From the sequence record MT322327.1: a stretch of DNA of 64,000 bases. The stretch is one strand, 5' to 3'. The position numbers were made by a program, and so were the translations under genes. How positions within the stretch are numbered: the first letter of the stretch is position 1; each line of letters begins with the position of its first letter. Origin of the DNA: Escherichia phage SSBS18_WS_10_728. Below the pieces are notes generated by a model. The model was not told the origin of the DNA, did no database searches, and saw only the letters and a list, made by a program, of their open reading frames with translations. Shown one piece after another: positions 1 to 64,000 of the stretch.

Positions 1-227
1 CTCATTATGTTTTCTCCAAATAATTAGTCATGTTTCTCCTTAAAAAAGACGGTACAGAGACCGTCAAGGAGAAACCACAATGTACGTCAGAGACATACTG
101 TATAAGGCTTCTTATAAAGTATAACTCTGTAAAAAAGCCCTGTCTAAAAATACTCTTCGGTAGCGAAAGGAAGAATACTTATAGCAGGGCATTATTATTA
201 TTTTAATTGAGAGAGAGTAAAATAACT

Positions 228-303
228 TGGAGAATCCGAAGGGACTCGAACCCTTATAAACCTGTTTTGCAGACAGGCACATAGCCATTTCTGTCACGGA
301 TTC
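228..303 (-). tRNA. tRNA-Cys (anticodon GCA)
   Basis: Manual fold: acceptor GAATCCG/CGGATTC, T-arm GGGTTCGAGTCCC, anticodon loop CUGCAAA, encoded CCA. Confidence 0.6.
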
Positions 304-307
304 AAAT

Positions 308-400
308 TGGAGGAAGATACCAGACTTGAACTGGTACACCGATTTCTCAGCTACTGGCAGTTTAGCAAACTGCTCCCTTACCTTTTAGGGTTAATCTTCC
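308..400 (-). tRNA. tRNA-Ser (anticodon GCU), class II with long variable arm
   Basis: Acceptor GGAAGAT/ATCTTCC, anticodon stem GCAGT/ACTGC with loop UUGCUAA, T-arm ACCAGTTCAAGTCTGGT, CCA encoded; 93 nt. Confidence 0.55.
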
Positions 401-401
401 A

Positions 402-1136
402 TTATTTCTGTAATGCGTTCTTCATTTCTGGTGTTGCAATAGTGTCAATCACACCAGTTTTACAAGCATCATCAAACCAGTCTGGTAAGATACCTGCTAA
501 GAACCCATTGATATTCGTTTTAAGGTACTCTGCAATAAGGGCAGCTTCTTCTTCAATCATCTGAACAACTTCATCTGCATAAGCTGTAATCTTTGAAATA
601 CCTTCATTAATCTTATTAACAGCTTGGTTAGCTAAATCAGAAATAGTATCAAGACCTTTATCAATAGCATCCTGTAAGTCACTTAATACATCATTAACAC
701 CATCTAGTGTACTGTTAATCATATCCATAGCTTTTTGACCATACTCTGTAGCAACACCCATAATACCACTAAACGGTGTACAGCCAACTTGTTCCCCTGC
801 TGCACCCATAACATTAGAATAGCCTTTTGCTACCTGCATACGTGATGAAAACTCATCAATGGACTTTTGACCATAATCCGTCAGTGTTTTAGTGGTTGAT
901 GTAGTGCTTGTCAGACTCGTTGTAAAGCTGTTAAGCAGAACTGTTGTAAGTCCAGCAGCAACAAGTTTATCCTTTATTGTAGGGTCTGTTACAGAGCTAA
1001 TAGAGCTTACAAGTGATGTAGAGGCAGCTACGGTTCCACCTAGAACTGCTGCACCAGTAATAAGGGGATTAGAAAACCCTCTACCGGTTTTTAAGAGATT
1101 AAAAATCTCCTTACCTTGTTCTGTCATCTCTTTCAT
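402..1136 (-). CDS. hypothetical protein (Thr/Ser-rich)
   Basis: ORF 402..1199; start moved to internal ATG at 1136 (AAAGG RBS) because the 5' end overlaps tRNA-Phe. Confidence 0.45.
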   Translation of the reverse strand: MKEMTEQGKEIFNLLKTGRGFSNPLITGAAVLGGTVAASTSLVSSISSVTDPTIKDKLVAAGLTTVLLNSFTTSLTSTTSTTKTLTDYGQKSIDEFSSRMQVAKGYSNVMGAAGEQVGCTPFSGIMGVATEYGQKAMDMINSTLDGVNDVLSDLQDAIDKGLDTISDLANQAVNKINEGISKITAYADEVVQMIEEEAALIAEYLKTNINGFLAGILPDWFDDACKTGVIDTIATPEMKNALQK

Positions 1137-1152
1137 TAAGCACCTTTGAAAT

Positions 1153-1228
1153 TGGTAGTCCAGTGGGATTTGAACCCTCTTCTCATGTTTTTCAGACACG
1201 CGCTTTAACCATATAAGCTACTTGGACT
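1153..1228 (-). tRNA. tRNA-Phe (anticodon GAA)
   Basis: Acceptor stem 6/7 bp, T-arm GGGTTCAAATCCC, anticodon loop CUGAAAA, CCA encoded. Confidence 0.6.
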
Positions 1229-1234
1229 ATAAAT

Positions 1235-1310
1235 TGGGGTGACCTACGGGATTTGAACCCGTATAGACCATGTTCACAGCATGGGTCATTACCGTTTATG
1301 ATAAGGCCAC
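1235..1310 (-). tRNA. tRNA-His (anticodon GUG)
   Basis: Acceptor GTGGCCT/AGGTCAC, T-arm ACGGGTTCAAATCCCGT, anticodon loop CUGUGAA. Confidence 0.55.
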
Positions 1311-1341
1311 ATTTAAGGACTCTCGTAAGAACCCTTAGAAG

Positions 1342-1417
1342 TGGCAGCGGCATAAGGATTTGAACCTTAATAAGACAGCTTCAGAGACTGCTGCATTGCC
1401 AGTTATGCTATACCGCT
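1342..1417 (-). tRNA. tRNA-Gln (anticodon CUG), tentative
   Basis: D-stem GCAT/ATGC, anticodon stem GCAGT/GCTGT with loop CUCUGAA, T-arm TAAGGTTCAAATCCTTA, CCA encoded. Confidence 0.5.
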
Positions 1418-1422
1418 AAATT

Positions 1423-1501
1423 TGGTACTCCATATCGGATTCGAACCGATACATAACACAGATTTTAAGTCTGGCCTCTCTGCCAATTGGAGTAATGGAG
1501 C
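1423..1501 (-). tRNA. tRNA with Leu-type anticodon UAA but short variable arm (isotype uncertain)
   Basis: T-arm ATCGGTTCGAATCCGAT, CCA encoded, D-loop AATTGGCAGAG shared with tRNA at 2246..2323; anticodon loop CUUAAAA. Confidence 0.4.
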
Positions 1502-1503
1502 AT

Positions 1504-1578
1504 TGGCGGGGGATGTTGGAATTGAACCAACTTCTTCGATTTCAAAGACCGAGGTTTTAACCTTGTAAACTAATCCCC
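1504..1578 (-). tRNA. tRNA-Gln (anticodon UUG), tentative
   Basis: T-arm GTTGGTTCAATTCCAAC, anticodon stem TCGGT/ATCGA with loop CUUUGAA, CCA encoded. Confidence 0.5.
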
Positions 1579-1587
1579 TTTAAATCT

Positions 1588-2145
1588 TTACTTTCTCAGT
1601 GGATGAATAAAGAATGCCAACATAACTCTTTCCCTTGAGAATGCTCTTTCTTCTGGGACAACACTTTTAAGTTTCCAACCAACATAAATTCTCCAGTAGA
1701 ATTGTTTACCAAAGACTTTAATTGATGGGATAAAAGCGAATAACCCCCAAGCATTGCTGTTCCACATTAGGAGATAACCTGTCTGATTATCTTCAGGGTC
1801 AGAGCTTACGTTGATATTACCTTTCCACTTAGTAACATCTTTTACATCTCTTCCTAACACATGGTAAGAGAAGTTATAAGCTTTGTTTCTCCAGAGCCAT
1901 CCAACTCTCTGCAAATAGACACCCAGCTTACCAATCTTTCTAATCTTAGCCCATCTTTTAATGTGACCTTCATCACCATCAATAGGGTTGTCATATGTCT
2001 CCATCCATCTGAATCCAAAAGGTAGATGTCCTTTCTTCTCACTATAGAATGGAACTACAAAAGGTGCTAAGATAACTGCTAAGATTGCTGCCAATGGGTC
2101 TAGCAAAGCTAGGAAAATCCATGAAGCATACTTCAAATATCTCAT
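1588..2145 (-). CDS. hypothetical membrane-anchored protein inside the tRNA cluster
   Basis: 185-aa ORF, hydrophobic N-terminus, AAGAGG RBS 8 nt upstream of ATG. Confidence 0.55.
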   Translation of the reverse strand: MRYLKYASWIFLALLDPLAAILAVILAPFVVPFYSEKKGHLPFGFRWMETYDNPIDGDEGHIKRWAKIRKIGKLGVYLQRVGWLWRNKAYNFSYHVLGRDVKDVTKWKGNINVSSDPEDNQTGYLLMWNSNAWGLFAFIPSIKVFGKQFYWRIYVGWKLKSVVPEERAFSRERVMLAFFIHPLRK

Positions 2146-2164
2146 TTAAATAGCCTCTTTAAAT

Positions 2165-2240
2165 TGGCGCAGGATAAGGGATTCGAACCCCTATTAACAG
2201 CTTCGTAGACTGTTGCTCTATCCATTTGAACTAATCCTGC
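2165..2240 (-). tRNA. tRNA-Arg (anticodon ACG)
   Basis: Acceptor GCAGGAT/ATCCTGC perfect, anticodon stem ACAGT/GCTGT with loop CUACGAA, T-arm GGGGTTCGAATCCCTT. Confidence 0.55.
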
Positions 2241-2245
2241 AAAAT

Positions 2246-2323
2246 TGGTGTTCCAAGACGGATTCGAACCGTCACTAGTACAAGGTTTGAGCTTGCATCC
2301 TCTGCCAATTGGGATACTGGAAC
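2246..2323 (-). tRNA. tRNA with Leu-type anticodon CAA but short variable arm (isotype uncertain)
   Basis: T-arm GACGGTTCGAATCCGTC, anticodon stem GCAAG/CTTGT with loop CUCAAAC, CCA encoded. Confidence 0.4.
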
Positions 2324-2324
2324 A

Positions 2325-2399
2325 TGGTACTCACTAAAGGACTTGAACCTTTTTCTTCATCTTGTAATGGTGATGTTTTACCATATAAACTAAGCGAGT
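2325..2399 (-). tRNA. tRNA-Val (anticodon UAC), tentative
   Basis: D-stem GTTT/AAAC, T-arm AAAGGTTCAAGTCCTTT, anticodon loop AUUACAA. Confidence 0.4.
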
Positions 2400-2494
2400 G
2401 TGGAAGAGGTCTGAAGTTGTGCCGCTAACTCAACTCCGTGGAATTTGTTACGGTCTTCAGTTGACACCAGCGGTCTTTCACTTGACCTCTGAAT

Positions 2495-2571
2495 TGGTGC
2501 TGCTCACAGGACTCGAACCTGCATTTCCATCCTTACAAGGGATGTGTAATAGCCAATTATACGAAAGCAGC
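2495..2571 (-). tRNA. tRNA-Thr (anticodon UGU)
   Basis: Anticodon stem CATCC/GGATG perfect with loop CUUGUAA, T-arm GCAGGTTCGAGTCCTGT, CCA encoded. Confidence 0.6.
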
Positions 2572-2577
2572 ATTGTT

Positions 2578-2652
2578 TGGAGCATCCAGAGGGAATCGAA
2601 CCCTCAACCTCAGTTTGGAAGACTGTAATTTTCCCGTTTAAACTATGGATGC
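2578..2652 (-). tRNA. tRNA-Gly (anticodon UCC)
   Basis: Acceptor GCATCCA/TGGATGC perfect, T-arm GAGGGTTCGATTCCCTC, anticodon loop CUUCCAA. Confidence 0.55.
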
Positions 2653-2658
2653 ACTAAT

Positions 2659-2734
2659 TGGTGGAGTCACTGAGAATTGAACTCAGTTCCCAAGTTTGCA
2701 AAACTCGAATTTTAACCATATAAACTATGACCCC
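2659..2734 (-). tRNA. tRNA-Ala (anticodon UGC)
   Basis: Acceptor GGGGTCA with G3:U70 pair, T-arm CTGAGTTCAATTCTCAG, anticodon loop UUUGCAA. Confidence 0.6.
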
Positions 2735-2740
2735 AATGTT

Positions 2741-2816
2741 TGGTACAGGTGGAGGGAATTGAACCCATCGTCTTACTGATTAAGAGTCAGCCGCATAACC
2801 ATTTTGCTACACCTGC
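2741..2816 (-). tRNA. tRNA-Lys (anticodon CUU), tentative
   Basis: Acceptor GCAGGTG/CACCTGT, anticodon stem GCTGA/TCAGT with loop CUCUUAA, weak T-stem; paralog of tRNA at 4057..4132. Confidence 0.45.
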
Positions 2817-2823
2817 ATTAATT

Positions 2824-2901
2824 TGGTAGGAGACAAGGGATTCGAACCCTCAAACACCAACTTCTAAGGATGGTAGGTTTACCAATTACCGTCAATCTCC
2901 C
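2824..2901 (-). tRNA. tRNA with Leu-type anticodon UAG but short variable arm (isotype uncertain)
   Basis: T-arm GAGGGTTCGAATCCCTT, CCA encoded, anticodon loop CUUAGAA with 4/5-bp stem. Confidence 0.4.
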
Positions 2902-3156
2902 ATTAAATCTTTTTAGAGAACTTCTAAGAACCTAAGCAACAAGGTTCCACAACAAGCTGTAATAACCTTAGAAGCCCTCTAAAAAGACCTAAATAGGTCT
3001 TTACATAGTCTTGTTTAATCCGGTGACTAGAACCTTTGGAGAGCTTGATATTATCTCTTCTCCGTGACACCTACTAGGTGCTTTACTGTGCGTGTACGAC
3101 AATACACGAGGGATAAACCGAAAATGCGAGCAAGCATGACGGTGTAAATCTTATTA

Positions 3157-3246
3157 GGCGGTAAGTAAAGGAGTCGAACCCTCACCGTATCTCTACAGTG
3201 GCAACAGTTTTCAAGACTGTTTGGCTGCCATTAGCCGCTACCTACC
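3157..3246 (-). tRNA. tRNA-Ser (anticodon UGA), class II
   Basis: Acceptor GGTAGGT/ACTTACC, anticodon stem ACAGT/ACTGT perfect with loop CUUGAAA, long variable arm, T-loop TTCGACT; 3' CC encoded. Confidence 0.6.
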
Positions 3247-3259
3247 CCTAATAAGACTT

Positions 3260-3342
3260 TGGCATGGGACGGAGGAGTTGAACCCCTTTGAAACGGTTTT
3301 GGAGGCCGTTGCTCATGCCTTAGAGTCTTAACATCGTCCCAC
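3260..3342 (-). tRNA. tRNA, possibly Trp (anticodon CCA); atypical length
   Basis: Acceptor GTGGGAC/GTCCCAT, T-arm AGGGGTTCAACTCCTCC, CCA encoded, hairpin with loop CUCCAAA; D region ~7 nt too long in my fold. Confidence 0.35.
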
Positions 3343-3484
3343 ACTATAATTCGAAGCTTACCGTATTTTCGCAACACTGTAAAGCCCCTTCTCAGATTAT
3401 TTACATGTTCTGGAAAACATGAGATACAGACCACCTCCTTACACGGAGACCCGATAAGGTCGTCTAAGCAATCTGCTAACTATT

Positions 3485-3561
3485 TGGCACACCCTACAGG
3501 ATTCGAACCTGTAACTCAATGATTAGAAGTCATTTGCTCTGTCCAGTTGAACTAAGGGTGC
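3485..3561 (-). tRNA. tRNA-Arg (anticodon UCU)
   Basis: Anticodon stem AATGA/TCATT perfect with loop CUUCUAA, T-arm ACAGGTTCGAATCCTGT, CCA encoded. Confidence 0.6.
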
Positions 3562-3854
3562 ATTAATCTTTAAAGACTCTCTTAGAAAGCCCTTAAAGAT
3601 GCCCACTTTATTAATCATACCGTGGGCTAGTACGCCAAATTCTTTGATGAGGGATTGGAAGACCTCACTGGTGTTTAGCCTATCAAGCTACTGCCAGAAA
3701 AACATTGTCGTTTGCATTTATTTTAAATTTGCAAAATAGACGCTACGCAACGAAAACTATTCAGAATATGTACAACAAATTTCCCCACATTGTGTTACGT
3801 CTAACGCTCATGTATTGGTGTTTGAATTATACATATTATGAATCATTTTTAGTT

Positions 3855-3883
3855 ACTATAAAGCGGTCACATCTCAATGTCAA
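3855..3883 (-). promoter_or_regulatory. sigma70-like promoter reading leftward into tRNA genes
   Basis: Minus strand: -35 TTGACA, 17-bp spacer, -10 TATAGT. Confidence 0.5.
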
Positions 3884-3898
3884 CAACTTTATTGAAAT

Positions 3899-3974
3899 TG
3901 GTACTGGTAGGTGGAATCGAACCACCGATATTCCCTTATCAGGGGAGTGTTATAACCTTCTTAACTATACCAGC
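3899..3974 (-). tRNA. tRNA-Ile (anticodon GAU)
   Basis: Acceptor GCTGGTA/TACCAGT, T-arm GGTGGTTCGATTCCACC, anticodon loop CUGAUAA. Confidence 0.55.
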
Positions 3975-3975
3975 T

Positions 3976-4052
3976 TGGAGGTTCAGATGGGAATCGAACC
4001 CACATTCATAGGGCTTATGAAACCCCTGCATTACCTTATCTGCGACTGAACC
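3976..4052 (-). tRNA. tRNA-Met (anticodon CAU; elongator or Ile2-type)
   Basis: Acceptor GGTTCAG/CTGAACC perfect, anticodon stem GGGGT/GCCCT with loop UUCAUAA, T-arm GTGGGTTCGATTCCCAT. Confidence 0.55.
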
Positions 4053-4056
4053 ATAT

Positions 4057-4132
4057 TGGTAGAAGTGGAGGGATTCGAACCCATCGCCTGTCAGATTAAA
4101 AGTCTGCCGCATCACCATTCTGCTACACTTCC
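4057..4132 (-). tRNA. tRNA-Lys (anticodon UUU)
   Basis: Acceptor GGAAGTG/CACTTCT, anticodon stem GCAGA/TCTGA with loop CUUUUAA, CCA encoded. Confidence 0.5.
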
Positions 4133-4333
4133 ATTAAATTATCTTTGTAGATAAGCTACCCAGACTTGCTTAAGGTCTGTAGCGATGTGCCTTGTTGGGT
4201 TTAAATCTAGAATTTACCCTTTCACCCTTTGTGGTCGCATACTCACAGGTAAGCTTAATAGCTCACCTACAAAGATAATTACCAGACCGTTGTTTATCAT
4301 CTTAAGTGCTACCATTACACCAACTCGACATCT

Positions 4334-4357
4334 GCCGAGTGAAGGAATCGAACCTTC
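4334..4357 (-). other. orphan tRNA T-arm-like element (possible tRNA remnant)
   Basis: Perfect T-arm GAAGGTTCGATTCCTTC on minus strand but no matching 5' acceptor strand or CCA nearby. Confidence 0.3.
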
Positions 4358-4393
4358 GCCTTTTCTTTACCGGAGAAATAGATTGTTTAAGTT

Positions 4394-4413
4394 TTGCTGT
4401 AAACGGTCTTCTG
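4394..4413. repeat. tRNA-cluster repeat copy A (TTGCTG-N5-GGTCTTCTG)
   Basis: One of four 20-nt copies; CCAGACC partner at 4281 and 4424. Confidence 0.6.
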
Positions 4414-4483
4414 TAAATTTGTTGAGCCAGACCAAGTTTTAAATTTTTTCAAAATTAAATTGGCTTGAAAATATCATACGTGC

Positions 4484-4503
4484 TTGCTGAATTTGGTCTT
4501 CTG
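4484..4503. repeat. tRNA-cluster repeat copy B
   Basis: TTGCTGAATTTGGTCTTCTG; CCAGACC partner at 4424. Confidence 0.6.
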
Positions 4504-4591
4504 CTCCTTTAAAGAACACTCGTAAGAACCCTTTAAGGGAGGGGCTAAAATAGCCCTCTCAAAACATCATCTTGAAATACTTATTATAATT

Positions 4592-4669
4592 TGGCGGTTA
4601 CGAAGGGATTTGAACCCTCATCATCTCCCGTGACAGGGGAGTATTTTAACCAGATTAAACTACATAACC
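4592..4669 (-). tRNA. tRNA-Asp (anticodon GUC)
   Basis: Anticodon stem CTCCC/GGGAG perfect with loop CUGUCAC, T-arm GAGGGTTCAAATCCCTT, CCA encoded. Confidence 0.65.
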
Positions 4670-4675
4670 TTTATT

Positions 4676-4763
4676 TGGTGTGCCGTGTAGGAGTCGAACC
4701 TACCGAGTCTCAATGACAAGGGATTTACAGTCCCCACCGCTACCATCTACGGGATAACGACAC
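4676..4763 (-). tRNA. tRNA-Tyr (anticodon GUA), class II
   Basis: Acceptor GTGTCGT/ACGGCAC, anticodon loop CUGUAAA, long variable arm, T-arm GTAGGTTCGACTCCTAC, CCA encoded; 88 nt. Confidence 0.6.
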
Positions 4764-4772
4764 ATTTAAATT

Positions 4773-4849
4773 TGGCGGTTAGTCAGGGATTCGAACCCTG
4801 TGCCATTCGCTTAACAGGCGACCGCACATACCTTATGTGCTTCCTAACC
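4773..4849 (-). tRNA. tRNA-Asn (anticodon GUU)
   Basis: D-stem GCAC/GTGC, anticodon loop CUGUUAA, T-arm CAGGGTTCGAATCCCTG, CCA encoded. Confidence 0.6.
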
Positions 4850-4900
4850 TTAATACATTGCCAGACCGTGTTTTTTCTTTTATCCGCAAAAAGTATTTTG

Positions 4901-4920
4901 TTGCTGAATACGGTCTTCTG
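4901..4920. repeat. tRNA-cluster repeat copy C
   Basis: TTGCTGAATACGGTCTTCTG, 6 nt from 3' end of tRNA-Met; CCAGACC partner at 4861. Confidence 0.6.
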
Positions 4921-4926
4921 CAAAAT

Positions 4927-5003
4927 TGGAGGCGGGTGCAGGAGTCGAACCTGCCGATACCATGCTAATGAGACATGTGAGACGCCCTTTCTCTATACCC
5001 GCA
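4927..5003 (-). tRNA. tRNA-Met (anticodon CAU), possible initiator
   Basis: Anticodon stem CATGT/GCATG with loop CUCAUUA, T-arm GCAGGTTCGACTCCTGC, unpaired 1:72 position, CCA encoded. Confidence 0.5.
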
Positions 5004-5067
5004 ATTCTTAATGACCAGACCAAATCTCTTCTTTGTCCGATTTACCTTCAGATGAATAAGATTAAGT

Positions 5068-5087
5068 TTGCTGTAATTGGTCTTCTG
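5068..5087. repeat. tRNA-cluster repeat copy D
   Basis: TTGCTGTAATTGGTCTTCTG, 7 nt from 3' end of tRNA-Glu; CCAGACC partner at 5015. Confidence 0.6.
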
Positions 5088-5094
5088 TCAAAAC

Positions 5095-5172
5095 TGGCGT
5101 TCCAGAAGGGATTTGAACCCTCAAATATCCACTTTGAAAGAGTGGTGACTTTACCATTTTGTCCACTGGAAC
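5095..5172 (-). tRNA. tRNA-Glu (anticodon UUC)
   Basis: Anticodon stem CCACT/AGTGG perfect with loop CUUUCAA, T-arm GAGGGTTCAAATCCCTT, CCA encoded. Confidence 0.6.
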
Positions 5173-5179
5173 ATTAATT

Positions 5180-5256
5180 TGGTCTCTGTTGGAGGACTTG
5201 AACCTCCGGCCTTACCGCCCCAAACGGAACGCTCTACCAAGCTGAGCTAAACAGAG
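5180..5256 (-). tRNA. tRNA-Pro (anticodon UGG)
   Basis: Acceptor CTCTGTT/AACAGAG perfect, anticodon loop UUUGGGG, T-arm GGAGGTTCAAGTCCTCC, CCA encoded. Confidence 0.6.
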
Positions 5257-5374
5257 ATAAACTTTTCAAACTCTATGTAACCACTTTAACATTATTTTTT
5301 AGTGGTTGTCAAGAACTTTTTTAAAATATTTTTCAGTATCTTAGAAAAGCTCTCATTTCGTTTCTATGTAGAAC

Positions 5375-5403
5375 ATATTAAAGGGTATCAAACACATTGT
5401 CAA
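5375..5403 (-). promoter_or_regulatory. sigma70-like promoter for the tRNA cluster, with palindromic spacer
   Basis: Minus strand: -35 TTGACA, 17-bp spacer, -10 TAATAT; spacer is part of hairpin AAGGGTAT...ATACCCTT. Confidence 0.5.
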
Positions 5404-5421
5404 TACCCTTTTTAAAACTTT

Positions 5422-6837
5422 TTACCAGATGTAACGGTCAATCATTACTGCTTTGAGCATTACGCTGGTTGGGTCAAACTTCTCACCACCAAGCAGAGCT
5501 TTTAAAGTGGCTGGAGAGAACCCTGATACCATTGCTACACCGTTATCCTTAACAGATACTTCGCAAGTACCATTACGGTTTGCTAAGTACCAGAATACCA
5601 GTTGTGGCATTTCGTATCCAGCTTTTTTGTACTTACTACGAATTGCTTCAAAGTTTGTACGACCATTTGCACCATCAACCTGATTAAACTCCATATCAGA
5701 GAAGATGATAAGCTTACTTGGCATATCTTTCTGAGTCAAGTTGTTTCTCTTACCTGTCTCAAGAATACGGTCAAAAGCTGCTTGTAAATTAGTTGAACCA
5801 TACTCAACATGACGCATCACCTGACGATGACGGTTTCGTAAATCACCACTCAGTTCGATGAAGTGAGGGTTTGTTGAGTAAACCATTAACTCATTCTTAA
5901 AGCAACCAGTATTGCGTTCTGCTACATACAAGGCAAGTGATACACCAATATCAAGTGCAGTGATTGAACCAAGATTCACCCAAGACATTGAGCTTGAAAC
6001 ATCAGTCATACACAAGATGTTCTCACCTTCTGCCATCCAGTTTGGTAGTGCTTTCCACTGCTCATTGGCAACATCTGCATTACCATGTTTGATAGACTTA
6101 ATCACATCGTATGGGTAAACAGCACCAGCGTTAATCTTAGCCTCACCCTTTGAGAGTGACTCGATGTAAGCTTTGTAACGTTCTCCATCTTTACGGTTAA
6201 AGAGTTTTTGGTAACGTGCAGCAGCAAGAGAAGGAATCTTACTGTAGTCGATTTTACCAAACTCATTAGCAGAGATTTTTTGCTCAACTGTATCAGAAAG
6301 TGCAGACAACAGTGTGCGGTACTCTTTCTCACTCAAGTTAGCAAACTTGCAGAAACGTTTTACAAACTGTTTGTGGCGTGGTTTTACTCGTGGTAACCAC
6401 TTGGCTGCTAAACCTGCTGTTTCAGGGTCTAGTAATGCTGCTTCTAAGTGCTTAAAGGCATCTGTCTCAAAACGAGTACCTACGAAGATTTTGAAGTCAT
6501 CAAAACGACCAAGCTCTGCAATCTTATCCATAATGCGAAGAACCTGTGTAGGCTCTAAAACTTTATCTTCAATTGCTTGAAGTAAAACAGTTCTGAAGGC
6601 TTTACGCTCACCCATACCTTCTCGTACATCTCGCATGTGAAGCAAAATACGAACTGCAACATCAACATCCTCACGCAAAGCTTTGTAGAACAAATCTGGT
6701 AAGATTTCTACATTACTACGGCTGGAACCAGCAGCTTTGTAAAAGTCCACAAGAGCAGACATTGATGAAGTATGGTTTACAGCACCATTTTCAGTTCGAC
6801 CTGCATGAAGGTGCGCATGTTTAAATAATTCGCTCAT
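5422..6837 (-). CDS. vWA-domain protein (MIDAS motif DxSxS), possibly DUF2828-like
   Basis: 471-aa ORF; motif MTDVSSSMS; GAGAG RBS upstream. Confidence 0.55.
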   Translation of the reverse strand: MSELFKHAHLHAGRTENGAVNHTSSMSALVDFYKAAGSSRSNVEILPDLFYKALREDVDVAVRILLHMRDVREGMGERKAFRTVLLQAIEDKVLEPTQVLRIMDKIAELGRFDDFKIFVGTRFETDAFKHLEAALLDPETAGLAAKWLPRVKPRHKQFVKRFCKFANLSEKEYRTLLSALSDTVEQKISANEFGKIDYSKIPSLAAARYQKLFNRKDGERYKAYIESLSKGEAKINAGAVYPYDVIKSIKHGNADVANEQWKALPNWMAEGENILCMTDVSSSMSWVNLGSITALDIGVSLALYVAERNTGCFKNELMVYSTNPHFIELSGDLRNRHRQVMRHVEYGSTNLQAAFDRILETGKRNNLTQKDMPSKLIIFSDMEFNQVDGANGRTNFEAIRSKYKKAGYEMPQLVFWYLANRNGTCEVSVKDNGVAMVSGFSPATLKALLGGEKFDPTSVMLKAVMIDRYIW

Positions 6838-6918
6838 ATTTTACTCTCTTCTCTCATTTGTTGTTTGATGTGACAGACTTTAGAGCAACTTTGTAGAGTC
6901 TGTCAACACCTTTTAAAA

Positions 6919-7290
6919 TTATTTTTTGAGAGTCGCTACAGCAGAGAACGTTGGTTTGTTATCTGTCTGAGGTTGACCAGCACTATCAGGGGTCTTCTTA
7001 GTGTCTGCTGCAAGTGCTTTCATCTCACCTGCTGAGTGAGTAAAGATGGTCTTACCGACCTCAATCATACTCTTGATGTTTACGTCATCTGTGTTTAACC
7101 CGAACTCTGCAAGCTTAGCAGCATCCCTTGTAACAATCGCCTCAAACAGCTTTGCAGCAAACTCAGCAGAATTATCAATGGTCAGTTGAGCTTTTACAAG
7201 TGAACTTTTGTTACGAGAGCCTTTTGGTCTTCCAGATGGGTTTCCAGATTGGCCTTTTTTAAACTGGCCTTTGTTTGTTCTGTTTTTCAT
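6919..7290 (-). CDS. hypothetical protein with basic Gly/Pro-rich N-terminus
   Basis: 123-aa ORF, AAGAGG RBS. Confidence 0.5.
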   Translation of the reverse strand: MKNRTNKGQFKKGQSGNPSGRPKGSRNKSSLVKAQLTIDNSAEFAAKLFEAIVTRDAAKLAEFGLNTDDVNIKSMIEVGKTIFTHSAGEMKALAADTKKTPDSAGQPQTDNKPTFSAVATLKK

Positions 7291-7539
7291 TGGTATGCCT
7301 CTTATAAGACCTCTTAAAAGGCTTTTAAGATAAAAGATAGATATCCAGAAAGATATCTGTTTAAATAGCCTTTTTAGAGGAACCTTTTAAGTTATCTTCT
7401 AAGTATTTATAAGCCTACACCTTGTCAAGTCCTTTGTCAACAACTTTTTTAACTTGCAATAGTTCTTGACTTGTTGTATGGATTACTGTACCATCTTACT
7501 TAAAGCTGTAGGTCTGCCTTGTTCTACAAAGGAGACTTA

Positions 7540-7701
7540 ATGAGAAAATCAAATAACCCGAAGAAAGGTAAAAATACCAATCACTGTAAGGAATCAAAAA
7601 GGGTAGAGTTACTCTACTATTCATCCTCTGAAATTGGTCTGTACCTGTTCTTTCAAAATTACAGAAGACAAGAGGATTATCTATGTGTAGTTCCCAATTA
7701 G
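7540..7701 (+). CDS. hypothetical small protein
   Basis: AAGGAGA RBS before ATG at 7540; downstream of TTGTCAA-type promoter motifs at 7420-7450. Confidence 0.35.
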   Translation: MRKSNNPKKGKNTNHCKESKRVELLYYSSSEIGLYLFFQNYRRQEDYLCVVPN

Positions 7702-7916
7702 AAATCGCAGATATTATAGATTTATATCAAACTGCAAAGAGTCATGGCTATATAACCTCAATTGGAAAGAATAGTCACTATGATGCTTTGACTGGAATGT
7801 ATTTCAGGGCAATGGCTCAATCTAGTGAACAACACTTAGTGGTTTCTTCCAGTGAGTTTACTTCGTTTCTCTATTGCAGCAAAATCATAAATCGCAGGAG
7901 AACTGAAAAATGTTAA
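7683..7916 (+). CDS. hypothetical protein
   Basis: 77-aa ORF with AAGAGGA RBS. Confidence 0.45.
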   Translation: MCSSQLEIADIIDLYQTAKSHGYITSIGKNSHYDALTGMYFRAMAQSSEQHLVVSSSEFTSFLYCSKIINRRRTEKC

Positions 7917-8500
7917 CAGTAAGTTTTAATTACAATAGTGATGGCTCTGTATCAATTAATTCACCGTATGCAAATGACCTATTGAAAGAGTTAGTTAACC
8001 AGTGTGAAAGAGGTCTTCACTATGTTCCAAATTCTTTTAAGCAGAAGACTATCGCTAACAATCTGATGCGTGTGACGGTTACAACATCAAATCCAAACTA
8101 TGATATTGATAGTGAAAGCCCTTATTCTTTAGTGGCTCTTGGAGAGTGTAGTCAATTTAAGCTTGTCTGCCACGACTCAGAAACATTTCTTAAGGTGTTT
8201 TCCAACCTTATTCACAATAATAAGTACGGGTATGTTGATGGTAGTGTAAACTTCTATCCAGCAAACTATACATGCCTATTGATTGATAATATGAGAAGTA
8301 GCAAGCAAGAGCCTACAGAAATCTCATTTGATGTGAACTCTAGTCCAGACGCAGAAACAAGTAATAACTTTGATATGAGTTACGCGCTATCACTTAGTAA
8401 GAAATCCGAGTTCATTGATTATGTCAATGGATTTGGTTTTAAGTTTGACGAGAACATGAATCTCAAAAAACTTAAGAACCTACTTAAGACCAAAGCTTAA
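7910..8500 (+). CDS. hypothetical protein
   Basis: 196-aa ORF with AGGAG RBS. Confidence 0.55.
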   Translation: MLTVSFNYNSDGSVSINSPYANDLLKELVNQCERGLHYVPNSFKQKTIANNLMRVTVTTSNPNYDIDSESPYSLVALGECSQFKLVCHDSETFLKVFSNLIHNNKYGYVDGSVNFYPANYTCLLIDNMRSSKQEPTEISFDVNSSPDAETSNNFDMSYALSLSKKSEFIDYVNGFGFKFDENMNLKKLKNLLKTKA

Positions 8501-8547
8501 GTATAAACAGGGGCTAATGCCCCTTTATCTATTTATAAGGATATTTA

Positions 8548-8919
8548 ATGAAGGCTAAGAGTGCAAAAGACTTTTATTGCTTCCTACAATCCTATATCAA
8601 TTCCGTGGAGAAAGGTGATAGATATAATCTTAAAGATGTTATTACATCACCTTTAACATGGAGACTTAGCAAATGGCCTGAAGAAGATATCACACCCACT
8701 AGTAAACAACCTACCTACATCCCAGATATTAATCTCCCAGATTCAGATAAGTTATTGTACCCAATGTTCCACATTGTTGGGCTTGGTACATTTCTTATGG
8801 ATATCCAGTATGTAATTGGTAAGGGTTATAAGGTTGAAGGTATTGTTGTTGGTGATGTATCTCCACAACATAAAGGCTATTTTAGATTAAACGCACGTTT
8901 AGAGGCTAAAAAGAAATGA
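8548..8919 (+). CDS. hypothetical protein; paralog of N-terminal domain of next gene
   Basis: 123-aa ORF; shares FxDLQYxI and W(P/R)Ex(D/A)I blocks with 8916..10049 product. Confidence 0.55.
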   Translation: MKAKSAKDFYCFLQSYINSVEKGDRYNLKDVITSPLTWRLSKWPEEDITPTSKQPTYIPDINLPDSDKLLYPMFHIVGLGTFLMDIQYVIGKGYKVEGIVVGDVSPQHKGYFRLNARLEAKKK

Positions 8920-10049
8920 TTAAAGCAAAGACTTACCCAGACTTCAAAGAATTTGTAAAAGGTTTCGTTGCAAATGTAAAGGCTGGTAAGAGATATGATT
9001 TTAGAACATATCAAGAAGCTATTTTACCACTCACCTATAGCTCATATTGGCCTGAAGCTGATATTGCAGAGGTTGAGAAGTTTGACTACAAACCAGACTA
9101 CAAAGTTCCTTTCAGTGATGAACTTCTTTACAGTGTTGGTGCACAGATGAGAACTGCTGATTTCTTCATGGATTTACAGTATGCAATCATCAATGGTAAA
9201 GATGTTGACACAGTATATTGTGAATGGTTGGCAAGAGTTAAGCCGTTCTCAATGTTGAATGCTAAGTTGAAGGATGCCATTAAGCCACCAGTAATTACTC
9301 AGCAGCCAACAAACCAAACAGTCAATGAGGGTGGAGCACTTACCCTAAGTGTTCTCGCAACCAATGCCACTGGGTATCAATGGAAGAAGGATGGTGAGGA
9401 TATCTCAAGTGCCACTTCTGCAACTTACACAAAACAGTCGGTAGCTCCTTCTGATGCTGGCTCATACACTTGCGTTGTGTCTGGAGAGGGTGGAACAAGT
9501 GTCACCTCAGATGCAGCAACAGTTACTGTTAACGCACTACCTGTTATTACCAAGCAACCTTCTAGTCAGACTATCAATGAAGGTGGGAACATCAACTTAG
9601 CAGTGACTGCAACAGGTGCAACTGGTTACCAATGGAAGAAAGATGGTGCTAACATCCCTTCAGCTACGAAGGCCAACTACAGCAAATCTGGTGCGCTTCC
9701 AGCAGATGCAGGTTCTTACACATGTGTTGTGACTGGTGCTGGAGGTTCTGTTACTTCTAGCCCTGCAACAATTACGGTAAAGGCTTTGCCAGTTATCACT
9801 CAACAGCCAGCAAATCAAGAAATCACTGAAGGAGAGACCTTAACGCTGAATGTTGTGGCTACTGGTGCAACAGGTTATCAGTGGAAGAAAGGTGAGGAAG
9901 TCATCCCAGACGCAACTGCTGCAACTTACACCAAAGAAGGTGCAACCGCTGCTGATGCAGGAAGCTACACCTGTGTAGTGACTGGCGCAGGTGGCTCTGT
10001 AACATCTAATGCAGCAACAGTTACAGTTAACCCAACAGGGGAGGCATAA
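8916..10049 (+). CDS. protein with three tandem Ig-like domains
   Basis: 377 aa; three ~90-aa repeats each with GYQWKKDG and GSYTCVV motifs; ATGA start overlap. Confidence 0.6.
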   Translation: MIKAKTYPDFKEFVKGFVANVKAGKRYDFRTYQEAILPLTYSSYWPEADIAEVEKFDYKPDYKVPFSDELLYSVGAQMRTADFFMDLQYAIINGKDVDTVYCEWLARVKPFSMLNAKLKDAIKPPVITQQPTNQTVNEGGALTLSVLATNATGYQWKKDGEDISSATSATYTKQSVAPSDAGSYTCVVSGEGGTSVTSDAATVTVNALPVITKQPSSQTINEGGNINLAVTATGATGYQWKKDGANIPSATKANYSKSGALPADAGSYTCVVTGAGGSVTSSPATITVKALPVITQQPANQEITEGETLTLNVVATGATGYQWKKGEEVIPDATAATYTKEGATAADAGSYTCVVTGAGGSVTSNAATVTVNPTGEA

Positions 10050-10513
10050 TGCAACTCTCAAGAAAAGGTTTAGAGGCTATTAAGTTCTTTGAAGGTCTGA
10101 AGTTAGAGGCTTACAAAGATTCTGCCGGAATCCCAACAATCGGGTATGGTACAATCCGTATTGACGGGAAACCTGTTAAGATGGGTATGAAAATCACGGC
10201 TGAACAAGCTGAACAGTATCTTCTCGCAGATGTTGAAAAGTTCGTTGCAGCAGTGAATAAAGCTATCAAGGTTCCAACTTCTCAGAATGAGTTTGACGCA
10301 CTTGTAAGTGAAACATACAACATCGGTATCACAGCTATGCAGGATTCTACATTTATCAAGCGCCACAATGCTGGTAATAAGGTAGGTTGTGCAGAAGCTA
10401 TGCAGTGGTGGAACAAGGTCACAGTCAAGGGTAAGAAGGTCACTTCAAACGGACTGAAAAACAGACGTAGAATGGAAGCTGACATTTATCTTGACAGTGT
10501 ATACCCAAAGTAA
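10049..10513 (+). CDS. lysozyme, GH24 (T4 lysozyme / P22 gp19-like)
   Basis: Motif FEGLKLEAYKDSAGIPTIGYGT matches T4 lysozyme catalytic region; GGAGG RBS. Confidence 0.75.
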   Translation: MQLSRKGLEAIKFFEGLKLEAYKDSAGIPTIGYGTIRIDGKPVKMGMKITAEQAEQYLLADVEKFVAAVNKAIKVPTSQNEFDALVSETYNIGITAMQDSTFIKRHNAGNKVGCAEAMQWWNKVTVKGKKVTSNGLKNRRRMEADIYLDSVYPK

Positions 10514-10523
10514 TATCTTCATA

Positions 10524-10550
10524 GGCTCCTTCGGGAGCCTTTTTTATTTT
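10524..10550 (+). terminator. rho-independent terminator
   Basis: Hairpin GGCTCC-TTCG-GGAGCC followed by TTTTTTATTTT. Confidence 0.6.
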
Positions 10551-10564
10551 CTAAGGAGAACACT

Positions 10565-10963
10565 ATGAAGCTTTGGGCTAGTGACTTTGGGACTTTTAAG
10601 TACACTCGTAACGGTTCACTTGTACGCATCATTGGAAACAATGTAGTTTCAAGAGGTGACAAGGTGTATACACGGTTTACTGTAGAGCTTGTTGAACTGT
10701 CACCTATTGAGTCTGTGAACAATGGCATGTTCAAGTTTGAGACTTACAATGTCAATGAGCATGGACAATTCAATCCTCTTGGTGAAAGTGGACTTGATAT
10801 TATTTCAGAGCACCCATTGACAAAAGAGCAACTTGCAGGTTACTATAAAACTGTTCTGGAAAGGCAGTTAGCAACACATGAACAAGAAGCTAACTACCAT
10901 TTACAGCATTGCGAAACTTTAAGAGCAAAAATCGAACAAGCAGAGAGAGGTTTTTATGAATAA
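10565..10963 (+). CDS. hypothetical protein
   Basis: 132-aa ORF, AAGGAGA RBS. Confidence 0.5.
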   Translation: MKLWASDFGTFKYTRNGSLVRIIGNNVVSRGDKVYTRFTVELVELSPIESVNNGMFKFETYNVNEHGQFNPLGESGLDIISEHPLTKEQLAGYYKTVLERQLATHEQEANYHLQHCETLRAKIEQAERGFYE

Positions 10964-11351
10964 TAACAGTCATATCCACGTTAAAGTTGATGTCAGTCGT
11001 TACAGCGAAAATGAGGAACTAGACCTGCAAGATGCTCTTCTATTTGAGAAGAATGGCAATCTCCATTTGCATTTTGAAGGTACAAATACGTACCTCCACA
11101 GATGCCGAGATGATGCAGACGGTTGTCCTGTTTTTGCTTGGTATAATTTAGAGTTTCCTCTTTATGCCATCCACTATCCAGATGGTGGAGAAGACTGGAC
11201 TACCCAATCAATCTTTGATGAACTTAACGGTATTCCTGTTGAGCAAGAAGAGCAAGAGCCTGTTGAACTCACCTTCACCTTCGTCAAAGAAGAAACGGTT
11301 GGTGATTTGTCAGTAACTGAAGCTATTCAGGTAACACAGGTTATTCGTTAA
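10956..11351 (+). CDS. hypothetical protein
   Basis: 131-aa ORF, overlapping start. Confidence 0.5.
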   Translation: MNNNSHIHVKVDVSRYSENEELDLQDALLFEKNGNLHLHFEGTNTYLHRCRDDADGCPVFAWYNLEFPLYAIHYPDGGEDWTTQSIFDELNGIPVEQEEQEPVELTFTFVKEETVGDLSVTEAIQVTQVIR

Positions 11352-11644
11352 TGAGTAAAGTACAGGTTATTTTCCCTATTTGTGACTTCTCACTAGAACG
11401 TGAACTTGACCTGTACGAAGAAATTACTGACGAAATCATCTGGTCTGTTGTAGAAGAGGCTATCAAGAAACTGTATGGTGGCCTCTTAAATCCATCAAGT
11501 AAAAAGCTTAACACTAAACAAGTAGCTGATACGTACACTTCATACGATGCTTACAACAAACCTTTTGAGAATACCTGCTTTGACCTTATGGTAGGTAATA
11601 ATAAAGTCAACTATTTCTTCGTCAGAGAGTTTAACGATGAGTAA
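11351..11644 (+). CDS. hypothetical protein
   Basis: 97-aa ORF. Confidence 0.45.
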   Translation: MSKVQVIFPICDFSLERELDLYEEITDEIIWSVVEEAIKKLYGGLLNPSSKKLNTKQVADTYTSYDAYNKPFENTCFDLMVGNNKVNYFFVREFNDE

Positions 11645-11981
11645 GCTCCATGTCACAGTGTACAAAAACTTCTCAGATATCAAAGAGTCTTTAACTAATA
11701 AGCTTGACATGCAACGGAAAAGGCTCTTTTTAATGTACGATATCGACAACTACAACCACCCTAAAGAGTTCAACTACAAAGATGGTACAAAGGTTGTCGA
11801 ATTTGAAGATTCTGTAACGGTGTATGTTAAACACGACTTACCAGCAAAGTACATAGGAATGCTAGAGTACTACATATTCAAACATACAGGTATGCGTGGT
11901 GAAGCTGTTAAGATATCTTCTATAGAAGTTTTTGAGAAACCTAACACACAACTTAAAAAGTATTTAATGAGGAAACTGTAA
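11637..11981 (+). CDS. hypothetical protein
   Basis: 114-aa ORF, ATGA overlap. Confidence 0.45.
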   Translation: MSKLHVTVYKNFSDIKESLTNKLDMQRKRLFLMYDIDNYNHPKEFNYKDGTKVVEFEDSVTVYVKHDLPAKYIGMLEYYIFKHTGMRGEAVKISSIEVFEKPNTQLKKYLMRKL

Positions 11982-12571
11982 TGTCTGAAGAGCAACAGGA
12001 TATTATCCCACAAGTAACACTGGTTCAACATTTTGGAAACATTGAAGGGTGTGTTGCACTTTTTCAACCAAGTATCAATTCCCCTGCAAAAGTTTGCAAG
12101 TTGACTATGAATGTTAATAACATTAGTGTCTGTCTTGTTGATGAAGTCCAGTACTTCAAGTTTAATGACAGAGAAGTTGACGCTGCACTATTGAAGTACC
12201 GAGCAAATCTCGAAAAAGATATTGACCATAAAGAGCTTGTCACATTGTTTGGTGACCTTCACAAGCTTCTTGAAAAGGTTATGAAGCGTACATACTACAT
12301 GAACAATGGTTCAATTATCACCACCATGATTTCACCATGTATCTCTGAGCCAATTCTGACCGATGATGGTGGGTACTATGTTGTAGCATCAGCAGATTCT
12401 GACTGGTGGATGAAAAATACAGCACTTAAGACGGTTATTGAGGCTATTCGTGAGCATATCCCTTCATTCAGCCCGTGGAAAGGTAAAGGTGATGACTTTA
12501 TCGCATTGTTGAGTGAAGAAAGCAGCAAACGTAGTGCATTGATGCCTAAGAAATACTCTTGCAGAGTATAA
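11981..12571 (+). CDS. hypothetical protein
   Basis: 196-aa ORF, GAGGA RBS. Confidence 0.5.
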   Translation: MSEEQQDIIPQVTLVQHFGNIEGCVALFQPSINSPAKVCKLTMNVNNISVCLVDEVQYFKFNDREVDAALLKYRANLEKDIDHKELVTLFGDLHKLLEKVMKRTYYMNNGSIITTMISPCISEPILTDDGGYYVVASADSDWWMKNTALKTVIEAIREHIPSFSPWKGKGDDFIALLSEESSKRSALMPKKYSCRV

Positions 12572-12629
12572 AATATTATCTATAATGGGAGCTATCGAGA
12601 GGTAGTTCCCTTTTTAGTTTCTTAAGAAG

Positions 12630-12863
12630 ATGCGTGGTGAAAGAATGAAAAAGCTAACTACAGTTGAAGATTACTACAAACTGTCCCTATTAGAACAATA
12701 TCGTAGAAGTCAGAATATCAGGAAATGCTATGGCAAACACGCTGAAGGTGACTTTTACCGTTGCTACGATGCAGATTTAAAAGGTGTAACACCTAGAGGG
12801 AAAGTCCTGCAAAGACTTGTTGACCTTGAGTGGGACAAACGATTGAGAGGGGTTGGGAAATGA
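12630..12863 (+). CDS. hypothetical protein
   Basis: 77-aa ORF; start ambiguous (12630 or 12645). Confidence 0.4.
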   Translation: MRGERMKKLTTVEDYYKLSLLEQYRRSQNIRKCYGKHAEGDFYRCYDADLKGVTPRGKVLQRLVDLEWDKRLRGVGK

Positions 12864-13363
12864 TTTACGAAGAAAGATATAAGATAGATTATCAGGATAC
12901 TCGTCATCATACTTCTTTGAGAGTAACCAAACCAAATGGAGATACTGGTATTATAGCACATTTTGGTGGTGATTATTGGTATGGCACAGGTTGCTTTGAA
13001 GGTTACAATAAAGAATACTTGAAAGCTTTCTACAGAGACTTTACAAATGACTACAACAGGGTTGTTGACGAAAAGAATAAGTGCATTAAGCATGAACACC
13101 ATGCCAGAGGTTGTTTAAGTACGGTAATGATACTGGCATTTTTCTTAGCAACATTACTGGCAGTATCAGCAATCAGTTACATAGCTCAAGATTTAACCAT
13201 TACACAGATTACCGCAAAGGTATATGATGTCTGGTACTTGTATGCTGTTCCTTTAGCTGGTATCATCATCTCACTAATGAGATTCAGAGTTCATAAGAAA
13301 CGACTCAAGGACTCTGAGGTTAAACTTGAAGAGGTAAGTAAAGAATGCAACCTACAATTATAG
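12860..13363 (+). CDS. hypothetical protein with C-terminal transmembrane segment
   Basis: Start moved to ATG 12860 (GAGGGG RBS, ATGA overlap). Confidence 0.45.
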   Translation: MIYEERYKIDYQDTRHHTSLRVTKPNGDTGIIAHFGGDYWYGTGCFEGYNKEYLKAFYRDFTNDYNRVVDEKNKCIKHEHHARGCLSTVMILAFFLATLLAVSAISYIAQDLTITQITAKVYDVWYLYAVPLAGIIISLMRFRVHKKRLKDSEVKLEEVSKECNLQL

Positions 13364-13439
13364 CTGTATGTATTCGTTTTGCAATCGCTGAAATGATTAA
13401 CAAGGCAATCTTGAAAGATGCCTATGGAGAAACTAAGTA

Positions 13440-13664
13440 ATGATTAAGACACCTGTACCAATTTTTGGATTCCCTTCTATTGAAGAGTTCAAAGTTTATC
13501 TTGACAAAAACTTCTACAATGAGCAGCCTGTTACTCTGCTGAAGAGTGATTTATCAGAGCTTCTTGATATGGTTATCAAGGCAACTTCTGAGAAGGAACC
13601 TGAGCAGAAAGCTGAGAAGAAGACTAGTAAGAAATCTGAAAAGAAAACTGAAAAGTCTGAGTAA
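13440..13664 (+). CDS. hypothetical protein, Lys/Glu-rich C-terminus
   Basis: 74-aa ORF. Confidence 0.4.
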   Translation: MIKTPVPIFGFPSIEEFKVYLDKNFYNEQPVTLLKSDLSELLDMVIKATSEKEPEQKAEKKTSKKSEKKTEKSE

Positions 13665-13717
13665 TAACTTGAGGGGTTACTTGATAGCCCCTTTGTAGAA
13701 ACTTAGAAGGTAGCGAA

Positions 13718-14182
13718 ATGAAAATTAAAGAAGTTGTTCAAAAAGCAATGCTTGACAACTCAACTAAAGATGAAATGTACAAAGAGATTTGTGATAAGTT
13801 GAATTGTTCAAGACATGCTGCTAAGGCTCTTGTACATTGCTTTATCTGGGAATGCTCAGAAGCTTATATGCAATATGTAGCTTTTGAAAGTTCTCATCTT
13901 CTAGGTGATGTAGAAGCTGGTGAGAAACTAAAAGAACCTGAGATGAAAACAGTCCCTAAAGTTGGAAATGTATACCCACTTAAAGATTTCAAGACTGGAA
14001 AGGTTGTTGCAAAAGGTGTAGTAGAGCATGTTTATGATGACGGTGAATACTTACTTAAAGTATTTGAGTATGATAGCCACCATACACACTTATGTGGGCT
14101 TACATTCTTTGTAACAAAAGAAGACCTCATTAAAAACAAAGACAACAAGTTTGCAGTCCCAGATTACCAAGTCTTACGATAA
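13718..14182 (+). CDS. hypothetical protein
   Basis: 154-aa ORF with RBS. Confidence 0.5.
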   Translation: MKIKEVVQKAMLDNSTKDEMYKEICDKLNCSRHAAKALVHCFIWECSEAYMQYVAFESSHLLGDVEAGEKLKEPEMKTVPKVGNVYPLKDFKTGKVVAKGVVEHVYDDGEYLLKVFEYDSHHTHLCGLTFFVTKEDLIKNKDNKFAVPDYQVLR

Positions 14183-14195
14183 TGGTGTAATAGAT

Positions 14196-14744
14196 ATGGA
14201 AAAAGATAATTTAAAAGATGTTGAAGGTAACTATCTAGTTCTTGACTGGAGTGATGCTCAAGAAGCACTCTCTGAAGAAAGCCTTGACAGATTAAAACAG
14301 ATTGTTTTTGCAGTACGGAGTTACAGAGAAGTTAAAAATGGTAAAGACCCACTTGAAGGAGTCTTTGTAGAGAAGTCTTATCCGTTCTATGAAGACACTT
14401 TACAGAAAGTTAAGATGTACTTTAGACAGAAGAACCGTAAAGTGGTCACTATGGTATCTCTTGGTGGACAGAGTATGTCTGTGATGGAAGATATCAACCC
14501 TAAGAGACCGAGTAAAGGTGTTTGTATAAAAATCACAGGTCATGAAGAGTATATCTCAGTGGATGACTTTAGTTCATTCTGTAATGGTTCTGCTGTCTTT
14601 AATGGGTTCCACTATGATATCCGAGTGTACCCAATCAAGGGAGATGATATCATGATGCAGATATTCGATAGTAACAATGGATTTGCTCATTTTTATCAGA
14701 CAACCAAGTCATCACTGAAGACAGTTCTAGAAACACTGATTTAA
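14196..14744 (+). CDS. hypothetical protein
   Basis: ORF 14151..14744; likely start at ATG 14196. Confidence 0.45.
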   Translation: MEKDNLKDVEGNYLVLDWSDAQEALSEESLDRLKQIVFAVRSYREVKNGKDPLEGVFVEKSYPFYEDTLQKVKMYFRQKNRKVVTMVSLGGQSMSVMEDINPKRPSKGVCIKITGHEEYISVDDFSSFCNGSAVFNGFHYDIRVYPIKGDDIMMQIFDSNNGFAHFYQTTKSSLKTVLETLI

Positions 14745-14752
14745 AATATTTT

Positions 14753-14787
14753 AAGAGCCTCCTTAATTGGGGGCTTTTTAATTTTTA
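14753..14787 (+). terminator. rho-independent terminator ending the plus-strand block
   Basis: Hairpin AGCCTCC...GGGGGCT followed by TTTTTAATTTTT. Confidence 0.55.
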
Positions 14788-14789
14788 TA

Positions 14790-16360
14790 AAATTTTATCG
14801 GTTGTCCCAACCTCTGGGTCACCATCATATGTGAATAAAATATCTATCCTTCTTAACAGCCTTCTTAATCTTACTCTCTATATAGTTATATAGTACTATA
14901 TAGTATCTTAGTATCTATCTAGTGGTCTTAATAGCACCTCTGTATAGCCCTTCTAAACACTCTTCTAACAAGCCTTCTTAACAGCCTATACAATCACCTT
15001 AACCATTCCTCTACACCCTCTTAGAAGCTCCTATACACCTCTTAATCTCTAGGTTAGCTATGATACTCTCTATAGGTGTTCACTAGGAAATACTAAGCCT
15101 CTATATAGACTGTTTTAACAAACTTAACAGGAATATCTTTACAGACCTTATCTCACAAGGTCTAACACGGTACTAACAAGGTATCTTATAAGCCTGTTTA
15201 TGCCTGTATTTTTAAAAGACTGTCTAGGTAATTATTCAGAATTTTAAAATTTTTATAAAATAGGACTATCAAGTCATTTTTTAGGGTCTTTGAAGGAACT
15301 GAAAAATATCTGTAGAGTTGATTCGGTAGAGCCTACCTCATGATGTATATCTGCTTGGTAGCCCTTAACATCCTTGTAACATCCCCTTTGCAGAATTTTA
15401 AAATATCATTAACAATCTCTTAACAGTTGCTACATCTTCTTAACATCTCTTCAGAGGTCTTAACAGATTCTTAACAGAACTAACAAGAGCTTAACAGTTT
15501 TTTAACAAGTGCTGAATAGTCTTTACAGAGGTTTAACAGATGACTAACAAGTCCTAAGAAGTTAATTTTAAAGGGTTATTTTGTAAAGATAATTAACAAG
15601 TTCCTAACAAGTGTTTAACCTTTTTAACAAGCTATTAACATGGTCACTATCTCTTGGTCTATAGTTCCCTCTCCCTCTTAGTGACCCTTTAAACATACCT
15701 CTTAAAAGCTCTCCATAGCTCTTTGTAAGCTCTTTTAAGTCTCTTCCTAGTAGTTACACCCCCAACTATACAGAAAGCTATTTATAGGGCTTTACAGGAG
15801 CTTTTAAGGCTATGTCAAAGACTCTTACAAGGCTTTTACGTGGTTTTAACAGAGATTTAACAAGGGGCTAACAAGTTGCTAACAAGTACCTTAAAAGCAT
15901 AACTATGTAGGGTTTGTTAAGAAATTGTTAAGAAAATGTTAAGGGGGCTAGCATTTACGTAACTTTATAGCCTCTTTTACGTAACTTTGAAGTAACTTTA
16001 TAGCCTCTTTTACGTAACTTTATAGCCCCTATAACATACTTTTTAGTGACTATCAAGGGGGTTGTTTAGTTATTCACAAGATACTAACGAGATGATAAAG
16101 CTTACACCCTTATAAGATTCTTTTAAGGCTCTGGTAAGCTTTATAAAGGGATTTTAAGGGTGAAGTAATGCAATCCCTTAAGTTAGGTTAAAAAGGCTGT
16201 TATAGGGCTTTATAGAGCGTTTTAGTGGTTGCCCTTCCCTTTCGGGTTATGGGCTTATATTTAAGTTGATTTGATAAAAGGCTATAGAGTAGACTATAGA
16301 GTTATTGCTTTTAAGGTCTAGTAAGATTCTGGAAAGGAAAGGGAAAGGATTTAATAAGAC
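14790..16360. repeat. 1.6-kb noncoding region dense in short direct repeats
   Basis: No ORF of 60 aa or more on either strand; about 20 copies of TTAACAG/TAACAAG, TATATAG runs, ~23-bp direct repeats TACGTAACTTTATAGCCTCTTT at 15955-16030. Confidence 0.7.
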
Positions 16361-16362
16361 GT

Positions 16363-16387
16363 AAAAAAGCCCCATTTAAGGGGCTGT
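16363..16387 (-). terminator. rho-independent terminator ending the minus-strand small-gene array
   Basis: Minus strand: hairpin AGCCCC-TTAAAT-GGGGCT followed by TTTTTT. Confidence 0.55.
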
Positions 16388-16423
16388 AAAGGTATCTGGG
16401 GCTATTTAGCCCCGTTGCGGCGT

Positions 16424-16672
16424 TTAGTTAGTGCCTTCTTTGTCGTAGTACAGGGAGACTATTTTTTCACCCCAATAGTGAAAAGTGTAACCATCTTTAA
16501 GAACTTCCTGTTTTGTTTCTTTCCAGAACTCATCAGAAGGATTATAGTCTTTGATGGTCTGACTGATAAGACCTTTCACCATTTCAAAGGCGTTATCAGT
16601 GCCAACAAGGTCAAATTTAACATCCAGAGAGTAGAAGCCGAATTCGTTAACAGTTGCGCGAATAGTTGCCAT
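16424..16672 (-). CDS. hypothetical small protein (array gene a)
   Basis: 82-aa ORF preceded by conserved leader cassette. Confidence 0.5.
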   Translation of the reverse strand: MATIRATVNEFGFYSLDVKFDLVGTDNAFEMVKGLISQTIKDYNPSDEFWKETKQEVLKDGYTFHYWGEKIVSLYYDKEGTN

Positions 16673-16745
16673 TTTAGAATCTCCTAGTTTAAGGACTTTG
16701 TTTAGTGGGGAAGGTCATTCCCTCCCGTTGATTAGTAATTTACTG
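16670..16745 (-). promoter_or_regulatory. conserved leader cassette, type A hairpin
   Basis: Minus sense GGGAGGGAATGACCTTCCCC-ACTAAACAAAGTCCTTAAACTAGGAGATTCTAAAATG. Confidence 0.6.
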
Positions 16746-17003
16746 CATGTTGGCGTATGTTGCAAGCCTTTTTTCGTTGTATTTTGTAAGAATCTCACAA
16801 GATAAAACATCATATTTTGTAATAGCGTTGCCTTTGTCGAGGTCAAAGAATCCAAATGTTTTACCATCTTTGAAGCCCACAACCTCGTAAGACTCTTTGA
16901 TGATTTCACCATTGAACAAATCACTTTCGATACGGTGGAATAATGCTACATCCTCTTTATCGGTTGCAATCTGTAACAGTGTGGTCAATTCTACGTGTTC
17001 CAT
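16740..17003 (-). CDS. hypothetical small protein (array gene b)
   Basis: 87-aa ORF with variant leader. Confidence 0.5.
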   Translation of the reverse strand: MEHVELTTLLQIATDKEDVALFHRIESDLFNGEIIKESYEVVGFKDGKTFGFFDLDKGNAITKYDVLSCEILTKYNEKRLATYANMQ

Positions 17004-17060
17004 TTTGAATCTCCAGTTTAGGATTTTATTTAGTGGGGGAGGTTATCCCCCGTTAAAAGA
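17001..17060 (-). promoter_or_regulatory. conserved leader cassette, type A variant
   Basis: Variant leader with GGGGGAGGTTATCCCCC hairpin. Confidence 0.5.
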
Positions 17061-17064
17061 CACT

Positions 17065-17595
17065 TTATAGATTCTTGGTTGTCTCGTCAATATCTTTTTC
17101 AATATCTTTTAAAGTTTTTTCTAAGTTCTTGATATTGAACGTTAAACCTTCACCGAGGGTCTGAGAGTAACCGTTAGGACGATGGTCGTAAAGCTCGATA
17201 TCTTCCACATCGGATAGGCTTACTCTTTCACCATTTGCAGCGTAGGCCATTGAAACAGTATTTACAGGGGCTTTATAGAACTTGTTTAAGGACTTGATAG
17301 AACGTTCGTAAGCCATTTTATAACCGTTTAAAAGGCTTTTAACGTGGTTGTGAACGTTTTTACACTCATCCAAGTAAATCCCTAAGAATAGCGGTAATAA
17401 TTCTGCTACAGCTTGCATAAAGTGAGAGACTACAACTGTTGCAACATTACGACGATGAACGTAATAAGCCCCGTTTTCTGATTTAGTGATGGTTGCAAAG
17501 TGTACCCCATTGCAGCGAAATTCATAGGTATCTTTAACAGGCTTAGACATTACAGCATTTGAGCGAATGTAGTTGATAGCTTGAAATTTGTTCAT
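17065..17595 (-). CDS. hypothetical protein (array gene c)
   Basis: 176-aa ORF with conserved leader. Confidence 0.5.
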   Translation of the reverse strand: MNKFQAINYIRSNAVMSKPVKDTYEFRCNGVHFATITKSENGAYYVHRRNVATVVVSHFMQAVAELLPLFLGIYLDECKNVHNHVKSLLNGYKMAYERSIKSLNKFYKAPVNTVSMAYAANGERVSLSDVEDIELYDHRPNGYSQTLGEGLTFNIKNLEKTLKDIEKDIDETTKNL

Positions 17596-17660
17596 TTTTG
17601 AATCTCCTAGTTTAAGGACTTTATTTAGTGAGGAAGTTCATTCCCTCACCGTTGATTAGT
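17593..17660 (-). promoter_or_regulatory. conserved leader cassette, type A
   Basis: Leader plus hairpin GTGAGGAAGTTCATTCCCTCAC. Confidence 0.6.
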
Positions 17661-17818
17661 AATTTACTTGTTTTGATATCTGATTGCAAGCAATTTTTTA
17701 AGTTTATCTATAAAGAATCTTTTAAGTTAATCCCTTTTAGATAAACCCCCTCGAACAAAGTTACCAATGTCAAGGGGTATTGTCAACACTTTTTTAAAAG
17801 TTTTTTGTAAGTTATTGA

Positions 17819-18160
17819 TTAACTGATGAATATTTTTTCAGGTTTTACATAGCTGATACGCTGACTTTTTAGGAGGTCATCCCAGATTAGCGCGGCAATA
17901 TGAGAATAACCGGATTCACGTAAGAGCTTCATTGCTTTACTTCTCGTTTCGAATCTGGTTGCATAGTACTCACTATTCAAAACAGTTTTATTCCCTTCGT
18001 TATCTGTATGGATAATCTGCATCACTTGAAAGGGGCTGGTATCCTCGCCTTTGTTCCATTGCTCAAAGTATTTTAGGCACTGCATAGGTGACAGCTTATC
18101 GCTTACTTGAGTTGACCAAGATGAATTCTCTTTATCAGTAATTACAGTTACATAAGCCAT
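17819..18160 (-). CDS. hypothetical protein (array gene d)
   Basis: ORF 17819..18205; start set to ATG 18160, which directly follows the conserved leader. Confidence 0.5.
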   Translation of the reverse strand: MAYVTVITDKENSSWSTQVSDKLSPMQCLKYFEQWNKGEDTSPFQVMQIIHTDNEGNKTVLNSEYYATRFETRSKAMKLLRESGYSHIAALIWDDLLKSQRISYVKPEKIFIS

Positions 18161-18235
18161 TTTTGAATCTCCTAGTTTAAGGACTTTATTTAGTAGGGAG
18201 GTCATCCCTCCCGTTGATTGACAATTTACAGACTT
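18160..18235 (-). promoter_or_regulatory. conserved leader cassette, type A
   Basis: Leader plus hairpin GGGAGGTCATCCCTCCC. Confidence 0.6.
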
Positions 18236-18248
18236 TTATCAGGCTTGT

Positions 18249-18482
18249 CTAGTCTTTTTCAATGATAATTTCATATTGACCATCTACGCTGTCAAAATAG
18301 ACACCATCTTCATCTTCTGTCTTAAAGTAACATTGTATATCATCACTGGCGGGGTAGTCTTGTCTTGCTATCTGACAGACCTGAACGGCATTTTCTTTAC
18401 TTCCTGTAAACTCCTCAAGCCCTTTAAAATCACATGAATGACCATTACAAATAGAAAGGATAAGATAAACGGTTGTCAGCAT
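18249..18482 (-). CDS. hypothetical small Cys-containing protein with hydrophobic N-terminus (array gene e)
   Basis: 77-aa ORF; non-conserved upstream region with AGAGGG RBS. Confidence 0.45.
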   Translation of the reverse strand: MLTTVYLILSICNGHSCDFKGLEEFTGSKENAVQVCQIARQDYPASDDIQCYFKTEDEDGVYFDSVDGQYEIIIEKD

Positions 18483-18545
18483 GATTGAAGCCCTCTAAAT
18501 GGCCCTGTGTGGGCCTTAAGTTAAAAGTTGGTGTCTTTGTACTGC

Positions 18546-19109
18546 TTATCCTAAAAAGTCCTTTAAATTGCGTTCTGTGAGGTTTTCCGTGATTTTATCC
18601 AGTAGGTCACAAAACACGGAACTATCACCGCTATTCTGTACAATTTTTGCAATACTCAACAAATCATCATCAATATAGCCCAAATTGCGGTTAGTTGTAT
18701 CAGGTACAAAGAAAGGTGCATACATCGCACTAAATTTTGTTGAGTGTATGCTAACAATCCAATTTTTATCAAAGTATCCGGTAAAGCTGGCAATTTCGCT
18801 CATGTTGTCACAAGAATAATCATCCTCTAGTTCTTCCTCTGGGATATCCATTTCAATAACAATCACGTCCTGCGTTTCCATTTGGAAAGCGGCCGTAATA
18901 AGCCCCGACTCTAAGGCACTTTGAATGCAGCGTTCACGGATGTAAGAGTCTTCCTCATCTTCCATACATTCCATTTTGATAACCTTATCCATTGGGTAAA
19001 CGTAGAAACAATCGTCCATGTAGGAGCAGTTCCAGATACCTTCCGGCTTGTCGCCACCATTCAGCAGGTTTACAAAGTTTTTCAGAGTAGTTCCGTGATA
19101 GCATTTCAT
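18546..19109 (-). CDS. hypothetical acidic protein (array gene f)
   Basis: 187-aa ORF with conserved leader. Confidence 0.5.
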   Translation of the reverse strand: MKCYHGTTLKNFVNLLNGGDKPEGIWNCSYMDDCFYVYPMDKVIKMECMEDEEDSYIRERCIQSALESGLITAAFQMETQDVIVIEMDIPEEELEDDYSCDNMSEIASFTGYFDKNWIVSIHSTKFSAMYAPFFVPDTTNRNLGYIDDDLLSIAKIVQNSGDSSVFCDLLDKITENLTERNLKDFLG

Positions 19110-19200
19110 TTTTGAATCTCCTAGTTTAAGGACTTTGTTTAGTGGTAAAGCTCTTTATCTGGGGCTTACTGTACAGACTTATAAGCCCCTTGTAAAGTAC
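19107..19200 (-). promoter_or_regulatory. conserved leader cassette, type B hairpin
   Basis: Minus sense AAAGTACTTTACAAGGGGCTTA-loop-TAAGCCCCAGATAAAGAGCTTTACCACTAAACAAAGTCCTTAAACTAGGAGATTCAAAAATG. Confidence 0.6.
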
Positions 19201-19201
19201 T

Positions 19202-19405
19202 TTATCGGTTATTTTTGACAACTTTTAAAACTGCAAGATAACCTAAGCAATAAGAGTCGCCGAAGAGAGTCCTACCCATGAAAGAATCCTCTTTAATATC
19301 CTTTGCAGTGACAGTTTTTTCTACGCCGTGGGAAAGGACTACATCGCCAACTTTGATATCTTTGATATGAGTAGTTTCAATGTTTAAACCGTTGATAATA
19401 GCCAT
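19202..19405 (-). CDS. hypothetical small protein (array gene g)
   Basis: 67-aa ORF with conserved leader. Confidence 0.45.
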   Translation of the reverse strand: MAIINGLNIETTHIKDIKVGDVVLSHGVEKTVTAKDIKEDSFMGRTLFGDSYCLGYLAVLKVVKNNR

Positions 19406-19470
19406 TTTTGAATCTCCTAGTTTAAGGACTTTGTTTAGTGGGAAGGTAATTCCCTCCCCGTTGATGTGTA
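19403..19470 (-). promoter_or_regulatory. conserved leader cassette, type A
   Basis: Leader plus hairpin GGGAAGGTAATTCCCTCCCC. Confidence 0.6.
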
Positions 19471-19505
19471 ATTTAATCTATCTGAAAACCAGTGTCAACA
19501 GTTTT

Positions 19506-19910
19506 TTAGAGTTCTGCATAAATTGCGTCGCAGATATTACGAAAATCGTGATTTGTTAAGTTACGTTGCAACCATGTTGCGAAAAAGTCAGCGATTGCAA
19601 AATTAGCGTCATACTCAACAGATAGCCACACTTTAACAGCAAATCGAAACATTTTCAAGTCTAATTCTTTATTCATAACCTTTGATTTGCCTAACATGTC
19701 AGCCATCTCATATTGTGCACCGTCTAGCGTGATACCTGCTGCAACGTCAGCCAATGAGTTTTTTACGCTTTCAACGTCTAAGATAACACTTTGAATCTTA
19801 CCAATAATGTTGTGTAATGTTTCGTCCGGTGCTGATGACGTGATAACATTAATCCGGTTGACGGTCAAACGCGCTTTTAAGATTGATAACTCACGATTAT
19901 TAATAGCCAT
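19506..19910 (-). CDS. hypothetical protein (array gene h)
   Basis: 134-aa ORF with variant leader. Confidence 0.5.
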   Translation of the reverse strand: MAINNRELSILKARLTVNRINVITSSAPDETLHNIIGKIQSVILDVESVKNSLADVAAGITLDGAQYEMADMLGKSKVMNKELDLKMFRFAVKVWLSVEYDANFAIADFFATWLQRNLTNHDFRNICDAIYAEL

Positions 19911-19995
19911 TTTAGAATCTCCAATTTAGGATTTAGTTAGTAAAGCTCTTTATCTGGGGCTTACTTTATCGAACTATAAGCCCCTTGTAAAGTAC
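19908..19995 (-). promoter_or_regulatory. conserved leader cassette, type B variant
   Basis: Type B hairpin GGGGCTTA...TAAGCCCC with variant RBS region GGAGATTCTAAAATG. Confidence 0.55.
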
Positions 19996-19996
19996 T

Positions 19997-20269
19997 TTAT
20001 GCTAAATGCAGCTTTTTACCTTTTACCATGATGTAAGTTGATGCGCTATTACTATAAACATCCTGATAAATTCTGCGCAAACGGCCTTCGTAGTATACTT
20101 TCCAACTGGTTGGAATCTTTTTCCCGTATCCTGTAGCAGTTTTTTGGAGTCCTGCAACTTGCCAATCTAAGATATGTTGTTCGGCTTGTAAATCCTCGAA
20201 GTGCATTACACCGTTCACATAGTGACGAAGGGTTACATTTAAAGTGCGACCGTTGTTAGTAGTATACAT
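19997..20269 (-). CDS. hypothetical protein (array gene i)
   Basis: 90-aa ORF with conserved leader. Confidence 0.5.
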   Translation of the reverse strand: MYTTNNGRTLNVTLRHYVNGVMHFEDLQAEQHILDWQVAGLQKTATGYGKKIPTSWKVYYEGRLRRIYQDVYSNSASTYIMVKGKKLHLA

Positions 20270-20340
20270 TTTTGAATCTCCTAGTTTAAGGACTTTACTT
20301 AGTGGGGAGGTTATTACCTCCCGTTGATTAGTAATTTACT
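20267..20340 (-). promoter_or_regulatory. conserved leader cassette, type A
   Basis: Leader plus hairpin GGGGAGGTTATTACCTCCC. Confidence 0.6.
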
Positions 20341-20357
20341 TGTTTTAAAAACCAAAA

Positions 20358-20690
20358 TCAAGAGGAATTTTTTCGTTTGTTCAATTCTTGGACAATTACA
20401 GCGTAATAGTCTTTTAAGTCACTAATATTTAAAGCATTTATCAGAGAGTTATAATCATCCACTAACTGAAAATCATCTTTGAAAATGTCACTTATCTGAT
20501 AGGTTTTCGCTTTATATCTGAAGCTCATCTCTAGCCGCTTTATTTGCTCATCACTGAGGCGCCCTAGAAAGCTTTCTACAAGGTTATTGCTAACCTGCTG
20601 TGTGATTGCCTTATTTGCTAGATTATAGGCTTTATATGCCTTATATAGCGCGAAAATGGCAATGATTGCAGTGATACCAGTCATTAACAT
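20358..20690 (-). CDS. hypothetical membrane-anchored protein (array gene j)
   Basis: 110-aa ORF with N-terminal TM helix; start overlaps stop of upstream gene (translational coupling). Confidence 0.45.
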   Translation of the reverse strand: MLMTGITAIIAIFALYKAYKAYNLANKAITQQVSNNLVESFLGRLSDEQIKRLEMSFRYKAKTYQISDIFKDDFQLVDDYNSLINALNISDLKDYYAVIVQELNKRKNSS

Positions 20691-20980
20691 GGTGTTTCCT
20701 CTTTACGTGATACTTTGCCATTTACAGTTATCTCATAAGAATCTAGTAAGTCACTTTTAGATTTTACTGGACTTTTAAAAGTATCATCATAGACATTTAC
20801 TTGCAATACAGGTTTTTTATATTCCCTGCAACTATTCCATAAGCAAATCACTACACGACGGCCTTTTATTTTGCCGTGTAACCATTCCATAACATCATGA
20901 CTATTCCTTGATGTCTCTATAAAATCAATTTTGTTGAGTAATTTGCTGAGGTTTTCCCTAACTTTATTTGATAATTTCAT
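20684..20980 (-). CDS. hypothetical protein (array gene k)
   Basis: 98-aa ORF with variant leader. Confidence 0.5.
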   Translation of the reverse strand: MKLSNKVRENLSKLLNKIDFIETSRNSHDVMEWLHGKIKGRRVVICLWNSCREYKKPVLQVNVYDDTFKSPVKSKSDLLDSYEITVNGKVSRKEETPC

Positions 20981-21070
20981 CTTTGAATCTCCTAGTTTAA
21001 GGGTTAATTTGATAAATCTCTTTATCTGGGGCTATCATATCCGCTTGTTAGCCCCGTGTAAAGAAATCTA
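20978..21070 (-). promoter_or_regulatory. conserved leader cassette, type B variant
   Basis: CTTTATCTGGGGCTA...TAGCCCCGTG hairpin with leader. Confidence 0.5.
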
Positions 21071-21071
21071 T

Positions 21072-21584
21072 TTAGTTCTTAAAGATATTCATCACTGAAT
21101 CTTTTAATGCTTCCAAGCGTTCTAATACTTCAGATTCTGCGTCTGCGTTGTTCACTTCCTCTTTTAGTCTGTCATCTAAATCATCGCCGTCACTGTAGCA
21201 CCAATCGAAAGCATAACCAATATAAAAACTCTCTAAAACCGTGCTACCGTTTGCATCTACAACTTTCGCGGCAATGTTATACTCTGAAGCCTCTAAATCC
21301 CTTTCTAGTTCTTTCTGTAAGCTCGTGTAAGCCTCTTTCGATGGATTCTCACGGCCTTGTTTTGCATAGTCACTTGAAAGCTGCTTAAGGCTGTAATGTA
21401 AAGGGATTGCATATTTAAATTCATTACGCTGACAGTTAAGATTTTTAATAGTTACACCGCCTTGATGGTCATCTGTAAATTTCCAATTATCAAGGTTATG
21501 ACTTGCTTCGTAGCAATTAACAGCCTCATAAATGATGGAAAATTTTTCTTTTACAACTTCAAAGGTAGCGTCTACAGTTTTCAT
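21072..21584 (-). CDS. hypothetical acidic protein (array gene l)
   Basis: 170-aa ORF with conserved leader. Confidence 0.5.
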   Translation of the reverse strand: MKTVDATFEVVKEKFSIIYEAVNCYEASHNLDNWKFTDDHQGGVTIKNLNCQRNEFKYAIPLHYSLKQLSSDYAKQGRENPSKEAYTSLQKELERDLEASEYNIAAKVVDANGSTVLESFYIGYAFDWCYSDGDDLDDRLKEEVNNADAESEVLERLEALKDSVMNIFKN

Positions 21585-21678
21585 TTTTGAATCTCCTAGT
21601 TTAAGGACTTGATTTAGTGGTAAAGCTCTTTATCTGGGGCTTAAGATATCAACTTTTAAGCCCCTTGTAAAGTACTTT
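21582..21678 (-). promoter_or_regulatory. conserved leader cassette, type B
   Basis: Same architecture as 19107..19200. Confidence 0.6.
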
Positions 21679-21679
21679 A

Positions 21680-21937
21680 TCAGATTAAATTGCCAGTTAA
21701 TGATAAGTGCATTTTGTAACCTTGTTTAGTAAACACGTTCACTTTACCGATGGATTTTACACCTTTAAAGAGGTTATTTGAACTGCGTTTTAAGGTTAAC
21801 TTTTTATCAGCCTTCACGCCCCATCTTACAGCAGTTTGTTTTCCGTTGTCAACCACTTTCCCGCCTAACTTTTTCGCCATGATGCGAGCGTCATCACGAG
21901 TTTTTGCAGGAACTACAACGTTTTTGATAATAGCCAT
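21680..21937 (-). CDS. hypothetical basic protein (array gene m)
   Basis: 85-aa ORF with leader. Confidence 0.5.
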   Translation of the reverse strand: MAIIKNVVVPAKTRDDARIMAKKLGGKVVDNGKQTAVRWGVKADKKLTLKRSSNNLFKGVKSIGKVNVFTKQGYKMHLSLTGNLI

Positions 21938-22024
21938 TTTAGAATCTCCAATTTAGGATTTAGTGGTAAAGCTCTTTATCTGGGGCTTACTTTATCTAAC
22001 TATAAGCCCCTTGTAAAGTACTTT
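21935..22024 (-). promoter_or_regulatory. conserved leader cassette, type B variant
   Basis: Near-identical to the copy at 19908..19995. Confidence 0.55.
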
Positions 22025-22025
22025 A

Positions 22026-22406
22026 TCAGTTAATTTTGAAAATTGTCACATAGCCGTCACTGCCGATTATTTGAGACACTCCAGCTTTTTCCACTGAATA
22101 GCCCATATTTTCAAGATGATAAACAGCATCATCATAACCATATGCGCCACCCTGATAACGTCTCTTATCGCATCTTATCAGGTTTTTACCACGTCCTGCA
22201 AGTGCATTCAGTACGGCTTTTTCACTTGATAGCGTACCATCTAACATGGTTGCCGTGTAATGGTTGATTTTATTCCCGTTAATATCATACTTAAAATTGA
22301 ATGCGTGAACAACAATCAATTTGCCGTTAAATTTTTCATCAAGTGACTTCTCCAGTGCGTTGCGGAAGTTGTCTTTGTTGATGAATTTCGGTGCACGATA
22401 AGCCAT
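22026..22406 (-). CDS. hypothetical protein (array gene n)
   Basis: 126-aa ORF with leader. Confidence 0.5.
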   Translation of the reverse strand: MAYRAPKFINKDNFRNALEKSLDEKFNGKLIVVHAFNFKYDINGNKINHYTATMLDGTLSSEKAVLNALAGRGKNLIRCDKRRYQGGAYGYDDAVYHLENMGYSVEKAGVSQIIGSDGYVTIFKIN

Positions 22407-22493
22407 TTTTGAATCTCCTAGTTTAAGGTTAATGTAGTAAAGCTCTTTATCTGGGGCTTAAGATATCAGCTTTTAAGCCCCCTGTAAAGTACT
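22404..22493 (-). promoter_or_regulatory. conserved leader cassette, type B
   Basis: Type B hairpin plus CTAGGAGATTCAAAAATG. Confidence 0.55.
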
Positions 22494-22494
22494 T

Positions 22495-22701
22495 TTATTT
22501 ATCGTAGTAGTAAATTGCTGTCTGTCTTGTAAACTTCTTAGTGTTTCTTGTAAGGTAGCAATTAGAATTAATAGCCGTTTCTACATAGTTGCAATAGTCG
22601 GCTTCTGATATTCTGGACCATACGCCACAGATTTTCATGTAAAAACGTTTTGCCTTTGTGTTAACGTTAGTTGTAACCATTAATTCACGATAGTAAGTCA
22701 T
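22495..22701 (-). CDS. hypothetical small Cys-containing protein (array gene o)
   Basis: 68-aa ORF with partial leader. Confidence 0.45.
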   Translation of the reverse strand: MTYYRELMVTTNVNTKAKRFYMKICGVWSRISEADYCNYVETAINSNCYLTRNTKKFTRQTAIYYYDK

Positions 22702-22740
22702 TTTTGGATTCTCCAGTTTAGGAAGTGGGCTGGCTTGCCC
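22699..22740 (-). promoter_or_regulatory. conserved leader cassette, divergent copy
   Basis: CATTTTTGGATTCTCCAGTTTAGGAAG then hairpin GGGCTGGCTTGCCC. Confidence 0.4.
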
Positions 22741-22799
22741 GTCTGATGCAAATATTAAATAACCATAGTCAAAGAGTCAATAGGAATTTTAAAAATATT

Positions 22800-23150
22800 T
22801 TTGCAAAAAAAAAAAAAACTGTAATGAAACGGGCGCACGCGACTACCACAAAACAGAACTACAATCAAGAATTATTTTTCAATCCGCTACAAATTTTTCT
22901 GTTGACTTTTATTTTCAGATGTGGTAGCCTTGTGAGAAATGGCGACATCCCCACCTGCACCCACCTACCTGCACAATTCTAAAATGATTTTTCTTGCCCG
23001 ACCTGAGCGGGGTCTGCACGTTTTGAAAATAAAAAAGCTCTTTGGAGATTATCTGCACAGTTTGAAAATGAATTTTCTCTTTGGAGTTCAAAATTTTCTC
23101 TACAGATTTCTCTACAGAACTCTACCTGCACAATTCTAAAATGAAAAAGC
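22800..23150. repeat. intergenic region with 14-nt poly(A) tract and four CTGCAC-N-TTTGAAAATG-like repeats
   Basis: A14 at 22805-22818; repeats at ~22966, ~23016, ~23058, ~23126. Confidence 0.6.
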
Positions 23151-23217
23151 CCTCCTTACCTGAAAAATTTACCAGATAAGAAAGGCTTAGTCTATTGTGA
23201 ATATTATACAGATTTTC

Positions 23218-24003
23218 TTAGTTCTTTGCGCCTAAAAAGGTAACTTCTGGTGAAGAGAAAATTTCCTCAACATTCTCATCAGTTCTTGCATAGATATATG
23301 TGTCTGCATCACTGCCAAATGTTACTGCAATTCTGTGATTGCTCTTCGACAGGTGGGTAACTAGAGCGTTACTTAGAGACATCTTTTCAACCGGAGGGTT
23401 ACTTTGATGTATCTCGCCTTTTCTTCGTCTGAAGAGGGTAACTGCATCATCAGTGAACGTTACTACACCTGCAAAGTATTCTGGTTCACAGTAGTTCTTC
23501 CAACCTGAGCGTAACTTGTGGTACATCTCCCCTTCGTAGACATACAGATACACATCTACACTCTTCATCACCTGATTAATGATAACGGTAACGGCTTGAG
23601 GGTCCAGTCCACCGATACCTGCACCAATCATAGGTAACCCAACTTTCTTCAACTGATTCACTTCACAGTATCTGTTAAACTGTTTCAAAGATGACTCTAA
23701 AGCACTGTATCGAGCATCTTTACCAGTCTTAAGCTGAGTGTAAAGGTTAGCTATACGGCCTTGTTTTAAACGTGCTACAGAGAAATTGCCTAGTAAATTC
23801 TCACAGGGCTTGTGGCCTATTCCACCTGCATACAGATAAACTTCTGTATCAGTCTCATATGCTTTTGGGTAAAGTTTAGAAATCTTGTCAGCGATACCTG
23901 CACCCATTAAGTTCATACAGTTGCAACCGTGACCGATGACGTCAAACTTACCTTTATCAAATGCTGCAAAGATATCACCATTGATAATTTTTACAATACC
24001 CAT
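23218..24003 (-). CDS. macro-domain protein (ADP-ribose binding/hydrolase-like) with C-terminal extension
   Basis: N-terminal motifs NGDIF, VIGHGCNCMNLMGAGIA, IGAGIGGL typical of Macro/Appr-1-p processing domains. Confidence 0.6.
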   Translation of the reverse strand: MGIVKIINGDIFAAFDKGKFDVIGHGCNCMNLMGAGIADKISKLYPKAYETDTEVYLYAGGIGHKPCENLLGNFSVARLKQGRIANLYTQLKTGKDARYSALESSLKQFNRYCEVNQLKKVGLPMIGAGIGGLDPQAVTVIINQVMKSVDVYLYVYEGEMYHKLRSGWKNYCEPEYFAGVVTFTDDAVTLFRRRKGEIHQSNPPVEKMSLSNALVTHLSKSNHRIAVTFGSDADTYIYARTDENVEEIFSSPEVTFLGAKN

Positions 24004-24240
24004 TTAGCATCTCTCCCAAGATTCTTTATCTTCTGAAGGTTTTACACGTTGCCCTTCGTGGTCTACCCAGATACATCCACAACCTTCACAGATTACTGGC
24101 ATTGCATAGCCAGCTTTAAAGTCATCTTCAGTGATAAGACCTTTTAAGTCCCCTGTATCACGTCCGAACATTTCGATAGCACAGTCTTTGCAGAAATCAG
24201 CCATGAATAATTGCCTCTTGAGTGATGATACCTTTACCAC
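24004..24240 (-). CDS. small Cys-rich (zinc-ribbon-like) protein
   Basis: 78-aa ORF with CKDC...CEGCGC motifs; abuts macro-domain gene. Confidence 0.4.
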   Translation of the reverse strand: MVKVSSLKRQLFMADFCKDCAIEMFGRDTGDLKGLITEDDFKAGYAMPVICEGCGCIWVDHEGQRVKPSEDKESWERC

Positions 24241-24430
24241 AGCGACTTTTAAAATCTTCTAATGGTTCAGATATGAAGCCACGTAAACGGTCACTGAATT
24301 TACGTTTTAAACCCTTCTTATAAGTTAACACATCTTCCCCTGCAAACGGAACGACTTCATCTCTCCCTATGAATACTGCTGAACGTACAATCTTGCGGGT
24401 CTTTTTATCTCTGGCTAGTATTACTTTCAT
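24197..24430 (-). CDS. hypothetical protein
   Basis: 77-aa ORF. Confidence 0.4.
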   Translation of the reverse strand: MKVILARDKKTRKIVRSAVFIGRDEVVPFAGEDVLTYKKGLKRKFSDRLRGFISEPLEDFKSRCGKGIITQEAIIHG

Positions 24431-24770
24431 AGTTTACCTTCTCAGTTAGCTCATACAAGTCAACATGCTCAATGCTATCAATGTTGATACCAATCTTTTT
24501 GAAGCGTTCTATCACTTCGTTGTCAGTCATCCATATCAGACACCAATGATTGTGGATGGATTCTTCAAGGAGGTCAACACAATCTTTAAAAGTTTTTGTA
24601 TCACTCCTTGTTCCGACTACTGCGATTGTTCCATACAACCACTTACCATTACCATAAGATACTTGTGCTACGCCAACTTCTTTATCTTTCTCGTAGTAAA
24701 CGGCTACAAAGTCTCTTCCATTAATCTGCATTTGTAAGTTCCTCTGTTGGTAATTCACCATTTTCAGCAA
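24405..24770 (-). CDS. hypothetical protein
   Basis: 121-aa ORF. Confidence 0.45.
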   Translation of the reverse strand: MLKMVNYQQRNLQMQINGRDFVAVYYEKDKEVGVAQVSYGNGKWLYGTIAVVGTRSDTKTFKDCVDLLEESIHNHWCLIWMTDNEVIERFKKIGINIDSIEHVDLYELTEKVNYESNTSQR

Positions 24771-25035
24771 AGTACTGAAGGTATGGCAATAACTCTTTCA
24801 CCTGTTCTTGGCTGAGCTTCATTCTTTGGTTACCTACAAAATCTTTGCCTACTAATGATGGGATATCAAGTGTTTTCCAGCCACCATCTAGGTACTGAAC
24901 AGAGACCTCTTTAGCACCTAGCCAAATACATGGTTCATATGATGAACTCTCTTGTAAAGTACAAATTTCCCCTTTAGCATCTTTAAATTCTGCATAAGAA
25001 AATCCACGATTGGTTGACTGGAATTGCATAATCAT
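24721..25035 (-). CDS. hypothetical protein
   Basis: 104-aa ORF. Confidence 0.45.
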   Translation of the reverse strand: MIMQFQSTNRGFSYAEFKDAKGEICTLQESSSYEPCIWLGAKEVSVQYLDGGWKTLDIPSLVGKDFVGNQRMKLSQEQVKELLPYLQYFAENGELPTEELTNAD

Positions 25036-25301
25036 TTCCTCGTTTTAAGAACTGCTAAGATTTCTTTAGAATCTGGTAAGAACCATGTGTAGTGATTCTC
25101 TTTGATTTCTGGATGAGTGTCAACCTTTATTTTGAACTCTTTACCAACATGCTTAAGCTGTGCTGTGACACCTTGCATAAAGATATGACACATCACGTTA
25201 TCCATAATGGTTGGTGAGAAATCAACCCGCATATAAGTTTCTTTTGGTCGTGGTAGCAGTAAGTACCCTTCTACATAGAAAGTGTCTTCGCTCTCTGTCA
25301 T
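25032..25301 (-). CDS. hypothetical protein
   Basis: 89-aa ORF. Confidence 0.45.
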   Translation of the reverse strand: MTESEDTFYVEGYLLLPRPKETYMRVDFSPTIMDNVMCHIFMQGVTAQLKHVGKEFKIKVDTHPEIKENHYTWFLPDSKEILAVLKTRK

Positions 25302-25567
25302 TGCTGTTTATTCCCTAATAAAATCATGTCAATAAGGTTATTAGCTTTTATTGTGCACTGATAAAAACCATCACGATAAAACTCAAGGGCTGCTGCCACA
25401 TCACTACCAGTATTACCTTTGACGGTGAATCTTGATTCTTCTTGTGTGTACTTATCACTCTCACTTACTTGGGAGTTTTTGAATGTACTGTTCACTTTGT
25501 TCGTTGAACACCCTGACATAGTTATCAGTAACACAAACATTATAAAACTCTGGCTTAGTTTTTTCAT
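25298..25567 (-). CDS. lipoprotein (lipobox MSGC); candidate o-spanin (Rz1-like)
   Basis: Signal peptide with lipobox Cys; gene overlaps the 3' part of 25461..25808 in another frame. Confidence 0.45.
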   Translation of the reverse strand: MKKLSQSFIMFVLLITMSGCSTNKVNSTFKNSQVSESDKYTQEESRFTVKGNTGSDVAAALEFYRDGFYQCTIKANNLIDMILLGNKQQ

Positions 25568-25808
25568 ATGTTAGTACCTCTTTTGTATGCTTATTCTTAG
25601 CAAGCACATCTTTCAAATCATTTTTGTAATTGGTGCTGAGTGTGGCTAAACCTTCCTGATAAGCATCTTTGGCAACACTTATTAGTTTCTCATTATTTAG
25701 TTCAGTTTCAGCAACTTGGTAGTCTCTGTAAGAGTATCCTCCCCAGACACCTGCTCCAACTAAGAAAACAATTATGAAAGTAGCTTGACAGAACTCTTTA
25801 AATGTCAT
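25461..25808 (-). CDS. N-terminal-TM protein; candidate i-spanin (Rz-like)
   Basis: TM helix FIIVFLVGAGVWGGY then helical domain; overlapping lipoprotein gene. Confidence 0.45.
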   Translation of the reverse strand: MTFKEFCQATFIIVFLVGAGVWGGYSYRDYQVAETELNNEKLISVAKDAYQEGLATLSTNYKNDLKDVLAKNKHTKEVLTYEKTKPEFYNVCVTDNYVRVFNEQSEQYIQKLPSK

Positions 25809-25825
25809 TTAACAATCTCCTGAAA

Positions 25826-25852
25826 TGAAAAAGGCTCCCGAAGGAGCCTGTA
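25826..25852 (-). terminator. rho-independent terminator
   Basis: Minus strand: GGCTCC-TTCG-GGAGCC then TTTTTCATTT. Confidence 0.55.
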
Positions 25853-25860
25853 TCTTAACC

Positions 25861-26325
25861 TTAACCGAGGACTTTAGCAAGGACATTTGCAGCCATCGAA
25901 GAAGCTTTTGCAGCAGCAGCTACCCCAGCTTTAATAGCGTTATCCTTGATAGCAGATACCGTTGCAGCATCAGTAAAGAGATAAGTAGTTGTTTTAGAAC
26001 CACTTGTAAAGGAAAGCATAAGAGCAGTTTCCAGATTGAAAGAGCGATACGGAGCACCTTCTTTAACGATACCTTCAGCACCTAACTCTGAAGCCATACC
26101 CATATCATAGATAGTCATCAGGTTTTCTTTGTGTGCAGTCGTTGAGCCAGCACCTTTGACGTGTTTCTTAACATTAAGAAGAGCACGGTATTCTCGGATG
26201 TTACCATCTGCTTTTACATTGACAGCACGGAAGATTTTACCCTCAAAGTTGCTTTTGATAATGTTACGAACTACTTCAGATTTGTTTGCCGTAACGTCCA
26301 GTGCTACCGTAATGATATTGTTCAT
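25861..26325 (-). CDS. hypothetical protein
   Basis: 154-aa ORF, Ala-rich C-terminus. Confidence 0.5.
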   Translation of the reverse strand: MNNIITVALDVTANKSEVVRNIIKSNFEGKIFRAVNVKADGNIREYRALLNVKKHVKGAGSTTAHKENLMTIYDMGMASELGAEGIVKEGAPYRSFNLETALMLSFTSGSKTTTYLFTDAATVSAIKDNAIKAGVAAAAKASSMAANVLAKVLG

Positions 26326-26335
26326 AAGTTTTCTC

Positions 26336-27031
26336 TCAATGTTTTACTAACATAGTTTTAATGTGCGGAAGGATTCTGTTTACCTTCTGAACATTCTTCT
26401 CTGTATCTTCTATAAAACATACTATATTAAAGTAAGGAAGAATGCAAGACTGAATCATCCTGACTTTCAAACTTTCTGCATTTATAGAGTTAGTTCCAAA
26501 ACCACGCATAAAAAGCATGTAATCGTGCTCTATGTTATGCCTTAAAAACATCTCAGTAGGTATTCTCTGAGATTCACCTCTCGCTGTCAAGAGTCCAATG
26601 GCAGCGTGATTAGCAATTGCATCAATAATACTAAAAACATACGTTGGTTTTGCTCTTACAGAGTCAAGAAGATTAGTGTACTGTGAGAATGACCCATCAG
26701 TCAATTCCGTTGAGCAATCTTCGTGATTAAAATTTGTAAGAACACCATCAATATCTGCTAAGATGAGGTTACCTTTTTCTACAAGGTCTTTATTGACTAT
26801 GACTAAACTGTCACGTCTTACACCTATAGATTGTCCAGTCTCTTTGTCCACAACGTTCACAATTGGTTCTGATGTGTGGAACTCTTCAAGTGAACATACA
26901 ACCTCTCTTGCAGTGTCTTCAAAATCCCTGCACTGTTCTGGAGTCCATATACAGGAATCAAGACCTAACTCATGAGGATGCAAGTCGTAAGCATGACACA
27001 GCACTTCATCAGACTTTCTTAATTTTTTCAT
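26336..27031 (-). CDS. HAD-like phosphatase / 5'-nucleotidase-like protein (tentative)
   Basis: DxDGV-type motif ILADIDGVLT; motif lies ~90 residues in, so assignment is weak. Confidence 0.4.
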   Translation of the reverse strand: MKKLRKSDEVLCHAYDLHPHELGLDSCIWTPEQCRDFEDTAREVVCSLEEFHTSEPIVNVVDKETGQSIGVRRDSLVIVNKDLVEKGNLILADIDGVLTNFNHEDCSTELTDGSFSQYTNLLDSVRAKPTYVFSIIDAIANHAAIGLLTARGESQRIPTEMFLRHNIEHDYMLFMRGFGTNSINAESLKVRMIQSCILPYFNIVCFIEDTEKNVQKVNRILPHIKTMLVKH

Positions 27032-27557
27032 GATTTACCTTAGAAATGTTTGTTGCAAATTCACATTGAGCGATGACTTTCATATTGTTATAGACATCTT
27101 GAGAGTATTTCTTAGCTTTAGGAATTTTGTACGAGTACCCAGCATTATATGATGCTAAAACTTTTTGTAAAGTCTTCTTTGACTTTGGTTGACCGTGTAC
27201 CTTAGTCCAAAATTCAAGCTCTTTGTGTGTTTCCTTTGCAGCATAGTCAAAATCTTTTAAGAGTTTCTTTTTAGCCACATTAGGACTAATTTTGTTACGC
27301 TTTACAACAGTCTTCAAGTGATTCTGGAAAATACCATAGTCATGGGTCTTTTTATTCTCTACCTTCAGACCTAACTCTGACTCTTGTAAGGCTATAGCTG
27401 CTAGAGTGATACCCCAGCCTTTGCCCATGTTGTTCTCACCATACTGGTAAGCCTTTAACATGTTAACTTTTTGGCTAATTGATAGCTCTGGGCAGTCAAC
27501 TGCATAAGCTAATTGTGCTGTAAACATTAAGCACAAACCTAGAATCAATTTCTTCAT
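27009..27557 (-). CDS. secreted lytic transglycosylase (SLT domain)
   Basis: Signal peptide MKKLILGLCLMFTAQLAYA; SLT motifs ALQESELG, GIFQ, SYNAGYS. Confidence 0.55.
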   Translation of the reverse strand: MKKLILGLCLMFTAQLAYAVDCPELSISQKVNMLKAYQYGENNMGKGWGITLAAIALQESELGLKVENKKTHDYGIFQNHLKTVVKRNKISPNVAKKKLLKDFDYAAKETHKELEFWTKVHGQPKSKKTLQKVLASYNAGYSYKIPKAKKYSQDVYNNMKVIAQCEFATNISKVNHEKIKKV

Positions 27558-27618
27558 TGGTTCTCCTGTTTAGTTTATCGTGACAACAATTATACAGCAC
27601 TCTGCACAAAATACAAAT

Positions 27619-27650
27619 AAAAAAGGCCGCCGAAGCAGCCTTTTAAGAAA
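27619..27650 (-). terminator. rho-independent terminator (possibly bidirectional)
   Basis: Hairpin GGCCGCCGAAGCAGCC flanked by A-run and T-run. Confidence 0.5.
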
Positions 27651-27657
27651 TTACTTA

Positions 27658-28767
27658 TTAGATTTCACGTTTACGTTGAGAGATGAGTTCACCAGCAGTA
27701 CCAACGATGACATGCAAAGCTTCAGTCTTACCATCCCATGCTTTCAGCACTTTACGTTGATTATCAACGATTGCTGCAACTTCATAACGAGAGGAACGCA
27801 TCTTCATATCGTTGTAATCAGTTGGAACAGATACAACATCTCGTGGATGGACACGAACCTTCAGGATGGTATCACCTGAGAAGCAACGAACATAATCCCA
27901 AGCACCAACATGAAGACCTTGAGAGCAAGTTACGTTACGGTTGTTATCAACCATCCAACGTGGCATCTCTACAATGTTACCCAAATCATTAGGTACTTTG
28001 TAGGTGTGAGAGTCAACCAGCTTGCCTTCACGAGTAGAGACTTTCTTCCAACCAATGATATAGCCTTCTTCATCAATTTCAACATCAAGGTGTGATACAA
28101 ATACCCAAAGTTGTTCTACAGAATCTTTAGATGGGTTTTCCATCAGTTTTTCGAAGAACATTACAAGTCGTTCAAAACCTTTATCACCAGTTTTCATCAT
28201 ATGAAGAATACGGTCAACCAGAGTAGAACGCATCTCAACAGCACCGTAGAAGAGCTTGTCACCTTTGATTGTGATAGCACCCTGAGTGAAGTTTTCGATA
28301 GACTTACGAATGTTCATCAGTTCAAATGCTTTCTTGAACTCACCTTTCACAACATGAACTACAATCTCTTGATAGTTCGGATGAGTAGACTCAACAATTT
28401 CAGATTCTGAACCGTAAGTCATAATTACAGAGTCACCAGTAATCATGTACTCAATCTTGTCATCTTTCTGCATAGCTTCATGCAGTTTATTTACTGGAGC
28501 TTTCTGTACAGCATCTTTAACGGCCTTTTCAACTGGTTTGCCAGCTTTCTTTTTAACTGACTTAGCAACTTGCTTTAAGGTCTTCTTAGCTGGTGTAGAA
28601 GTCACCTTCTTCTTACCTTTTAAGGTTGCTTCATGACGCTCTACAGCACGACCAACTGAACGGGTTGAAGTATTGAACTTCTGTGCAATAGCTGTTTTAG
28701 TCAGCTTACCTTCTTTAACCAGTTCGTAAATTTCTGCGTCAATCTGTGCTTTAGTTTTAGTAGTCAT
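27658..28767 (-). CDS. hypothetical protein with N-terminal HTH and Lys-rich linker
   Basis: 369 aa; HTH-like segment TKTAIAQKFNTSTRSVGRAVER. Confidence 0.5.
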   Translation of the reverse strand: MTTKTKAQIDAEIYELVKEGKLTKTAIAQKFNTSTRSVGRAVERHEATLKGKKKVTSTPAKKTLKQVAKSVKKKAGKPVEKAVKDAVQKAPVNKLHEAMQKDDKIEYMITGDSVIMTYGSESEIVESTHPNYQEIVVHVVKGEFKKAFELMNIRKSIENFTQGAITIKGDKLFYGAVEMRSTLVDRILHMMKTGDKGFERLVMFFEKLMENPSKDSVEQLWVFVSHLDVEIDEEGYIIGWKKVSTREGKLVDSHTYKVPNDLGNIVEMPRWMVDNNRNVTCSQGLHVGAWDYVRCFSGDTILKVRVHPRDVVSVPTDYNDMKMRSSRYEVAAIVDNQRKVLKAWDGKTEALHVIVGTAGELISQRKREI

Positions 28768-28813
28768 CTTATTACTCTCTCTTGTTAGTTAATAAATCAT
28801 TTTGTAAGGCTAT

Positions 28814-28842
28814 TCTAAGGGGCTTTGAAGCCCCTTGTCAAA
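28814..28842 (-). promoter_or_regulatory. sigma70-like promoter with palindromic 17-bp spacer
   Basis: Minus strand: -35 TTGACA, spacer AGGGGCTTCAAAGCCCC, -10 TAGAAT; upstream of 27658..28767. Confidence 0.55.
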
Positions 28843-28846
28843 CACT

Positions 28847-31213
28847 TTAATCGTAAATTGTAGTCCCTTCTGGAACACACTTCACATCAAAGCCTAAGAA
28901 CTTACTCACTTCGATGGGTGACACTTTATTCCAATCTAAATGAGAAAGCAAGAAGTTTTCTTGTTTTCTTTTTGAAAGGTAGTTTGTCACCTTAATGACC
29001 ATACGGTCACCAGCTTTCTTAATTTTCTTGTACAGCTTTGTATCGTTGTCAAGGCAGTCTTTCAAAGTTTGCAATCTACTAATAGTGTAAGTGTATGCAA
29101 ACGGTGCAGCAACGTATTGGATTTTACCAAACATTGCCTCAACAGCGTCTTCATTGCCTTCTAAGAAGATAGTTTTGTTTGTGTCTCGTGAATAGCAATA
29201 GCCACGAGAAATCTTCCTGTTATTGAACGTAAAGTTTCTGGCAATAATCCAACTGCTTGTAAGGTCAAGGACACCATTCATATAGATACGTGTCATATAT
29301 CTGTTATGGTTAATCCAGTGAACATCAGTTAAGCTGTCGTTCAAGAGCTTCTCATCTACTTCAATCCAGTCTTCTGGTATCTTTTTCCAATTTGCTTTTC
29401 GGAAAACATAGACTGTCTTTCCAATGACATTGGCAACTGACTTAGCTACATCATCTGGAGATGAGCAAAAACATTCACCATCAACAGTATCACCTACTGC
29501 CTTGATATAAAGTTGAGGCTCTTCAATTGTGTCTAAGTCTTCTGACACCTCTGTGTATGAGGCTACACCTTCTGCTGGAACAGCTTTCCAGAGTTTTACA
29601 ACACCTCTTACAGCTTCTTTACGCTGATAATGGTGTTCCTTATCAGACATCTTCACAATCTTTAACAAGCTTTTATCAAGTTTGTGCAGATTGATTAAGT
29701 CGTCTAACTCTTTCTCAGTAGAGAATACAAAGACAATACCGTTGTATCTGTGAAACAGATTTGACTCACTGGCATAGTCTCGACATGCACCACGCAAGAT
29801 TTGATTGCGTCCTACAGTCTTCTCAGTACCATTTTTATTGCGACGGTCATTGATAACAAACAAAAACTGTTCAATTTGGCTTTTACGCATTGCGCCAAAG
29901 ATATTGAACATACTTGCCTCTTGAGTGTAGGAAAGTGATGTTGCACGAATCTTACTCTCTAAAGAGTTGAACTTGACATAAGCAACTGGGTCATAAAGAT
30001 AATCTACTTTAGGGATATTGTTCCCGTTCCTATCAACCTTAATATTACCTTTACCGTCACGTTCATAAATGACTGAGCCGTCTTCTGCGTAGATAATTCC
30101 ACGACGAATGTTTAGTAATTCTTCTTCCAGAGAATCAAGCTTAACACCACCCCACTCTAGCTTTGGACACACAGCATTAAACATCTCTCGTGAGTTCAAA
30201 CGTAACTCAGCATAAGCCTGTGCAGCATCCATGAGTGTAGGTTGGTTATTAACTTTCTTGATAACATCCTTTGTAATTGCTTCGGTTATCTTTTTAGTAG
30301 CCTCAATGATAACATTTTTTGTCGTGTCATTCATCTGCAATGCTTCACGAGAAGCTGCAATAGCAACTGAACCAATAGGCATGTAGATGTTTACAAGGTC
30401 TACGCTCCTACGGAAAAATTCTGGCAAGACTTTGAAGAAATCATCACCAAGTAATGCTTCCATATTAACAGGGTATGCAATGTTACCCATCACCACATTA
30501 AACTCTGTCCTATTAGCACCAGAACGCCAGCTTTGCTTATGAATCATAGCATCGTAAACACCTTCTTCACGGGCAATGACGTTCATATCTGCTAGTACAT
30601 CGTCATACTCGATATTACTTTCCGGTTTTACAGCAAAGTATGAGTATACGTGACCAGCTTCTTCAAAGAACTTTGAAATACGGTGGTCAGCAACTGCTAC
30701 ACGTACAGCTAAGCCATTTGGCTCTTTTGTTGGGTTAGTAGTAAGTTTAGTCACTTGAGGGATACCATTCTCAAGATAAACAGAGTACTTATTAACAACA
30801 CCTCCAACATAGCTAGACACTGTGAATGACTGCGCAATTGCAAATGGGGATTTTGAGCCGATACCCATTGCACCAATGTAGTCATTAGAGTCATTCTTCG
30901 TAGAAGCCCCGTAGTTTAGGTACAAACTCATAACTTTATCATGAGTCAATCCAGTTCCAAAATCACGAACTTCAAAGTAAGGCTCAAAACGAGTAGGTAA
31001 ATGCACATGGAACGGGATGTTCTCTTTTCCAGCCTCTTTCTGAGCATCTACTGCGTTACATGACAGTTCACGAATCACTGCCCTTTCTTTAAAGGTATAT
31101 ACACCAGAACTTAAAAGGCTGAACATTTCAGGTGTCATTGTAATCTGTGCTTGAGACGTCTCTAAAGAAGTTGAACTCTTAATCACTTCTGCGTGGTCGT
31201 TTACCATGCGCAT
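28847..31213 (-). CDS. GHKL-family (Hsp90/HtpG-like) ATPase domain protein
   Basis: 788 aa; N-box RELSCNAVDA, G1 box VRDFGTGLT, G2 box GAMGIGSKS. Confidence 0.55.
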   Translation of the reverse strand: MRMVNDHAEVIKSSTSLETSQAQITMTPEMFSLLSSGVYTFKERAVIRELSCNAVDAQKEAGKENIPFHVHLPTRFEPYFEVRDFGTGLTHDKVMSLYLNYGASTKNDSNDYIGAMGIGSKSPFAIAQSFTVSSYVGGVVNKYSVYLENGIPQVTKLTTNPTKEPNGLAVRVAVADHRISKFFEEAGHVYSYFAVKPESNIEYDDVLADMNVIAREEGVYDAMIHKQSWRSGANRTEFNVVMGNIAYPVNMEALLGDDFFKVLPEFFRRSVDLVNIYMPIGSVAIAASREALQMNDTTKNVIIEATKKITEAITKDVIKKVNNQPTLMDAAQAYAELRLNSREMFNAVCPKLEWGGVKLDSLEEELLNIRRGIIYAEDGSVIYERDGKGNIKVDRNGNNIPKVDYLYDPVAYVKFNSLESKIRATSLSYTQEASMFNIFGAMRKSQIEQFLFVINDRRNKNGTEKTVGRNQILRGACRDYASESNLFHRYNGIVFVFSTEKELDDLINLHKLDKSLLKIVKMSDKEHHYQRKEAVRGVVKLWKAVPAEGVASYTEVSEDLDTIEEPQLYIKAVGDTVDGECFCSSPDDVAKSVANVIGKTVYVFRKANWKKIPEDWIEVDEKLLNDSLTDVHWINHNRYMTRIYMNGVLDLTSSWIIARNFTFNNRKISRGYCYSRDTNKTIFLEGNEDAVEAMFGKIQYVAAPFAYTYTISRLQTLKDCLDNDTKLYKKIKKAGDRMVIKVTNYLSKRKQENFLLSHLDWNKVSPIEVSKFLGFDVKCVPEGTTIYD

Positions 31214-31399
31214 AATACTTTCCTCTTAGTTTACTGTTAAGTCACTTATTAAACATTTTACCAGAACCGCCACACATAGGGCAACAACCTGCTCTTGTAT
31301 AACCTTCTCCATTACAGTAGTCACATTTTTTGTGCTCTGCATAGTACTTGCAAAGAAGGTAAACAAACACTGCTACACTACCAAGTGACAGTAAAATTT

Positions 31400-31747
31400 C
31401 TATCCAATACGCTTGCATGACTCACCTCTCATATTCTTGTAAAGGATAAAACTTCTGTCATGAACAATACTTGTAGACACTGCAAAATTACTTTCAAGCA
31501 TCTGTTTGTTTGGATTGTAGAAGCTTTCTTTAAACTCGTCAAGTGCAAATTGGTGATTGTCTGGAAGACCTTTTACACAGACCTTTATTGTAATTGCTGC
31601 TGCAACCTTGCCAGTCAGTTCTTCTTTGGCTGCTACTAAGATTTTGTTAAGGAACTTATGACCATTTTCAGGCTTCTTGATGTTCTCCCAACGCTCTTCT
31701 AAGACAATATTGATGTTCATTTCTTTGATTTTCATAATTTTTACCAA
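31400..31747 (-). CDS. hypothetical protein
   Basis: 115-aa ORF. Confidence 0.45.
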   Translation of the reverse strand: MVKIMKIKEMNINIVLEERWENIKKPENGHKFLNKILVAAKEELTGKVAAAITIKVCVKGLPDNHQFALDEFKESFYNPNKQMLESNFAVSTSIVHDRSFILYKNMRGESCKRIG

Positions 31748-32085
31748 GTCCAGTTAACGAGGATGCCATCGAAACCTTTTGCTAAAGGTACACCCTCGTG
31801 TTCATAAAACTCAGGATTAACTTCGAATCCACGATTTTCAATATACTCTATCATGTATTTCATTACAAAGCTAATCTCTTCGTAGTCATCTGGGTCTCTG
31901 CCAAAGAACTGTTCTATGACAAACATACCTTCTTTTGTAGCAAATTGGCAGTGATGATTGTAGACACCTTCACAAAACTTTTCAAACTTTTCTTTACCGA
32001 GAACTTCAAGGATGTCTGTATAGGCAACTTGTAAGTATTTCGGTTGTACAGGTTTCTTGTTAAACCATATGGAAAGGTTGTCCAT
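31741..32085 (-). CDS. hypothetical protein
   Basis: 114-aa ORF. Confidence 0.45.
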   Translation of the reverse strand: MDNLSIWFNKKPVQPKYLQVAYTDILEVLGKEKFEKFCEGVYNHHCQFATKEGMFVIEQFFGRDPDDYEEISFVMKYMIEYIENRGFEVNPEFYEHEGVPLAKGFDGILVNWTW

Positions 32086-32101
32086 AGCATTCTCCAGAAA
32101 T

Positions 32102-32124
32102 TAAAAAGGCTCCCGTAGGAGCCT
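32102..32124 (-). terminator. rho-independent terminator
   Basis: Minus strand: GGCTCC-TACG-GGAGCC then TTTTTAATTT. Confidence 0.55.
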
Positions 32125-32138
32125 CTTATCATATACTT

Positions 32139-33920
32139 TTAAAGCTGCTTGTCAATATTATTTCGAATATCACCAAGAGTTGTGTAGCCGAACTGCTCAG
32201 AGTCGCTAAAGACCAAGCGTAAAGCACAAGCTGGGTGTTCAAGTGCATCTGCAAAGCTTTGGAACCCATAGCCATCTACAGCTTTCAGATTTTCACCATC
32301 CCACATAGGTGCTACACCACCAAAAGCAGACTTCTTAACACCGCTGTCTGTTTTAGGGTCTTTTGCAAGCATAATCTCTTTACCACCAATGCTTGCCAGA
32401 GTTGCTTTAACAGCAAATGCAAAGGTGTCACGAGTCATGTACTGGTAAGTGTAAGAACCTACACCAAACACTACGTTAGAGCTTGCAAAACCCATTTCAT
32501 ACAAACGTTTCAGGATTTCGTTTGCACGTTCCAACGTGATAGAGTCACCATAAATAAGCCCGATATGCTCATCCAGTACTTTAAAGCCTTTAGAGTTGAT
32601 AGTTCCTCCAAAGATATTATACAGTGTCTTGATAGCTCCATCAATCTCCGCTACAGGACGTGTGACAACGTTTGCAGAACCAACCATATAAGCGTTTTTC
32701 AACAGCACTGTATCAGCAACTTCAAAGTCTTCTCTGTCAACAACCATTTCGTAGCCTTCTGACAGTAGCCACCCAGCAATACCATAGTTGATGTTTTCAA
32801 GCTTCATGTTCAGAACAGCATTCAACATTGTGTCGCTGGCTTCCAGCTTGCTTAGGTGTTCGTAATAAGCCTTTTTAGCACACTCTAAGTGGATTGCTTT
32901 ATAGCCTGTGACAATATGTACAGGGTCTCCAGAGTCAGGACGAATTACCAGTTTGCCATCACGTTCCATAATCTCTTTACGGAGTTCTGGGAGTATCACT
33001 GATACAGTTCTCCAGAAGTTATAAGTATCTGAAACAACACTTGCAATACCAGTTGGGTAAGTTTCTGTTAAGAAACGACGGAAGGTTTGTAACTCACCTT
33101 TAAAGCGTCTTTCTTCTTCAATCAACTCATTCCCACCTTCCCAAGCAATGTTTGCACACATGACAGAGTGCTCGGTGGCTGGTACAGAACTACCAATATC
33201 AGAGATTGGGTAGGACTGCCCATAGATGCGTTTAGCTGTATACACAGCAGGGAAGCTATCAGTCCCTTTAAAGCTGGTTAAGTGACCTACAGCGTTAAAT
33301 GCGTCATCAGTAAAGCCGGACATACCACGCATAGCAAAATCATGGCACTGATAAGGTAAATGTAAGTCATTGTCACAAGTAAGGTCAGACCACTTCTTAC
33401 AGATACGTTTGTAGTGCAATGCAATAGTTGCAATGGTACAAGCCTTCCAAATCTCAGCAGAGAAAGCATCTTCCAGATACCCCGCTACCCAATGGAAACC
33501 TGAAACAGTGTTCTGGAAGACAACCATTGGTACACGCATAGGAACAACTGTGCCTTCTTCTACAGCGTATACTTCAACTGGTAGATAACCTAAGTCGTGA
33601 AGTGCTTCCCAATGTTCTCGACCAATAGCATCTTTACCCAGAACACCGTTCATGACTTCTAAGATTTCGTCAATTGCTTCTTTTTTGTCACGTTCAAAGA
33701 AGGTGGCGTTCCAGTGGTCTATCAAGTAATCTTTAACAAAACGTTGAATACCAAAAGCTACTACACCATCAATTGCTAAAGGGCTGTTAAACCATTTATC
33801 ACTACGTGGTGTCAGGTTAAACATCAAGTACTCTGTCGCACTAGGATACTGATAAATATGGCCAGACTTGTAAGCATCCGCGTTTAAACCTGCTGGTACT
33901 GCATAAAGTGATTTAGTCAT
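32139..33920 (-). CDS. nicotinamide phosphoribosyltransferase-like (NAMPT/NadV family; possibly Namat)
   Basis: Motifs VPATEHSVM, VVSDTYN, IRPDSGDP; start set to ATG 33920 with GAGAGA RBS. Confidence 0.75.
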   Translation of the reverse strand: MTKSLYAVPAGLNADAYKSGHIYQYPSATEYLMFNLTPRSDKWFNSPLAIDGVVAFGIQRFVKDYLIDHWNATFFERDKKEAIDEILEVMNGVLGKDAIGREHWEALHDLGYLPVEVYAVEEGTVVPMRVPMVVFQNTVSGFHWVAGYLEDAFSAEIWKACTIATIALHYKRICKKWSDLTCDNDLHLPYQCHDFAMRGMSGFTDDAFNAVGHLTSFKGTDSFPAVYTAKRIYGQSYPISDIGSSVPATEHSVMCANIAWEGGNELIEEERRFKGELQTFRRFLTETYPTGIASVVSDTYNFWRTVSVILPELRKEIMERDGKLVIRPDSGDPVHIVTGYKAIHLECAKKAYYEHLSKLEASDTMLNAVLNMKLENINYGIAGWLLSEGYEMVVDREDFEVADTVLLKNAYMVGSANVVTRPVAEIDGAIKTLYNIFGGTINSKGFKVLDEHIGLIYGDSITLERANEILKRLYEMGFASSNVVFGVGSYTYQYMTRDTFAFAVKATLASIGGKEIMLAKDPKTDSGVKKSAFGGVAPMWDGENLKAVDGYGFQSFADALEHPACALRLVFSDSEQFGYTTLGDIRNNIDKQL

Positions 33921-33966
33921 CTTTTTAATCTCTCTCAAAATGGGGCTTGTAAGCCCCTATAAAGTT

Positions 33967-34848
33967 TCAATCAATGGTTACTACAGTAACTTGTGCATAA
34001 TGTGTTAAGCCACGGTCTTTAGCTTCCCCTAAAGAGTTTGTAGTGTAGATATGGTCAATACCATTGTCAAGTAAGTTTTCAACCCCTTTAGAGAAAATGC
34101 CATGAGTTACATAGAGTTCCACACGTTTTGCACCTGCTTCACGAAGATGTTTAGCTGCCTCTATGAAGGTTCGACCACCATCACAAATATCATCCAGAAT
34201 CATGACGGTTTTATCTGTCAAATCAACATCATCAAGGATTCGCATACCAGTAATTTCACCAGTCTTAAGGTTGCGTACTTTAGACATTGTGATATATGGT
34301 TTATCCACCTCTTTAGCAGTCTCTTCAGTCTTCTTAGCTGCACCTGCATCTGGGGCTACCAAGAAATCAATGCGTGGGTCACTTGCAAAGTGTGCTGCTA
34401 CATCTTTTTGCTTCATGCTCTGAAAGCACTTAAATAAGTTTTCTGCAACATTACTGTGAGGGTCAAGAGCACATACTGCATCAAAACCCATTGCATTAAC
34501 GAGGTTGGAAAAAGCTTTCAGTGCTGCTGAATCACCTTTGAACATATGGCGGTCATATCGAGCATTCGGTAAGAACCCGAAAACAACGGTTTTCATCGCT
34601 GATTTGTATGGAACAAGGCTGTCAACGGCATCCTTAGCCAAAGCTAATGCAAACAGTGTATCTTTATCATATCCCTGCACAGTCAATATAACATTGTCAA
34701 TCTTACCAGCATTACGCTCAGTAAACTTAACAAAATCTTCAGAGAAGTTTCCACCAATTTCTCCAGATGGGAATTGGATGATATTAAATTTTTCTGTGTG
34801 GAAGAATTTCTCTTGTGCGGTGACAACGGCTTCAATAATAGTTTTCAT
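33967..34848 (-). CDS. ribose-phosphate pyrophosphokinase-like (Prs family; possibly ADPR pyrophosphokinase)
   Basis: PRPP-binding loop VMILDDICDGGRT and Prs-like N-terminal half; start set to ATG 34848. Confidence 0.7.
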   Translation of the reverse strand: MKTIIEAVVTAQEKFFHTEKFNIIQFPSGEIGGNFSEDFVKFTERNAGKIDNVILTVQGYDKDTLFALALAKDAVDSLVPYKSAMKTVVFGFLPNARYDRHMFKGDSAALKAFSNLVNAMGFDAVCALDPHSNVAENLFKCFQSMKQKDVAAHFASDPRIDFLVAPDAGAAKKTEETAKEVDKPYITMSKVRNLKTGEITGMRILDDVDLTDKTVMILDDICDGGRTFIEAAKHLREAGAKRVELYVTHGIFSKGVENLLDNGIDHIYTTNSLGEAKDRGLTHYAQVTVVTID

Positions 34849-34861
34849 AGCTCTCTCTCTC

Positions 34862-35140
34862 TTAATCAAAAGTTACGTTTGTTACTGCCATTGCAGATTT
34901 GCATTTTGCAGGGTCTACAACGTGATAAAGTACACTACAGTTGCCTGTGCTGTCTGGTACAGGTTTAACCCATTGTTGCTTGACAGTTGGTTCTCCTAAG
35001 TCTTTGTAAGAGCCATCTGTAAAATTGTTTACCATCTCAAGTGCAATTGGTTCTGGAACATGACCACGAATCATATACATCTCACAACCATTTCCAGCAT
35101 CACTTATTAGGTCTTTTATTTCCCAATCTGCTTTAGCCAT
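34862..35140 (-). CDS. hypothetical protein
   Basis: ORF 34862..35167; start probably ATG 35140. Confidence 0.4.
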   Translation of the reverse strand: MAKADWEIKDLISDAGNGCEMYMIRGHVPEPIALEMVNNFTDGSYKDLGEPTVKQQWVKPVPDSTGNCSVLYHVVDPAKCKSAMAVTNVTFD

Positions 35141-35648
35141 TGTAAGTTGCCCTATAAACTGTCTCAAACTTCAACAGGAGAGATATTGCCAAATCTGTAT
35201 AGTTGTTGTCAAGCACATCTGGCATATTATTTTTGATATATTTCTCTTGCTCTTCATAGGTCATCTTAGGAATGCTTAGGAGTCTATCTCCTTGCTTCTG
35301 GTTATCAGCTTTAGTTTGGATAAACCAGTTTGCACAGTGATGCTCGCCACCTTTTGTAACAGGCTTGTGGTGACCTAATGTGAAGGACTGGTTACCTGTG
35401 TACCTACAAAGCTTATTGAGCACTGCAATGGTGTTCTTAACAACAAAACATTCATACAGGTTGTCTATGGTGTAATATGGATAATAGCGGAATAGTGCTC
35501 TTTCACGAGTACTATCACGATTCCAGAGAATCATGTGATTTGAGTTAGAAGGGTCGTATTGGTGGGAGTCAATGAACTCTTGACGTTCCTCAAAGCTTAG
35601 TCTTAGAACTGACATTGCAGCCGAACGTTTTAGATTTGACAGATACAT
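35133..35648 (-). CDS. HNH endonuclease
   Basis: Motif GHHKPVTKGGEHHCANW. Confidence 0.55.
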   Translation of the reverse strand: MYLSNLKRSAAMSVLRLSFEERQEFIDSHQYDPSNSNHMILWNRDSTRERALFRYYPYYTIDNLYECFVVKNTIAVLNKLCRYTGNQSFTLGHHKPVTKGGEHHCANWFIQTKADNQKQGDRLLSIPKMTYEEQEKYIKNNMPDVLDNNYTDLAISLLLKFETVYRATYNG

Positions 35649-35699
35649 TTTATCTCCAAAATAAAAAGGGAACCTTTACAGTCCCCTTATAGTATCTGT

Positions 35700-36020
35700 T
35701 TACTGAGCTACTTTCAAGATGCTTGTGAACGAGATTTCACTCTCATCCATAAACTCTTTTGCTTCTCCAGTAACTTTTACAAAGTTATCTAGGCAGATAA
35801 TCTTCTTATCTTTCTTGCTGTAGGTTAGTTTAACCTTTTCAATATCTTTCTTAGAGCTTTCCTCTTCATTGAAGAGTTTTACAGCTTCTTTGAATGGTAG
35901 ATATGAGCCGTCATCATCACTAATGAACCCTGTACCACAATAGTAGTAGTTATGTTCTTTAGCCATAAACTGGCACAGTACGAAAATCTGTAATTTACGA
36001 GTGTTATAAACTTTGCTCAT
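35700..36020 (-). CDS. hypothetical protein
   Basis: 106-aa ORF. Confidence 0.45.
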   Translation of the reverse strand: MSKVYNTRKLQIFVLCQFMAKEHNYYYCGTGFISDDDGSYLPFKEAVKLFNEEESSKKDIEKVKLTYSKKDKKIICLDNFVKVTGEAKEFMDESEISFTSILKVAQ

Positions 36021-36022
36021 GA

Positions 36023-36307
36023 TTATTTAGCCTTCTTGTTACGTTTACGGTTACGAGCTTTCTTAGCTGCACGTTTAATTGCTGCTGCACCAGTTGGTCG
36101 ATGTGCTTGTTTTTTACCACCTTTTCCACGTCCAACGTGGATGTAAGGCTGCTGTTCAATTTGGCTTGCAAGAACCTGTGCAACTGCTGAAGCATCTACA
36201 CCAACTTGCTTTCCAGTCATAGAAACAATTGCTGCTGCTTTTGCCAGTGCCTTCAAGAAGCCAGCTTTCATATTACCTAAAATTCCCATTTTTAGTCTCT
36301 CTCTCAT
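36023..36307 (-). CDS. hypothetical basic protein
   Basis: 94-aa ORF, Lys/Arg-rich C-terminus. Confidence 0.4.
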   Translation of the reverse strand: MRERLKMGILGNMKAGFLKALAKAAAIVSMTGKQVGVDASAVAQVLASQIEQQPYIHVGRGKGGKKQAHRPTGAAAIKRAAKKARNRKRNKKAK

Positions 36308-36582
36308 TAAAGTTTAATACAGAACTTATGAAGTTCTTCTTCAGTGATACCTATCGGAGTGATACCTTCTCTGATATTTTGAATCCTGTAGAAGTCTCCA
36401 AACTTATCTGATTCATGAATGACAAACGTGACATTCTTTACAATCGTTGCAAGAGCACATAATGAACGTGAACCAAATTTTTCTCTCGTATAAATCATCC
36501 AAGCATCTAACTTGTTGATGTCGTAAGTCCACTTACCAGAATAATCATTCTGCTCGCCATTGACAATCACCTTGCCACCCAT
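36307..36582 (-). CDS. hypothetical protein
   Basis: ORF 36307..36663 trimmed to ATG 36582 (GGAG RBS) to limit overlap with nrdG. Confidence 0.4.
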   Translation of the reverse strand: MGGKVIVNGEQNDYSGKWTYDINKLDAWMIYTREKFGSRSLCALATIVKNVTFVIHESDKFGDFYRIQNIREGITPIGITEEELHKFCIKL

Positions 36583-37030
36583 ACTCTTTTCTCCAGAGGT
36601 TTTGGTTATCAGAACCACGATATGGTTTAACTGTGGGTTTAGATGAATCATACTTACCATCAATCACCACGTCAACATATTTCATCACATCTAGGTGGAT
36701 TTTTTCGTGTAACTGAAAACCTGTCCAAAGCCATATAGACTTTTCTGGATAAACAGTTTTAATACGCTTGCATATGTTGGTGACCTCTTGAATGTTTCTA
36801 TCATCCAGAGGCTCCCCACCAAGTATTGATAGCCCACTGATGGCCTTATCATCCATTAACTTAATGATGCCGTAGAGGTTTGCATAAGTAAACTCTTTAC
36901 CAGCATTAAACTTCCAAGACTCCCTGTTAAAGCAGCCTTCACAGTGATGTTTACAGCCAGCTACGAAGAGACTTACACGAACCCCTTCACCATTAGCTGT
37001 GTCAAATGGTCGAATCTCCATGTAATTCAT
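36545..37030 (-). CDS. nrdG: anaerobic ribonucleotide reductase activating protein (radical SAM)
   Basis: Cys cluster GCKHHCEGCFN; adjacent to nrdD. Confidence 0.75.
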   Translation of the reverse strand: MNYMEIRPFDTANGEGVRVSLFVAGCKHHCEGCFNRESWKFNAGKEFTYANLYGIIKLMDDKAISGLSILGGEPLDDRNIQEVTNICKRIKTVYPEKSIWLWTGFQLHEKIHLDVMKYVDVVIDGKYDSSKPTVKPYRGSDNQNLWRKEYGWQGDCQWRAE

Positions 37031-37061
37031 CTAGTTACCTCACCAATACTATTTAATTGTT

Positions 37062-37457
37062 TTACTCATACACTACCTGACAAGGAACATATTTAGTAAT
37101 AAACTCTTCACAGTGCTCTTTAATGAAGTCTTGTAAGAGCACACAGTCTTGTGCACAAGTCATGAGTGCAATATACTCTGGGTTCATAATGTTTTCAATG
37201 GTGTAGAAGACAACATTGTCAGATAATTCATGACCGTCTTCTTCAGACCAAGTTCCAGTGACTACAGCTAGTTTATCAAGTAACTCATTAGTTAATGCTA
37301 CACCGTCTTCTACGGAATCACTTAGAACGTTGTCACTGATATACAATGTGAAGGTTGTATGGAATATTGAATATCTTACGTGACTCTTTTCGCAAGAGCC
37401 ACACTCTGAGGCGTAATCTTTAATCCACTCTAACTGTTTTTTGTTCAACTTAATCAT
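37062..37457 (-). CDS. hypothetical protein
   Basis: 131-aa ORF. Confidence 0.5.
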   Translation of the reverse strand: MIKLNKKQLEWIKDYASECGSCEKSHVRYSIFHTTFTLYISDNVLSDSVEDGVALTNELLDKLAVVTGTWSEEDGHELSDNVVFYTIENIMNPEYIALMTCAQDCVLLQDFIKEHCEEFITKYVPCQVVYE

Positions 37458-37654
37458 AATTTCACCTTAGTTGGCAATGCACTGAATGCTATAGCTAACC
37501 CTAAAAATGGTTTGAAGCATGACCATAAATCCATCTGACCATGATATGCGAAACTCCATTGTGGGTCTGAAAAACCCCATACCATAACACTAACCCCAAA
37601 GAAGAAGATTAGTATGTGGAGTATGTATATCAACGTTTTTGGTGTTTTAAACAT
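37454..37654 (-). CDS. small membrane protein
   Basis: 66-aa hydrophobic ORF. Confidence 0.4.
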   Translation of the reverse strand: MFKTPKTLIYILHILIFFFGVSVMVWGFSDPQWSFAYHGQMDLWSCFKPFLGLAIAFSALPTKVKL

Positions 37655-37808
37655 TTTAACTTATCTCTCAACTCACAATAGGAGAGTCCTAAAAAGAACC
37701 CTAGTAAGACAGAACCTATGAAAAACCCAATAATACTCTCTGCCATATCTAACATCCAATAAAAAAGGTGATGTAAGCCTATCAAGACTCACACCACCTT
37801 GTCAAGTT

Positions 37809-39953
37809 TTACATAGAGACTCTATCACGAATCTCAGCAATTTTTGCATCGTTCATTCGGGATTCACCTTTAATCTTAGTCCACCCAAGATACCCACACA
37901 CCCTGTTAATCACAGAGATATCATGTGAATGGCAAACCTCACATTCTTCAACATCAGCCTTTGGTCTGTTACCACAATGCTCACAGATTGCTAGGTCAAA
38001 GTTAAGTCCCTGATAAAAACCTTTCAGCATCCCTCTTGTAATACAACTCTTAAGTGCTGTTAAGTTTTCTGGGTTAGCTACCCTGACATACTGGATTCTG
38101 CCACCTCTACAGATATGGAAGAATGGCTCTTCTAAGTCCTGCTTCTCAAATGGTGAGATGTCTGCTGCAACATTCATATGGAAACTATTTGTAAAGTATT
38201 CCTTGTCAGAAACACCTTTGATAACACCAAACATTTCTCTGAACTGTTTTAGCTGAGTTCCACAAAGTGATTCTGCTGGAGTACCATAGACAGCGTATAA
38301 GAAGCCATCTTCATTTTTAAACTCTTCAGTTTTCATGTTGATGTATGCCAGAACATCGTATGCAAAACTATAGCTTCCAACTTCATGAAGTCGTTTACCT
38401 TCAGCGAGAACAGATAACTCATCAAGCGCAGTAACCCCAAAAGAAGCTGTGAAGGACTTCACGATATCCCAACCAACCTTATCAGTAGGCTTCTTAGTCC
38501 CTTTGTACAGACCACCTTGTGTGAACGCAAGAGGGTTAGAGCTTGCTGGCATGTTAGCAATCATTTCATAGCGTTTCTTGTGGAAGCTGCGAATCATCTC
38601 TAGGTACTTATCAAGCTCTTTCCAGAAATCTAAACCATTATCTTTAGAATACTGGTAAATCATTGGCAAGTTCAAAGATACAGCACCAATGTTAGCACGA
38701 CCTACATAGAACTCTTCCCCATTCTCGTTAAGATATGGAGATAAGAAAGCTCTGCAACCCATCGGTGAAATCACCTTACCAGAACGCTTAAAAGCATCTG
38801 CTACAGCACCATGACCAGATACACTTAAGAAATCTGGATACATCGCTTTAGAGCAACACTCAATAGCTTTTTCAAACAACCTTGCTTGGCATACATCAAG
38901 TTTATGTCTTGTCTCTTCATAGATATACACAAGTTTAGGAAACACAACAGGTTTTTTGCTTTTTCCTTGCCCGTTCATCCTTACATTAAGGATTGTATTG
39001 GCAATCATAAACTGAAGGCGGTTATCTTCATTGTGCATATCTGGTTCCAACAGGCCAAATGTCAGAGTAGTAAATGCAAAATCACCGCGACTGCAAGGAA
39101 CAGTGTTAAGTTTCATTTCAAGAGATTGGAAACCTTGTGTTAACTCATTCTGTAATTGCTCCATTACGTAATTATAGTGTTGCTCTTTAGGTATTCCGTA
39201 CTCTTCAGCTTTCTCTGAGTGGTACACTAAAGATTTTTTAGCATACGGTACAAGTACCTTGTCAATCTCTGCTAAAGTAAAGCCACCAAATTGCTGTGCA
39301 GTTGCTGAAAGAACTACATCACCAATAACCTGTAAGGCTGACAGCACAGACTTCGGTTCACAGTATTCAATTCCAGACATTTCAAAGCCACCTTTCAGTA
39401 CTTTACCAATGTCGAACAGGCAACAGTTGATACCACCAAAAATTAGGTCTCTCAAGTCATGGATGTAGATAAACCCTTTTTCAATGGCTTCAAGTTCCTC
39501 TGGTGTTAAATGGTACTGTTTAAAGATTTCTTTAGTCAGATAACCACGAATAATTGAACCTTTTGTAGAAATTAAACTGCTGTCAAAGTTAGCATTTTCA
39601 CGGTCACCTAAGAAGAGTGTATCTCTAGTCTTTTGGTAAAGCTCGTCCCAATTTTGAGCAACCTCTTTACGGTAATTTCTATATGTTGAGTAGGACTCAT
39701 AAATCTCGTGATTAACTTCTGCCAAAGCACCCTCAACAATACTGTGAATATCATTTACCGAGATGAGCAAATTATTCTGCTTAGTGGACTTTACCAGAAT
39801 CCTCATAAATGCTGACTCAAGAGCTTGGGTAACATCTGGTGGAAGTTCTTTATACCCAACCCTGTTAGCTGACTTAGTTACTGCTGCTAAAACTTTTTTG
39901 ATATCAGGTTCTTCAAGTGAGCCATTCTTTTTAATAATCTGTACTTTGTTCAT
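37809..39953 (-). CDS. nrdD: anaerobic ribonucleoside-triphosphate reductase
   Basis: C-terminal Zn ribbon CEHCG...CEVCH and glycyl-radical motif RVCGYLG. Confidence 0.8.
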   Translation of the reverse strand: MNKVQIIKKNGSLEEPDIKKVLAAVTKSANRVGYKELPPDVTQALESAFMRILVKSTKQNNLLISVNDIHSIVEGALAEVNHEIYESYSTYRNYRKEVAQNWDELYQKTRDTLFLGDRENANFDSSLISTKGSIIRGYLTKEIFKQYHLTPEELEAIEKGFIYIHDLRDLIFGGINCCLFDIGKVLKGGFEMSGIEYCEPKSVLSALQVIGDVVLSATAQQFGGFTLAEIDKVLVPYAKKSLVYHSEKAEEYGIPKEQHYNYVMEQLQNELTQGFQSLEMKLNTVPCSRGDFAFTTLTFGLLEPDMHNEDNRLQFMIANTILNVRMNGQGKSKKPVVFPKLVYIYEETRHKLDVCQARLFEKAIECCSKAMYPDFLSVSGHGAVADAFKRSGKVISPMGCRAFLSPYLNENGEEFYVGRANIGAVSLNLPMIYQYSKDNGLDFWKELDKYLEMIRSFHKKRYEMIANMPASSNPLAFTQGGLYKGTKKPTDKVGWDIVKSFTASFGVTALDELSVLAEGKRLHEVGSYSFAYDVLAYINMKTEEFKNEDGFLYAVYGTPAESLCGTQLKQFREMFGVIKGVSDKEYFTNSFHMNVAADISPFEKQDLEEPFFHICRGGRIQYVRVANPENLTALKSCITRGMLKGFYQGLNFDLAICEHCGNRPKADVEECEVCHSHDISVINRVCGYLGWTKIKGESRMNDAKIAEIRDRVSM

Positions 39954-39972
39954 TATTGCCCCTTTACATGCT

Positions 39973-39998
39973 AAAAAGGTCTCCGAAGAGACCCTTTC
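39973..39998 (-). terminator. rho-independent terminator
   Basis: Minus strand: GGTCTC-TTCG-GAGACC then TTTTTAG. Confidence 0.5.
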
Positions 39999-40001
39999 AT
40001 T

Positions 40002-40208
40002 TTAAATCTTTTTAGAAAACTTTGAAATGAGTTTTCTTAGTTTTTTAGTGATGCCTAGCTGTATCTCTAATATTTCAATGATAACCCATAGTAACATGGC
40101 TCCAAACAATGAACCTTGTTCAAAATCAGTAAATAGGTTAACAACAAGCATACCAATCACAATGGCTGGTGCATCAACAACCAAGCCTTCCCAAAGGCGT
40201 TTAAGCAT
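40002..40208 (-). CDS. small membrane protein
   Basis: 68-aa hydrophobic ORF. Confidence 0.4.
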   Translation of the reverse strand: MLKRLWEGLVVDAPAIVIGMLVVNLFTDFEQGSLFGAMLLWVIIEILEIQLGITKKLRKLISKFSKKI

Positions 40209-40443
40209 TATTCACCTCTGCCATAAAATTCTGTAGTGTTCCGACAGGCTTTAGATTTTGACCATCCGTTTTCATGATGAATGGCATCTGGCGAACTGGC
40301 ATCTGTGCAATATCTATCAGGTCTGACAGTTCATAATCCTGCCCTAACATTCTCACAACATGGTCAACACCACGAGCTTTTGCAAAATTCTTTGCAGTCT
40401 CACACTGAGGGCATCCAGTTTTGGAGTAAATTACATAAGTCAT
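40201..40443 (-). CDS. glutaredoxin/NrdH-like redoxin
   Basis: CPQC active-site motif; between nrdB and nrdD. Confidence 0.65.
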   Translation of the reverse strand: MTYVIYSKTGCPQCETAKNFAKARGVDHVVRMLGQDYELSDLIDIAQMPVRQMPFIMKTDGQNLKPVGTLQNFMAEVNNA

Positions 40444-41516
40444 TAAGGAACCTCTAAAAATCCACTATTCAAATCATCTACAACAGTATTCAATAAATAC
40501 GCACCGTTCTGTTGCTCCTGATTAGCATTCTGCTCTTTATCAATTTCCATCTTCTTAATCATATACTTCAAAGGTGGTTCTTTAGGAGCTACAAAATCTC
40601 TAGGAATGCCAAACATATCATACAGTGGGGCAGCATTATAGTAAACCCACTCATGAAGAAGCTTTGTATTTAACCCAACTACAGCACGTCCTTCGGAGAA
40701 GATATAATACGACCATTTTTCTTCGCTTTCAACTACTTCATCTAAGATTACTTTAATCTCTGGAAGAATTTGTTGGAAAGCTTTTTGCCACTCATCATCT
40801 CTTAAAGTTTCTTTTAAAACTTCAATATCAATTTTAGTGTGAAGGATTTCATCAAGCATAATTTTCTGGACAGCTTGAGCAATACCCTGAAATTTATCTT
40901 GAGCATCAAGTGCAAAAGTACATGCAAAGGATGCCATAAAGGATATACCTTCCAGTGCAGTCACTGCAAATAGACCTTTTAGAATCACTTTATGGAAGTG
41001 CAAAGGGTCTTTGTCCAGAAGTGAGTCACGGACATAACTCAGCCGATAGTTGATACCTTCATCCAGCAATTCTTCAAGAACACGATTCACAGTTTTTAAT
41101 CGGTCTTGTACAGCAATGTTCTGGTTAATCTCATCTAAGATTGTTTCAGGGTTTTTAATACACTGTCTTACAATCTCCGAGTAAGTAAGAGCATGTAGGT
41201 TTTCAATCTCAGACTGCTTCATAATTGCAGTTGCATAAATGTCATCAGAGATGAATGGTGCAAAAGCAAACGCTAAACTCTTAGCAACTTGGGTGTCTGC
41301 TTCCCACTGCCACTTAAGAATCTCAAGCATTACACCTGACATTGATGCTGGTACGCTTTCAAAGTCAAGACGTGATTGTTCAAAAGGGAACTCATCTTCT
41401 GACCAATCTTGTGCTTTTTGTTGTTTGTACAGTTCAAAGATTTTTGGGTAGTGTTTATTAAGTGAGTCAAATGTCTTTCTCTCACCACCTAAAAAGATTG
41501 GGTGTTGGTTAATCAT
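40443..41516 (-). CDS. nrdB: ribonucleotide reductase class Ia beta subunit
   Basis: Start set to ATG 41516 (AAGGAGA RBS); adjacent to nrdA. Confidence 0.8.
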   Translation of the reverse strand: MINQHPIFLGGERKTFDSLNKHYPKIFELYKQQKAQDWSEDEFPFEQSRLDFESVPASMSGVMLEILKWQWEADTQVAKSLAFAFAPFISDDIYATAIMKQSEIENLHALTYSEIVRQCIKNPETILDEINQNIAVQDRLKTVNRVLEELLDEGINYRLSYVRDSLLDKDPLHFHKVILKGLFAVTALEGISFMASFACTFALDAQDKFQGIAQAVQKIMLDEILHTKIDIEVLKETLRDDEWQKAFQQILPEIKVILDEVVESEEKWSYYIFSEGRAVVGLNTKLLHEWVYYNAAPLYDMFGIPRDFVAPKEPPLKYMIKKMEIDKEQNANQEQQNGAYLLNTVVDDLNSGFLEVP

Positions 41517-41770
41517 AGTGTGATTTCTCCTTTCTTTATCATCTCTAAGGCTTGTTTTCTGTCTAAAACTTCCCAATTTTCTTTGTTAAACATGTCATAA
41601 GGTCTTGCATAGATTTTACCATCTGCTGTAGAGATGTAAGAGACACCAGCGACCCATGAGTCATCCTTCTGTTTTATCATCATATCTGTGCTACTCACAT
41701 AGTACAGCGTTTTCCGAGGTTTGTGGAGCAAGTATATGGGCCATTCGTGATTTGCTATTAAGTCTTTCAT
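41513..41770 (-). CDS. hypothetical protein between nrdA and nrdB
   Basis: ORF trimmed to ATG 41770 (GGAGAAA RBS). Confidence 0.4.
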   Translation of the reverse strand: MKDLIANHEWPIYLLHKPRKTLYYVSSTDMMIKQKDDSWVAGVSYISTADGKIYARPYDMFNKENWEVLDRKQALEMIKKGEITL

Positions 41771-41825
41771 AGTTTCTCCAAAGTTATTTTTAGAGGGTCT
41801 TTTACGACCCTCATAGTTATTAAAA

Positions 41826-44060
41826 CTAAACACCACAACCCTCGCAATAAGCATCTTGCAGTGCAGACTTACCTACACCGATGCGACTGTTAAGGTAGTA
41901 CATGGTTTTCATACCTACTGAGTTGGCATAAATCATGTACTTCAAAGCTTGAGCCAATGATACCTTCTTAGCTTTTGCGTAGTCAACATAGAAATCTGAA
42001 GAGATAGCTTGACCAGTGAACTTTTGAACAATTGCATAACAATCAATAAGGTCAAAGGTGTCAATATCCCAAGCAATTTCATAGACATACTTCAACTCTT
42101 CATAATCTGGAACAATAAACAGTACGTTACCAGTTGCAGACTTTTTAGTTAAAATAAAGTCACGAATTGGGTACAAGCCATTTGTCGTATTAGTTGCCAG
42201 TGAAGAACTCTCATTAGGCATGTAAGCTTCTAATACAGAGTTACGGATTCCACCATTTTCTTTAATACGTTGTGCTAAGTCATCCCAATCATATCTTAGT
42301 TTTGCATCATGCTTCTCATCAATCTTCTTGTTAGCTGTCTTTGGAGGAACCCACCCTTCAGGATACTTAGTGAACTTCATGTATTCAGGTACACCACGTT
42401 CTTTAGCAAGTCTTAAAGAAGCTTCATGCAGATAGTAAGAGTGCATCTCTGCAAGTTCGTGAAGCTTTGTCTTACCTGCTCTTGAAGAGTAGTTCACGTA
42501 GTTTTTCGCAAGGTAATGAGCCACATTTGTAAGGCCAATACCAACAGAGCGACGCTTCTGAACATGGTTACGCATCGACGGATACGGATAATCCATAAGG
42601 TCAATAACGGAGTCAACCATTGCAAGAGCATAATAAGCAACGTCAGCGTATTCATCTTCTGAAATTCTCCCTGCAACCAAACTAGCTAGGAAGCAAAGAG
42701 CCACCTCACCATCCTCTTTCACAGCATCATCTCTGTAAAGGTCTGTCTCCTTCTCAAAGCCATATACTGGCAACACAATTTCCATACAAAGATTTGACAT
42801 CTTCAAAGGTTCTTTAAATGGTGTATGTGTGTTTGCATTATTCGTGAAGAATGGGTACACACGACCTGTTGCATAACGCTGCTGGATAAACAGTTTAGCA
42901 ATTTCACGAGCCTTTACTCGTCTGTGCTTAACACCTGAATGAACTGCGTGACCAACTGCCATAGCAAACTCATCAGCAGATGCTGTGTAGAACATGTCAT
43001 AGAGTTTTGGTGCATCCTTGTAAGAGAATAACAACCAGTCTGTATCATATTGAACACACTGCCAGAAATAATCATTTGTGCCGAATGAGTAGTCCATCTC
43101 GTTAATACGTTTCGAAGGAACCGTTGTAGGGTGCTTCAAACGTAGTAAATCTTCAATCTGCGGGTCTAGAGCAGTGTAGAAGTTGTTAGCTGAACCACCA
43201 CGACTCTTCTGTTTATTTGCCTCTACAGATGAACGTACAAGCTTGTAATAAGGTAGCTTACCCATGTGTTCGATAGTGTTTTGACGGATACCATCACCAA
43301 TAGTGCGAGTCTCCATCAGCATACCAATACCAGCTTGCTTTGTAGTCATATCATAAGCAACCTTTGCAGCAATACCAAGTGACTCAGCAGTATCATTTGC
43401 CTTAATCAAACAACATGACGCATAACCTGACTTAGTGGCTCTTAAACCATTCAGATAAGGCGTAGGAGCATTAATCTTCAGGTCAGATAGGTAAGTGTAC
43501 AGCTTAATAACATCTTGCAGTCTACGGTGTTTTGGTTGCTTCTCAAAGGCTTTCATAGCCATACCCATAAACATAAATTGTGGTGACTCAAAAAGTCTTC
43601 CAGTTTTAATATCACGGATACCATATTTGTCTCTGAACTGTTTCAACACTGCATAGCCGTAAGAGATATCTTTTGAGTGCACAATGTACCCTTGCAGGTA
43701 TTCAAGCTCTTCCTGAGAATAGTCCATCTTCTCCCAAAGTCCTGCTCTCTCCATATTTTTAACGAAGGTAACCAGCGTAGGAACCTTAGTAAAGCCGCCA
43801 AAGGCTTCTTTGTAGATAATACCCAGAAGTAGCCGTCCAGCCATGTCTGAGTACTCTTGAGTTTGTTTATCAACACAAACATCAATCATGGCTTGGTGCA
43901 TTTCTTTTGTAGTGCAACCTTCATAGACACGTTTCATGGCTTCCATAGTGACTTCTGACCAGATAATTCCACGCTTGTCTGCCCATGATGCCCACTTATT
44001 CAGTCTTTCTGGGTCAAAGCTTACTACTGTACCGTTTGATTTTTTAATTGTCTTAATCAT
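41826..44060 (-). CDS. nrdA: ribonucleotide reductase class Ia alpha subunit
   Basis: 744 aa; active-site region SNLCMEIVLP. Confidence 0.8.
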   Translation of the reverse strand: MIKTIKKSNGTVVSFDPERLNKWASWADKRGIIWSEVTMEAMKRVYEGCTTKEMHQAMIDVCVDKQTQEYSDMAGRLLLGIIYKEAFGGFTKVPTLVTFVKNMERAGLWEKMDYSQEELEYLQGYIVHSKDISYGYAVLKQFRDKYGIRDIKTGRLFESPQFMFMGMAMKAFEKQPKHRRLQDVIKLYTYLSDLKINAPTPYLNGLRATKSGYASCCLIKANDTAESLGIAAKVAYDMTTKQAGIGMLMETRTIGDGIRQNTIEHMGKLPYYKLVRSSVEANKQKSRGGSANNFYTALDPQIEDLLRLKHPTTVPSKRINEMDYSFGTNDYFWQCVQYDTDWLLFSYKDAPKLYDMFYTASADEFAMAVGHAVHSGVKHRRVKAREIAKLFIQQRYATGRVYPFFTNNANTHTPFKEPLKMSNLCMEIVLPVYGFEKETDLYRDDAVKEDGEVALCFLASLVAGRISEDEYADVAYYALAMVDSVIDLMDYPYPSMRNHVQKRRSVGIGLTNVAHYLAKNYVNYSSRAGKTKLHELAEMHSYYLHEASLRLAKERGVPEYMKFTKYPEGWVPPKTANKKIDEKHDAKLRYDWDDLAQRIKENGGIRNSVLEAYMPNESSSLATNTTNGLYPIRDFILTKKSATGNVLFIVPDYEELKYVYEIAWDIDTFDLIDCYAIVQKFTGQAISSDFYVDYAKAKKVSLAQALKYMIYANSVGMKTMYYLNSRIGVGKSALQDAYCEGCGV

Positions 44061-44077
44061 TTTTGAATCCTACAGAT

Positions 44078-44100
44078 GAAAAGAGCCTCCGAAGAGGCTC
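44078..44100 (-). terminator. rho-independent terminator
   Basis: Minus strand: GAGCCTC-TTCG-GAGGCTC then TTTTCATC. Confidence 0.5.
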
Positions 44101-44106
44101 CCTAGT

Positions 44107-44442
44107 TTAAATCTTGAAAATTTGCTCATTCTGCCACATATCGTAAAACTTATCACTTACCTTTGTGACTGAAGAGGTGTGCATACAATTCAGGAACCAT
44201 GATGGTGCACTAGCATCCATAATTGTTTCAAGTTTTTGTGTGACATTCACATCCATGTCTGCAACAACGTAATTACCTCGCATCTTGCAAACAATTCTTC
44301 CAAACAAGATTGCACTTCTACCTCTTCGGTCGTCACAGTACATAACTGTGTCCCCGTGCTTAACATCTTGTCCGATACTATCAACACCTAATTTAGCACC
44401 TGAGATAATGTCATCATAAGACAGCTTTTTTGCTTTAGACAC
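44107..44442 (-). CDS. hypothetical protein
   Basis: 111-aa ORF. Confidence 0.5.
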   Translation of the reverse strand: MSKAKKLSYDDIISGAKLGVDSIGQDVKHGDTVMYCDDRRGRSAILFGRIVCKMRGNYVVADMDVNVTQKLETIMDASAPSWFLNCMHTSSVTKVSDKFYDMWQNEQIFKI

Positions 44443-44767
44443 GGTATTTCTCCAAGTTTCTTTTTAGATATAACCAACCATAGTCAGTTCTTTCTACACC
44501 CATGAAGAGTGGAGCCATTACAACTTTACCAAAAGTATTCCTGTGTTGACAGATTTCAAAAGAATACTCTTTCTCAATATCAATCCCGTATTTGTACAGA
44601 ACTGCTTTTAAAACTTGTTCATTATCCAGAAGTGTATCTGGAGTCTCACCATACTTCTCAAGTAACGGGTCATTCATAAACACCGTCATAGAGATATTGT
44701 AGTTTGAGAAGTGGCTCTTCTGAGCCACACCTTCTTTATTAATGTTCTGTGAATCCATTATAACCAA
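44435..44767 (-). CDS. hypothetical protein
   Basis: 110-aa ORF. Confidence 0.5.
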   Translation of the reverse strand: MVIMDSQNINKEGVAQKSHFSNYNISMTVFMNDPLLEKYGETPDTLLDNEQVLKAVLYKYGIDIEKEYSFEICQHRNTFGKVVMAPLFMGVERTDYGWLYLKRNLEKYRV

Positions 44768-45494
44768 CCCCTTTTAACCAGCACTTCAGGTTATTAGCAT
44801 CATAATTCAGTTTCGGGTATGAGGTTACATGGAACTGCTCACCATCATAGTAGATAATATCTGCAATCCATAGTCCATTCTCTTTACAGAAATCTTTATC
44901 TGCTTTAGAGGTAATTGGATTAACTTCTACAAAACCATCTACACCCAAATCCTTTAAGCTACCTACAATACCTTTGCAGATAACGCATGTGTCAGATACT
45001 ACCACAAAAAGTTCTTGGCTTTCAAGTTCTACAATGTATTCACCAAGCTGAACTTTAGGGAGATTAGACTGTTTCATAATCTTCCCATCGGCTGCACGAA
45101 CAATTGCATACCACTCTTTACCATCAACTACTGACATTCTGATGATACACTCTTGACCAGTACGCTTCTCAATATCTGCAAGACGTTTTAAAGCTTCTTC
45201 ATAGTCATCTGTGTACTTCAGGTCATTATTATGGCAAACAGCTTTCATAGCACCGTTATGGTCATGTTGTGACAGGTAAATCAAACCGTCAAGAACATAT
45301 TGCAAATCTGCCTGAGCATCCAGTGTCTCAATTGGGTCTTTCTCTTCAATTGCCTTCACAAGTTCTTTTGCTTCTTCAAGCATACATAAAGATTGAGACT
45401 TTAAAGATTCCCAATACTCGTCACTGTAAGGCTGCTTTTGGGTGTTTCCACAACGAAGGTTCCAGTTTTTTACTGATTCTCTTGAGTTAAACAT
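44739..45494 (-). CDS. MazG-like nucleotide pyrophosphohydrolase domain protein with C-terminal extension
   Basis: N-terminal motif EEAKELVKAIE...DAQADLQYVLDGL. Confidence 0.45.
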   Translation of the reverse strand: MFNSRESVKNWNLRCGNTQKQPYSDEYWESLKSQSLCMLEEAKELVKAIEEKDPIETLDAQADLQYVLDGLIYLSQHDHNGAMKAVCHNNDLKYTDDYEEALKRLADIEKRTGQECIIRMSVVDGKEWYAIVRAADGKIMKQSNLPKVQLGEYIVELESQELFVVVSDTCVICKGIVGSLKDLGVDGFVEVNPITSKADKDFCKENGLWIADIIYYDGEQFHVTSYPKLNYDANNLKCWLKGVGYNGFTEH

Positions 45495-45733
45495 TCGGAC
45501 TCCTTAAAATATTTGTTAACCTTTAGCTCTCGCGTTTCAATATATTCCAGATGCTCACGTAGCTCTTGACGTTTAAGCATTAGGTGCTGCATTTGAGATT
45601 CAACAGCTTCAACTTCTTTAATGATTGACTCTCTGGCATTTGCAAGAATGCGCTCAAGTTCTTCAATCTTGCTGTCAACTTTTGCTACATGACTCACAGC
45701 TTTACTTTTGTTAAACATTTTATTCTCTCTCAA
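45470..45733 (-). CDS. hypothetical coiled-coil protein
   Basis: 87-aa ORF. Confidence 0.4.
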   Translation of the reverse strand: MRENKMFNKSKAVSHVAKVDSKIEELERILANARESIIKEVEAVESQMQHLMLKRQELREHLEYIETRELKVNKYFKESECLTQENQ

Positions 45734-45739
45734 TAGTTA

Positions 45740-46237
45740 TCAAGCACAATTCGCTTTCATTACCTTATGGATTCTTTTTTCAGCATCTTCATAAGTTTCT
45801 TTAGTAATAAACTTAATTGCTGCAATATTGGCATTGTAGAAGAGTCTGAGCTTAGAGTCAATCCTTTTTGTCATTACATCGAATTTATGTTGGAGATTTG
45901 CTTCACCATAAACTAGGCCACCTTTCGTGTAGTAGGTTTGGATAATGTAAAAGTCAAAAAATTCCTTTCCAAAGCTCTCGATATCTTTTTTAATATACTC
46001 AGAAGAAGTCTCATAAGTCATCCAATCACTCTCCTTAGTGACTACCTTCTTCCGAGTCTTGCCAGCAACTTTTCTTTTGGTCACACTATTAAGCTGTTTC
46101 TTTCCAATATAATACTGTCCGGTTTTCTTACAGTGTACTAAATAGACAAAACCAAAATGTTTAGTGGGGTCAACTTCCCCACATAAAGATACCCAATGAC
46201 CATAGGTAGGGCAATTACCAAATCCTTTAATCTTCAT
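45740..46237 (-). CDS. GIY-YIG endonuclease-like protein
   Basis: N-terminal GFVYLVHCKKTGQYYIGKK resembles GIY-x10-YIG motif. Confidence 0.5.
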   Translation of the reverse strand: MKIKGFGNCPTYGHWVSLCGEVDPTKHFGFVYLVHCKKTGQYYIGKKQLNSVTKRKVAGKTRKKVVTKESDWMTYETSSEYIKKDIESFGKEFFDFYIIQTYYTKGGLVYGEANLQHKFDVMTKRIDSKLRLFYNANIAAIKFITKETYEDAEKRIHKVMKANCA

Positions 46238-47267
46238 TCATACACGGCTCCCAATTATATTTCTTAAAAGAGAAATCGTCTTTCTTGTTTCTTTCCTGAT
46301 AAGCTAAGAAAAAGTGTTGCTGCATTAATTCTAAAGGTGTTCTGGTGATTGTCTGACCATCCCACGATACATAGGTGTATGACTCTTTCTTAGCATAAAG
46401 CTCATAAATTGCATCAAGACACTCTTTGTAAGTGGTTTTACCTTCAAGGGCTTTCATTATAGTAGCCTTACCAACGCCCTTCAAACCAAAATAATTATCC
46501 GCATTATCACCAGCCACAGCTTGGTAGCAAAGAAATTTAAAACCTACCCCTACTGTCTTTTTAGCTTTTGGTGTCGATTTTATTGGGCAATCCCAGATAT
46601 CACCAACGTTATTGTCAGCAATAAAAATTAGTGGTGACTTTTCATAAGTCATATCAATACAATAAGTACCTTCAGCTTGTCGAAGGTCTTTATCAATGCT
46701 CATAAGAGCAGCTTTCTTACCCATCTTTTCAGCTTTAGCAATTACGATTGAATCGGCTTCGAAGCCACCCCTTAAGAGCTTGAACTCTGGTCTGGATAAA
46801 AGATATTCACGACAAGCGACTAAGTGCGTTGGTGTGACAGCATCTTTACGGTTACCTTGATATTGGTGCTCAAGACCTTTAACGTCTTTATGTTTATGTA
46901 CACCTTTCTCTGTTAAGTAACCTACCCAAATTCTTTCTTTACCAACAACCTTAAGCCATTCCTGAAGAACCTGCTGAGTAGCCATGATAGCTTCTTTTTC
47001 ACTCTTAGCTTCTTTCCAGGTCTGTCTTTCCCATTCATCCTCATCAAATGTTAGGCCAAGCTCTTCCACAAAGATTCTCTGGTCTGCTAACCATCTTGCA
47101 GCATCTTTTGCATTATCAAATGGTTCAGACTCTTCTGCTGTGAGTTTATTGACGTATTTATATTTTGCTTTCTCAACTACACAAGCACCTTTATAGGCAA
47201 TACTGTCAGAGTCAATAAAGACATGTGTAACTGAATCGGGAAGTTTTGTTAGCGTATACTTCTCCAT
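46227..47267 (-). CDS. 5'-3' exonuclease / flap endonuclease
   Basis: H3TH motif GVGFKFLCYQAVAGDNADNYFGLKGVGKATIMKAL; GGAGAG RBS. Confidence 0.75.
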   Translation of the reverse strand: MEKYTLTKLPDSVTHVFIDSDSIAYKGACVVEKAKYKYVNKLTAEESEPFDNAKDAARWLADQRIFVEELGLTFDEDEWERQTWKEAKSEKEAIMATQQVLQEWLKVVGKERIWVGYLTEKGVHKHKDVKGLEHQYQGNRKDAVTPTHLVACREYLLSRPEFKLLRGGFEADSIVIAKAEKMGKKAALMSIDKDLRQAEGTYCIDMTYEKSPLIFIADNNVGDIWDCPIKSTPKAKKTVGVGFKFLCYQAVAGDNADNYFGLKGVGKATIMKALEGKTTYKECLDAIYELYAKKESYTYVSWDGQTITRTPLELMQQHFFLAYQERNKKDDFSFKKYNWEPCMNED

Positions 47268-47329
47268 TGTGACTCTCCATATGAAAAAGCCCCATACTAA
47301 GTACAGGGCTTTAAAGTAACTTTTAGAGA

Positions 47330-48187
47330 TTAATCTTCTGTATCGAAGTCTTCATCTTCTTCATCATCTGGGTCTGGCAAGTCTTCATCGTCGCCATCAT
47401 CAGAAGCATTAGAAGGTTTGTGGTCTGTTGCGTCTTCTTCAGTGATTTCACCGTTATCTTCAACACCATCAAGACCAAGCATAGCCAGTTCGTCTTCATC
47501 CAGTTCAGGTTCACCGTTAGCACCGTTACCACCAGTGTAAGGTACAAGGGTATCAATGATAAACTGTTCCTGAATAGGTTTTGTCAGAACATTGTTCTCA
47601 AAAGTGTAGAAGTGAGTAGAAAGAATCACACTACCGAAAGAACCGTTACCGACTGCAATATCTGGATGAATTACATCATAGTTCTTGTCATCTTCATGTT
47701 TATCAGATGCCTGAGCTTTGATTTTCTTCATCGGCTGTTTAACAGCTACACGCTTACCATTCACTTCTTCAATCAGCATTACAGGGAATGACTGTTTAGC
47801 TGTCCACACAGCACCATCTTTATAAGCTGCTGCACGACTTACTTTCAAGATGTAGTAAGTGTCTGCTTCAAATGGTGGTTTGCAACCAAACTTCTCTTCG
47901 AAGTCATCTGCATCAACTGCTTCAGTAGTAACTTTATCCCAACCTTCTGGGTTTTTCTTGGACTTAGTAAACTCTTTAAATAGTTTGTTACCATCTTCTG
48001 CCAGAATTGAAACACTGTAGTTACAGTCTTTGCCTGGGAATTTCTTATCAATGGATTTACCTTTTCCCGGACGTGGTGAAGTGTTCAGGTAATAAAACCA
48101 GACATCTTTCAGAAGGTAACGCAGAGTTTGACGTTCAGTACCGTTGTACTTCTCTACCGGAGCTTTCATTTTAACAACTTTAGACAT
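47330..48187 (-). CDS. single-stranded DNA-binding protein-like (acidic C-terminal tail)
   Basis: C-terminus DDGDDEDLPDPDDEEDEDFDTED; sits in the replication block. Confidence 0.5.
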   Translation of the reverse strand: MSKVVKMKAPVEKYNGTERQTLRYLLKDVWFYYLNTSPRPGKGKSIDKKFPGKDCNYSVSILAEDGNKLFKEFTKSKKNPEGWDKVTTEAVDADDFEEKFGCKPPFEADTYYILKVSRAAAYKDGAVWTAKQSFPVMLIEEVNGKRVAVKQPMKKIKAQASDKHEDDKNYDVIHPDIAVGNGSFGSVILSTHFYTFENNVLTKPIQEQFIIDTLVPYTGGNGANGEPELDEDELAMLGLDGVEDNGEITEEDATDHKPSNASDDGDDEDLPDPDDEEDEDFDTED

Positions 48188-48405
48188 TATTTAAACCTCT
48201 ATCTCAATTTATGAAGAGTACCAATTCTAATTTGTTGATACTCTATTGTCAAATATTAATTACTGGAAGTTGTGCTTATCTTTAGAAGCTGCTTTACGTG
48301 CAGTTTTTCCAGTTCTCACACGCTTCTCTTCATAGTATTTTGCTGGTTTACCAGCAGTGGCTTTTAAGGAATCCCCAAAAACTTGTTCAAATGCTTTAGA
48401 GTGTT

Positions 48406-48699
48406 TCATGATATTCTCCGATATACTTGATATTCAAACACATTTTCTTTAATTATAAACAGCCAACCAATATTATGTTTAGGTATAGTAATGGTGACTG
48501 TGATTATGCTGTGATGGAACTTTTCTTCTACCTCAACGCCTCCATCACATTTCATGTAGAGCATTCTATAGAACCTATCAACCTTTGTCAAACACTCTTC
48601 CTGAAATTCATTTAAACTTTTTTCTTCAAAGAAGGGTATGAACCCCTCTCTTTTATAACTATCATTCAGTTTCGAATGGGCAGTCATCTGCATCCTCAC
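48406..48699 (-). CDS. hypothetical protein
   Basis: 97-aa ORF. Confidence 0.4.
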   Translation of the reverse strand: MRMQMTAHSKLNDSYKREGFIPFFEEKSLNEFQEECLTKVDRFYRMLYMKCDGGVEVEEKFHHSIITVTITIPKHNIGWLFIIKENVFEYQVYRRIS

Positions 48700-50647
48700 T
48701 TAATACAGGTGGAATCGTTGAGCTTTGACGCTGTTCTTCAGTATAGACTTCACCAGTCTCACGGTCAAATACTTCATCCTCATAATGAGGTAAAGAGTCA
48801 TCATAATGGTCTTCAGCTTCACCAATACCAAACTGTTGACGAATATTTTCTGCTGCACCATCAATGTCAACACCACATCCAGAAGCTTTGATAAGACGCC
48901 CTGTATCTGGATTGTACCAAGTATGACCAGCAATACCTGTTGACTTACCATGACGACGACACTTAGTTAACTTGATTTTTGTCAAGTTTTTCTTAACAGG
49001 GTCTGGGTCAACCTTGTTACGCATTAACAGAATGTTGTTCATGGAAATCTGGAAATACGCACCAGAACCCTTAATATCCTCTTCAGAGATGTCCCCACCT
49101 TCAGAGTTAGCTTTCTGACCACCTGCGCTCTTACGAACGTGGCAGACGTTCACCTGTGCATACTGGTAGCGTTTGCAACGACGCAATAGCTCAGACAAAA
49201 CTTCCTCTTCATCCGTATCTGAACGTGACAGAGCCAACGTAATAGGGTCAAGAATGATAATCTTACAGTCTAAACTATTAACAAGATAGTCTACAAACTC
49301 AAGCAGGTTATCTTGGTCAATTGCCCCTTGATGGTCAACAATATGGATGCGACGGCCTTTTGAAAGCTCGGCGTGTGCTTCCTTTAATTCATCCCAATCT
49401 CGTTCATCATAAGGAATCTCAGAAATCTGCTTACTAAGGTGGATTGCACAGAGCATCTCCATCAACTCTTCATAGGTATCTTCTACCGGAATTACACCAA
49501 TATTATAATCAGTTTCTTTCCAAGCAGTGTAAATCATTTCACGGGTGTAAGCTGATTTGCCTACTGAAGATGGTGCTGCCAGAGTTGTAATCTCACCTAA
49601 ACCGTAACCACCATAAGTTAGCCTGTTCAAGTCCCCGAAAGATTCTGGGAAAGGAATCAATGGAATCTGACCACGATTCTTCATTGCCTCAAAACCATCT
49701 GCAAAGTTCTTGATACCAGCAGGGCAGTAGCGAGGTGCGTTATAGATACGCTGCTTAAATCCTTCCAGAACTGTATCTTTCTCTTTATAGAACTTTGTCC
49801 ACCATTCGTTAAGGTCTTTTACACCCTCTGGATACTGGAATAAGCGAACCTTCTCAATCGGAAGGATACCAGCAGCCTCTTTGGTAGCTTTAGCACCTGC
49901 TTCATCATTATCGAAGCACAAGTAAATCTCATCAAATGATGTGATGTACTGATAGTTATCTTTGATAGATTTAATGTTTGCGCCTGATGGGACAGATACG
50001 TGACAGTAATTCTTACGGCGAGACTTGTCTTTAATCGCCAAAGAAGTCATATAGATTGCTGTGGCACATTCCATCTCACCTTCCCAGATGAATAGACGGT
50101 TGCCACCTTCTGGAGCAATCCATGAACCGAACATTGCCAGTTCACCTTTAATATCTCCAACACCACCTGAAAAGTCTTTTAGCTTACCACGTAGGTGTTC
50201 TTTTGGATGGTCTTCGGGATAACGGTGACGAACACGGTAGCCAACATGTTCTAGCTTGCCATCTTCATTACGTTTGTAAGTTGGGTAGAAATGTGCATCA
50301 ATTTCACCGTCACTGTCAATGTCAACCTTGATGCCTAAACGTTCAAGGACTTTTGCAGGAATCTTCCTGTCTTTCAAGTCCATTGCTTCTAGGTTTTCTT
50401 TTACATCGTCTAAATCCATTCCACGGAAAGTACGGTTTTTATTATCTGAACCAGTAGAATAAGTGCTCACGATTTGTCCTTTATCAAAATCCCACTCTGG
50501 GAAACCTTTGTTACAACTAAAGCAAGTCATCGAATAAGAATCATCGTCATGATGATAGATTGAACCAGCATCTGATGAACCACAACGTGGACATGCACAA
50601 TGACCAATAAACTGACCAGCCTCTTTCAATTTACGACCTTTAGACAT
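48662..50647 (-). CDS. bifunctional DNA primase-helicase (T7 gp4-like)
   Basis: N-terminal Zn finger CxxC...CxxC, TOPRIM LCFDNDEAG, Walker A APSSVGKS, Walker B IIILDPIT; start at ATG 50647 with GAAGAGG RBS. Confidence 0.8.
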   Translation of the reverse strand: MSKGRKLKEAGQFIGHCACPRCGSSDAGSIYHHDDDSYSMTCFSCNKGFPEWDFDKGQIVSTYSTGSDNKNRTFRGMDLDDVKENLEAMDLKDRKIPAKVLERLGIKVDIDSDGEIDAHFYPTYKRNEDGKLEHVGYRVRHRYPEDHPKEHLRGKLKDFSGGVGDIKGELAMFGSWIAPEGGNRLFIWEGEMECATAIYMTSLAIKDKSRRKNYCHVSVPSGANIKSIKDNYQYITSFDEIYLCFDNDEAGAKATKEAAGILPIEKVRLFQYPEGVKDLNEWWTKFYKEKDTVLEGFKQRIYNAPRYCPAGIKNFADGFEAMKNRGQIPLIPFPESFGDLNRLTYGGYGLGEITTLAAPSSVGKSAYTREMIYTAWKETDYNIGVIPVEDTYEELMEMLCAIHLSKQISEIPYDERDWDELKEAHAELSKGRRIHIVDHQGAIDQDNLLEFVDYLVNSLDCKIIILDPITLALSRSDTDEEEVLSELLRRCKRYQYAQVNVCHVRKSAGGQKANSEGGDISEEDIKGSGAYFQISMNNILLMRNKVDPDPVKKNLTKIKLTKCRRHGKSTGIAGHTWYNPDTGRLIKASGCGVDIDGAAENIRQQFGIGEAEDHYDDSLPHYEDEVFDRETGEVYTEEQRQSSTIPPVLSEDADDCPFETE

Positions 50648-50840
50648 TAGCACCTCTTCGTTGTAGTTCTGCCTTCAATCCGTTTTCAATTTTGTCCAGT
50701 TCATGAATTTCATCTGCAATCTCTTTCCTTCGTGATTCAACTCTCTTAAGACGTTCAATCATTACCTCATTGGAAAGAGATGAGAGTTCCACTAAACGAT
50801 GGTCAATAACTTTGAAATTATCTTTTACTCTCATCTTCAT
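50640..50840 (-). CDS. hypothetical small coiled-coil protein
   Basis: 66-aa ORF. Confidence 0.35.
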   Translation of the reverse strand: MKMRVKDNFKVIDHRLVELSSLSNEVMIERLKRVESRRKEIADEIHELDKIENGLKAELQRRGANV

Positions 50841-50848
50841 CCTCTCTT

Positions 50849-51592
50849 TTAAATTTTCAGGATAGCTCTTAGCTTGCTTTCAAGGTCTTCAAGAGTACCA
50901 TTATTATGGATAATGTCACGCGCATATTTGGTAGAAATTCCATTTTCTGAAACATGTGATGAAACCTTATCCACATTGTCTCTTTTTACTTCAATAATTT
51001 GGTGTGCAAATCTACTCAGCCACTCAGCTTCAGAGTCAAATCTTAAGTCACTGATTAAAACAACACCTTCTTGATTTCTAAGTGAGCAAACGTCAAAGAA
51101 ATTTGCCATTCGTTTTTCAAGGTCTTTAGCCCAGAATTTGTCACCCATAACTTTACGGATAACTTCAGTTCCCCAAATCTGTTGAATTTGTCTTGATGAA
51201 AATTTATACTTTTTACTAAACCCCAGACGTGTTAACAAAGTTGGTTTAGCAACCTTCTTTAGTTCCATAATTAACCGTCCGGTTAACTCTGACATAAGTT
51301 TAAAGTCCGTATGATAACGTTCACCTCTGAAGGTAAACTCCATAGCTTCTGTGACTTTGAACATCAGTTCAGGGTATGATAAATCAAAAACCTGTGGAGT
51401 TTCTTTAGTTTCACCGTACAGGTCATTCCAAGTCAAGTCAAATATCTTTGATGCAGAGAGTTTAAGGTTGTCTGCATAGGCCATTACTGCAACATTGTAA
51501 CCATACTCATCTTCTAGGATATTCTTAACAATCGAACATGAGGTATCCTTTCCAGAACGTGCCTTTCCAGTAAATGCGATAATACTACTCAT
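50849..51592 (-). CDS. deoxynucleoside monophosphate kinase (T4 gp1-like)
   Basis: P-loop AFTGKARSGKDT; start set to ATG 51592 with AAGGGAGA RBS. Confidence 0.65.
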   Translation of the reverse strand: MSSIIAFTGKARSGKDTSCSIVKNILEDEYGYNVAVMAYADNLKLSASKIFDLTWNDLYGETKETPQVFDLSYPELMFKVTEAMEFTFRGERYHTDFKLMSELTGRLIMELKKVAKPTLLTRLGFSKKYKFSSRQIQQIWGTEVIRKVMGDKFWAKDLEKRMANFFDVCSLRNQEGVVLISDLRFDSEAEWLSRFAHQIIEVKRDNVDKVSSHVSENGISTKYARDIIHNNGTLEDLESKLRAILKI

Positions 51593-51653
51593 TCTATCTC
51601 CCTTCATTACTAAAAAGCCCCCAACTAAGGAGGCTTGTAAGGTTTATAAAGAC

Positions 51654-52466
51654 TTAGTGCAGTTGGTCAGTATTAATCTGTGAATACTCTTTTTCAGCCA
51701 TAGCTGAGATTTGCTTCACAAAATCGTCACCAAAGTTAATACGCAGTTTCTCTTCAATGATTGAAGCACCGATGTTAACCAAAACATCATTGATTGCTTG
51801 CATACTCACACCACCAGTCATGCTCTCAATGAACTCAATGCTTGTACCCATCATCTGTGAAAGTTGGATTAGTGCAGTGATATTCATCATCGTGGAGATA
51901 GCTGGAATCATCAATGCAACTTTCACCTGAAGTGGTTCTATATCAGCTACAGAATCATTTTTTACAGCTTCTTCCAAAGATTCTTTGGTTTGCTGGATAA
52001 TCTCTTTGATTCGTGGGTTTAACTCTTCTACACCCCAATCAAGTTTTTCATATCGTGACAGCTTCTCTTCCATTCGCTTCTCAAGAGCAGCCATAACAGC
52101 ACTCGTTGACGAAATTAACAGGTCAATTAGCTCATTATTATCTAAGAGCAGTAGCGAGTCTTTTTCTTCAGAAGTCATAGCAATATAGTCATTTTTCTGC
52201 ATTTCATAAAAAATGAACTCTGCAAGAGCATCAACACCTACAACGATAGATGCTAAAGCAAGTTTTTTGTCGCAAAGCATCATGTTGACCTGTTCTGCAA
52301 AAGCACCGTTATCAGACTTGTCTTTAGGTAGGTTATAGCTTGCAGGCATAAACTGTTCTGTGTAGTTGTTTCCACGAAGAATCATAGCCATGCTTTCTAC
52401 GGCATTGATTAAGAATGCTTCGTCAATACCTTTTTCTTCAAGCATTTGTTCTACATTGATATTCAT
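51654..52466 (-). CDS. hypothetical protein
   Basis: 270-aa ORF. Confidence 0.5.
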   Translation of the reverse strand: MNINVEQMLEEKGIDEAFLINAVESMAMILRGNNYTEQFMPASYNLPKDKSDNGAFAEQVNMMLCDKKLALASIVVGVDALAEFIFYEMQKNDYIAMTSEEKDSLLLLDNNELIDLLISSTSAVMAALEKRMEEKLSRYEKLDWGVEELNPRIKEIIQQTKESLEEAVKNDSVADIEPLQVKVALMIPAISTMMNITALIQLSQMMGTSIEFIESMTGGVSMQAINDVLVNIGASIIEEKLRINFGDDFVKQISAMAEKEYSQINTDQLH

Positions 52467-52467
52467 A

Positions 52468-52890
52468 TTATTTCTCTCTCAGTTGGTTAAGTTTCTTTCT
52501 AGAACATTTTAAGTTTTCGGATGAAGAAAAGTCAAGTGTCTTTTCAGAACGTGGATAGTAATGTCTATCCCAAGAAGTTTCAACATCGTTAATCAGTGAC
52601 GCTAGATTACACAGGTCTGTACCACTTTGCAACCTCTTTTTAAGAGAATCTAGTAAAGCAACTGTGTCTTTAGCTTTACGCCTCGCTGTAGCAACATCTT
52701 TCATATGCTCAAATACAGAGCATTTTAAGTCATCTTCATAGTTTTCAGACAACTCTATTTCATGTTGTATATCAACCATTCTCCTGTGATGGTGAGCATA
52801 TTCCCGTTGAGCAGCAATGTCAAGTTCTTCCAACTTCTGCAAAGCTCTAACAAAGTCAGCTATGTCTGGGTGAACAAACATTTTCTGCAT
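52468..52890 (-). CDS. hypothetical protein
   Basis: 140-aa ORF. Confidence 0.5.
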   Translation of the reverse strand: MQKMFVHPDIADFVRALQKLEELDIAAQREYAHHHRRMVDIQHEIELSENYEDDLKCSVFEHMKDVATARRKAKDTVALLDSLKKRLQSGTDLCNLASLINDVETSWDRHYYPRSEKTLDFSSSENLKCSRKKLNQLREK

Positions 52891-53147
52891 GTAAGCCTCT
52901 TTTAAGTAACTATTAAGTTTTAATCTTTTATCTTAACGTATTCTATACGTTATACTTTAAAGCTTTTTAAAAGCTATTAAATAATCTTTTAAGAGTTTTA
53001 AAGTATCTGTATAGTTAAACTGTTAAGTAACCTTTTAAGTAAAAACCCACTTCGCAAAGATTAACACCTTGTCAAGTACATTGTCAACTTGCTTTTTATA
53101 ATTTTTTGCAGTAATGTATGAGGTTAATGATTTTAGAGGGAGTAAAA

Positions 53148-55290
53148 ATGGAAAACGTAGATTTTAAAAACTTACATTTAGTTGGTGATACAGAAACTGA
53201 TGGTTTACTCCTTGAGTTCACTAAGGTGCACGTAATGGCTTTCGCAGACTATAAATCTGACGATGAAGAGCCACCTGTATGGGTCTTTACAGACGAGCCT
53301 ATCCTCGGTCACAAGTATACCAAGCACATTAAGGGTGGTTTACGTGAAGGTGTTGAGTTTGCGTTAAAGGCAAAACGACTTTGCATCCATAATGGTCTGG
53401 GATATGACTGGTGGGTTTTCAATCACATCGCACCTGATTTGTGGAACTTTGATAATCCAAAGTGTAAACCGTGGAGTAATTTCTTTCAGGACTCTCTTAT
53501 CCAGTCTCGTGTTCAGTGGATGGATAGACCAACTCCAAAAGGCTATAAAGGTGCTCATGGCTTGGCTGCATGGGGTGCTCGTGTTGGTGTACGTAAACCA
53601 GAGATTGAACATTGGGGTGTGTGGAATGCAGAAATCTTCACTCGTGTTGTGGAAGATATCCGTATTAACGCCAAAACTAAACGTGCACTGGATAATGAAT
53701 ACCTGAAGTTAAAGAAGTGTGGTATAGACACTTATGAAACCTATATGCGAGCTAAAGAAACATCTTTCTGGATGAGTCAACAAGCTATCAATGGTTGGAA
53801 AGCTGATAAAGAGCTTATGGAGTTCCATGTAAAGGAGCTTGACAAGTTGACTAATGAGCTTGCTTCGGAAGTTGAACCACACCTTCCTCCAACTATTAAG
53901 ACCAAAGGTAAAGTCACTGGAGAAGAGTTTGCAAAAGCTTGGAATGAGTATGTGGAAGCGTTCGGTCATGCAGATGGACTGAAGAGAATTACCAAGTACC
54001 CTAAGACGAAGTACCGTCAGCAGGTACGTAACGGTGAGATGCAGACATACGAAATCAAACCATTTGGTAAGCCAACTACAAAGATTTTTAACATTGAAAA
54101 GAGAAATTGTTATACACCAACCAACTCTGTAACTGGTGAAGAGTACAAGGAAGGTTTTGTAGCAATGAAGGATGCTCGTGCAATTTGCAATGAGTTGAAT
54201 GCAAAGATTGGTAAGAAATGCAAAGACTGGAAGCCAGTAAAAACAGTTAAAACTGTGAAGTACTATAACAGTCATGTTGTTAACCACTTTGAGCTTGAGT
54301 CAAGTCGCTACACAGGTTTGATTGATGCACCATATACCCCAATTGAGTTCGAAGTTTCTCGTATGACTCAGGTAGCAGTTGTTAAAGACTACTTGAAATC
54401 AGTTGGTTGGATTCCAGATGACTGGAACTACAAGAAAGACTCAGATGGTCGTCCTGTCAAAGTTTGTCGTTTCAAAGACAACAAAAAGATGATTACAAAG
54501 CATCCTAAGTGGCAGGAGATGGTTGAACGGTGTGGCTTGAGTTATGTTGAACATGAAGGTGTCCAGTACATTGAACATAACTGGTCTGTGAAGAAGTACA
54601 CAGATTTGCTTGAGCCTTGCTTAATCCGTACTTCACCAAAACTTACTGAATCTTCTTACGATACGATTGAAGGTGAGCTTGGACAGAAGATTGCTAAGTA
54701 CTACACTTTGATGCACCGACGCAGAACTATTGAGAACTCAAAGGATGATGAAAAAGGCTGGTTGAACCAGATTCGTCCTGATGGTCGCCTTAGTGCTGGT
54801 GCAATGGTATTTGGTACTTCAACTGGACGTATGACACAATATGGTATTGTAAACGTACCGTCTGGTGCTGCTGTCTATGGGGAACCGATGAGGGCAGTGT
54901 GGATTTGTGAAGAAGGTACTAACGTTGTCTCTGTAGACATGAACTCAGCCCAGCTAGTTCTCCTTTGTAACTTTATGGGTGACAAAGAGTTCACTAAAGC
55001 AGTAACTGAAGGTAAAGAGTCAGTAGAATTTACCAAGCAAGAAGATGGGAGATATTATTGCAAACATCTTGATAAGTACCTTAATCCAGAAACTGATAAG
55101 TATCTTCGTTATGATGCTGAGAATGACCTCTATGAAGTCTACACAGGTACTGATGCACATACACTGAACAGTATCTATTTTGCATTGAACAAAGAGGATG
55201 ACATTATTCGTTGTAGAGAAACTCAGGATGAAGAACTTCTTCACGAGATAACTAAAGGCCGTAAGAAGGCTAAGAATGGTATCTATGCGT
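53148..55290 (+). CDS. DNA polymerase family A, exon 1 (3'-5' exonuclease and N-terminal polymerase domains)
   Basis: Exo I motif VGDTETDGL; motif A VDMNSAQLVLL; AGAGGGA RBS before ATG 53148; reading frame is interrupted where polymerase motif B begins. Confidence 0.75.
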
Positions 55291-55557
55291 CAGTGGCGCA
55301 TGTAAAACGTTGTGAATTGCTGGAAGCCTAAGTCTGAGAAGATACGGTAATCAGCAGCGAAGCCTCTTGAGAGGAACGTTCAGAGACTATCGAAAAGCAT
55401 ACTTAATGTATGAACTGAGTAGAGTAGGGTGGTAAGCTAATGACCATTCCCAAGTGCAACGGTAGCATCCTGCTACGTGATATAGTCCGACACTCCGTAG
55501 AAATGCGGAGAAGTTCATAAGAGAACTGGTACACCTTGCGAGTGTATTGACCAGATG
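55291..55557 (+). ncRNA. group I self-splicing intron in the DNA polymerase gene
   Basis: Exon 1 ends in U paired to G of internal guide GCGCA (P1 = exon UGCGU with intron GCGCA); intron ends in G; splicing restores in-frame motif B ...IYALLFGAGDEKF... Confidence 0.7.
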
Positions 55558-56114
55558 TATTGTTCGGTGCAGGTGATGAGAAGTTTGCCAAAACTATCAA
55601 GGCATCATCTACGGAAGAAGGTGCATTGACTAAACAAACTTACTATATGCGTCTGCCAAAGATTAAGAAGTTACTTGATAGCTTAGAAGCCGATTTTAAG
55701 GCGTCTAAAAAGGCTCTGGAAGAGGTTTTCGGGAAGAACTCTTCAATTGCTAAAGGTGGTTATATCAGGGTTGCTGGAGCATGGATATGGTGCAAATCTC
55801 CACATAAACTGCTGAACTACCTTCTGATGAGTTCGGAAGCACAGATTCAGAATGAGGCCATCAACCTAGCAGCAAGAAAAGCTTGTGAAGATGGTCTGAC
55901 AAAACTGAATGCTCGAAAACCAGCTATCGGAGCAAGGTTACTTCTGGCATATCACGATGAAAATAGTTGGGAATGTCCAGAGGGTATGACACATGATATG
56001 AAAGCAATTGCTGACTGGATGTATGGACAAGCTTCAAAAAACTTAGGTTTGAGGAAAGAAACACTTGTAACTGGCACAGCAAAGGTTGGTAAGAGTTGGT
56101 ATGAGGTACATTGA
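55558..56114 (+). CDS. DNA polymerase family A, exon 2 (motifs B and C)
   Basis: LFGAGDEKFAK matches T7-type motif B YGAGDEK; motif C YHDE; no ATG start, in frame after splicing. Confidence 0.75.
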
Positions 56115-56117
56115 TTG

Positions 56118-56651
56118 ATGGATTTTATTTCACAAGAACGTTTAAAGGAGCTGCTGCACTATGACCCCGAAACAGGGGTCTTTACTTGGCTTCGTAGAGA
56201 AGGTAAATCAAGAGCTGTTAGTGTTTTTAACAGTAACTATGCAGGAAAGGTAGCAGGTAATATCCAGACTGATTCAAGTGGTCATAAACAGATTAGTATC
56301 TATTTTGACAAGAAAGCACATAAAGCACACAGACTCGCATGGCTTTACGTGTATGGCAAGATGCCAAAAGGTATCATTGACCATATCAACGGAGACTCAC
56401 TTGACAACAGGATTGTAAACTTAAGGGAAGCAGATGATTTTCAAAGTGCTTGGAATAAAGGTAAACCAGTCACCAATAAATCTGGGTACAAGGGTGTAAG
56501 CCTTAAGAAGAAGTCTGGTAAGTGGGTCGCACAGATAAGTTATAAAGGTAAGAAGATGTTTTTAGGTTACCATGATACACCTGAAGAAGCCCATAAAGCT
56601 TACTGTGAAGCTGCTGTGAAACTCCACGGAGAGTTTGCAAAACTATCTTGA
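56118..56651 (+). CDS. HNH endonuclease with AP2 DNA-binding domain
   Basis: HNH motif DHINGDSLDNRIVNLR and AP2-like GYKGVSLKKKSGKWVAQISYKGKKMFLGYH; directly after the polymerase. Confidence 0.65.
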   Translation: MDFISQERLKELLHYDPETGVFTWLRREGKSRAVSVFNSNYAGKVAGNIQTDSSGHKQISIYFDKKAHKAHRLAWLYVYGKMPKGIIDHINGDSLDNRIVNLREADDFQSAWNKGKPVTNKSGYKGVSLKKKSGKWVAQISYKGKKMFLGYHDTPEEAHKAYCEAAVKLHGEFAKLS

Positions 56652-56702
56652 CAAGGTGCTCATGGAAGAGTACCTTATACAATATCTTATATAGGAGGTG
56701 AT

Positions 56703-56921
56703 ATGAAACTTTCAGACGTTATTCAGCAACTTCACGACAACTGCTATACTCCAGAGTTGATTCAAGATATGCTTATTGTAGTTATGCCTAGCAAGTTCGT
56801 AAAAGGTTTTAATAGTGAATCTTTAAAGTCTGCGCATATCCTTATCGTTGACGGTAAGATTGCAAGAGACCGTACAGGTGTTCTTAAGGGTGAACGTATC
56901 AATATTGACTTATCATTTTAA
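56703..56921 (+). CDS. hypothetical protein
   Basis: 72-aa ORF with GGAGG RBS. Confidence 0.45.
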   Translation: MKLSDVIQQLHDNCYTPELIQDMLIVVMPSKFVKGFNSESLKSAHILIVDGKIARDRTGVLKGERINIDLSF

Positions 56922-56930
56922 GGAAAAGGT

Positions 56931-57137
56931 ATGGAAGTCCTAGTAAACTATATCTATTGTTATGATGTTGTTCACTCCACTACAACCGTAGCTCAACGTA
57001 ACCCAATCGTCCCACGAGAAGGTGAGTTTGTTCGAATCGATGGTTGGACTTACACTGTGGAAAGCATCATTCATAAGTTTGATGTTGCTGGTGATGTACA
57101 GGTTATTGACGTAGAGATTGGTGGTAAGAGAAAATGA
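56931..57137 (+). CDS. hypothetical protein
   Basis: 68-aa ORF. Confidence 0.4.
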   Translation: MEVLVNYIYCYDVVHSTTTVAQRNPIVPREGEFVRIDGWTYTVESIIHKFDVAGDVQVIDVEIGGKRK

Positions 57138-57352
57138 CTGTAGAAGATAAATTAAAGAACGCAGTTCTTACAGAAGATGGTGCGCTTGAAACATTCATTC
57201 TTCGTGTTGATGGTAAGTTATTCCGGTGTCGTTGTGGGTCAAACTGTTTCCATAAACCAGATAAAAACGACTTAGAGCTTTACGCATGTAATGCTTGCGA
57301 CACTTGGTATCACTCAGAGGTTAAAAATGACAATTCTATACAAACAAAATAA
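57134..57352 (+). CDS. zinc-ribbon protein
   Basis: CRCGSNC...CNAC motifs. Confidence 0.45.
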   Translation: MTVEDKLKNAVLTEDGALETFILRVDGKLFRCRCGSNCFHKPDKNDLELYACNACDTWYHSEVKNDNSIQTK

Positions 57353-58427
57353 AGATGGCTCTTTTAACGTCTGGTCATGCGTTGCTGTAGGTGACAAAGT
57401 TATTACAACCTACGGTAAAGAAAATGGCAAGATGATGTTTGAAGAGTATACAGCAGAACCGAAAAACATCGGTAAAAAGAATGAGCGTAACGCTGAACAG
57501 CAAGCTCTCTTTGAAGTTGCTGCTAAGTATAAAAAGCAGGTTGACCGTAAAGGCTACGCTTACACAAAAGAGTCTGCACAGAATACTGAGAAGGTAGGTG
57601 TGCAGCTTGCTCATGATGCTGCAAAGGTTAGTCATGCAAAGTATCTGAAGTTCCCTGCTGACGCTCAACCAAAACTTGATGGTGTCCGTTGTAGGATTTC
57701 AAGAGATGCTGATTCAGTCAGCTTCACGGCTTATTCTCGTGAGAATACTGTTTACAACGTCCCAGAAGAACTAATCCCAGATTTGCTTTTGTTGCTTAAA
57801 TTTCATCCACAAGTAGAAGACTTTGATGGTGAGATTTATGCTCATGGTTGGGACTTAGAAGATATTGTGTCTATGATTAAGAATGCTGACAATCCAGACC
57901 GACATCTACTCCAGTTCTACTGGTACGATATCTGTGACAGTACTAAGACGTGGCCTGAGCGTAGAGATATTATTGAGACTTCACCATTGAATGACTTTAG
58001 AGATGGCTGTAAAGTTGTCCCTGTTAAGTCTCGTCGTGTAAATTCTTGGGAAGAGTTCGATGAAGCTCATGATAAGTGGGTTGAAGTTAAGTTTGAAGGT
58101 GCAATGTACCGTTCAATCTCTGAAGACTCCTTTTATGAGTGCTGTCACCGTTCATACTTCTTGATTAAGCACAAGAAGATGCACACTGAAGAGTTTAAAG
58201 TAACTGGTGTAAAGACCGATAAACGTGGTCATGGCAAGTTCGTTGTAGAGACTCTTCCTAACGTCTTTGTAGATGTCTCATGGAAGACTACTCATGAGAA
58301 GAAACAGTATCTTGCTGAGCATCCTGAAGAGTTTATCGGGAAACCTTTAACGGTTCAGTTCCAGAAGATGACTCGTAAGGGGTCTTTACAGTTTCCTGTT
58401 GGTCTCGTTATTAGGGATTATGAGTAA
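57327..58427 (+). CDS. ATP-dependent DNA ligase
   Basis: Motif I KLDGVR with downstream EGAMYR and IKHKK; start at ATG 57327 (GAGG RBS). Confidence 0.65.
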   Translation: MTILYKQNKDGSFNVWSCVAVGDKVITTYGKENGKMMFEEYTAEPKNIGKKNERNAEQQALFEVAAKYKKQVDRKGYAYTKESAQNTEKVGVQLAHDAAKVSHAKYLKFPADAQPKLDGVRCRISRDADSVSFTAYSRENTVYNVPEELIPDLLLLLKFHPQVEDFDGEIYAHGWDLEDIVSMIKNADNPDRHLLQFYWYDICDSTKTWPERRDIIETSPLNDFRDGCKVVPVKSRRVNSWEEFDEAHDKWVEVKFEGAMYRSISEDSFYECCHRSYFLIKHKKMHTEEFKVTGVKTDKRGHGKFVVETLPNVFVDVSWKTTHEKKQYLAEHPEEFIGKPLTVQFQKMTRKGSLQFPVGLVIRDYE

Positions 58428-58499
58428 AAAGTTGTTGACATAGAAAATTTGGTGAGTATACTGAGCAGCATAAACCAACGGGTACTCACCAGCATCACT

Positions 58500-58760
58500 T
58501 AAGAGTCTTTTAAGAGGGTTTTTAAGTGATGTCCGGTCGGGTGAGGTAGGGTTAAGTATTGTCCGGTACGGTCGGGTAAAGTACGGTATGGTAAGGCAAG
58601 GCTAGGTCTGGTATGGGTAGTTAATCGGAGCTACATTAAAATGAGACTTACCTTTTTAAAAGGTCTTTGAAGAGGGTCTTTTAACAAAGTATTGTATGGT
58701 ATAGTTTGGTTAGGTATGGTAGGGTATGGTAAGGTAATGTATGGAAGGATGGCAGTAGCC
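58500..58760. repeat. G/T-rich tandem short-repeat array
   Basis: About 15 spaced copies of GGTAtGG / GGTAAGG / GGTAGGG; noncoding. Confidence 0.6.
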
Positions 58761-58868
58761 TTATAAAAAATCTGCCAAATAAGCTATAAAATCTGTTGAC
58801 AAGTCAGGTGTTATAGCTTATTTTTATACTCAATGTAATACAAAATTTAATATAACTTTGAGGTCATT

Positions 58869-59252
58869 ATGAAAAAGATTTTATTAGCTGCTGCAATGGT
58901 TATGGCAATAAATTTACCAGTCAATGCAACAGAACTCCCAAATGTGGACTTATCAGGTGTTCCAGAAGATACTTGCCAGATTGTTAAAGGTGTTGCGCTA
59001 TCTAAAGGTGAGCTACTTAAACCAATCTCTGAAGAGTCTTTGACAGAGATGACTGATAAGGTAACTGACTACCAGTATCGTGTTCTTGGAGAGTATTTCC
59101 TGCAATCTGCAAATATTAAAGAAAAGCACCATGATGATATTGATGTACAGGCTATGCTCAACCATCGCATCCAGTTTAAAGAAGATTTGATGCAAAAAGC
59201 TATGTATGGTGTTGAGTATTTCTTAGAAAACAGAAGCTGCACAGGTATTTGA
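58869..59252 (+). CDS. secreted protein (signal peptide)
   Basis: N-terminus MKKILLAAAMVMAINLPVNA. Confidence 0.5.
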   Translation: MKKILLAAAMVMAINLPVNATELPNVDLSGVPEDTCQIVKGVALSKGELLKPISEESLTEMTDKVTDYQYRVLGEYFLQSANIKEKHHDDIDVQAMLNHRIQFKEDLMQKAMYGVEYFLENRSCTGI

Positions 59253-59253
59253 T

Positions 59254-59466
59254 ATGGCTCTTAAAAAGTTACACCCCAGAAGCGGTTATGGTAAGATAAT
59301 TGACGATACAGACGGCTTTACAGTCTTTACAGTTATCTGTCAAGATGATTCACAGATTGAAAAGGCTCTTGACGATTATCTTAATGATGAACGTGAAAAG
59401 GTTAGGGCTACAAACATAGATTCACTGATTGACACTTCACGCAAACGGAAGAAGAAAGATGAATGA
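59254..59466 (+). CDS. hypothetical protein
   Basis: 70-aa ORF. Confidence 0.4.
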   Translation: MALKKLHPRSGYGKIIDDTDGFTVFTVICQDDSQIEKALDDYLNDEREKVRATNIDSLIDTSRKRKKKDE

Positions 59467-59758
59467 GGTTTTTGACCCTTATGCTCCACAAGATGATTGG
59501 GAGGCTGACAGAGAGGCTGAAATGGAGAGTTATATTTGTCCAATGGATGTAGACGAAATGAGAGATTTCGTTGCACATCGTTTTAAGAGAGAGATTAAAT
59601 CCAGAGGTCTTTCTCAAGAGCAAGTTGCTAAAATTTGTGGTATCTCTCAGGCTCGTGTATCCAACATAATCCACCTCACTGGTAATGTCTCCCTTGAGTA
59701 TATGTTGGAAGTATGCGAAAAATTTGGTGTTAATTTTAATTTAAGGCTGGCAGATTAA
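59459..59758 (+). CDS. HTH (XRE-like) DNA-binding protein
   Basis: HTH segment LSQEQVAKICGISQARVSNI; start likely ATG 59459. Confidence 0.5.
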   Translation: MNEVFDPYAPQDDWEADREAEMESYICPMDVDEMRDFVAHRFKREIKSRGLSQEQVAKICGISQARVSNIIHLTGNVSLEYMLEVCEKFGVNFNLRLAD

Positions 59759-59759
59759 T

Positions 59760-60119
59760 ATGAAACGTGAAAACATTATCCACTCTGAAAACTTCGCATT
59801 AGGCTTTTATGGTGTGCCTACTCACCTTGAAAAGTATTATGGTGTAAAGATTCTCTCCAATCTCATTATGGCTTACAAAGATGGTAAGATTAAGCACACT
59901 GAGAAGAAACGTGTCATGGGTTATATGGCTGTAGGTTCAGCAATCTCTAACATTAAGCTGGAGACAACTAGCAGCCAGATTGTGAAAGACCACTTCATCA
60001 AAGAGCTTTACCACAATCTTGATGGTGTAGATGTTCAGGCTGTTTGGCTGGATGTTGATGGTCACAACTACACAAGCTTCGTTTTCAAAAACGATGACAT
60101 TAAATGTTTGTTCCCATAA
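59760..60119 (+). CDS. hypothetical protein
   Basis: 119-aa ORF. Confidence 0.45.
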   Translation: MKRENIIHSENFALGFYGVPTHLEKYYGVKILSNLIMAYKDGKIKHTEKKRVMGYMAVGSAISNIKLETTSSQIVKDHFIKELYHNLDGVDVQAVWLDVDGHNYTSFVFKNDDIKCLFP

Positions 60120-60132
60120 TAGGTGATTAACT

Positions 60133-60648
60133 ATGATTGATATCTACTTACAAGATGCCCATGCAGATTTCCTTAAAACGATGCTTAAAAAGTTTATGGC
60201 TTCACAGGGTGATAATGAAGCATCTTTTAAAATAGTTACATGTGGCGACGAAGCTGGTTTTGTTGAGATTGAACATGAAGGTACTGGAAAGACTGTTTGT
60301 AAGCTACCTGATAGCATGTTCTCTAGCACATTCTTAACAAAGACTAGTATAAATGTTAAGCTTGTACCTCAGATTGAAACATACTCTGGTACAGATTACC
60401 CCAAAGGTTTTAAGTCACTGATGAAGTACTTCTTAGATGACTTTGTGAGTAATCTTCTGAGAGAGGTAAAAGAAAGTCGTACAGTGTTGACTGTAGAGAA
60501 TATGGGAGGCACTATTAGAGTTACTTCTGACTGCTTTGTTATGAGCCTCTTTGACTTCGTTCCTAAGAACTTTTATGGTATTCTGGATGAAGAAGATGAC
60601 TGTGTAGACTTTATATTGGCTCTTGAGCCAGTTTTTGAGGTTAAATAA
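60133..60648 (+). CDS. hypothetical protein
   Basis: 171-aa ORF. Confidence 0.45.
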   Translation: MIDIYLQDAHADFLKTMLKKFMASQGDNEASFKIVTCGDEAGFVEIEHEGTGKTVCKLPDSMFSSTFLTKTSINVKLVPQIETYSGTDYPKGFKSLMKYFLDDFVSNLLREVKESRTVLTVENMGGTIRVTSDCFVMSLFDFVPKNFYGILDEEDDCVDFILALEPVFEVK

Positions 60649-60909
60649 ATGAAAATTGAACACTGCTATGAGTCTGACGGAGCACCTATCCGTTGTCCAC
60701 ATTGTGGATGTACAGACTTACAAGGCGAGGTAAGTGAAATAGTCAACGGTCATATTGCGGAAGAGAGTACAAGGTGCACAGGGTGTAGTGAAATTATTGC
60801 TTTCTGGGCTTATGGTTCATACCAACCTACACCACACTTAATCTACCATAGCAATAAAGCTGTGAAGAATGTTATCAACTGGTTCATTAAGAAAGGATTT
60901 ACAAAATGA
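60649..60909 (+). CDS. hypothetical zinc-binding protein
   Basis: CPHCGC...CTGCS motifs. Confidence 0.4.
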   Translation: MKIEHCYESDGAPIRCPHCGCTDLQGEVSEIVNGHIAEESTRCTGCSEIIAFWAYGSYQPTPHLIYHSNKAVKNVINWFIKKGFTK

Positions 60910-61451
60910 TTAAATTAATCTTTGCAAGTGGTGAAAATGGTGAGTTTGGTACTCCAACTGGTATGCCGTGGCCTCGACATAAACAGGATATGCAAGAGTT
61001 TAAGAGACTCACTAAAAACAACTTAGTAGTGATGGGTAATGAAACTTTCAAGACTCTGGGAAGTAAGCCTTTACCAGAACGTGCAAACCTCATCTTAACA
61101 AATTCTGTACCATATTTAGGCATAGATTTTGGCAAAGATGATGTAATGTATGCTAAGGCCAGTAAAGAATCCTTTGGAGCATTTTTGAACTATCTTGATA
61201 GCTCTATTGATGAAGATGTCTTTGTAATTGGTGGTGCAGGTGTCCTTGTCAATGCTTTACCGTATGCTGGTGTAGTTTTCCATACAGTTTTCCATAAAGT
61301 TACTGAAGAGGCCACTGTGCATTTACCTTTTGAAAACTTCTTTGAGAAGCTGTATGATAACCGTGTATTTACAAAGGTGCAGTCAAAACCATCAGAGGAT
61401 GGTAAAGCAACCTTTGAAATTTATGTTCCACAAGTAAAAGGACACTTTTGA
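60906..61451 (+). CDS. folA: dihydrofolate reductase
   Basis: N-terminal LIFASGENGEFG...MPW and VVMGNETF align with DHFR. Confidence 0.8.
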   Translation: MIKLIFASGENGEFGTPTGMPWPRHKQDMQEFKRLTKNNLVVMGNETFKTLGSKPLPERANLILTNSVPYLGIDFGKDDVMYAKASKESFGAFLNYLDSSIDEDVFVIGGAGVLVNALPYAGVVFHTVFHKVTEEATVHLPFENFFEKLYDNRVFTKVQSKPSEDGKATFEIYVPQVKGHF

Positions 61452-61452
61452 T

Positions 61453-62352
61453 ATGTCACAAGCAGATACAAGTTACAAAAATATCCTGAACCATGTTTTA
61501 TCAGTTGGTGAACTGCGTACTACACGAACTGGAGATGTTATCTCTGCTTTTGCTCCACCTCAGTTTCGTTTTGATATGCGAACTGGTTTCCCGCTCTTAA
61601 CATCTAAACAGGTGTTTACACGGCAAGTTATTGGGGAAGCTTTATGGTTCCTGAACGGTGAGAATAAACTGGGTGAACTCCGTTACCGTACTTGGGGTGA
61701 AAATGATGGGGAACGCTGGACTATCTGGTCAGATGATTTTAAACGCTGGTTAAGCTCTAATTATTCTTCTGAACAAGATTGGTTAGAGGATGCAGGTGGG
61801 AGAATCTATGGGGTTCAGTGGAGAAACTTCGAAGGTCATAACGGTTGTGTTGTAGACCAGCTAGAGACCTTAGTAACGAAGATGAAGGGTGATATCACAG
61901 ACCGTTACATGCTTGTTAATGCTTGGAATGCAGCAGATATTGCAGCAAACTCAATGGCTTTAGCACCTTGTCATGTTCTGTTTCAGATTTATATCACTAA
62001 TGAGGGTGAAGTTGACTTACAATGGTATCAACGTTCAGTAGACACCTTTTTAGGACTTCCGTTTAATATTGCTTCTTATGGTTTTATTCTGGAAGTTCTT
62101 TGTAAGATGACTGGATACACTCCACGGTACTTGATAGGTGTCTTTGGAGATACTCAGATTTATCAGAACCATATGAAGCAGGTTTATGAACTGATGAACA
62201 ATGAAGAGTTCCATGCACCAACTTTTGAGATTGGCCTACCACTTAACACTTTAAGTGACTTAAAACATCTTACCGCAAGTGACTTTATCGGTGGAATTAA
62301 CAACTACCAACATGCAGGAAAGATTGAAGCACCTTTGTCAGTAGGTAAATAA
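61453..62352 (+). CDS. thyA: thymidylate synthase
   Basis: Active-site region LAPCHVLFQIYI and R..RTGD..S motif. Confidence 0.8.
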   Translation: MSQADTSYKNILNHVLSVGELRTTRTGDVISAFAPPQFRFDMRTGFPLLTSKQVFTRQVIGEALWFLNGENKLGELRYRTWGENDGERWTIWSDDFKRWLSSNYSSEQDWLEDAGGRIYGVQWRNFEGHNGCVVDQLETLVTKMKGDITDRYMLVNAWNAADIAANSMALAPCHVLFQIYITNEGEVDLQWYQRSVDTFLGLPFNIASYGFILEVLCKMTGYTPRYLIGVFGDTQIYQNHMKQVYELMNNEEFHAPTFEIGLPLNTLSDLKHLTASDFIGGINNYQHAGKIEAPLSVGK

Positions 62353-62355
62353 AAC

Positions 62356-62382
62356 AAAAAGGCTCCCGTAAAAAAAGGAGCC
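62356..62382. terminator. bidirectional rho-independent terminator
   Basis: Hairpin GGCTCC-N-GGAGCC flanked by A-runs and T-runs between convergent genes. Confidence 0.55.
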
Positions 62383-62389
62383 TTAAACT

Positions 62390-62761
62390 TTACTTTTCAG
62401 TATTCTTTGTGTTCTTTTCAGTAATAGCTTGGAGGGCTGATACTGACTGAGCCAGATTGTTCACACTATCAGAGAATTTATCAAGAGTCTTAGTAAGTTT
62501 TGCGTTTTCACCCTTAACATTCTCTAACTGGACTTTCTGGTTCTCCATCCCTAGCTGAAGCAGCCTCATATCAGACTGTAAATCACGAATAGCTGAATAA
62601 TTACTTTTGGAATAATTATCTAGCTGCTGTAACTTTGTTGTGATAGACACTTCTTGCTTACCATCCGAGACTTGCATGGTGGTATACATACCAATAACAC
62701 TAAAAATACCAACTACAATTGCACCAATATTATTTTTAAAAGCTTCCTCTAGCCACTTCAT
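62390..62761 (-). CDS. membrane-anchored coiled-coil protein
   Basis: N-terminal TM helix then Gln/Leu-rich helical region. Confidence 0.45.
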   Translation of the reverse strand: MKWLEEAFKNNIGAIVVGIFSVIGMYTTMQVSDGKQEVSITTKLQQLDNYSKSNYSAIRDLQSDMRLLQLGMENQKVQLENVKGENAKLTKTLDKFSDSVNNLAQSVSALQAITEKNTKNTEK

Positions 62762-62955
62762 TTATTCTCCCCCTTAAAAGCTTTTTCTAAGTTATCTACG
62801 AACTCATCATCAATAGGTGTGTCTGTCTTACTCGCAAGGTATCTTGCAAGCCTAAAGAACACTTTCTCAATCATGTATTCACTTAGAAGGGATAAAATGA
62901 GTTTCCAGAAGAAGCTACCTAGATTTTTTAGAAGAATTGCTAGGATTGTAGGCAT
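62758..62955 (-). CDS. small membrane protein (holin-like?)
   Basis: 65-aa ORF with hydrophobic N-terminus. Confidence 0.35.
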   Translation of the reverse strand: MPTILAILLKNLGSFFWKLILSLLSEYMIEKVFFRLARYLASKTDTPIDDEFVDNLEKAFKGENK

Positions 62956-63034
62956 TTAATCACCTCATCAGCCAAGATGGTGAGAATACCCATAAAGAAT
63001 ATTAACACCATCTTAACAATCAGTCAACAAGGGA

Positions 63035-63973
63035 TTAAGCAGTTCTCACCCAAGCCATTAACTTGTAGAACTGGTTAGTAACACTAAATGCTGAACCAGA
63101 ACCTGTACCACCAGTGTTGCCACTTACTGTATGACTGTGAGCACCAATACCAACACTGTGAGCGTGGTTACCAGCAGAACCAGCAGTACCACTTACAGAG
63201 TGGGTGTGAGCACCACCGCCATCAGTGTAACCCGGACCTGTACCGATTCTACCACCACCACCACCAGAATAGTGTGTAGAGTTCTGACCAATCCATGAGA
63301 TAGCGTGGTTGTGGTGACCAGCAGATGAAGTAGAGCCACTTACAGAGTGGGTGTGAGCACCAGTCGTGTTAGTGTTTTTGGTTCCGTAGTCAAAAGATGA
63401 AGTGGTAGCAGAAAAACTGTGAGTGTGTGAAGGCAAGTTCCCAACAGCTAACGTCACAGAGTCTGAACCACCAGTTGTAGCAACATCTGAACCGTTTGCT
63501 GCTGCAATTCTGATAGTTCTACCAACACCATTGTTGAGGTACGTCCAAGTTAGACCAGGCAGTGCTGTATTAGGGTTAACATTACTGTTAAACCACGTTA
63601 CAATACCAACTGGATAGATTTTATTAAGGTCTGTAGAGTCACTTACTGCCTGTGCAATCTTCTGGTCAGTTTCAGCTTTAGTGTATGCACCAAGCTCCGA
63701 AGGGGTTGGCTTCTGAGCCTCTGTGTAAACCTTAGACCACTTAGCCTCAAAACCTTTACTGTCTACAGATGTTCTGTACCACATCCCACCATTTTTATAC
63801 TGGAACTTTAGTTGCGCACAGGCAGTAGAAGATGGCACCGCCTGATACATTTGAAATACAAGTGATGTGTAATCACCATTTGGTGATGTTACATTATATA
63901 AGCCTGTTTTAGCGTTCCATGCCACACCATCTGCATTCTGCTCTGTGCCATTCCCTGTAGAACCTGCAAGCAT
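63035..63973 (-). CDS. tail fibre protein fragment with His-rich HxH repeats (possibly continues beyond window)
   Basis: Repeated GxHTHSVSG / HAHSV / HSHTVSG motifs like metal-binding fibre tips. Confidence 0.5.
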   Translation of the reverse strand: MLAGSTGNGTEQNADGVAWNAKTGLYNVTSPNGDYTSLVFQMYQAVPSSTACAQLKFQYKNGGMWYRTSVDSKGFEAKWSKVYTEAQKPTPSELGAYTKAETDQKIAQAVSDSTDLNKIYPVGIVTWFNSNVNPNTALPGLTWTYLNNGVGRTIRIAAANGSDVATTGGSDSVTLAVGNLPSHTHSFSATTSSFDYGTKNTNTTGAHTHSVSGSTSSAGHHNHAISWIGQNSTHYSGGGGGRIGTGPGYTDGGGAHTHSVSGTAGSAGNHAHSVGIGAHSHTVSGNTGGTGSGSAFSVTNQFYKLMAWVRTA

Positions 63974-64000
63974 GAATCTCTGATTAGCTGCTGTCTGAGT

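What the first reader, a model, noticed from the sequence alone, without database searches (positions are those of the whole stretch)
5422..6837. vWA-domain protein next to the tRNA cluster
The 471-aa protein has a MIDAS motif (DVSSSMS) in its C-terminal half and a long helical N-terminal region, resembling vWA proteins associated with RNA-repair or ribonucleoprotein systems. Its position immediately upstream of the tRNA cluster promoter suggests a possible role in tRNA or RNA metabolism.
Basis: partly seen in the sequence, partly recalled or inferred. Interest (0 to 1): 0.45.

Follow-up and report, generated by a model that had tools for sequence, protein, structure and literature searches.

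The report
Phage Ro60-like protein with partner RNAs
The flagged gene encodes a ring-shaped, Ro60-like RNA-binding protein already shown in a sister phage to defeat a bacterial defence, and the tRNA cluster next to it hides four previously undescribed small structured RNAs that look like this protein's partner "Y RNAs".

Summary

The new part is the RNA. Spacers of the tRNA array hold four copies of a helix-bulge-helix element with an invariant CAGCAA box. One copy encloses a circularly permuted tRNA-like module, as in bacterial YrlA Y RNAs. Covariance models find the same element beside distant family genes:
- viral loci: 34 of 61 hits within 600 nt of the gene, p=3e-23;
- bacterial loci: 22 of 30 hits, p=4e-17;
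- all 91 hits on the gene strand, with extensive helix covariation.

T4 and canonical-Ro60 control loci give no hits. Best reading: a Ro60/Y-RNA-type ribonucleoprotein system of a divergent, widespread phage branch. RNA binding and the anti-Ppl mechanism remain untested.

The parts
5422..6837 (-). Gene for the 471-aa Ro60-like protein (DUF2828 + DUF7788). It is the orthologue of Bas63 gp130 (465/471 identical).
6043..6837 (-). N-terminal ~265 aa: all-helical HEAT-like ring (TROVE-like by fold only). Invariant basic motifs are RDxRxGxGER (aa 69-78), GRxDD (110-114) and AKWxPR (145-150).
   Evidence: motif register to Ro60 is low confidence
5470..6030 (-). C-terminal vWA domain (aa ~270-456, Pfam DUF7788). 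Its profile is homologous to the Ro60 vWA plus the last ring helices.
5989..6003 (-). MIDAS DxSxS (D279-V-S281-S-S283). It is completed by T349 and D381, and all five residues are invariant in the family.
6877..6906 (-). Sigma-70-type promoter of the gene (TTGACA-18-TAAAGT). It implies early, host-RNAP-driven expression.
   Evidence: annotated as a promoter in phage AYO145A
5380..5411 (-). 12-bp hairpin just after the stop codon (terminator-like). It overlaps the -35 of the first tRNA-array promoter.
5283..5403 (-). Two sigma-70-type promoters (5403-5375 and 5312-5283) that drive the tRNA / Y-like RNA array.
5009..5093 (-). Y-like RNA c1: outer helix TGAC/GTCA, AGA bulge, inner helix AGACCAA/TTGGTCT, CAGCAA box, 53-nt variable loop. 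It exactly fills the spacer between tRNA-Glu and the atypical tRNA-like gene.
4855..4926 (-). Y-like RNA c2: TTGC/GCAA (TTAC/GTAA in other phages, a compensatory change), AGACCGT/ACGGTCT, CAGCAA box. It fills the spacer before tRNA-Asn.
4421..4509 (-). Y-like RNA c3: GAGC/GCTC (GTTC in Mooglevirus, giving a G.U wobble on the RNA sense strand), AGACCAA/TTGGTCT, CAGCAA box.
4276..4419 (-). Y-like RNA c4 (YrlA-like): the same terminal helix-bulge-helix and CAGCAA box enclose a circularly permuted tRNA-like module. In order: anticodon-like hairpin, T-arm GAAGG-TTCGATT-CCTTC, closed acceptor-like hairpin, TG, D-arm GTGT-AATGGTA-GCAC.
   Evidence: weak tRNA hit 4340-4390; 54 bits, not in the training set
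4927..5003 (-). Atypical tRNA-like gene ('Met-CAT': 4-bp T stem, no CCA, no Rfam tRNA hit), flanked by c1 and c2. Its role is unclear.
228..5256 (-). Co-oriented array of 26 tRNA genes. It embeds c1-c4 and probably serves as their processing scaffold (inference).

Best explanation
The gene encodes a divergent Ro60-type protein: a HEAT-repeat ring closed by a vWA domain with an intact metal site (MIDAS). It is made early from a host-type promoter.

The adjacent tRNA array co-encodes four small RNAs, c1-c4. In each, the paired 5' and 3' ends form a bulged helix next to an invariant single-stranded CAGCAA box. One of them (c4) carries a permuted tRNA-like domain. These are the counterparts of the YrlB- and YrlA-type Y RNAs that accompany canonical bacterial and phage Ro60.

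Inferred mechanism:
- The RNAs are cut out of the array transcript by the host enzymes that trim the neighbouring tRNAs.
- The protein binds their bulged stem and box on its outer surface, and can thread single-stranded 3' ends of structured RNAs through its hole.
- The resulting RNP modulates RNA turnover or quality control (tRNAs, damaged or misfolded RNAs, possibly through a host exoribonuclease such as PNPase) in favour of the phage.
- This blunts the Ppl defence, which the 99%-identical Bas63 gp130 is known to overcome.

Shown here: the fold, the MIDAS, the orthology, the tRNA linkage, and the existence, covariation and gene linkage of the RNA family. Shown by others: the anti-Ppl phenotype. 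Inferred: RNA binding, processing route, and how Ppl is countered.
For: Protein:
- AF2 model with pLDDT 85 and pTM 0.85.
- Foldseek gives full-length Ro60 hits at E 2e-8.
- hhalign against a Ro60 profile gives 84% probability, E 7.7e-6, covering the vWA and the last ring helices with MIDAS residues in register.
- There are 63 invariant columns, including many Arg/Lys in the ring.

Orthology and phenotype: 465/471 identity and identical synteny with bas63_0130. gp130 deletion is sensitive to Ppl, is complemented, and the gene is transferable to T7 (PMC11482910).

tRNA linkage:
- 481/481 tRNAs are co-oriented with the gene.
- tRNA density peaks in the first kb downstream.
- 23/71 lineages have a tRNA within 1 kb, against 21/118 for control positions.

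RNA family:
- Four copies in the window are the only exact CAGAAGACC sites in 64 kb.
- 231/231 cells pair, 5/11 pairs show double changes, 0/500 shuffles reach this.
- On the wider alignment, 98.9% of cells pair and 10/11 pairs covary, against 26-45% for slid controls.
- R1, trained only on Ounavirinae, finds c4 (54 bits) and 31 distant hits, all on the gene strand.
- R2 gives 34/61 viral hits within 600 nt of the gene (p 3e-23) and 22/30 in the untrained bacterial set (p 4e-17).
- 79/91 hits have an exact CAGCAA; 3/91 are coding.
- Permuted tRNA-like modules recur in at least 6 further lineages. They resemble the real YrlA next to Myrna Ro60, including the D-arm GTGTGATGGAAGCAC against GTGTAATGGTAGCAC.
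- Controls (T4 array, Boopy, StarPlatinum) give no hit above 13.6 bits.
- c1-c4 are not promoters or terminators.

Precedents: phiLo phage Ro60 binds two phage-encoded Y-like RNAs and host PNPase (PMC12135203). Canonical Ro60 of phage Boopy also sits directly upstream of a tRNA/tmRNA array.
Against: - No binding data exist for this protein and these RNAs.
- gp130 alone, expressed from a plasmid or from T7 (which lacks these RNAs), restores plaquing on Ppl hosts. The anti-Ppl effect therefore does not require c1-c4.
- The N-terminal 215 aa resemble Ro60 only by fold. Pfam TROVE gives no hit in 36 members even at E <= 10.
- The YrlA box GNCGAA(N)G is absent and is replaced by CAGCAA.
- Only about a third of distant loci show an element within 600 nt at E <= 0.1.
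- The copies used for the first covariation count were picked with a pairing filter, and the second alignment is model-fitted.
- The c4 fold energy is not exceptional (z -1.85).
- Absence of the element from genomes lacking the protein was tested on three loci only.
Confidence: 0.6

Rival explanations
1. The protein is a direct, protein-level inhibitor of Ppl. Its vWA/MIDAS site clamps an acidic residue of the Ppl ATPase-PHP enzyme, RNA plays no part, and the neighbouring RNAs are unrelated.
For: gp130 alone rescues T7 on Ppl hosts. MIDAS residues are invariant, and vWA/MIDAS domains are classic protein-protein adaptors, for example the midasin and integrin hits.
Against: The family has about 5,800 clusters and 709 phage records in hosts from Clostridia to cyanobacteria and mycobacteria, far beyond the reach of one enterobacterial defence gene. 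It is unusually conserved for a direct inhibitor, with invariant basic ring residues. A covarying RNA family tracks the gene. gp130 improved T7 growth even beyond the no-defence control, which suggests a general function.
Confidence: 0.2
2. The CAGCAA-box elements are generic tRNA-array spacer or processing structures, or cis-regulatory UTR elements. They are co-located with the gene only because both live in tRNA-rich accessory regions, and the protein does not bind them.
For: Many copies abut tRNAs within 0-7 nt, and 21 of the 27 gene-distal viral hits are within 150 nt of a tRNA. c1 and c2 exactly fill tRNA spacers.
Against: More than half of all hits flank the gene itself (p 3e-23 and 4e-17), including loci with no tRNA at all such as L012, L030, L032, L041, L044 and L054. 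Nothing was found in the T4 array, the Boopy array or the StarPlatinum locus. The design (terminal bulged stem, conserved box, permuted tRNA-like domain) is that of YrlA next to real Ro60.
Confidence: 0.15
3. The protein is the scaffold of an RNA-repair system of the Rsr-RtcB-RtcA kind. It presents nuclease-damaged tRNAs to a phage or host ligase and kinase.
For: In cellular organisms Ro/TROVE proteins are described as RNA-repair platforms, and some jumbo phages carry them with ligases (PMC7824862). Bas63-type genomes encode a polynucleotide kinase elsewhere. One RNA ligase and one CCA-adding enzyme were seen among 150 neighbours.
Against: There is no conserved linkage to RtcB, Rnl or Pnk genes: 1 of 150 neighbours each. 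There is no ligase next to the gene in the window, and the anti-Ppl activity transfers as a single gene.
Confidence: 0.05

Closest known systems
Bas63 (Escherichia phage JohannRWettstein) gp130, anti-Ppl protein (PhageMaP preprint, PMC11482910)
   Same: The protein is 465/471 identical and has the same length. Synteny is the same: DUF5681 gene, this gene, then tRNA-Pro/Glu/Met.... The preprint already noted the Ro60-like structure and the position upstream of the tRNAs.
   Different: The protein does not differ in substance. The preprint guessed that some annotated tRNA genes might be Y RNAs. The candidates found here are instead unannotated spacer elements (c1-c4). In Bas63, c3 and c4 are overlapped by two small antisense 'hypothetical' ORFs.
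Ro60 / Rsr (TROVE + vWA ring proteins), including Thermus phage phiLo Ro60 (PDB 9KOP, 9L5Y; PMC12135203)
   Different: Identity is 12-16%. There is no Pfam TROVE hit, and the N-terminal 215 aa are alignable only structurally. The protein is about 60 aa shorter. The family is far larger in phages (709 against 358 phage records). RNA binding and PNPase recruitment are untested.
Bacterial and phage Y RNAs YrlA / YrlB (Chen et al. 2014, PMC4201824)
   Same: Encoded beside the Ro-type gene, with 5' and 3' ends paired into a stem. There is a short conserved motif near the 5' side. One RNA per locus has a tRNA-like domain in the order T-arm, closed acceptor stem, D-arm, with a near-identical D-arm, and there are additional shorter RNAs without it.
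   Different: The box is CAGCAA rather than GNCGAA(N)G. There is no CGGTTATC motif. c4 also keeps an anticodon-like hairpin. Copies are embedded in and abut tRNA arrays. Neither Rfam nor my models cross-detect the two families.
T4 stable RNAs rnaC / rnaD (species 1 and 2) in the T4 tRNA cluster
   Same: Small stable non-tRNA RNAs co-encoded and co-processed within a phage tRNA array.
   Different: There is no CAGCAA-box stem (best R2 score 13.6 bits). T4 was not among the phage groups listed as matching the protein family, although this was not checked directly.

Membership tests
Pfam DUF2828 (PF11443) + DUF7788 (PF25043) / PHROG 850 | Significant match to the family profiles above the curated cut-offs | tested here: met
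   DUF7788 scores 148 bits (cut-off 27.1), DUF2828 104 bits (cut-off 29), and PHROG 850 has E 3.6e-184. All 36 aligned homologues have both domains.
Ro60 / TROVE superfamily | Ring of HEAT-like helices closed by a C-terminal vWA domain (doughnut fold) | tested here: met
Ro60 / TROVE superfamily | Sequence membership in the Pfam TROVE domain (PF05731) | tested here: not met
   0 of 36 family members hit TROVE even at E <= 10. There are no PDB sequence or profile hits. hhalign does not align aa 1-215.
Ro60 / TROVE superfamily | Ro60-type vWA with complete MIDAS (DxSxS...T...D) | tested here: met
   D279, S281, S283, T349 and D381 are invariant. They align to Ro60 DVSASM / GGTD / FTDNE with hhalign E 7.7e-6 and 84% probability. 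Pfam vWA_Ro60 is hit weakly by 6/36 members.
Ro60 / TROVE superfamily | Binds Y RNAs and misfolded RNAs; associates with PNPase | not testable with these tools
   This needs CLIP, EMSA or co-IP. The only precedents are canonical Ro60 proteins (PMC12135203, PMC4201824).
YrlA/YrlB-type Y RNA | Encoded adjacent to, and on the strand of, a Ro-type gene | tested here: met
   Window c1-c4 lie 330-1150 nt downstream on the same strand. 56 of 91 distant hits are within 600 nt of the gene, and 91/91 are on the same strand.
YrlA/YrlB-type Y RNA | 5' and 3' ends pair into a (bulged) stem that closes a large loop | tested here: met
   98.9-100% of cells pair and 10/11 pairs show compensatory changes. Slid controls give 22-45%.
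YrlA/YrlB-type Y RNA | Conserved GNCGAA(N0-1)G Ro-binding motif near the 5' end | tested here: not met
   The motif is absent from c1-c4. An invariant CAGCAA box occupies the equivalent position (79/91 exact). Real YrlA beside Myrna and StarPlatinum Ro60 have GNCGAA and no CAGCAA.
YrlA/YrlB-type Y RNA | tRNA-like domain with T and D arms in permuted order (YrlA) | tested here: met
   Seen in c4 and in long copies in L173, L019, L068, L018, L008 and L080. The acceptor-like hairpin covaries between genera. The D-arm nearly matches Myrna YrlA.
YrlA/YrlB-type Y RNA | Match to a curated Rfam Y RNA model | tested here: inconclusive
   There is no Rfam Y RNA hit in the window or in 7 distant loci. 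Rfam also fails on canonical phage Ro60 loci, so the negative result is uninformative.
Anti-defence protein against Ppl | Orthology to the experimentally tested protein, and the phenotype itself | tested here: met
   Orthology is met (99% identity, same synteny). The phenotype is taken from PMC11482910 and cannot be tested here.

The most novel reading that the evidence does not exclude
The DUF2828 branch of Ro60-like proteins and the CAGCAA-box RNAs form a previously unrecognised, very widespread phage ribonucleoprotein. It occurs in hundreds of cultured phages from coliphages to Listeria, Campylobacter, Vibrio and giant phages, and in many prophage-like bacterial loci. Its RNA subunits would be manufactured by embedding them in tRNA arrays, so that host tRNA-processing enzymes release them. 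The RNP would protect phage infection from nuclease-type defences such as Ppl. That would make it a new class of RNA-containing anti-defence machine, and a functional reason for part of the architecture of phage tRNA clusters.
Probability: 0.4. Interest if true: 0.85.

Novelty: new variant of a known kind. Interest (0 to 1): 0.7.

Why it matters
Ro60/Y-RNA particles are a classic but still poorly understood RNA-surveillance system, and phage versions have only begun to be studied.

The protein in this window belongs to a much larger phage family than canonical Ro60. One member already has a clean genetic phenotype, escape from the Ppl defence, in a tractable E. coli phage. Concrete, testable partner RNAs turn a vague suggestion ('some tRNAs may be Y RNAs') into direct experiments: CLIP, EMSA, deletion of c1-c4, and box or bulge mutants.

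It would also explain unannotated, conserved spacers in phage tRNA arrays. It flags probable mis-annotated ORFs (bas63_0137/0138). It supplies a covariance model for annotating this RNA in thousands of phage genomes.

Tried and rejected
- Sequence and profile searches of the protein against the PDB found nothing.
- Rfam searches for Y RNAs in the window and in 7 distant loci were negative. They proved uninformative, because Rfam also misses the YrlA beside canonical phage Ro60.
- A conserved protein partner was sought among 150 flanking ORFs of 38 loci. None was found: only sporadic HNH, RNaseH-like, one RNA ligase and one CCA enzyme.
- A specific tRNA identity next to the gene was looked for. 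None is conserved.
- The strict Felixounavirus motif (AGAAGACC...GGTCTGG) does not occur outside Ounavirinae, so covariance models were needed.
- The promoter or terminator reading of c1-c4 was rejected.
- Thermodynamic z-scores of the gaps were only modest and not decisive. The first folding scan timed out.
- The Ppl mechanism could not be found in the held literature.
- The Burroughs-Aravind RNA-repair paper and the Sim-Wolin review are not held.
- PhageMaP supplementary fitness tables for g137/g138, which overlap c3/c4, are not held.
- A global hhalign of the N-terminal ring against Ro60 gave only a low-confidence motif register.
Full report
**1. The observation**

The window is a Felixounavirus (FelixO1-like) genome segment: 98% nucleotide identity to Escherichia phage CL1, and 250+ related records. 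The ORF at 5422-6837 exists exactly as described, but on the minus strand. It runs ATG to stop, encodes 471 aa, and has DVSSSMS at residues 279-285. ARAGORN finds 26 tRNA genes at 228-5256, all on the minus strand. The gene therefore lies directly upstream of a co-oriented array, 165 nt before tRNA-Pro.

A consensus scan gives a strong sigma-70-type promoter in front of the gene (6906-6877). It also finds a 12-bp hairpin right after its stop codon, and two more promoters before the array.

**2. What the protein is**

Pfam assigns DUF2828 (N-terminal part) and DUF7788 (residues 275-456). PHROGs assigns phrog_850, 'RNA-binding protein'. Neither the sequence nor a 36-member family profile hits any PDB chain by sequence.

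An AlphaFold2 model built on that alignment is confident (pLDDT 85, pTM 0.85): about 265 helical residues followed by an alpha/beta domain.
- Foldseek against the PDB returns only Ro60 structures as full-length matches (E about 2e-8, TM 0.5-0.66, 12-16% identity). They include human and Xenopus Ro60, Deinococcus Rsr and the Ro60 of Thermus phage phiLo.

At the sequence-profile level the relationship is visible only for the C-terminal 55%. I wrote human Ro60 from memory and verified it at 537/538 against PDB 9nen. I aligned it with six canonical phage Ro60 proteins found by tblastn. hhalign between the two family profiles gives 84% probability and E 7.7e-6 over residues 216-444 of the window protein and 292-529 of Ro60. 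That is the vWA domain plus the last ring helices. DVSSSM aligns to DVSASM, STN to GTD, FSDME to FTDNE, and SGFSP to CGFDT.

D279, S281, S283, T349 and D381 are invariant in 36 homologues of 43-89% identity. So are many basic ring residues (R40, R69, R72, R78, R111, K146, R208).

Pfam TROVE is never hit (0/36 at E <= 10), and vWA_Ro60 only weakly (6/36). A global hhalign puts the strongest ring motifs of the two families in register, but with low confidence.

Conclusion: a Ro60-fold protein of a separate, divergent family. It is a structural and probably evolutionary relative of Ro60, not a TROVE-family member by sequence criteria.

**3. What is already known**

The family is large:
- about 5,800 clusters at 50% identity;
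- 709 phage GenBank records across Felixounaviruses, KVP40-like vibriophages, Campylobacter, Listeria, Enterococcus and Staphylococcus phages, giant Erwinia and Salmonella phages and mycobacteriophages;
- many bacterial assemblies, especially Clostridia.

Some annotators already call members 'Ro-like RNA binding protein'.

Most importantly, the PhageMaP preprint (PMC11482910) studied Bas63 (MZ501086). Its gene 130 is 465/471 identical to the window protein and sits in identical synteny. According to the preprint:
- deleting g130 makes Bas63 form tiny plaques on hosts carrying the single-gene Ppl defence (ATPase + PHP domain);
- complementation restores plaquing;
- gp130 expressed from a plasmid or inserted into T7 rescues T7 on Ppl hosts, even beyond the no-defence control.

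The authors noted the Ro60-like structure and the position upstream of the tRNAs. They speculated that some annotated tRNAs might be Y RNAs. The mechanism of Ppl is not described in the literature I could search. The protein's identity and one biological role are therefore already known.

**4. Is the linkage to tRNA genes conserved?**

I fetched 80 viral and 80 bacterial-assembly loci encoding family members, mostly 34-48% identical.
- All 481 tRNAs found within 8-10 kb are on the strand of the family gene.
- tRNA density peaks at 1.1 per kb in the first kilobase downstream and falls to 0.1-0.2 at 8-10 kb.
- 43 of 78 lineages (70% identity clusters) have a tRNA in the locus.
- 23 of 71 lineages have one within 1 kb, against 21 of 118 for pseudo-genes placed only 4 kb away. 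This is a deliberately conservative control (OR 2.2, p 0.03).
- In two Chloroflexi contigs the gene lies inside a 23-25-tRNA array.
- No particular tRNA species is the constant neighbour.
- No protein family is a conserved neighbour. Among 150 flanking ORFs I found only sporadic HNH, RNaseH-like, one Rnl1-type ligase and one CCA-adding enzyme.

Canonical phage Ro60 can show the same layout: in Gordonia phage Boopy it heads a tRNA/tmRNA array.

**5. A partner-RNA candidate family**

*In the window and its close relatives.* While folding the non-tRNA gaps of the array, I saw that the two spacers around an atypical tRNA-like gene share the pattern UUUUGNCAGAAGACCNN...NNGGUCUGGNCAUU. The exact 9-mer CAGAAGACC occurs four times in 64 kb, always on the minus strand inside the array.

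Each copy (c1 5093-5009, c2 4926-4855, c3 4509-4421, c4 4419-4276) has the following, in order:
- a 4-bp outer helix that differs and covaries between copies (TGAC/GTCA, TTGC/GCAA, GAGC/GCTC, TTAC/GTAA);
- an AGA bulge;
- a 7-8-bp inner helix (AGACCAA/TTGGTCT or AGACCGT/ACGGTCT);
- an invariant CAGCAA box five nucleotides after the 5' strand;
- a variable A/U-rich loop.

All eight Felixounavirus sequences examined have the four copies at syntenic positions, and copies are also present in Suspvirus and Mooglevirus phages. Orthologous compensatory changes occur (c2 TTGC/GCAA to TTAC/GTAA). One change is a G.U wobble that is only acceptable on the RNA sense strand. The loops drift in sequence and length.

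On 21 distinct short copies, 231/231 cells pair, 5 of 11 pairs have double-sided changes, no shuffle of 500 reaches the observed covariation, and slid controls pair at 22-45%. Caveat: the copies were collected with a pairing filter. However, every exact motif occurrence in the window has its partner.

*Copy c4.* Its loop is a complete, circularly permuted tRNA-like module:
- an anticodon-like hairpin (5 bp, 7-nt loop);
- a short variable region;
- a T-arm GAAGG-TTCGATT-CCTTC;
- an acceptor-like stem closed by a loop, covarying between genera (ACTCG/CGAGT to ACACG/CGTGT);
- TG at the U8 position;
- a D-arm GTGT-AATGGTA-GCAC.

An unconstrained MFE fold gives exactly this four-way junction closed by the bulged stem.

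This is the architecture of YrlA, the tRNA-like Y RNA encoded next to bacterial and phage Ro60 (PMC4201824). The real YrlA I located upstream of mycobacteriophage Myrna's Ro60 has the same order of arms and a nearly identical D-arm (GTGTGATGGAAGCAC). It carries the GNCGAA and CGGTTATC motifs instead of CAGCAA.

*In distant lineages.* Model R1, trained only on the Ounavirinae short copies, finds exactly the four window copies. These include c4, which was not in the training set (54 bits). In 1.28 Mb of distant viral loci it finds 31 hits at E <= 1, all on the gene strand.

The hit sequences share AG-N5-6, then N-T-W-CAGCAA, then an A/U-rich loop, then the exact complement ending CU, then G. Their helix sequences are entirely different, for example AGAATGG/CCATTCT, AGGGCAA/TTGCCCT, AGGACAC/GTGTCCT and AGGTTTC/GAAACCT.

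On the model-fitted alignment of 35 copies, 98.9% of cells pair, 10 of 11 pairs carry double changes (113 cells), and slid controls give 26-45%.

The iterated model R2 gives the following:
- 61 hits at E <= 0.1 in 76 distant viral loci, all on the gene strand;
- 34 of them within 600 nt of the gene, a zone that holds 7.2% of the DNA (4.4 expected, p 3e-23);
- 21 of the remaining 27 within 150 nt of a tRNA.

In the 80 bacterial-assembly loci, none of which was used for training, there are 30 hits, all on the gene strand. 22 of them are within 600 nt of the gene (2.8 expected, p 4e-17).

79 of the 91 hits have an exact CAGCAA. Only 3 lie in a same-strand ORF, although such ORFs cover 65% of the DNA.

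Long copies in at least six further lineages (a Klebsiella Stephanstirmvirinae phage, L008, L018, L019, L068, L080) enclose T-arm, closed acceptor hairpin and canonical D-arm in the same permuted order.

*Controls.* With filters off, the T4 tRNA array with its stable RNAs rnaC and rnaD, the Boopy Ro60/tRNA/tmRNA locus and the StarPlatinum Ro60 locus give nothing above 13.6 bits. In the whole window the next-best hit after the four copies scores 18 bits. c1-c4 are not promoter- or terminator-like on their strand. Rfam 15 has no match for them. But Rfam also misses the YrlA next to canonical phage Ro60, so that negative carries no weight.

**6. How it most likely works**

*Shown.*
- The protein has a Ro60-type ring and vWA fold with an intact MIDAS.
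- It is the orthologue of an anti-Ppl protein.
- It has an early-type promoter.
- A covarying RNA family with a YrlA/YrlB-like design is genetically linked to this protein family across very distant phages.

*Inferred.*
- The RNAs are released from the array transcript by RNase P and the 3'-trimming enzymes. This fits c1 and c2 filling their tRNA spacers to within 1-6 nt, and many distant copies abutting tRNAs at 0-7 nt.
- The protein binds the bulged stem and CAGCAA box, as Ro60 binds the conserved Y RNA stem.
- The RNP modulates the handling of structured or damaged RNAs, possibly with a host exoribonuclease. For comparison, phiLo Ro60 with its Y-like RNAs binds PNPase in vitro and attenuates its ribonuclease activity (PMC12135203).

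*How this defeats Ppl is unknown.* gp130 alone suffices in T7, so the RNAs are not required for that effect. They may gate, target or stabilise the protein.

*Rivals.*
- A purely protein-level Ppl inhibitor is possible. It fits poorly with the breadth and conservation of the family and with the linked RNAs.
- A generic 'tRNA spacer structure' reading is contradicted by the enrichment at the gene even where no tRNA is present, and by the negative control arrays.
- An RtcB-type repair platform lacks any conserved ligase linkage.

**7. Verdict**

The protein itself is already known, and its Ro60-like nature, tRNA adjacency and anti-Ppl role are in a 2024 preprint.

What appears new is the CAGCAA-box RNA family, with four copies in this window. 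It provides concrete Y-RNA-like partners for the DUF2828 branch of Ro60-like proteins. I found no description of it in the held literature. I rate the whole as a new variant of a known kind of system (Ro60 / Y RNA), with fairly high interest. The main uncertainty is the complete lack of binding and expression data.

Noticed in passing
window 4927-5003 (-): ARAGORN calls a tRNA-Met(CAT) here, but it has a 4-bp T stem, an A.C mismatch in the acceptor stem and no encoded CCA (the other drawings examined, 1-15, nearly all encode it). It gets no Rfam tRNA hit at E <= 1. It is flanked exactly by Y-like RNAs c1 and c2. It may be a pseudo-tRNA or another tRNA-like partner RNA.
   Followed up: partly
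window 1588-2145 (-) and 402-1199 (-): Two protein genes (DUF7338, and DUF7217, which has weak tape-measure-like or coiled similarity) are embedded inside the tRNA array on the same strand. Both are conserved in Ounavirinae, and relatives annotate them as membrane proteins.
   Followed up: no
window 6919-7290 (-): A DUF5681 gene (123 aa, Lys/Gly-rich N-terminus) is the constant upstream neighbour of the Ro60-like gene in Felixouna-, Susp- and Mooglevirus phages, each gene with its own promoter. It was not seen next to distant family members.
   Followed up: partly
window 2400-2494 (-): The 95-nt spacer between tRNA-Val and tRNA-Thr folds into a long, stable hairpin (-30.4 kcal/mol, z about -3.7). 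It contains CTGAAGACC, one mismatch from the c1-c4 motif, but the covariance models do not detect it.
   Followed up: no
L002 (Bas63 MZ501086) 32748-32900 and 32912-33022, equivalent to window c3/c4: The small 'hypothetical protein' ORFs bas63_0137 and bas63_0138 are annotated antisense over the Y-like RNAs c3 and c4, or directly beside them. They are probably spurious calls. Knock-outs of them in PhageMaP would in fact have disrupted these RNAs.
   Followed up: partly
L009 3128-3240, L013 144-288, L016 1260-1381, L024 9728-9836: In one group of viral contigs, the long CAGCAA-box copies enclose a different conserved insert (GAACCTTTCYGGAGGGGAAAGCAAAAACTCGCC) instead of a tRNA-like module. This suggests a third subtype of the RNA family.
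   Followed up: no
L120 and L127 (Chloroflexi assemblies): The family gene sits in the middle of a 23-25-tRNA array (18-23 tRNAs upstream, 2-5 downstream), with CAGCAA-box elements just upstream of it. This is the most extreme case of the tRNA linkage.
   Followed up: partly
L163-L168 (canonical phage Ro60 loci): Rfam 15 at gathering thresholds reports no Y RNA next to canonical phage Ro60 genes. Yet YrlA-like RNAs are recognisable by eye upstream of the Myrna (L168, about 2250-2390) and StarPlatinum (L166, 1867-1990) Ro60 genes. Curated models therefore miss phage Y RNAs.
   Followed up: partly
L075 and L076, 821 nt downstream of the family gene: ARAGORN calls a suppressor ('Stop' anticodon) tRNA as the only tRNA near the family gene in these two related contigs.
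   Followed up: no
L022 15696-15922: A group I intron (Rfam RF00028, 71.5 bits) lies about 4.3 kb downstream of the family gene in this viral contig.
   Followed up: no
window 8916-10049 (+): A 377-aa protein with three immunoglobulin-like domains (Hoc-like or tail-protein PHROGs) lies on the opposite strand just beyond the divergent promoter region. It is unrelated to the finding.
   Followed up: no

What the first reader, a model, noticed from the sequence alone, without database searches (positions are those of the whole stretch)
8548..10513. Paralogous domain duplicated, once fused to three Ig-like repeats, directly upstream of the lysozyme
The 123-aa protein and the N-terminal ~120 aa of the 377-aa protein are clear paralogs. 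The larger one adds three tandem Ig-like domains (GYQWKKDG...GSYTCVV) and its stop overlaps the lysozyme start, so it is translationally coupled to it. Ig-like domains mediate surface or carbohydrate binding; coupling to an endolysin is unusual.
Basis: seen in the sequence. Interest (0 to 1): 0.45.

Follow-up and report, generated by a model that had tools for sequence, protein, structure and literature searches.

The report
Known capsid decoration gene plus short paralog
The Ig-repeat protein is the already-solved capsid decoration protein of Felix O1-like phages, sharing a small operon with the endolysin, and the only open question is the role of its short Ig-less paralog.

Summary
Genes of 123 aa, 377 aa and 154 aa lie at 8548-10513. 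The first two share an N-terminal domain (36% identity, E=4e-17). The 377-aa protein carries three Ig (I-set) repeats, and its stop overlaps the start of a GH24 lysozyme.

The window is a Felixounavirus. The 377-aa protein is the ortholog of Bas63 Hex-Dec (PDB 9NCF chain S, E=1e-293) and Sf14 gp20 (9C2D chain S). That protein is a Hoc-like monomer whose N-terminal ~120 aa plug into capsid hexamer centres while the Ig repeats project outward. Linkage to the lysozyme is inherited gene order in a terminator-bounded operon, not evidence of a shared lysis role.

The 123-aa paralog is still undescribed. It is a free-standing copy of the capsid-binding domain. It is under purifying selection (dN/dS 0.13), and both reported capsid-contact arginines are replaced. 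It was not reported in virion proteomics or cryo-EM maps, and one worldwide clade has lost it. Its role is unknown; the likeliest are a minor or transient hexamer binder, or a modulator of Hex-Dec.

The parts
8509..8534 (+). Rho-independent terminator (hairpin 8509-8524 plus T-rich tail) closing the upstream gene; upstream boundary of the three-gene unit
   Evidence: 6-bp stem with 5 GC pairs. It corresponds to terminator t38 of Felix O1 (PMC3185647 Table 2) and is annotated in wV8. Only 23 nt separate it from the ATG at 8548, so no sigma-70 promoter fits in between.
8548..8919 (+). 123-aa free-standing paralog of the Hex-Dec capsid-binding domain (orthologs: Felix O1 ORF37, Bas63 gene 125, Sf14 gp21, wV8 gene 42); function unknown
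   Evidence: E=8e-12 and 1e-11 to PDB chains 9c2d_S and 9ncf_S, residues 3-119; phrog_4463; dN/dS 0.13. R79 replaced by invariant Gly, R107 by Q/H/N/K; the top two PDB fold matches are those same two chains. A Shine-Dalgarno AAGGA lies at 8537-8541.
8916..10049 (+). 377-aa Hex-Dec (Hoc-like hexamer-centre capsid decoration protein); start overlaps the paralog's stop (ATGA)
   Evidence: E=1.2e-293 to 9ncf_S (Bas63 Hex-Dec) and 1.4e-169 to 9c2d_S (Sf14 gp20). Cryo-EM and MS evidence from the literature.
8916..9281 (+). Capsid-binding domain (CapBD, aa 1-122) of Hex-Dec, carrying the capsid-contact residues Arg79 and Arg107
   Evidence: alignment. R79 and R107 are invariant in 23 distinct CapBD sequences; dN/dS 0.04. 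Contact residues are taken from PMC11821841.
9288..10046 (+). Three tandem I-set Ig-like repeats (Ig1 9288-9539, Ig2 9540-9788, Ig3 9789-10046), the outward-projecting display module
   Evidence: Across relatives the copy number is 1, 2, 3 or 4 (proteins of 210, 294, 377 and 460-461 aa). The first and last repeat types are retained while internal ones are gained or lost.
10038..10044 (+). Shine-Dalgarno (GGGGAGG) for the lysozyme, inside the end of the Hex-Dec gene
   Evidence: Read from the sequence; it ends 4 nt before the ATG at 10049.
10049..10513 (+). 154-aa GH24 endolysin (T4-lysozyme family); its start shares one base with the Hex-Dec stop (TAATG)
   Evidence: PF00959, E=3.7e-41; phrog_7 endolysin. 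Orthologs are Felix O1 ORF35 and Bas63 gene 123. Gene 123 scores as needed in PhageMaP.
10523..10550 (+). Rho-independent terminator (hairpin 10523-10540 plus T-run) closing the three-gene unit
   Evidence: 7-bp stem with 5 GC pairs, followed by TTTTTTATTTT. It corresponds to Felix O1 t35 and is annotated in wV8.

Best explanation
Region 8548-10513 is a compact three-gene unit of a Felix O1-like myophage, bounded by terminators. Its middle gene encodes Hex-Dec, the Hoc-like capsid decoration protein of the Ounavirinae. One monomer inserts its N-terminal ~120-aa capsid-binding domain (CapBD) into the acidic centre of each of the 60 pentamer-adjacent hexamers of the T=9 head, anchored by Arg79 and Arg107 to Asp221 of the major capsid protein. 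The three flexible Ig-like repeats project outward, where they probably mediate weak adhesion to surfaces or mucus or affect particle aggregation, as proposed for T4 Hoc. The last gene is the ordinary soluble GH24 endolysin. It shares the unit because of inherited gene order and similar timing of expression, not because the Ig protein takes part in lysis. The first gene is an old tandem duplicate of the CapBD alone, without a display module. Shown or taken from solved structures and proteomics of near-identical orthologs: the identity, location and domain roles of Hex-Dec, the identity of the lysozyme, and that the paralog is conserved, selected and dispensable. Inferred (about 0.35-0.4): the paralog still recognises capsid hexamers, at low copy or transiently, for example on procapsids or on the 20 three-fold hexamers. 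That would make it an Ig-less accessory to the decoration system. The confidence given (0.88) is for the Hex-Dec, lysozyme and operon reading, not for the paralog sub-claim.
For: The phage is a Felixounavirus: 249 phage records match, the best at 95%. Hex-Dec orthology rests (9ncf_S E=1.2e-293; 9c2d_S E=1.4e-169; CapBD nearly identical, with R79 and R107 present). Cryo-EM placed the protein at hexamer centres on facet edges, with the Ig domains disordered; the gene lies more than 10 kb outside the structural module and is mis-annotated as 'tail protein' (PMC12609058). Sf14 gp20 contacts were described and the protein was detected by MS (PMC11821841). Felix O1 gp36 (31.6 kDa) was detected in virions at 44% coverage (PMC3185647). 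Operon structure: overlapping ATGA and TAATG junctions and flanking terminators that match Felix O1 t38 and t35. The trio is conserved in 27 of 27 IMG/VR loci and in four reference phages. Synteny extends beyond the Ig fusion: in L040-L042 a single CapBD gene with no Ig domain sits directly before the lysozyme. For the paralog: homology; dN/dS 0.13 against 0.04 for the CapBD; and in Felix O1, ORF36 and ORF37 were both maximally expressed at 60 min. Hex-Dec is dispensable: PhageMaP knockouts of gene 124 are viable.
Against: No experiment was done on this particular phage; everything about Hex-Dec is transferred from orthologs, though at about 97% identity. For the paralog as a capsid binder, several results count against it. 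Both contact arginines are replaced in all 23 distinct paralog sequences. It is absent from the 17 virion proteins listed for Felix O1 and from the Sf14 MS table and supplement. Both cryo-EM studies report no density on the other hexamers. The Felix O1 RT-PCR timing is crude (it puts the major capsid gene at 5 min) and places the lysin at 25 min rather than 60 min. No promoter for the unit was identified.
Confidence: 0.88

Rival explanations
1. One reading: the Ig-repeat protein (and its paralog) works with the endolysin. In this view it is a cell-wall or carbohydrate-binding accessory, translationally coupled so that the two are made together for lysis.
For: The stop and start codons overlap. 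Adjacency to a PF00959 lysozyme is conserved across the subfamily. Ig-like domains can bind carbohydrates (general knowledge).
Against: Orthologs were located on capsid hexamers by cryo-EM and found in purified virions by MS. Knockouts of Bas63 gene 124 are fit on three hosts while the endolysin gene 123 is needed, so the lysin does not depend on it. The overlap is not conserved: relatives have a 2-9 nt gap. The lysozyme has its own Shine-Dalgarno. In L040-L042 the homologue next to the lysozyme has no Ig domain. In L036/L037 no neighbour of the CapBD-Ig gene has a Pfam lysozyme hit on record.
Confidence: 0.03
2. Both proteins are tail proteins, as most database annotations say.
For: phrog_3995 is labelled 'tail protein' and there are Ig-domain hits to 'major tail protein' PHROGs. 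Most GenBank records say 'tail protein'. The Felix O1 paper called gp36 the 'major tail protein'.
Against: The Bas63 paper states that this annotation is wrong and models the protein on capsid hexamers. The PHROG tail hits cover only the Ig repeats. Sf14 gp20 was also modelled on the capsid.
Confidence: 0.02
3. The 123-aa paralog is non-structural. It would modulate or chaperone the decoration system, for example by transiently capping hexamer centres, binding Hex-Dec, or competing with it to set Ig display density, and it would not stay in the mature virion.
For: It was not reported in virion MS or in the cryo-EM maps. Its stop overlaps the Hex-Dec start (ATGA), and that overlap is kept in the 27 loci examined. 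The capsid-contact arginines are lost. It is under purifying selection. PhageMaP scores scatter around zero.
Against: It cannot be an obligatory chaperone. A clade that lost it by a single shared deletion keeps an intact Hex-Dec of 293-294 aa, with a CapBD 97% identical in phage mio (L002). There is no direct evidence for any interaction.
Confidence: 0.3
4. The paralog is a functionless leftover of a duplication that is slowly decaying.
For: It has been lost in about 20 of 252 phage records. It evolves about three times faster than the CapBD. No clear knockout phenotype was seen.
Against: dN/dS of 0.13 over dS of about 0.8. The reading frame is intact and the length is almost fixed (122-124 aa) across the 27 IMG/VR loci and the reference genomes examined, spanning Felixounavirus, Mooglevirus and Suspvirus, and in a roughly 50%-identical metagenomic lineage. 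The Shine-Dalgarno and the ATGA junction are retained.
Confidence: 0.08

Closest known systems
Bas63 (Escherichia phage JohannRWettstein) Hex-Dec, PDB 9NCF chain S; Felix O1 gp36
   Same: An orthologous gene in the same position: paralog, then Hex-Dec, then endolysin. The CapBD is nearly identical, the Ig repeats are the same I-set type, and R79 and R107 are present.
   Different: This phage has three Ig repeats. Bas63 has four and Felix O1 two. This is the copy-number variation already described for the genus (1-4 repeats, PMC12609058).
Shigella phage Sf14 gp20 (Mooglevirus), PDB 9C2D chain S
   Same: The same family and architecture with three Ig repeats, E=1.4e-169. It binds as a monomer only to pentamer-proximal hexamers, through R79 and R107 to MCP Asp221, and was detected in virions by MS.
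   Different: It belongs to a different genus. There is a 2-9 nt gap rather than an overlap before the lysin, and the Ig repeats are more divergent.
T4 Hoc
   Same: It works alike: a monomer at hexamer centres, a small capsid-binding domain plus a string of Ig-like domains, non-essential, and thought to mediate adhesion or aggregation (PMC12609058, PMC11821841).
   Different: The domain order is reversed (the capsid-binding domain is C-terminal in Hoc). The capsid-binding domains are topologically distinct and show no sequence similarity; the PHROG Hoc-like hits here cover only residues ~121-290. It is an analogue, not a family member.
T5 pb10 decoration protein (PDB 5LXK, 8ZVI)
   Same: [quoted passage not shown] The Ig domain is detectably homologous (E=3e-12, residues 295-374).
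   Different: Only the Ig domain matches; the N-terminal capsid-binding domains show no sequence match. pb10 has a single Ig domain.

Membership tests
Ounavirinae Hex-Dec / Sf14 gp20 hexamer-centre decoration protein (377-aa protein) | An N-terminal ~120-aa capsid-binding domain homologous to the modelled chains | tested here: met
   full-length alignments to 9ncf_S (E=1.2e-293) and 9c2d_S (E=1.4e-169), with residues 1-122 nearly identical.
Ounavirinae Hex-Dec / Sf14 gp20 hexamer-centre decoration protein (377-aa protein) | The capsid-contact arginines Arg79 and Arg107 | tested here: met
   Both are present in the window protein and invariant in 23 distinct CapBD sequences. The contact residues are taken from PMC11821841.
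Ounavirinae Hex-Dec / Sf14 gp20 hexamer-centre decoration protein (377-aa protein) | A C-terminal string of 1-4 Ig-like (I-set) repeats | tested here: met
   Pfam Ig_3, Ig_2 and I-set, three stretches each. Relatives carry 1-4 repeats.
Ounavirinae Hex-Dec / Sf14 gp20 hexamer-centre decoration protein (377-aa protein) | A gene outside the structural module, immediately upstream of the endolysin | tested here: met
   No large structural genes lie nearby, and the tRNA cluster is at 228-5256.
Ounavirinae Hex-Dec / Sf14 gp20 hexamer-centre decoration protein (377-aa protein) | Physical presence at the centres of the pentamer-adjacent hexamers of the virion | not testable with these tools
   Transferred from the cryo-EM of Bas63 and Sf14 and the MS of Sf14 and Felix O1.
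Hex-Dec CapBD family (123-aa paralog) | Sequence and fold homology to the CapBD over its whole length | tested here: met
   BLASTP E=4e-17. phmmer E=8e-12 and 1e-11 to 9c2d_S and 9ncf_S. Family HMM E=2.8e-60. Foldseek's top two hits are the same chains (probability 1.00 and 0.99, TM 0.53), but the model itself is poor, with pLDDT 57.
Hex-Dec CapBD family (123-aa paralog) | The capsid-contact arginines Arg79 and Arg107 | tested here: not met
   R79 is replaced by Gly in 23 of 23 sequences. R107 is replaced by Q, H, N or K. Caveat: distant single-copy family members also vary at these positions, so this does not exclude capsid binding.
Hex-Dec CapBD family (123-aa paralog) | A C-terminal display module (Ig, Big_2 or similar) | tested here: not met
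   The protein ends 4 residues after the domain, and no Pfam family matches. A single-copy relative with no folded display domain does exist (P0061: 153 aa with a K/S-rich tail).
Hex-Dec CapBD family (123-aa paralog) | Presence in the virion | not testable with these tools
   The literature is negative so far. It is not among the Felix O1 MS proteins, not in the Sf14 table or supplement, and no extra hexamer density was reported.
T4 Hoc family | A Hoc-type C-terminal capsid-binding domain preceded by N-terminal Ig domains | tested here: not met
   The domain order is reversed. The PHROG 'Hoc-like' hits (phrog_2973, 4069, 3945) cover only the Ig region, residues ~121-290.
GH24 phage lysozyme (154-aa protein) | The PF00959 domain with a Glu-Asp-Thr catalytic triad | tested here: met
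   PF00959 at E=3.7e-41 over positions 2-125 of 125. E15, D24 and T30 have the spacing of T4L E11, D20 and T26 (sequence; the comparison is from my own knowledge).

The most novel reading that the evidence does not exclude
The 123-aa paralog could be a second, Ig-less hexamer decoration protein specialised for the 20 hexamers on the icosahedral three-fold axes, which Hex-Dec does not bind. There the Asp221 ring has a different geometry, which would fit the loss of Arg79 and Arg107. An asymmetric 14-kDa monomer on a three-fold axis would be smeared by icosahedral averaging, and 20 copies of a small protein could be missed by shotgun MS. The capsid would then carry two paralogous plugs, each matched to one class of hexamer.
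Probability: 0.1. Interest if true: 0.5.

Novelty: already known. Interest (0 to 1): 0.18.

Why it matters
For the main feature, the value lies in correct annotation. The 377-aa 'tail protein' is a capsid decoration protein with a solved structure, and its position next to the endolysin should not be read as a lysis function. Hex-Dec is a natural, non-essential display scaffold with 60 copies per head and a variable number of Ig repeats, which is of interest for phage engineering. The one open point is the paralog. It is conserved and under selection, yet dispensable, and the two structural papers do not discuss it. Finding out whether it binds capsids, and which hexamers, would show how quasi-equivalent hexamers in a T=9 shell are told apart. 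This is a specialist question of modest reach.

Tried and rejected
1. The AlphaFold2 model of the paralog, built from a 13-sequence alignment, was poor (pLDDT 57, pTM 0.59). It was used only as weak support; the homology claim rests on sequence.
2. The word-indexed protein search found only close paralog orthologs of at least 66% identity. The exhaustive profile search was needed to reach distant members, and it showed a very small family: 12 representatives among 1.84 billion proteins.
3. No promoter was found for the unit. There is no sigma-70-like site between the terminator and the ATG, and promoter-like sites are no more frequent than in shuffled sequence (7 found against 9.4 expected). 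The motif TATTTATAAGGA before the first gene occurs only once in the window, which is no more than chance.
4. Rfam found nothing in 7300-11000. The minus-strand ORFs inside the three genes are short (87 aa or less) and lie within conserved plus-strand genes, so they were set aside.
5. I tested whether the gene upstream of the distant homologue P0057 is another tandem paralog. It is not (E=3.6). The family HMM finds only two members in the whole window, and it finds two members only in L034/L035 among the distant loci.
6. Proteomics literature: the wV8 paper gives no information on genes 41 and 42. The VpaE1 protein list is in a figure that is not held as text. The Sf14 supplement does not mention phage gp21.
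7. The capsid protein's Asp221 could not be checked, because the structural module lies outside this window.
8. Reading the loss of Arg79 and Arg107 as proof that the paralog cannot bind capsids was rejected, because distant single-copy family members also lack these arginines.
Full report
**What is there.** The window is a Felix O1-like myophage (Felixounavirus). Region 8400-10600 matches 249 phage records, and the best matches are 95% identical.

The two upstream proteins are paralogs over their first ~120 residues (36% identity, E=4e-17). The larger one carries three I-set Ig repeats (Pfam Ig_3 at 1.3e-32, three stretches). The repeats are 66-69% identical to each other in protein and 62-69% in DNA. 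The third protein is a GH24 lysozyme (PF00959, E=3.7e-41).

The junctions are ATGA (8916-8919) and TAATG (10047-10051). Each gene also has its own Shine-Dalgarno: AAGGA at 8537-8541, GAGG at 8902-8905, and GGGGAGG at 10038-10044. Intrinsic terminators lie immediately before and after the trio, at 8509-8524 and 10523-10540. These are the terminators called t38 and t35 in Felix O1 (PMC3185647).

**What the large protein is.** A sequence search of the PDB gives full-length matches to 9ncf chain S (E=1.2e-293) and 9c2d chain S (E=1.4e-169). 9ncf chain S is the 'Immunoglobulin-like domain protein' of phage JohannRWettstein (Bas63). 9c2d chain S is the Shigella phage Sf14 'putative tail protein'.

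The two cryo-EM papers describe this protein in detail (Hex-Dec in PMC12609058; gp20 in PMC11821841):
- It is a monomer whose N-terminal ~118-122 residues form a capsid-binding domain (CapBD).
- The CapBD plugs the centre of the pentamer-adjacent (facet-edge) hexamers of a T=9 head.
- It is anchored by Arg79 and Arg107 to Asp221 of the capsid protein.
- The Ig repeats extend outward and are disordered in the maps.

The Bas63 paper notes that the gene lies more than 10 kb outside the structural module. It also notes that the gene is wrongly annotated as 'tail protein' in most genomes, and that the genus carries one to four Ig repeats. Sf14 gp20 was detected in virions by MS, and so was Felix O1 gp36, at 31.6 kDa and 44% coverage.

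Annotation of the reference genomes shows these are the genes orthologous to ours: Bas63 gene 124, Sf14 gp20, Felix O1 ORF36 and wV8 gene 41. In every case the 123-aa gene lies upstream and the lysin downstream. Arg79 and Arg107 are present here and invariant in 23 distinct orthologs.

The large protein is therefore an ordinary capsid decoration protein that has already been solved structurally.

**Ig repeat number.** In 29 related loci the protein is 210, 294, 377 or 460-461 aa, which corresponds to 1, 2, 3 or 4 repeats. The first and last repeat types are always kept, and internal repeats come and go. One single-repeat protein (L009) looks like a hybrid: its N-terminal half is Ig1-like and its C-terminal half Ig3-like. 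A near-identical relative (L004) differs from this window by a clean loss of Ig2. This pattern fits in-frame recombination between repeats, and agrees with what the Bas63 paper reports.

**Why the lysozyme is next door.** The order 'ORF38 homolog, then CapBD gene(s), then lysozyme' is conserved across Felixounavirus, Mooglevirus and Suspvirus, and in more divergent metagenomic ounavirus-like contigs. In L040-L042 the gene before the lysozyme is a single CapBD protein with no Ig domain, only a K/S-rich tail (P0061). The linkage is therefore older than the Ig fusion and independent of it.

The 1-nt overlap with the lysozyme is replaced by a 2-9 nt gap in Mooglevirus and Suspvirus.

In genome-wide knockouts of Bas63 (PhageMaP preprint, 10.1101/2024.10.10.617714), the endolysin gene 123 scores as needed (-1.19, -1.05, -1.11 on S17-1). 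Hex-Dec gene 124 is close to neutral or positive (-0.23, -0.11, -0.15 on S17-1; +0.32, +0.40, +0.41 on a second host). Lysis therefore does not depend on the Ig protein.

I read the arrangement as a small operon, probably late, in which inherited gene order places a virion accessory protein and the lysin together. Translational coupling is possible, but it is neither required nor shown.

**The short paralog.** This is the only part the two structural papers do not cover. The words 'paralog' and 'duplication' do not occur in the Bas63 paper, and gp21 of Sf14 is never mentioned. Databases and the PhageMaP authors merely label it 'tail protein' by similarity.

What the evidence shows about it:
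- **Homology.** It is a full-length homologue of the CapBD (E about 1e-11 to both PDB chains; family HMM). Even a poor AlphaFold model (pLDDT 57) returns those two chains as the only meaningful PDB fold matches.
- **Distribution.** About 230 of 252 ounavirus records carry it next to Hex-Dec. That includes the other genera and a lineage only about 50% identical (P0055 in L034/L035). More distant relatives have a single CapBD gene. The duplication therefore arose within one branch of the subfamily.
- **Selection.** dN/dS is 0.13 at a dS of about 0.8. The comparison values are 0.04 for the CapBD, 0.12 for Ig1 and 0.08 for the lysozyme. It is a real gene under selection, but more relaxed than its sister domain.
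- **Contact residues.** Arg79 is Gly in every paralog, and Arg107 is Q, H, N or K. Distant single-copy family members also vary at these positions, so this alone does not rule out capsid binding.
- **Natural loss.** About 20 records lack the gene. Four of them share one deletion junction that leaves a decaying remnant, while Hex-Dec and the lysin stay intact. These four are mio (Denmark), fBSPA4 (India), P54 (China) and REP6 (USA). That points to a single ancestral loss in a lineage that still thrives, so the paralog is dispensable and is not an obligatory chaperone for Hex-Dec.
- **Knockouts.** PhageMaP scores for gene 125 scatter around zero with high variance.
- **Virion evidence.** In Felix O1, ORF37 was transcribed late together with ORF36 but was not among the virion proteins identified by MS. 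Both cryo-EM studies report no density on the hexamers that Hex-Dec leaves empty.

**Best explanation for the paralog.** My best guess, at low confidence, is that it is an Ig-less accessory to the decoration system. It may be a low-copy or transient hexamer binder (about 0.35-0.4), or a soluble modulator or competitor of Hex-Dec (about 0.3). A functionless relic is unlikely given the selection signal (about 0.08).

The most interesting reading that the evidence does not exclude is that it plugs the 20 three-fold hexamers and is hidden by icosahedral averaging. I put that at about 0.1.

**Comparison with known systems.** The 377-aa protein is a member of the Ounavirinae Hex-Dec / gp20 family; every sequence-level defining feature that I tested was met. 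It works like T4 Hoc and T5 pb10 but does not belong to those families. Its domain order is the reverse of Hoc's, and only the Ig part matches Hoc-like PHROGs or pb10.

**Verdict.** The feature is real, but its main component is already known and ordinary for this phage group. The proposed functional link between the Ig domains and the endolysin is not supported. The residual novelty is the uncharacterised short paralog, which is a modest question for specialists.

Noticed in passing
window 14745-16415: A 1.67-kb stretch has no ORF of 50 aa or more on either strand and the lowest GC in the window (0.348). It lies where the plus-strand gene block meets the minus-strand block, and the equivalent stretch is also unannotated in Bas63 (L001 14946-16609). 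It holds 22 same-strand copies of YTAACAR (13 per kb against 0.58 per kb elsewhere), often 11 nt apart. It also holds an 11/22-nt periodic unit, TTTACGTAACTTTATAGCCTC, in four copies at 15954-16043. This is an iteron-like array, so a candidate replication origin or protein-binding site. There was no meaningful Rfam match: one Histone3 stem-loop hit well below its gathering score (19 vs 34 bits, E=0.057).
   Followed up: partly
L002 2306-2498; L043-L045 about 505-698 (window equivalent 8548-8919): Four Felixounavirus isolates from four countries (mio, fBSPA4, P54, REP6) share one identical internal deletion of about 220 bp in the 123-aa gene. The start codon is lost and small indels are accumulating. 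This indicates a single ancestral pseudogenisation inherited by a widespread clade.
   Followed up: yes
window 10956-11351 (+): The 131-aa ORF two genes downstream of the lysozyme is annotated 'D-alanyl-D-alanine carboxypeptidase' in several relatives (for example phage mio gene 119 and Bas63 gene 121 in PhageMaP). It has no Pfam match here, only phrog_4348 of unknown function. The annotation has probably been propagated without support.
   Followed up: no
window 228-5256 (-) and 5422-6837 (-): A cluster of 26 tRNA genes is followed by a 471-aa protein. Relatives annotate that protein as DUF2828, vWFA or 'RNA-binding protein' (Felix O1 ORF42). PhageMaP scores the Bas63 ortholog (gene 130) as non-essential, whereas the neighbouring DUF5681 gene (window 6919-7290, Bas63 gene 129) scores strongly negative.
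   Followed up: no
L034 11510-12369; L035 8967-9826: Divergent metagenomic ounavirus-like contigs carry a Gad1 (anti-Gabija, PF25705) homolog about 3.8 kb downstream of the lysozyme, in the same plus-strand block. I did not look for an obvious counterpart in the window.
   Followed up: no
GenBank PV390658.1 (L044) and GU169904.1: There are errors in public records. vB_EcoM_P54 is classified as Straboviridae/Tequatrovirus although its sequence is a Felixounavirus. 'Staphylococcus phage SA1' (147 kb) contains a Felix O1-like segment with this trio, which is probably a chimeric or contaminated assembly.
   Followed up: no

What the first reader, a model, noticed from the sequence alone, without database searches (positions are those of the whole stretch)
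14790..16360. 1.6-kb ORF-free region packed with short direct repeats
Between the convergent terminators at ~14.75 kb and ~16.37 kb there is no ORF of 60 aa or more on either strand. The region instead has dozens of 7-9-mers (CTTAACAG, CTAACAAG, TTAACAA), TATATAG runs, three copies of TGTTAAGAAA and ~23-bp direct repeats TACGTAACTTTATAGCCTCTTT. The repeat density and strand-biased pyrimidine composition suggest a protein-binding array such as a replication origin with iterons, an injection/packaging control region, or a source of noncoding RNA.
Basis: seen in the sequence. Interest (0 to 1): 0.65.

Follow-up and report, generated by a model that had tools for sequence, protein, structure and literature searches.

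The report
Felix O1-type phage terminal repeat region
The 1.6-kb gene-free stretch is where the linear DNA of a Felix O1-like phage begins and ends: it holds the ~590-bp terminal repeat and the flanking signals used to cut and package the genome. This is already known for the genus, although the repeat arrays inside it have never been studied.

Summary
Window 14745-16414 is the largest ORF-free gap in the window. It lies between two convergent terminators and is dense with short repeats: TAACA occurs 28 times on one strand against 2.9 expected, and 12 neighbouring spacings are exactly 11 nt.

The window is a Felixounavirus (Felix O1-like myovirus). The published, experimentally mapped 608-bp direct terminal repeat (DTR) of its relative UAB_Phi87 aligns to window 15355-15940. 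GenBank records that carry the repeat at both ends (D4, ZX4221, Mooglevirus HP1 and others) put the termini at window 15357 and 15948.

So the region is the collapsed concatemer junction: left unique flank (14790-15356), one DTR copy (15357-15948, 592 bp) and right unique flank (15949-16360).

Both boundaries carry the same motif in inverted orientation, TGCTW|G(N0-4)CCCTTAACA, found nowhere else in the 64 kb. This fits staggered nicking with repeat duplication, as in the Watson/T7 model. That mechanism is inferred, not shown.

The phased TAACA arrays are conserved site by site across four to five genera. The whole non-coding block is more conserved than the neighbouring genes. The arrays most likely bind a packaging protein; the binder is unknown.

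Origin, ncRNA and small-ORF readings found little or no support.

Verdict: a known element, with uncharacterised internal anatomy.

The parts
14753..14785 (+). Rho-independent terminator that closes the + strand gene cluster (last ORF ends at 14744)
   Evidence: Terminator scan found 10 stem pairs followed by a T-run. ORF list.
14790..15356 (.). Left unique non-coding flank. In the virion it lies directly inside the left DTR copy. It is C/T-rich on the + strand and holds 7 TAACA sites, the TATATAG run (14877-14923) and two exact copies of AATTTTTATAAAAT (14780, 15248).
   Evidence: Composition, tandem repeats, the 14-mer. Identity is 83% to Mooglevirus and Suspvirus, against 71% for the adjacent genes.
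15344..15356 (+). 13-mer TGTATATCTGCTT that abuts the terminus, immediately outside the DTR. Probable part of the cleavage or recognition site.
   Evidence: Invariant in all five BLAST-fetched genera, including Erwinia phage phiEa104 at about 49% overall identity. The DTRs of D4, ZX4221 and HP1 begin at the next base.
15357..15948 (-). Direct terminal repeat, 592 bp by homology. It is a single collapsed copy in this sequence. Deposited records that start at the terminus read along the window's - strand and begin GCCCCCTTAACATTTTC...
   Evidence: The published UAB_Phi87 DTR aligns to 15355-15940 at 90.6% identity and spans 608 bp in its own record. Exact end duplications of 581 bp (D4) and 591 bp (ZX4221) map to 15357 and 15948. 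HP1 has an annotated 570-bp repeat_region at the same boundaries. Further records end at the same base. There is only one copy in the window.
15352..15370 (+). Boundary motif TGCTT|GGTAGCCCTTAACA
   Evidence: TGCTWG(N0-4)CCCTTAACA occurs only twice in the 64 kb, at the two DTR boundaries and in inverted orientation.
15937..15953 (-). Boundary motif TGCTA|GCCCCCTTAACA, the inverted partner of the motif at 15352-15370
   Evidence: Variants across relatives are listed.
15366..15640 (+). TAACA array A: 16 same-strand copies spaced 11, 20, 31-33 or 49 nt apart, often as pairs of the form TAACAR-N4-YTAACAAG
   Evidence: 14 of the 16 sites keep TAACA at the aligned position in 21-23 of 23 genomes; the other two in 15 and 17. 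The spacing pattern is preserved in Mooglevirus and Suspvirus and partly in Kolesnikvirus.
15641..15846 (.). TAACA-free centre of the DTR, with AGCTCTTT/TTTTAAG-type repeats
   Evidence: (families D7, D9).
15847..15884 (+). TAACA array B: 4 copies at exactly 11-nt spacing
15914..15943 (-). Inverted TAACA array (TTGTTAAGAAA x2.7 at an 11-nt period) that runs up to the terminus
   Evidence: Forms an inverted repeat with 15398-15435 (pair I1). Conserved in 19-22 of 23 genomes.
15949..16360 (.). Right unique non-coding flank. In the virion it lies directly before the right DTR copy. It is G-rich on the + strand.
   Evidence: Composition. Identity is 82-84% to Mooglevirus and Suspvirus, against 74-78% for the adjacent genes.
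15954..16030 (+). 22/33-bp tandem repeat TTTACGTAACTTTATAGCCTC, starting 6 nt from the terminus. It carries the palindrome TTACGTAA three times (15955, 15977, 16010). Copy number varies between phages.
   Evidence: family D4; 33 bp x1.9, 100% match. Copy-number variation. The CGTAA core is kept in phiEa104.
16368..16385 (-). Rho-independent terminator that closes the - strand gene cluster (last ORF 16424-16672)

Best explanation
The region is the terminus, or concatemer-junction, region of a Felixounavirus genome.

Layout. Virion DNA is linear and non-permuted, with the same ~590-bp sequence at both ends (the DTR). In this sequence the two copies are collapsed into one, at window 15357-15948. 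Around it lie the two unique non-coding flanks that sit just inside the left and right virion ends. Terminators on both sides stop the convergent gene clusters from transcribing into the junction.

Proposed mechanism (inferred):
1. Replication produces concatemers with one DTR copy per junction.
2. The terminase recognises the junction and nicks opposite strands at the two DTR boundaries. At each boundary the nick falls in the strand that reads 5'-TGCTW^G..CCCTTAACA.
3. The 3'-OH ends are extended through the DTR by strand displacement, so each daughter genome receives a full copy. This is Watson's T7-type model.
4. The helically phased TAACA arrays (11-nt period, one orientation through most of the DTR, inverted in the last 35 bp) and the TTACGTAA-containing tandem repeat beside one cut site are binding sites for an unidentified packaging protein, either an unrecognised small terminase or another phage factor. 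That protein would build the nucleoprotein complex that positions the nuclease.

What is shown: the identity and position of the DTR and termini, by homology to mapped relatives; the motif statistics; the conservation.

What is inferred: the nicking chemistry, the role of the arrays, and the identity of the binder.
For: Taxonomy and conservation
- The region matches 256 phage records, nearly all Felixounavirus-type phages of Escherichia, Salmonella, Shigella and Citrobacter, at 80-92% identity. 201 of them cover it almost fully.

Termini in relatives
- UAB_Phi87 termini were mapped by Bal31 digestion plus run-off sequencing, giving a 608-bp DTR (PMC4837284).
- The DTR sequence in Fig. S1 of that paper aligns to window 15355-15940 at 90.6% identity. 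It spans 608 bp in the UAB_Phi87 GenBank record.
- D4 and ZX4221 carry exact 581- and 591-bp duplications at both record ends. Their boundaries map to window 15357 and 15948.
- Mooglevirus HP1 annotates a 570-bp repeat_region with the same boundaries.
- H12, SeKF_63, NBSal004, I14.1, pEP20, ECP2307 and GE_vB_7A start or end at, or within a few bases of, the same positions.
- PhageTerm gave a 581-bp DTR for the Felixounavirus Pr103Blw (PMC8303462).

Boundary motif
- TGCTWG(N0-4)CCCTTAACA is unique to the two boundaries in 64 kb and is inverted between them.
- The 13-mer outside the left boundary is invariant across five genera.

TAACA arrays
- 28 copies against 2.9 expected; 12 spacings of exactly 11 nt against 0.0045 expected.
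- Most sites are conserved in position in 19-23 of 23 genomes.
- The spacing pattern is retained across genera.

Selection on the non-coding DNA
- The whole block is 81-86% identical to Mooglevirus and Suspvirus, against 71-78% for the flanking genes.

Analogy with T7
- In T7 the 160-bp terminal repeat is followed by an array of CCTAAAG heptamers at 13-nt spacing.
Against: - No reads or virion DNA exist for this particular phage, so its termini are inferred by homology only.
- The two methods disagree slightly: Sanger run-off in UAB_Phi87 places the ends 2 nt and 8 nt away from the positions given by record ends.
- No small terminase is recognised in the genus (Felix O1 paper). The 66-aa ORF upstream of TerL in Bas63 has no informative family match. 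TerL lies outside the window. The proposed binder is therefore hypothetical.
- The CCCTTAACA boundary motif is degenerate in phiEa104.
- A cleavage signal alone does not explain why all 1.6 kb, including both flanks, is so conserved. Further functions are likely.
Confidence: 0.88

Rival explanations
1. Iteron-type replication origin. The TAACA arrays would be iterons for an initiator, the AT-rich AATTTTTATAAAAT elements would be the unwinding region, and DnaA would assist. This could hold instead of, or in addition to, the terminus function.
For: - Phased direct repeats.
- Two exact AT-rich 14-mers found only here.
- Two DnaA-box-consensus sites, TTATTCACA, at 14830(-) and 16070(+); that is 2 of the 6 in the window.
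- The whole block is more conserved than a cut site would need.
- From general knowledge: T7 has secondary origins near its ends.
Against: - The DnaA-like boxes are not conserved in Mooglevirus, Suspvirus or Kolesnikvirus, and the window as a whole has fewer such boxes than chance.
- No initiator-like gene is adjacent; the flanking proteins have no Pfam or PDB match.
- Genes converge here and cumulative GC skew has a local maximum at 14685, which looks like a terminus rather than an origin.
- The mapped termini already account for the location.
Confidence: 0.15
2. End-protection or synapsis ('telomere') function. The arrays at both virion ends would bind a phage protein that shields the ends from RecBCD, or that pairs DTRs for recombination into concatemers, rather than binding terminase.
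For: - Both virion 5' ends start with the same G..CCCTTAACA sequence plus phased TAACA sites.
- Most arrays lie inside the DTR, so they are present at both ends.
- The PhageMaP preprint states that Bas63 lacks a RecBCD inhibitor.
Against: There is no candidate protein and no experimental hint. Binding sites of this kind near cut sites are classically terminase sites (general knowledge of lambda cosB and SPP1 pacL/pacR). The two roles are not mutually exclusive.
Confidence: 0.2
3. Source of non-coding RNA, or a transcribed regulatory region.
For: - Long conserved non-coding DNA.
- The - strand of the DTR folds with a z-score of -2.9.
Against: - No Rfam match with E below 0.07, and the matches found are implausible families.
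- Promoter-like sites are not enriched (12 against 8.5 +/- 2.5) and none is strong.
- The + strand fold z-score is only -1.55. The fold signal comes from the inverted TAACA arrays at the two DTR ends (pair I1).
- Conservation takes the form of short phased DNA motifs. No transcriptome literature was found.
Confidence: 0.05
4. T5-type injection-stop or two-step DNA transfer signal.
For: The region lies at the genome ends and is rich in direct and inverted repeats with DnaA-like boxes. From general knowledge, this resembles the T5 injection stop signal region.
Against: No gene lies between either end and the arrays, so nothing could be expressed from a first-step fragment. The nearest genes point towards the ends.
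Confidence: 0.04
5. Unannotated small protein-coding genes.
For: Some records annotate small ORFs here: JH2 (44 aa), UAB_Phi87 (three ORFs) and D4.
Against: No ORF of 28 aa or more is shared in position and frame across the five genera. Only one 30-aa ORF is shared, and by just two of them. Indels are frequent and not in multiples of three.
Confidence: 0.02

Closest known systems
Direct terminal repeat of Felixounavirus UAB_Phi87 (Bardina et al. 2016, PMC4837284), and the DTRs reported or annotated for Pr103Blw, D4, ZX4221 and Mooglevirus HP1
   Same: - Homologous sequence: 90.6% identity over the whole DTR.
- Same boundaries and same flanking genes.
- Same length class (570-608 bp).
   Different: This phage's own termini have not been mapped. 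There are small length differences from indels. The published descriptions give only the DTR length and sequence; none of the papers I could search analyses the internal arrays, the boundary motif or the flanks.
T7/T3-type concatemer junction: a short exact terminal repeat with adjacent short-repeat arrays, duplicated by staggered nicks (Watson model)
   Same: - Short, exact, non-permuted, non-coding DTR.
- Arrays of a phased heptamer-size motif next to the termini. In T7, CCTAAAG recurs at 13-nt spacing at positions 175-341.
   Different: - The motif and period differ (TAACA at 11 nt).
- Here the arrays lie mostly inside the DTR.
- Here the junction is insulated by convergent terminators, whereas T7 has promoters (A0, phiOL, A1-A3) in and beside it.
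- The phage is a myovirus with a T4-type TerL fold family and no recognised TerS.
Small-terminase binding arrays at cos/pac sites (lambda cosB R-sites, SPP1 pacL/pacR). Cited from general knowledge.
   Same: Multiple short, phased repeats flanking a terminase cut site.
   Different: No TerS has been identified. There are far more sites (about 30). The ends are a DTR, not cohesive or headful ends.
Type II partition centromere parC of plasmid R1: two blocks of 11-bp iterons bound cooperatively by ParR. Cited from general knowledge.
   Same: Direct repeats at an 11-bp period arranged in blocks, which suggests cooperative coating of one face of the helix.
   Different: No ParR/ParM-like genes, and a lytic phage context. 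This is a resemblance in pattern only.

Membership tests
Short exact direct terminal repeat (DTR) terminus of Ounavirinae | Sequence homologous to an experimentally mapped DTR | tested here: met
   The UAB_Phi87 Fig. S1 DTR aligns to window 15355-15940 at 90.6% identity.
Short exact direct terminal repeat (DTR) terminus of Ounavirinae | The sequence is present identically at both ends of virion DNA | tested here: met
   Met in relatives: exact 581-bp (D4) and 591-bp (ZX4221) duplications at both record ends, and HP1's annotated 570-bp repeat_region. For this phage itself it cannot be tested without reads or virion DNA.
Short exact direct terminal repeat (DTR) terminus of Ounavirinae | Fixed, non-permuted termini at a conserved nucleotide position | tested here: met
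   Seven or more records from two genera end at the bases that correspond to window 15948 and 15357. Bal31 sensitivity of two terminal fragments in UAB_Phi87 comes from the literature.
Short exact direct terminal repeat (DTR) terminus of Ounavirinae | A single copy in collapsed or circularised assemblies, at the same syntenic position | tested here: met
   One copy in the window. The same convergent-gene gap is present in Felix O1, Mijalis, SUSP2 and phiEa104.
Short exact direct terminal repeat (DTR) terminus of Ounavirinae | TerL of the DTR-generating clade | not tested
   TerL lies outside the window. The literature places Felix O1-type TerL in a DTR cluster. Bas63 TerL has the Terminase_6N and Terminase_6C domains.
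T7-type staggered-nick duplication mechanism | Nicks on opposite strands at the two repeat boundaries, followed by fill-in synthesis | not testable with these tools
   Only indirect support: the same motif in inverted orientation at both boundaries.
Iteron-type replication origin | Iterons next to an AT-rich unwinding element and a cognate initiator gene | tested here: not met
   Arrays and AT-rich 14-mers exist. However, no initiator-like gene is adjacent, and the GC-skew and gene-orientation pattern looks like a terminus.
Iteron-type replication origin | Conserved DnaA boxes | tested here: not met
   The two TTATTCACA sites are not conserved in other genera.
Iteron-type replication origin | Origin activity | not testable with these tools
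   Needs marker-frequency analysis or 2D gels.
Described non-coding RNA family (Rfam 15) | A covariance-model match at or near the gathering score | tested here: not met
   Best matches score 19-25 bits against gathering scores of 34-55, and to implausible families.
T5-type first-step-transfer / injection stop signal | Pre-early genes between the entering end and the stop signal | tested here: not met
   There are no genes within the first ~1 kb of either end, and the nearest genes point outward.

The most novel reading that the evidence does not exclude
The 1.6-kb block may be more than a cut site. It would be a conserved nucleoprotein 'telomere' of Ounavirinae.

About 30 helically phased TAACA sites are kept site by site across genera that infect Escherichia, Salmonella, Citrobacter and Erwinia. 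The block is more conserved than the neighbouring genes. On this reading the sites are coated by a still unidentified phage protein: the missing small terminase or a new end-binding factor.

That protein would perform one or more of these roles:
- direct the symmetric nicking at TGCTW|G..CCCTTAACA;
- protect the DNA ends;
- pair the DTRs for concatemer formation.

The flanks may add a replication or ejection function.
Probability: 0.25. Interest if true: 0.55.

Novelty: already known. Interest (0 to 1): 0.3.

Why it matters
For annotation, this stretch should be labelled as the genome terminus and DTR. Most of the 250 or so related GenBank records leave it blank, or call spurious small ORFs in it. 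Genome records of this genus should be opened at window-equivalent position 15948 in the reverse orientation.

For biology, short-DTR packaging has been dissected mainly in T7 and T3. Felix O1-type phages are widely used for typing, biocontrol and therapy, have no recognised small terminase, and show an unusually clear layout:
- an invariant 13-mer at one cut site;
- an inverted shared motif at both cut sites;
- position-conserved 11-nt-phased arrays.

That layout gives concrete targets for finding the DNA-recognition component of their packaging machinery. It also shows engineers which sequences must be kept in synthetic or rebooted genomes.

Tried and rejected
- Small ORFs: ORFs of 28 aa or more were listed in five genera and mapped onto the alignment. 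None is conserved. Rejected.
- ncRNA: the Rfam E-value scan found nothing credible. Folding both strands of the DTR gave z-scores of -1.55 and -2.9, explained by the inverted arrays. Rejected as the main reading.
- Promoters: the sigma-70 scan showed no enrichment. The T4 late-promoter motif TATAAATA is not enriched.
- DnaA boxes: two consensus matches in the region, not conserved in other genera.
- Looking for the binder:
  - Nine flanking proteins fall in PHROGs of unknown function and have no Pfam hit.
  - Three of them were compared with PDB sequences, with nothing informative.
  - TerL is not in the window.
  - In Bas63 the 66-aa ORF upstream of TerL has no informative family match.
- PhageMaP (Bas63) was checked for fitness data on intergenic insertions in this region. 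No such statement appears in the text and no supplement is held.
- Literature searches for a description of the repeats, an origin or a transcriptome in this genus found only DTR lengths.
- The first guess, that this was a T5-like injection-stop region, was dropped once BLAST showed a Felixounavirus.
Full report
**1. What is in the sequence**

Window 14790-16360 has no ORF of 60 aa or more on either strand; the longest is 42 aa. The ORF-free gap 14745-16414 (1670 bp) is by far the largest in the window; the next is 602 bp.

The region lies between a + strand gene cluster that ends at 14744 and a - strand cluster that ends at 16424. Each cluster is closed by a hairpin-plus-T-run terminator, at 14753-14785 (+) and 16385-16368 (-).

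GC skew is strongly negative from about 14.8 to 15.9 kb and positive from about 15.9 to 16.4 kb.

- TAACA occurs 28 times on the + strand and 4 times on the - strand. Dinucleotide shuffles give 2.9 +/- 1.6 (maximum 9 in 2000).
- Its density is 17.8 per kb, against 1.6 per kb in the rest of the window.
- Twelve adjacent spacings are exactly 11 nt, against 0.0045 expected.
- The paired unit TAACARNNNNYTAACARG (up to 1 mismatch) matches 15 times in 64 kb, 12 of them here, against 0.39 expected.
- Tandem Repeats Finder also reports the TATATAG run (14877-14923), TTGTTAAGAAA x2.7 (15914-15943) and a perfect 33-bp x1.9 repeat (15959-16021).

Minor corrections to the finding are given under the observation check.

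**2. What the window is**

Megablast of the region finds 256 phage records: 119 Escherichia, 77 Salmonella, 22 Shigella, 11 Citrobacter and 14 named Felixounavirus. In 201 of them a single match covers at least 80% of the region, and most best matches lie at 80-92% identity. The window is therefore a Felix O1-like myovirus (Ounavirinae).

In nearly all of these records the stretch is unannotated. Some carry small 'repeat_region' marks or isolated short 'hypothetical protein' calls.

**3. The genome termini map here**

The Felix O1 genome paper inferred short terminal repeats and found only a large terminase (PMC3185647).

Bardina et al. 2016 mapped the ends of the relative UAB_Phi87 by Bal31 digestion and run-off sequencing, and reported a 608-bp DTR (PMC4837284). 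They printed its sequence in Fig. S1. That sequence aligns to window 15355-15940 on the - strand at 90.6% identity. It spans exactly 608 bp in the UAB_Phi87 GenBank record.

Independent support comes from records deposited with the repeat at both ends:
- vB_EcoM_D4 has an exact 581-bp duplication and ZX4221 an exact 591-bp one.
- Both start GCCCCCTTAACATTTTC... and both repeats end ...GTTAAGGGCTACC.
- These boundaries correspond to window 15948 and 15357.
- Mooglevirus vB_CbrM_HP1 annotates a 570-bp repeat_region with the same two boundaries.
- H12, SeKF_63, NBSal004, I14.1, pEP20, ECP2307 and GE_vB_7A begin or end at, or within a few bases of, the same positions.
- PhageTerm gave a 581-bp DTR for the Felixounavirus Pr103Blw (PMC8303462).

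The run-off boundaries in UAB_Phi87 differ from the record-end boundaries by 2 nt and 8 nt. That sets the residual uncertainty.

The window holds a single copy. The region is therefore a collapsed concatemer junction:
- unique flank 14790-15356;
- DTR 15357-15948 (592 bp);
- unique flank 15949-16360.

In the deposited orientation (the window's - strand), both terminal gene clusters are transcribed towards the DNA ends.

**4. Anatomy and conservation**

The same layout, a 1.4-1.7-kb gap between convergent genes, is present in Felix O1, Mooglevirus (Mijalis, HP1), Suspvirus (SUSP2) and Kolesnikvirus (Erwinia phage phiEa104).

In a five-genus alignment the 13-mer TGTATATCTGCTT (window 15344-15356) is invariant. 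It lies immediately outside the left boundary. It is invariant even in phiEa104, which is only about 49% identical overall. These five sequences were fetched by BLAST, not by that pattern. The 30 IMG/VR loci were fetched with the pattern, so they do not count as evidence for its invariance.

The two boundaries share a motif in inverted orientation:
- TGCTT|GGTAGCCCTTAACA on the + strand;
- TGCTA|GCCCCCTTAACA on the - strand.

TGCTWG(N0-4)CCCTTAACA occurs only at these two places in 64 kb, and CCCTTAACA only three times. Consequently both virion 5' ends begin G..CCCTTAACA, followed by further TAACA sites at about +20 and, at one end, +31.

In phiEa104 both boundary motifs are changed, to GCCGCTTCTCA and GCCACTTTTACA. 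This hints at concerted change, but it rests on one lineage.

Inside the DTR:
- 16 TAACA sites fill 15366-15640;
- the centre, 15641-15846, has none;
- four more sit at 15847-15884;
- three inverted copies run up to the terminus at 15914-15943.

Most sites keep TAACA at the aligned position in 19-23 of 23 genomes. The spacing series (11, 33, 11, 20, 20, 11, 9, 11, 11, 31, 11...) recurs in Felix O1 and SUSP2, nearly so in Mijalis, and partly in phiEa104.

Six nucleotides outside the other boundary starts the 22/33-bp tandem repeat. It carries the palindrome TTACGTAA three times, and its copy number varies between phages. A 24-bp indel lies just outside the invariant 13-mer.

Against Mooglevirus and Suspvirus, the three non-coding parts are 81-86% identical while the adjacent genes are 71-78% identical. 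Against phiEa104 the non-coding block still aligns while the flanking genes do not. The whole 1.6 kb is thus under selection as DNA.

**5. How it most likely works**

Shown: the position of the DTR and termini, by homology to mapped relatives; the motif statistics; the conservation.

Inferred:
1. Concatemers carry one DTR per junction.
2. The terminase nicks opposite strands at the two boundaries, each time in the strand reading 5'-TGCTW^G..CCCTTAACA.
3. The 3'-OH ends are extended through the repeat by strand displacement, so both daughter ends receive a full copy.

This is the classical Watson/T7 scheme (general knowledge). It requires the inverted symmetry of cut sites that is seen here.

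The 11-nt phasing places the TAACA sites on one face of the helix. From general knowledge, that is the hallmark of cooperative binding by a small DNA-binding protein, as at lambda cosB, SPP1 pac or R1 parC. I therefore take the arrays, and probably the TTACGTAA repeats, to be the DNA-recognition platform of the packaging machinery.

The binder is unknown:
- no TerS is recognised in the genus;
- TerL is outside the window;
- the 66-aa ORF upstream of TerL in Bas63 has no informative family;
- the genes flanking the junction have no Pfam or PDB relatives.

A direct anatomical comparison supports the analogy. T7's 160-bp terminal repeat is followed by a dozen CCTAAAG heptamers at 13-nt spacing. 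The differences:
- here the arrays are mostly inside the repeat;
- the period is 11 nt;
- the junction is insulated by convergent terminators rather than crossed by promoters.

**6. Rivals**

- Origin of replication. Arrays, two unique AT-rich 14-mers and two DnaA-consensus boxes speak for it. Against it: the boxes are not conserved, no initiator gene is nearby, genes converge here, and cumulative GC skew has a local maximum. It cannot be excluded as an added function, and the conservation of the flanks leaves room for one.
- ncRNA. No Rfam match, no excess of promoter-like sites, and weak fold signals that the inverted arrays explain.
- T5-like injection stop. No genes lie between the ends and the arrays.
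- Small ORFs. None is conserved.
- End protection or DTR synapsis. This is compatible with the data and overlaps with the main model.

**7. Novelty and verdict**

The element is the Felixounavirus DTR and terminus region. It is already known and its sequence has been published for a close relative.

In the papers I could search I found no description of the boundary motif, the invariant 13-mer, the position-conserved 11-nt-phased TAACA arrays, or the fact that the whole block is more conserved than its neighbouring genes. These are refinements of a known kind of element, not a new kind.

Interest is modest. The finding is a good annotation fix and a well-defined starting point for finding the missing DNA-recognition subunit of these phages' packaging motor.

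Noticed in passing
whole window 1-64000; also all Ounavirinae loci fetched (L001-L043, L046, L047): GATC is completely absent. There are 0 sites in the window against about 224 expected, and 0 in 338,657 nt of related loci, including Mooglevirus, Suspvirus and Erwinia phage phiEa104. The next most avoided 4-nt palindrome, CCGG, is only 0.5x. The absence of MboI/GATC sites is already noted for the genus (VpaE1 in PMC4690856, Alf5 in PMC5477317). Its extension to the whole subfamily sample is seen here.
   Followed up: partly
window 14780-14793 and 15248-15261: The exact near-palindromic AT-rich 14-mer AATTTTTATAAAAT occurs only twice in the 64 kb. The two copies bracket the C/T-rich 450 bp of the left flank. 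It is conserved in Felixounavirus, Mooglevirus and Suspvirus. Function unknown.
   Followed up: partly
window 14790-16360 compared with 13290-14744 and 16424-17860: The non-coding block is more conserved between genera (81-86% identity) than the adjacent protein-coding genes (71-78%). It still aligns with phiEa104 where the flanking genes do not.
   Followed up: yes
L013 (Erwinia phage phiEa104, NC_015292) about 4014-4452: If the conserved boundary sequences mark the termini in this genus too, Kolesnikvirus phiEa104/Ea21-4 should have a DTR of about 439 bp at this position. I found no published mapping.
   Followed up: no
window 15320-15343 and 15984-16023: Two hot spots of length variation lie directly beside the two termini. 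One is a 24-bp indel just outside the invariant 13-mer. The other is copy-number variation of the 22/33-bp TTACGTAA-containing repeat.
   Followed up: partly
L047 (UAB_Phi87, JN225449) 229-1016; L003 (JH2) 3585-3719; L005/L006 (D4): Several GenBank records annotate short 'hypothetical protein' ORFs inside the DTR/terminus region. None is conserved across genera, so they are probably spurious calls.
   Followed up: yes
window 5422-6840 (-): A 472-aa protein with DUF2828 and DUF7788 domains. It looks like the counterpart of the Ro60-like protein that the PhageMaP preprint describes as Bas63 gp130, next to the tRNA genes; that equivalence was not tested. Not related to the finding.
   Followed up: no
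window 14830-14838 (-) and 16070-16078 (+): Two DnaA-box-consensus sites (TTATTCACA) lie in inverted orientation, one in each unique flank. They are not conserved outside Felixounavirus.
   Followed up: partly
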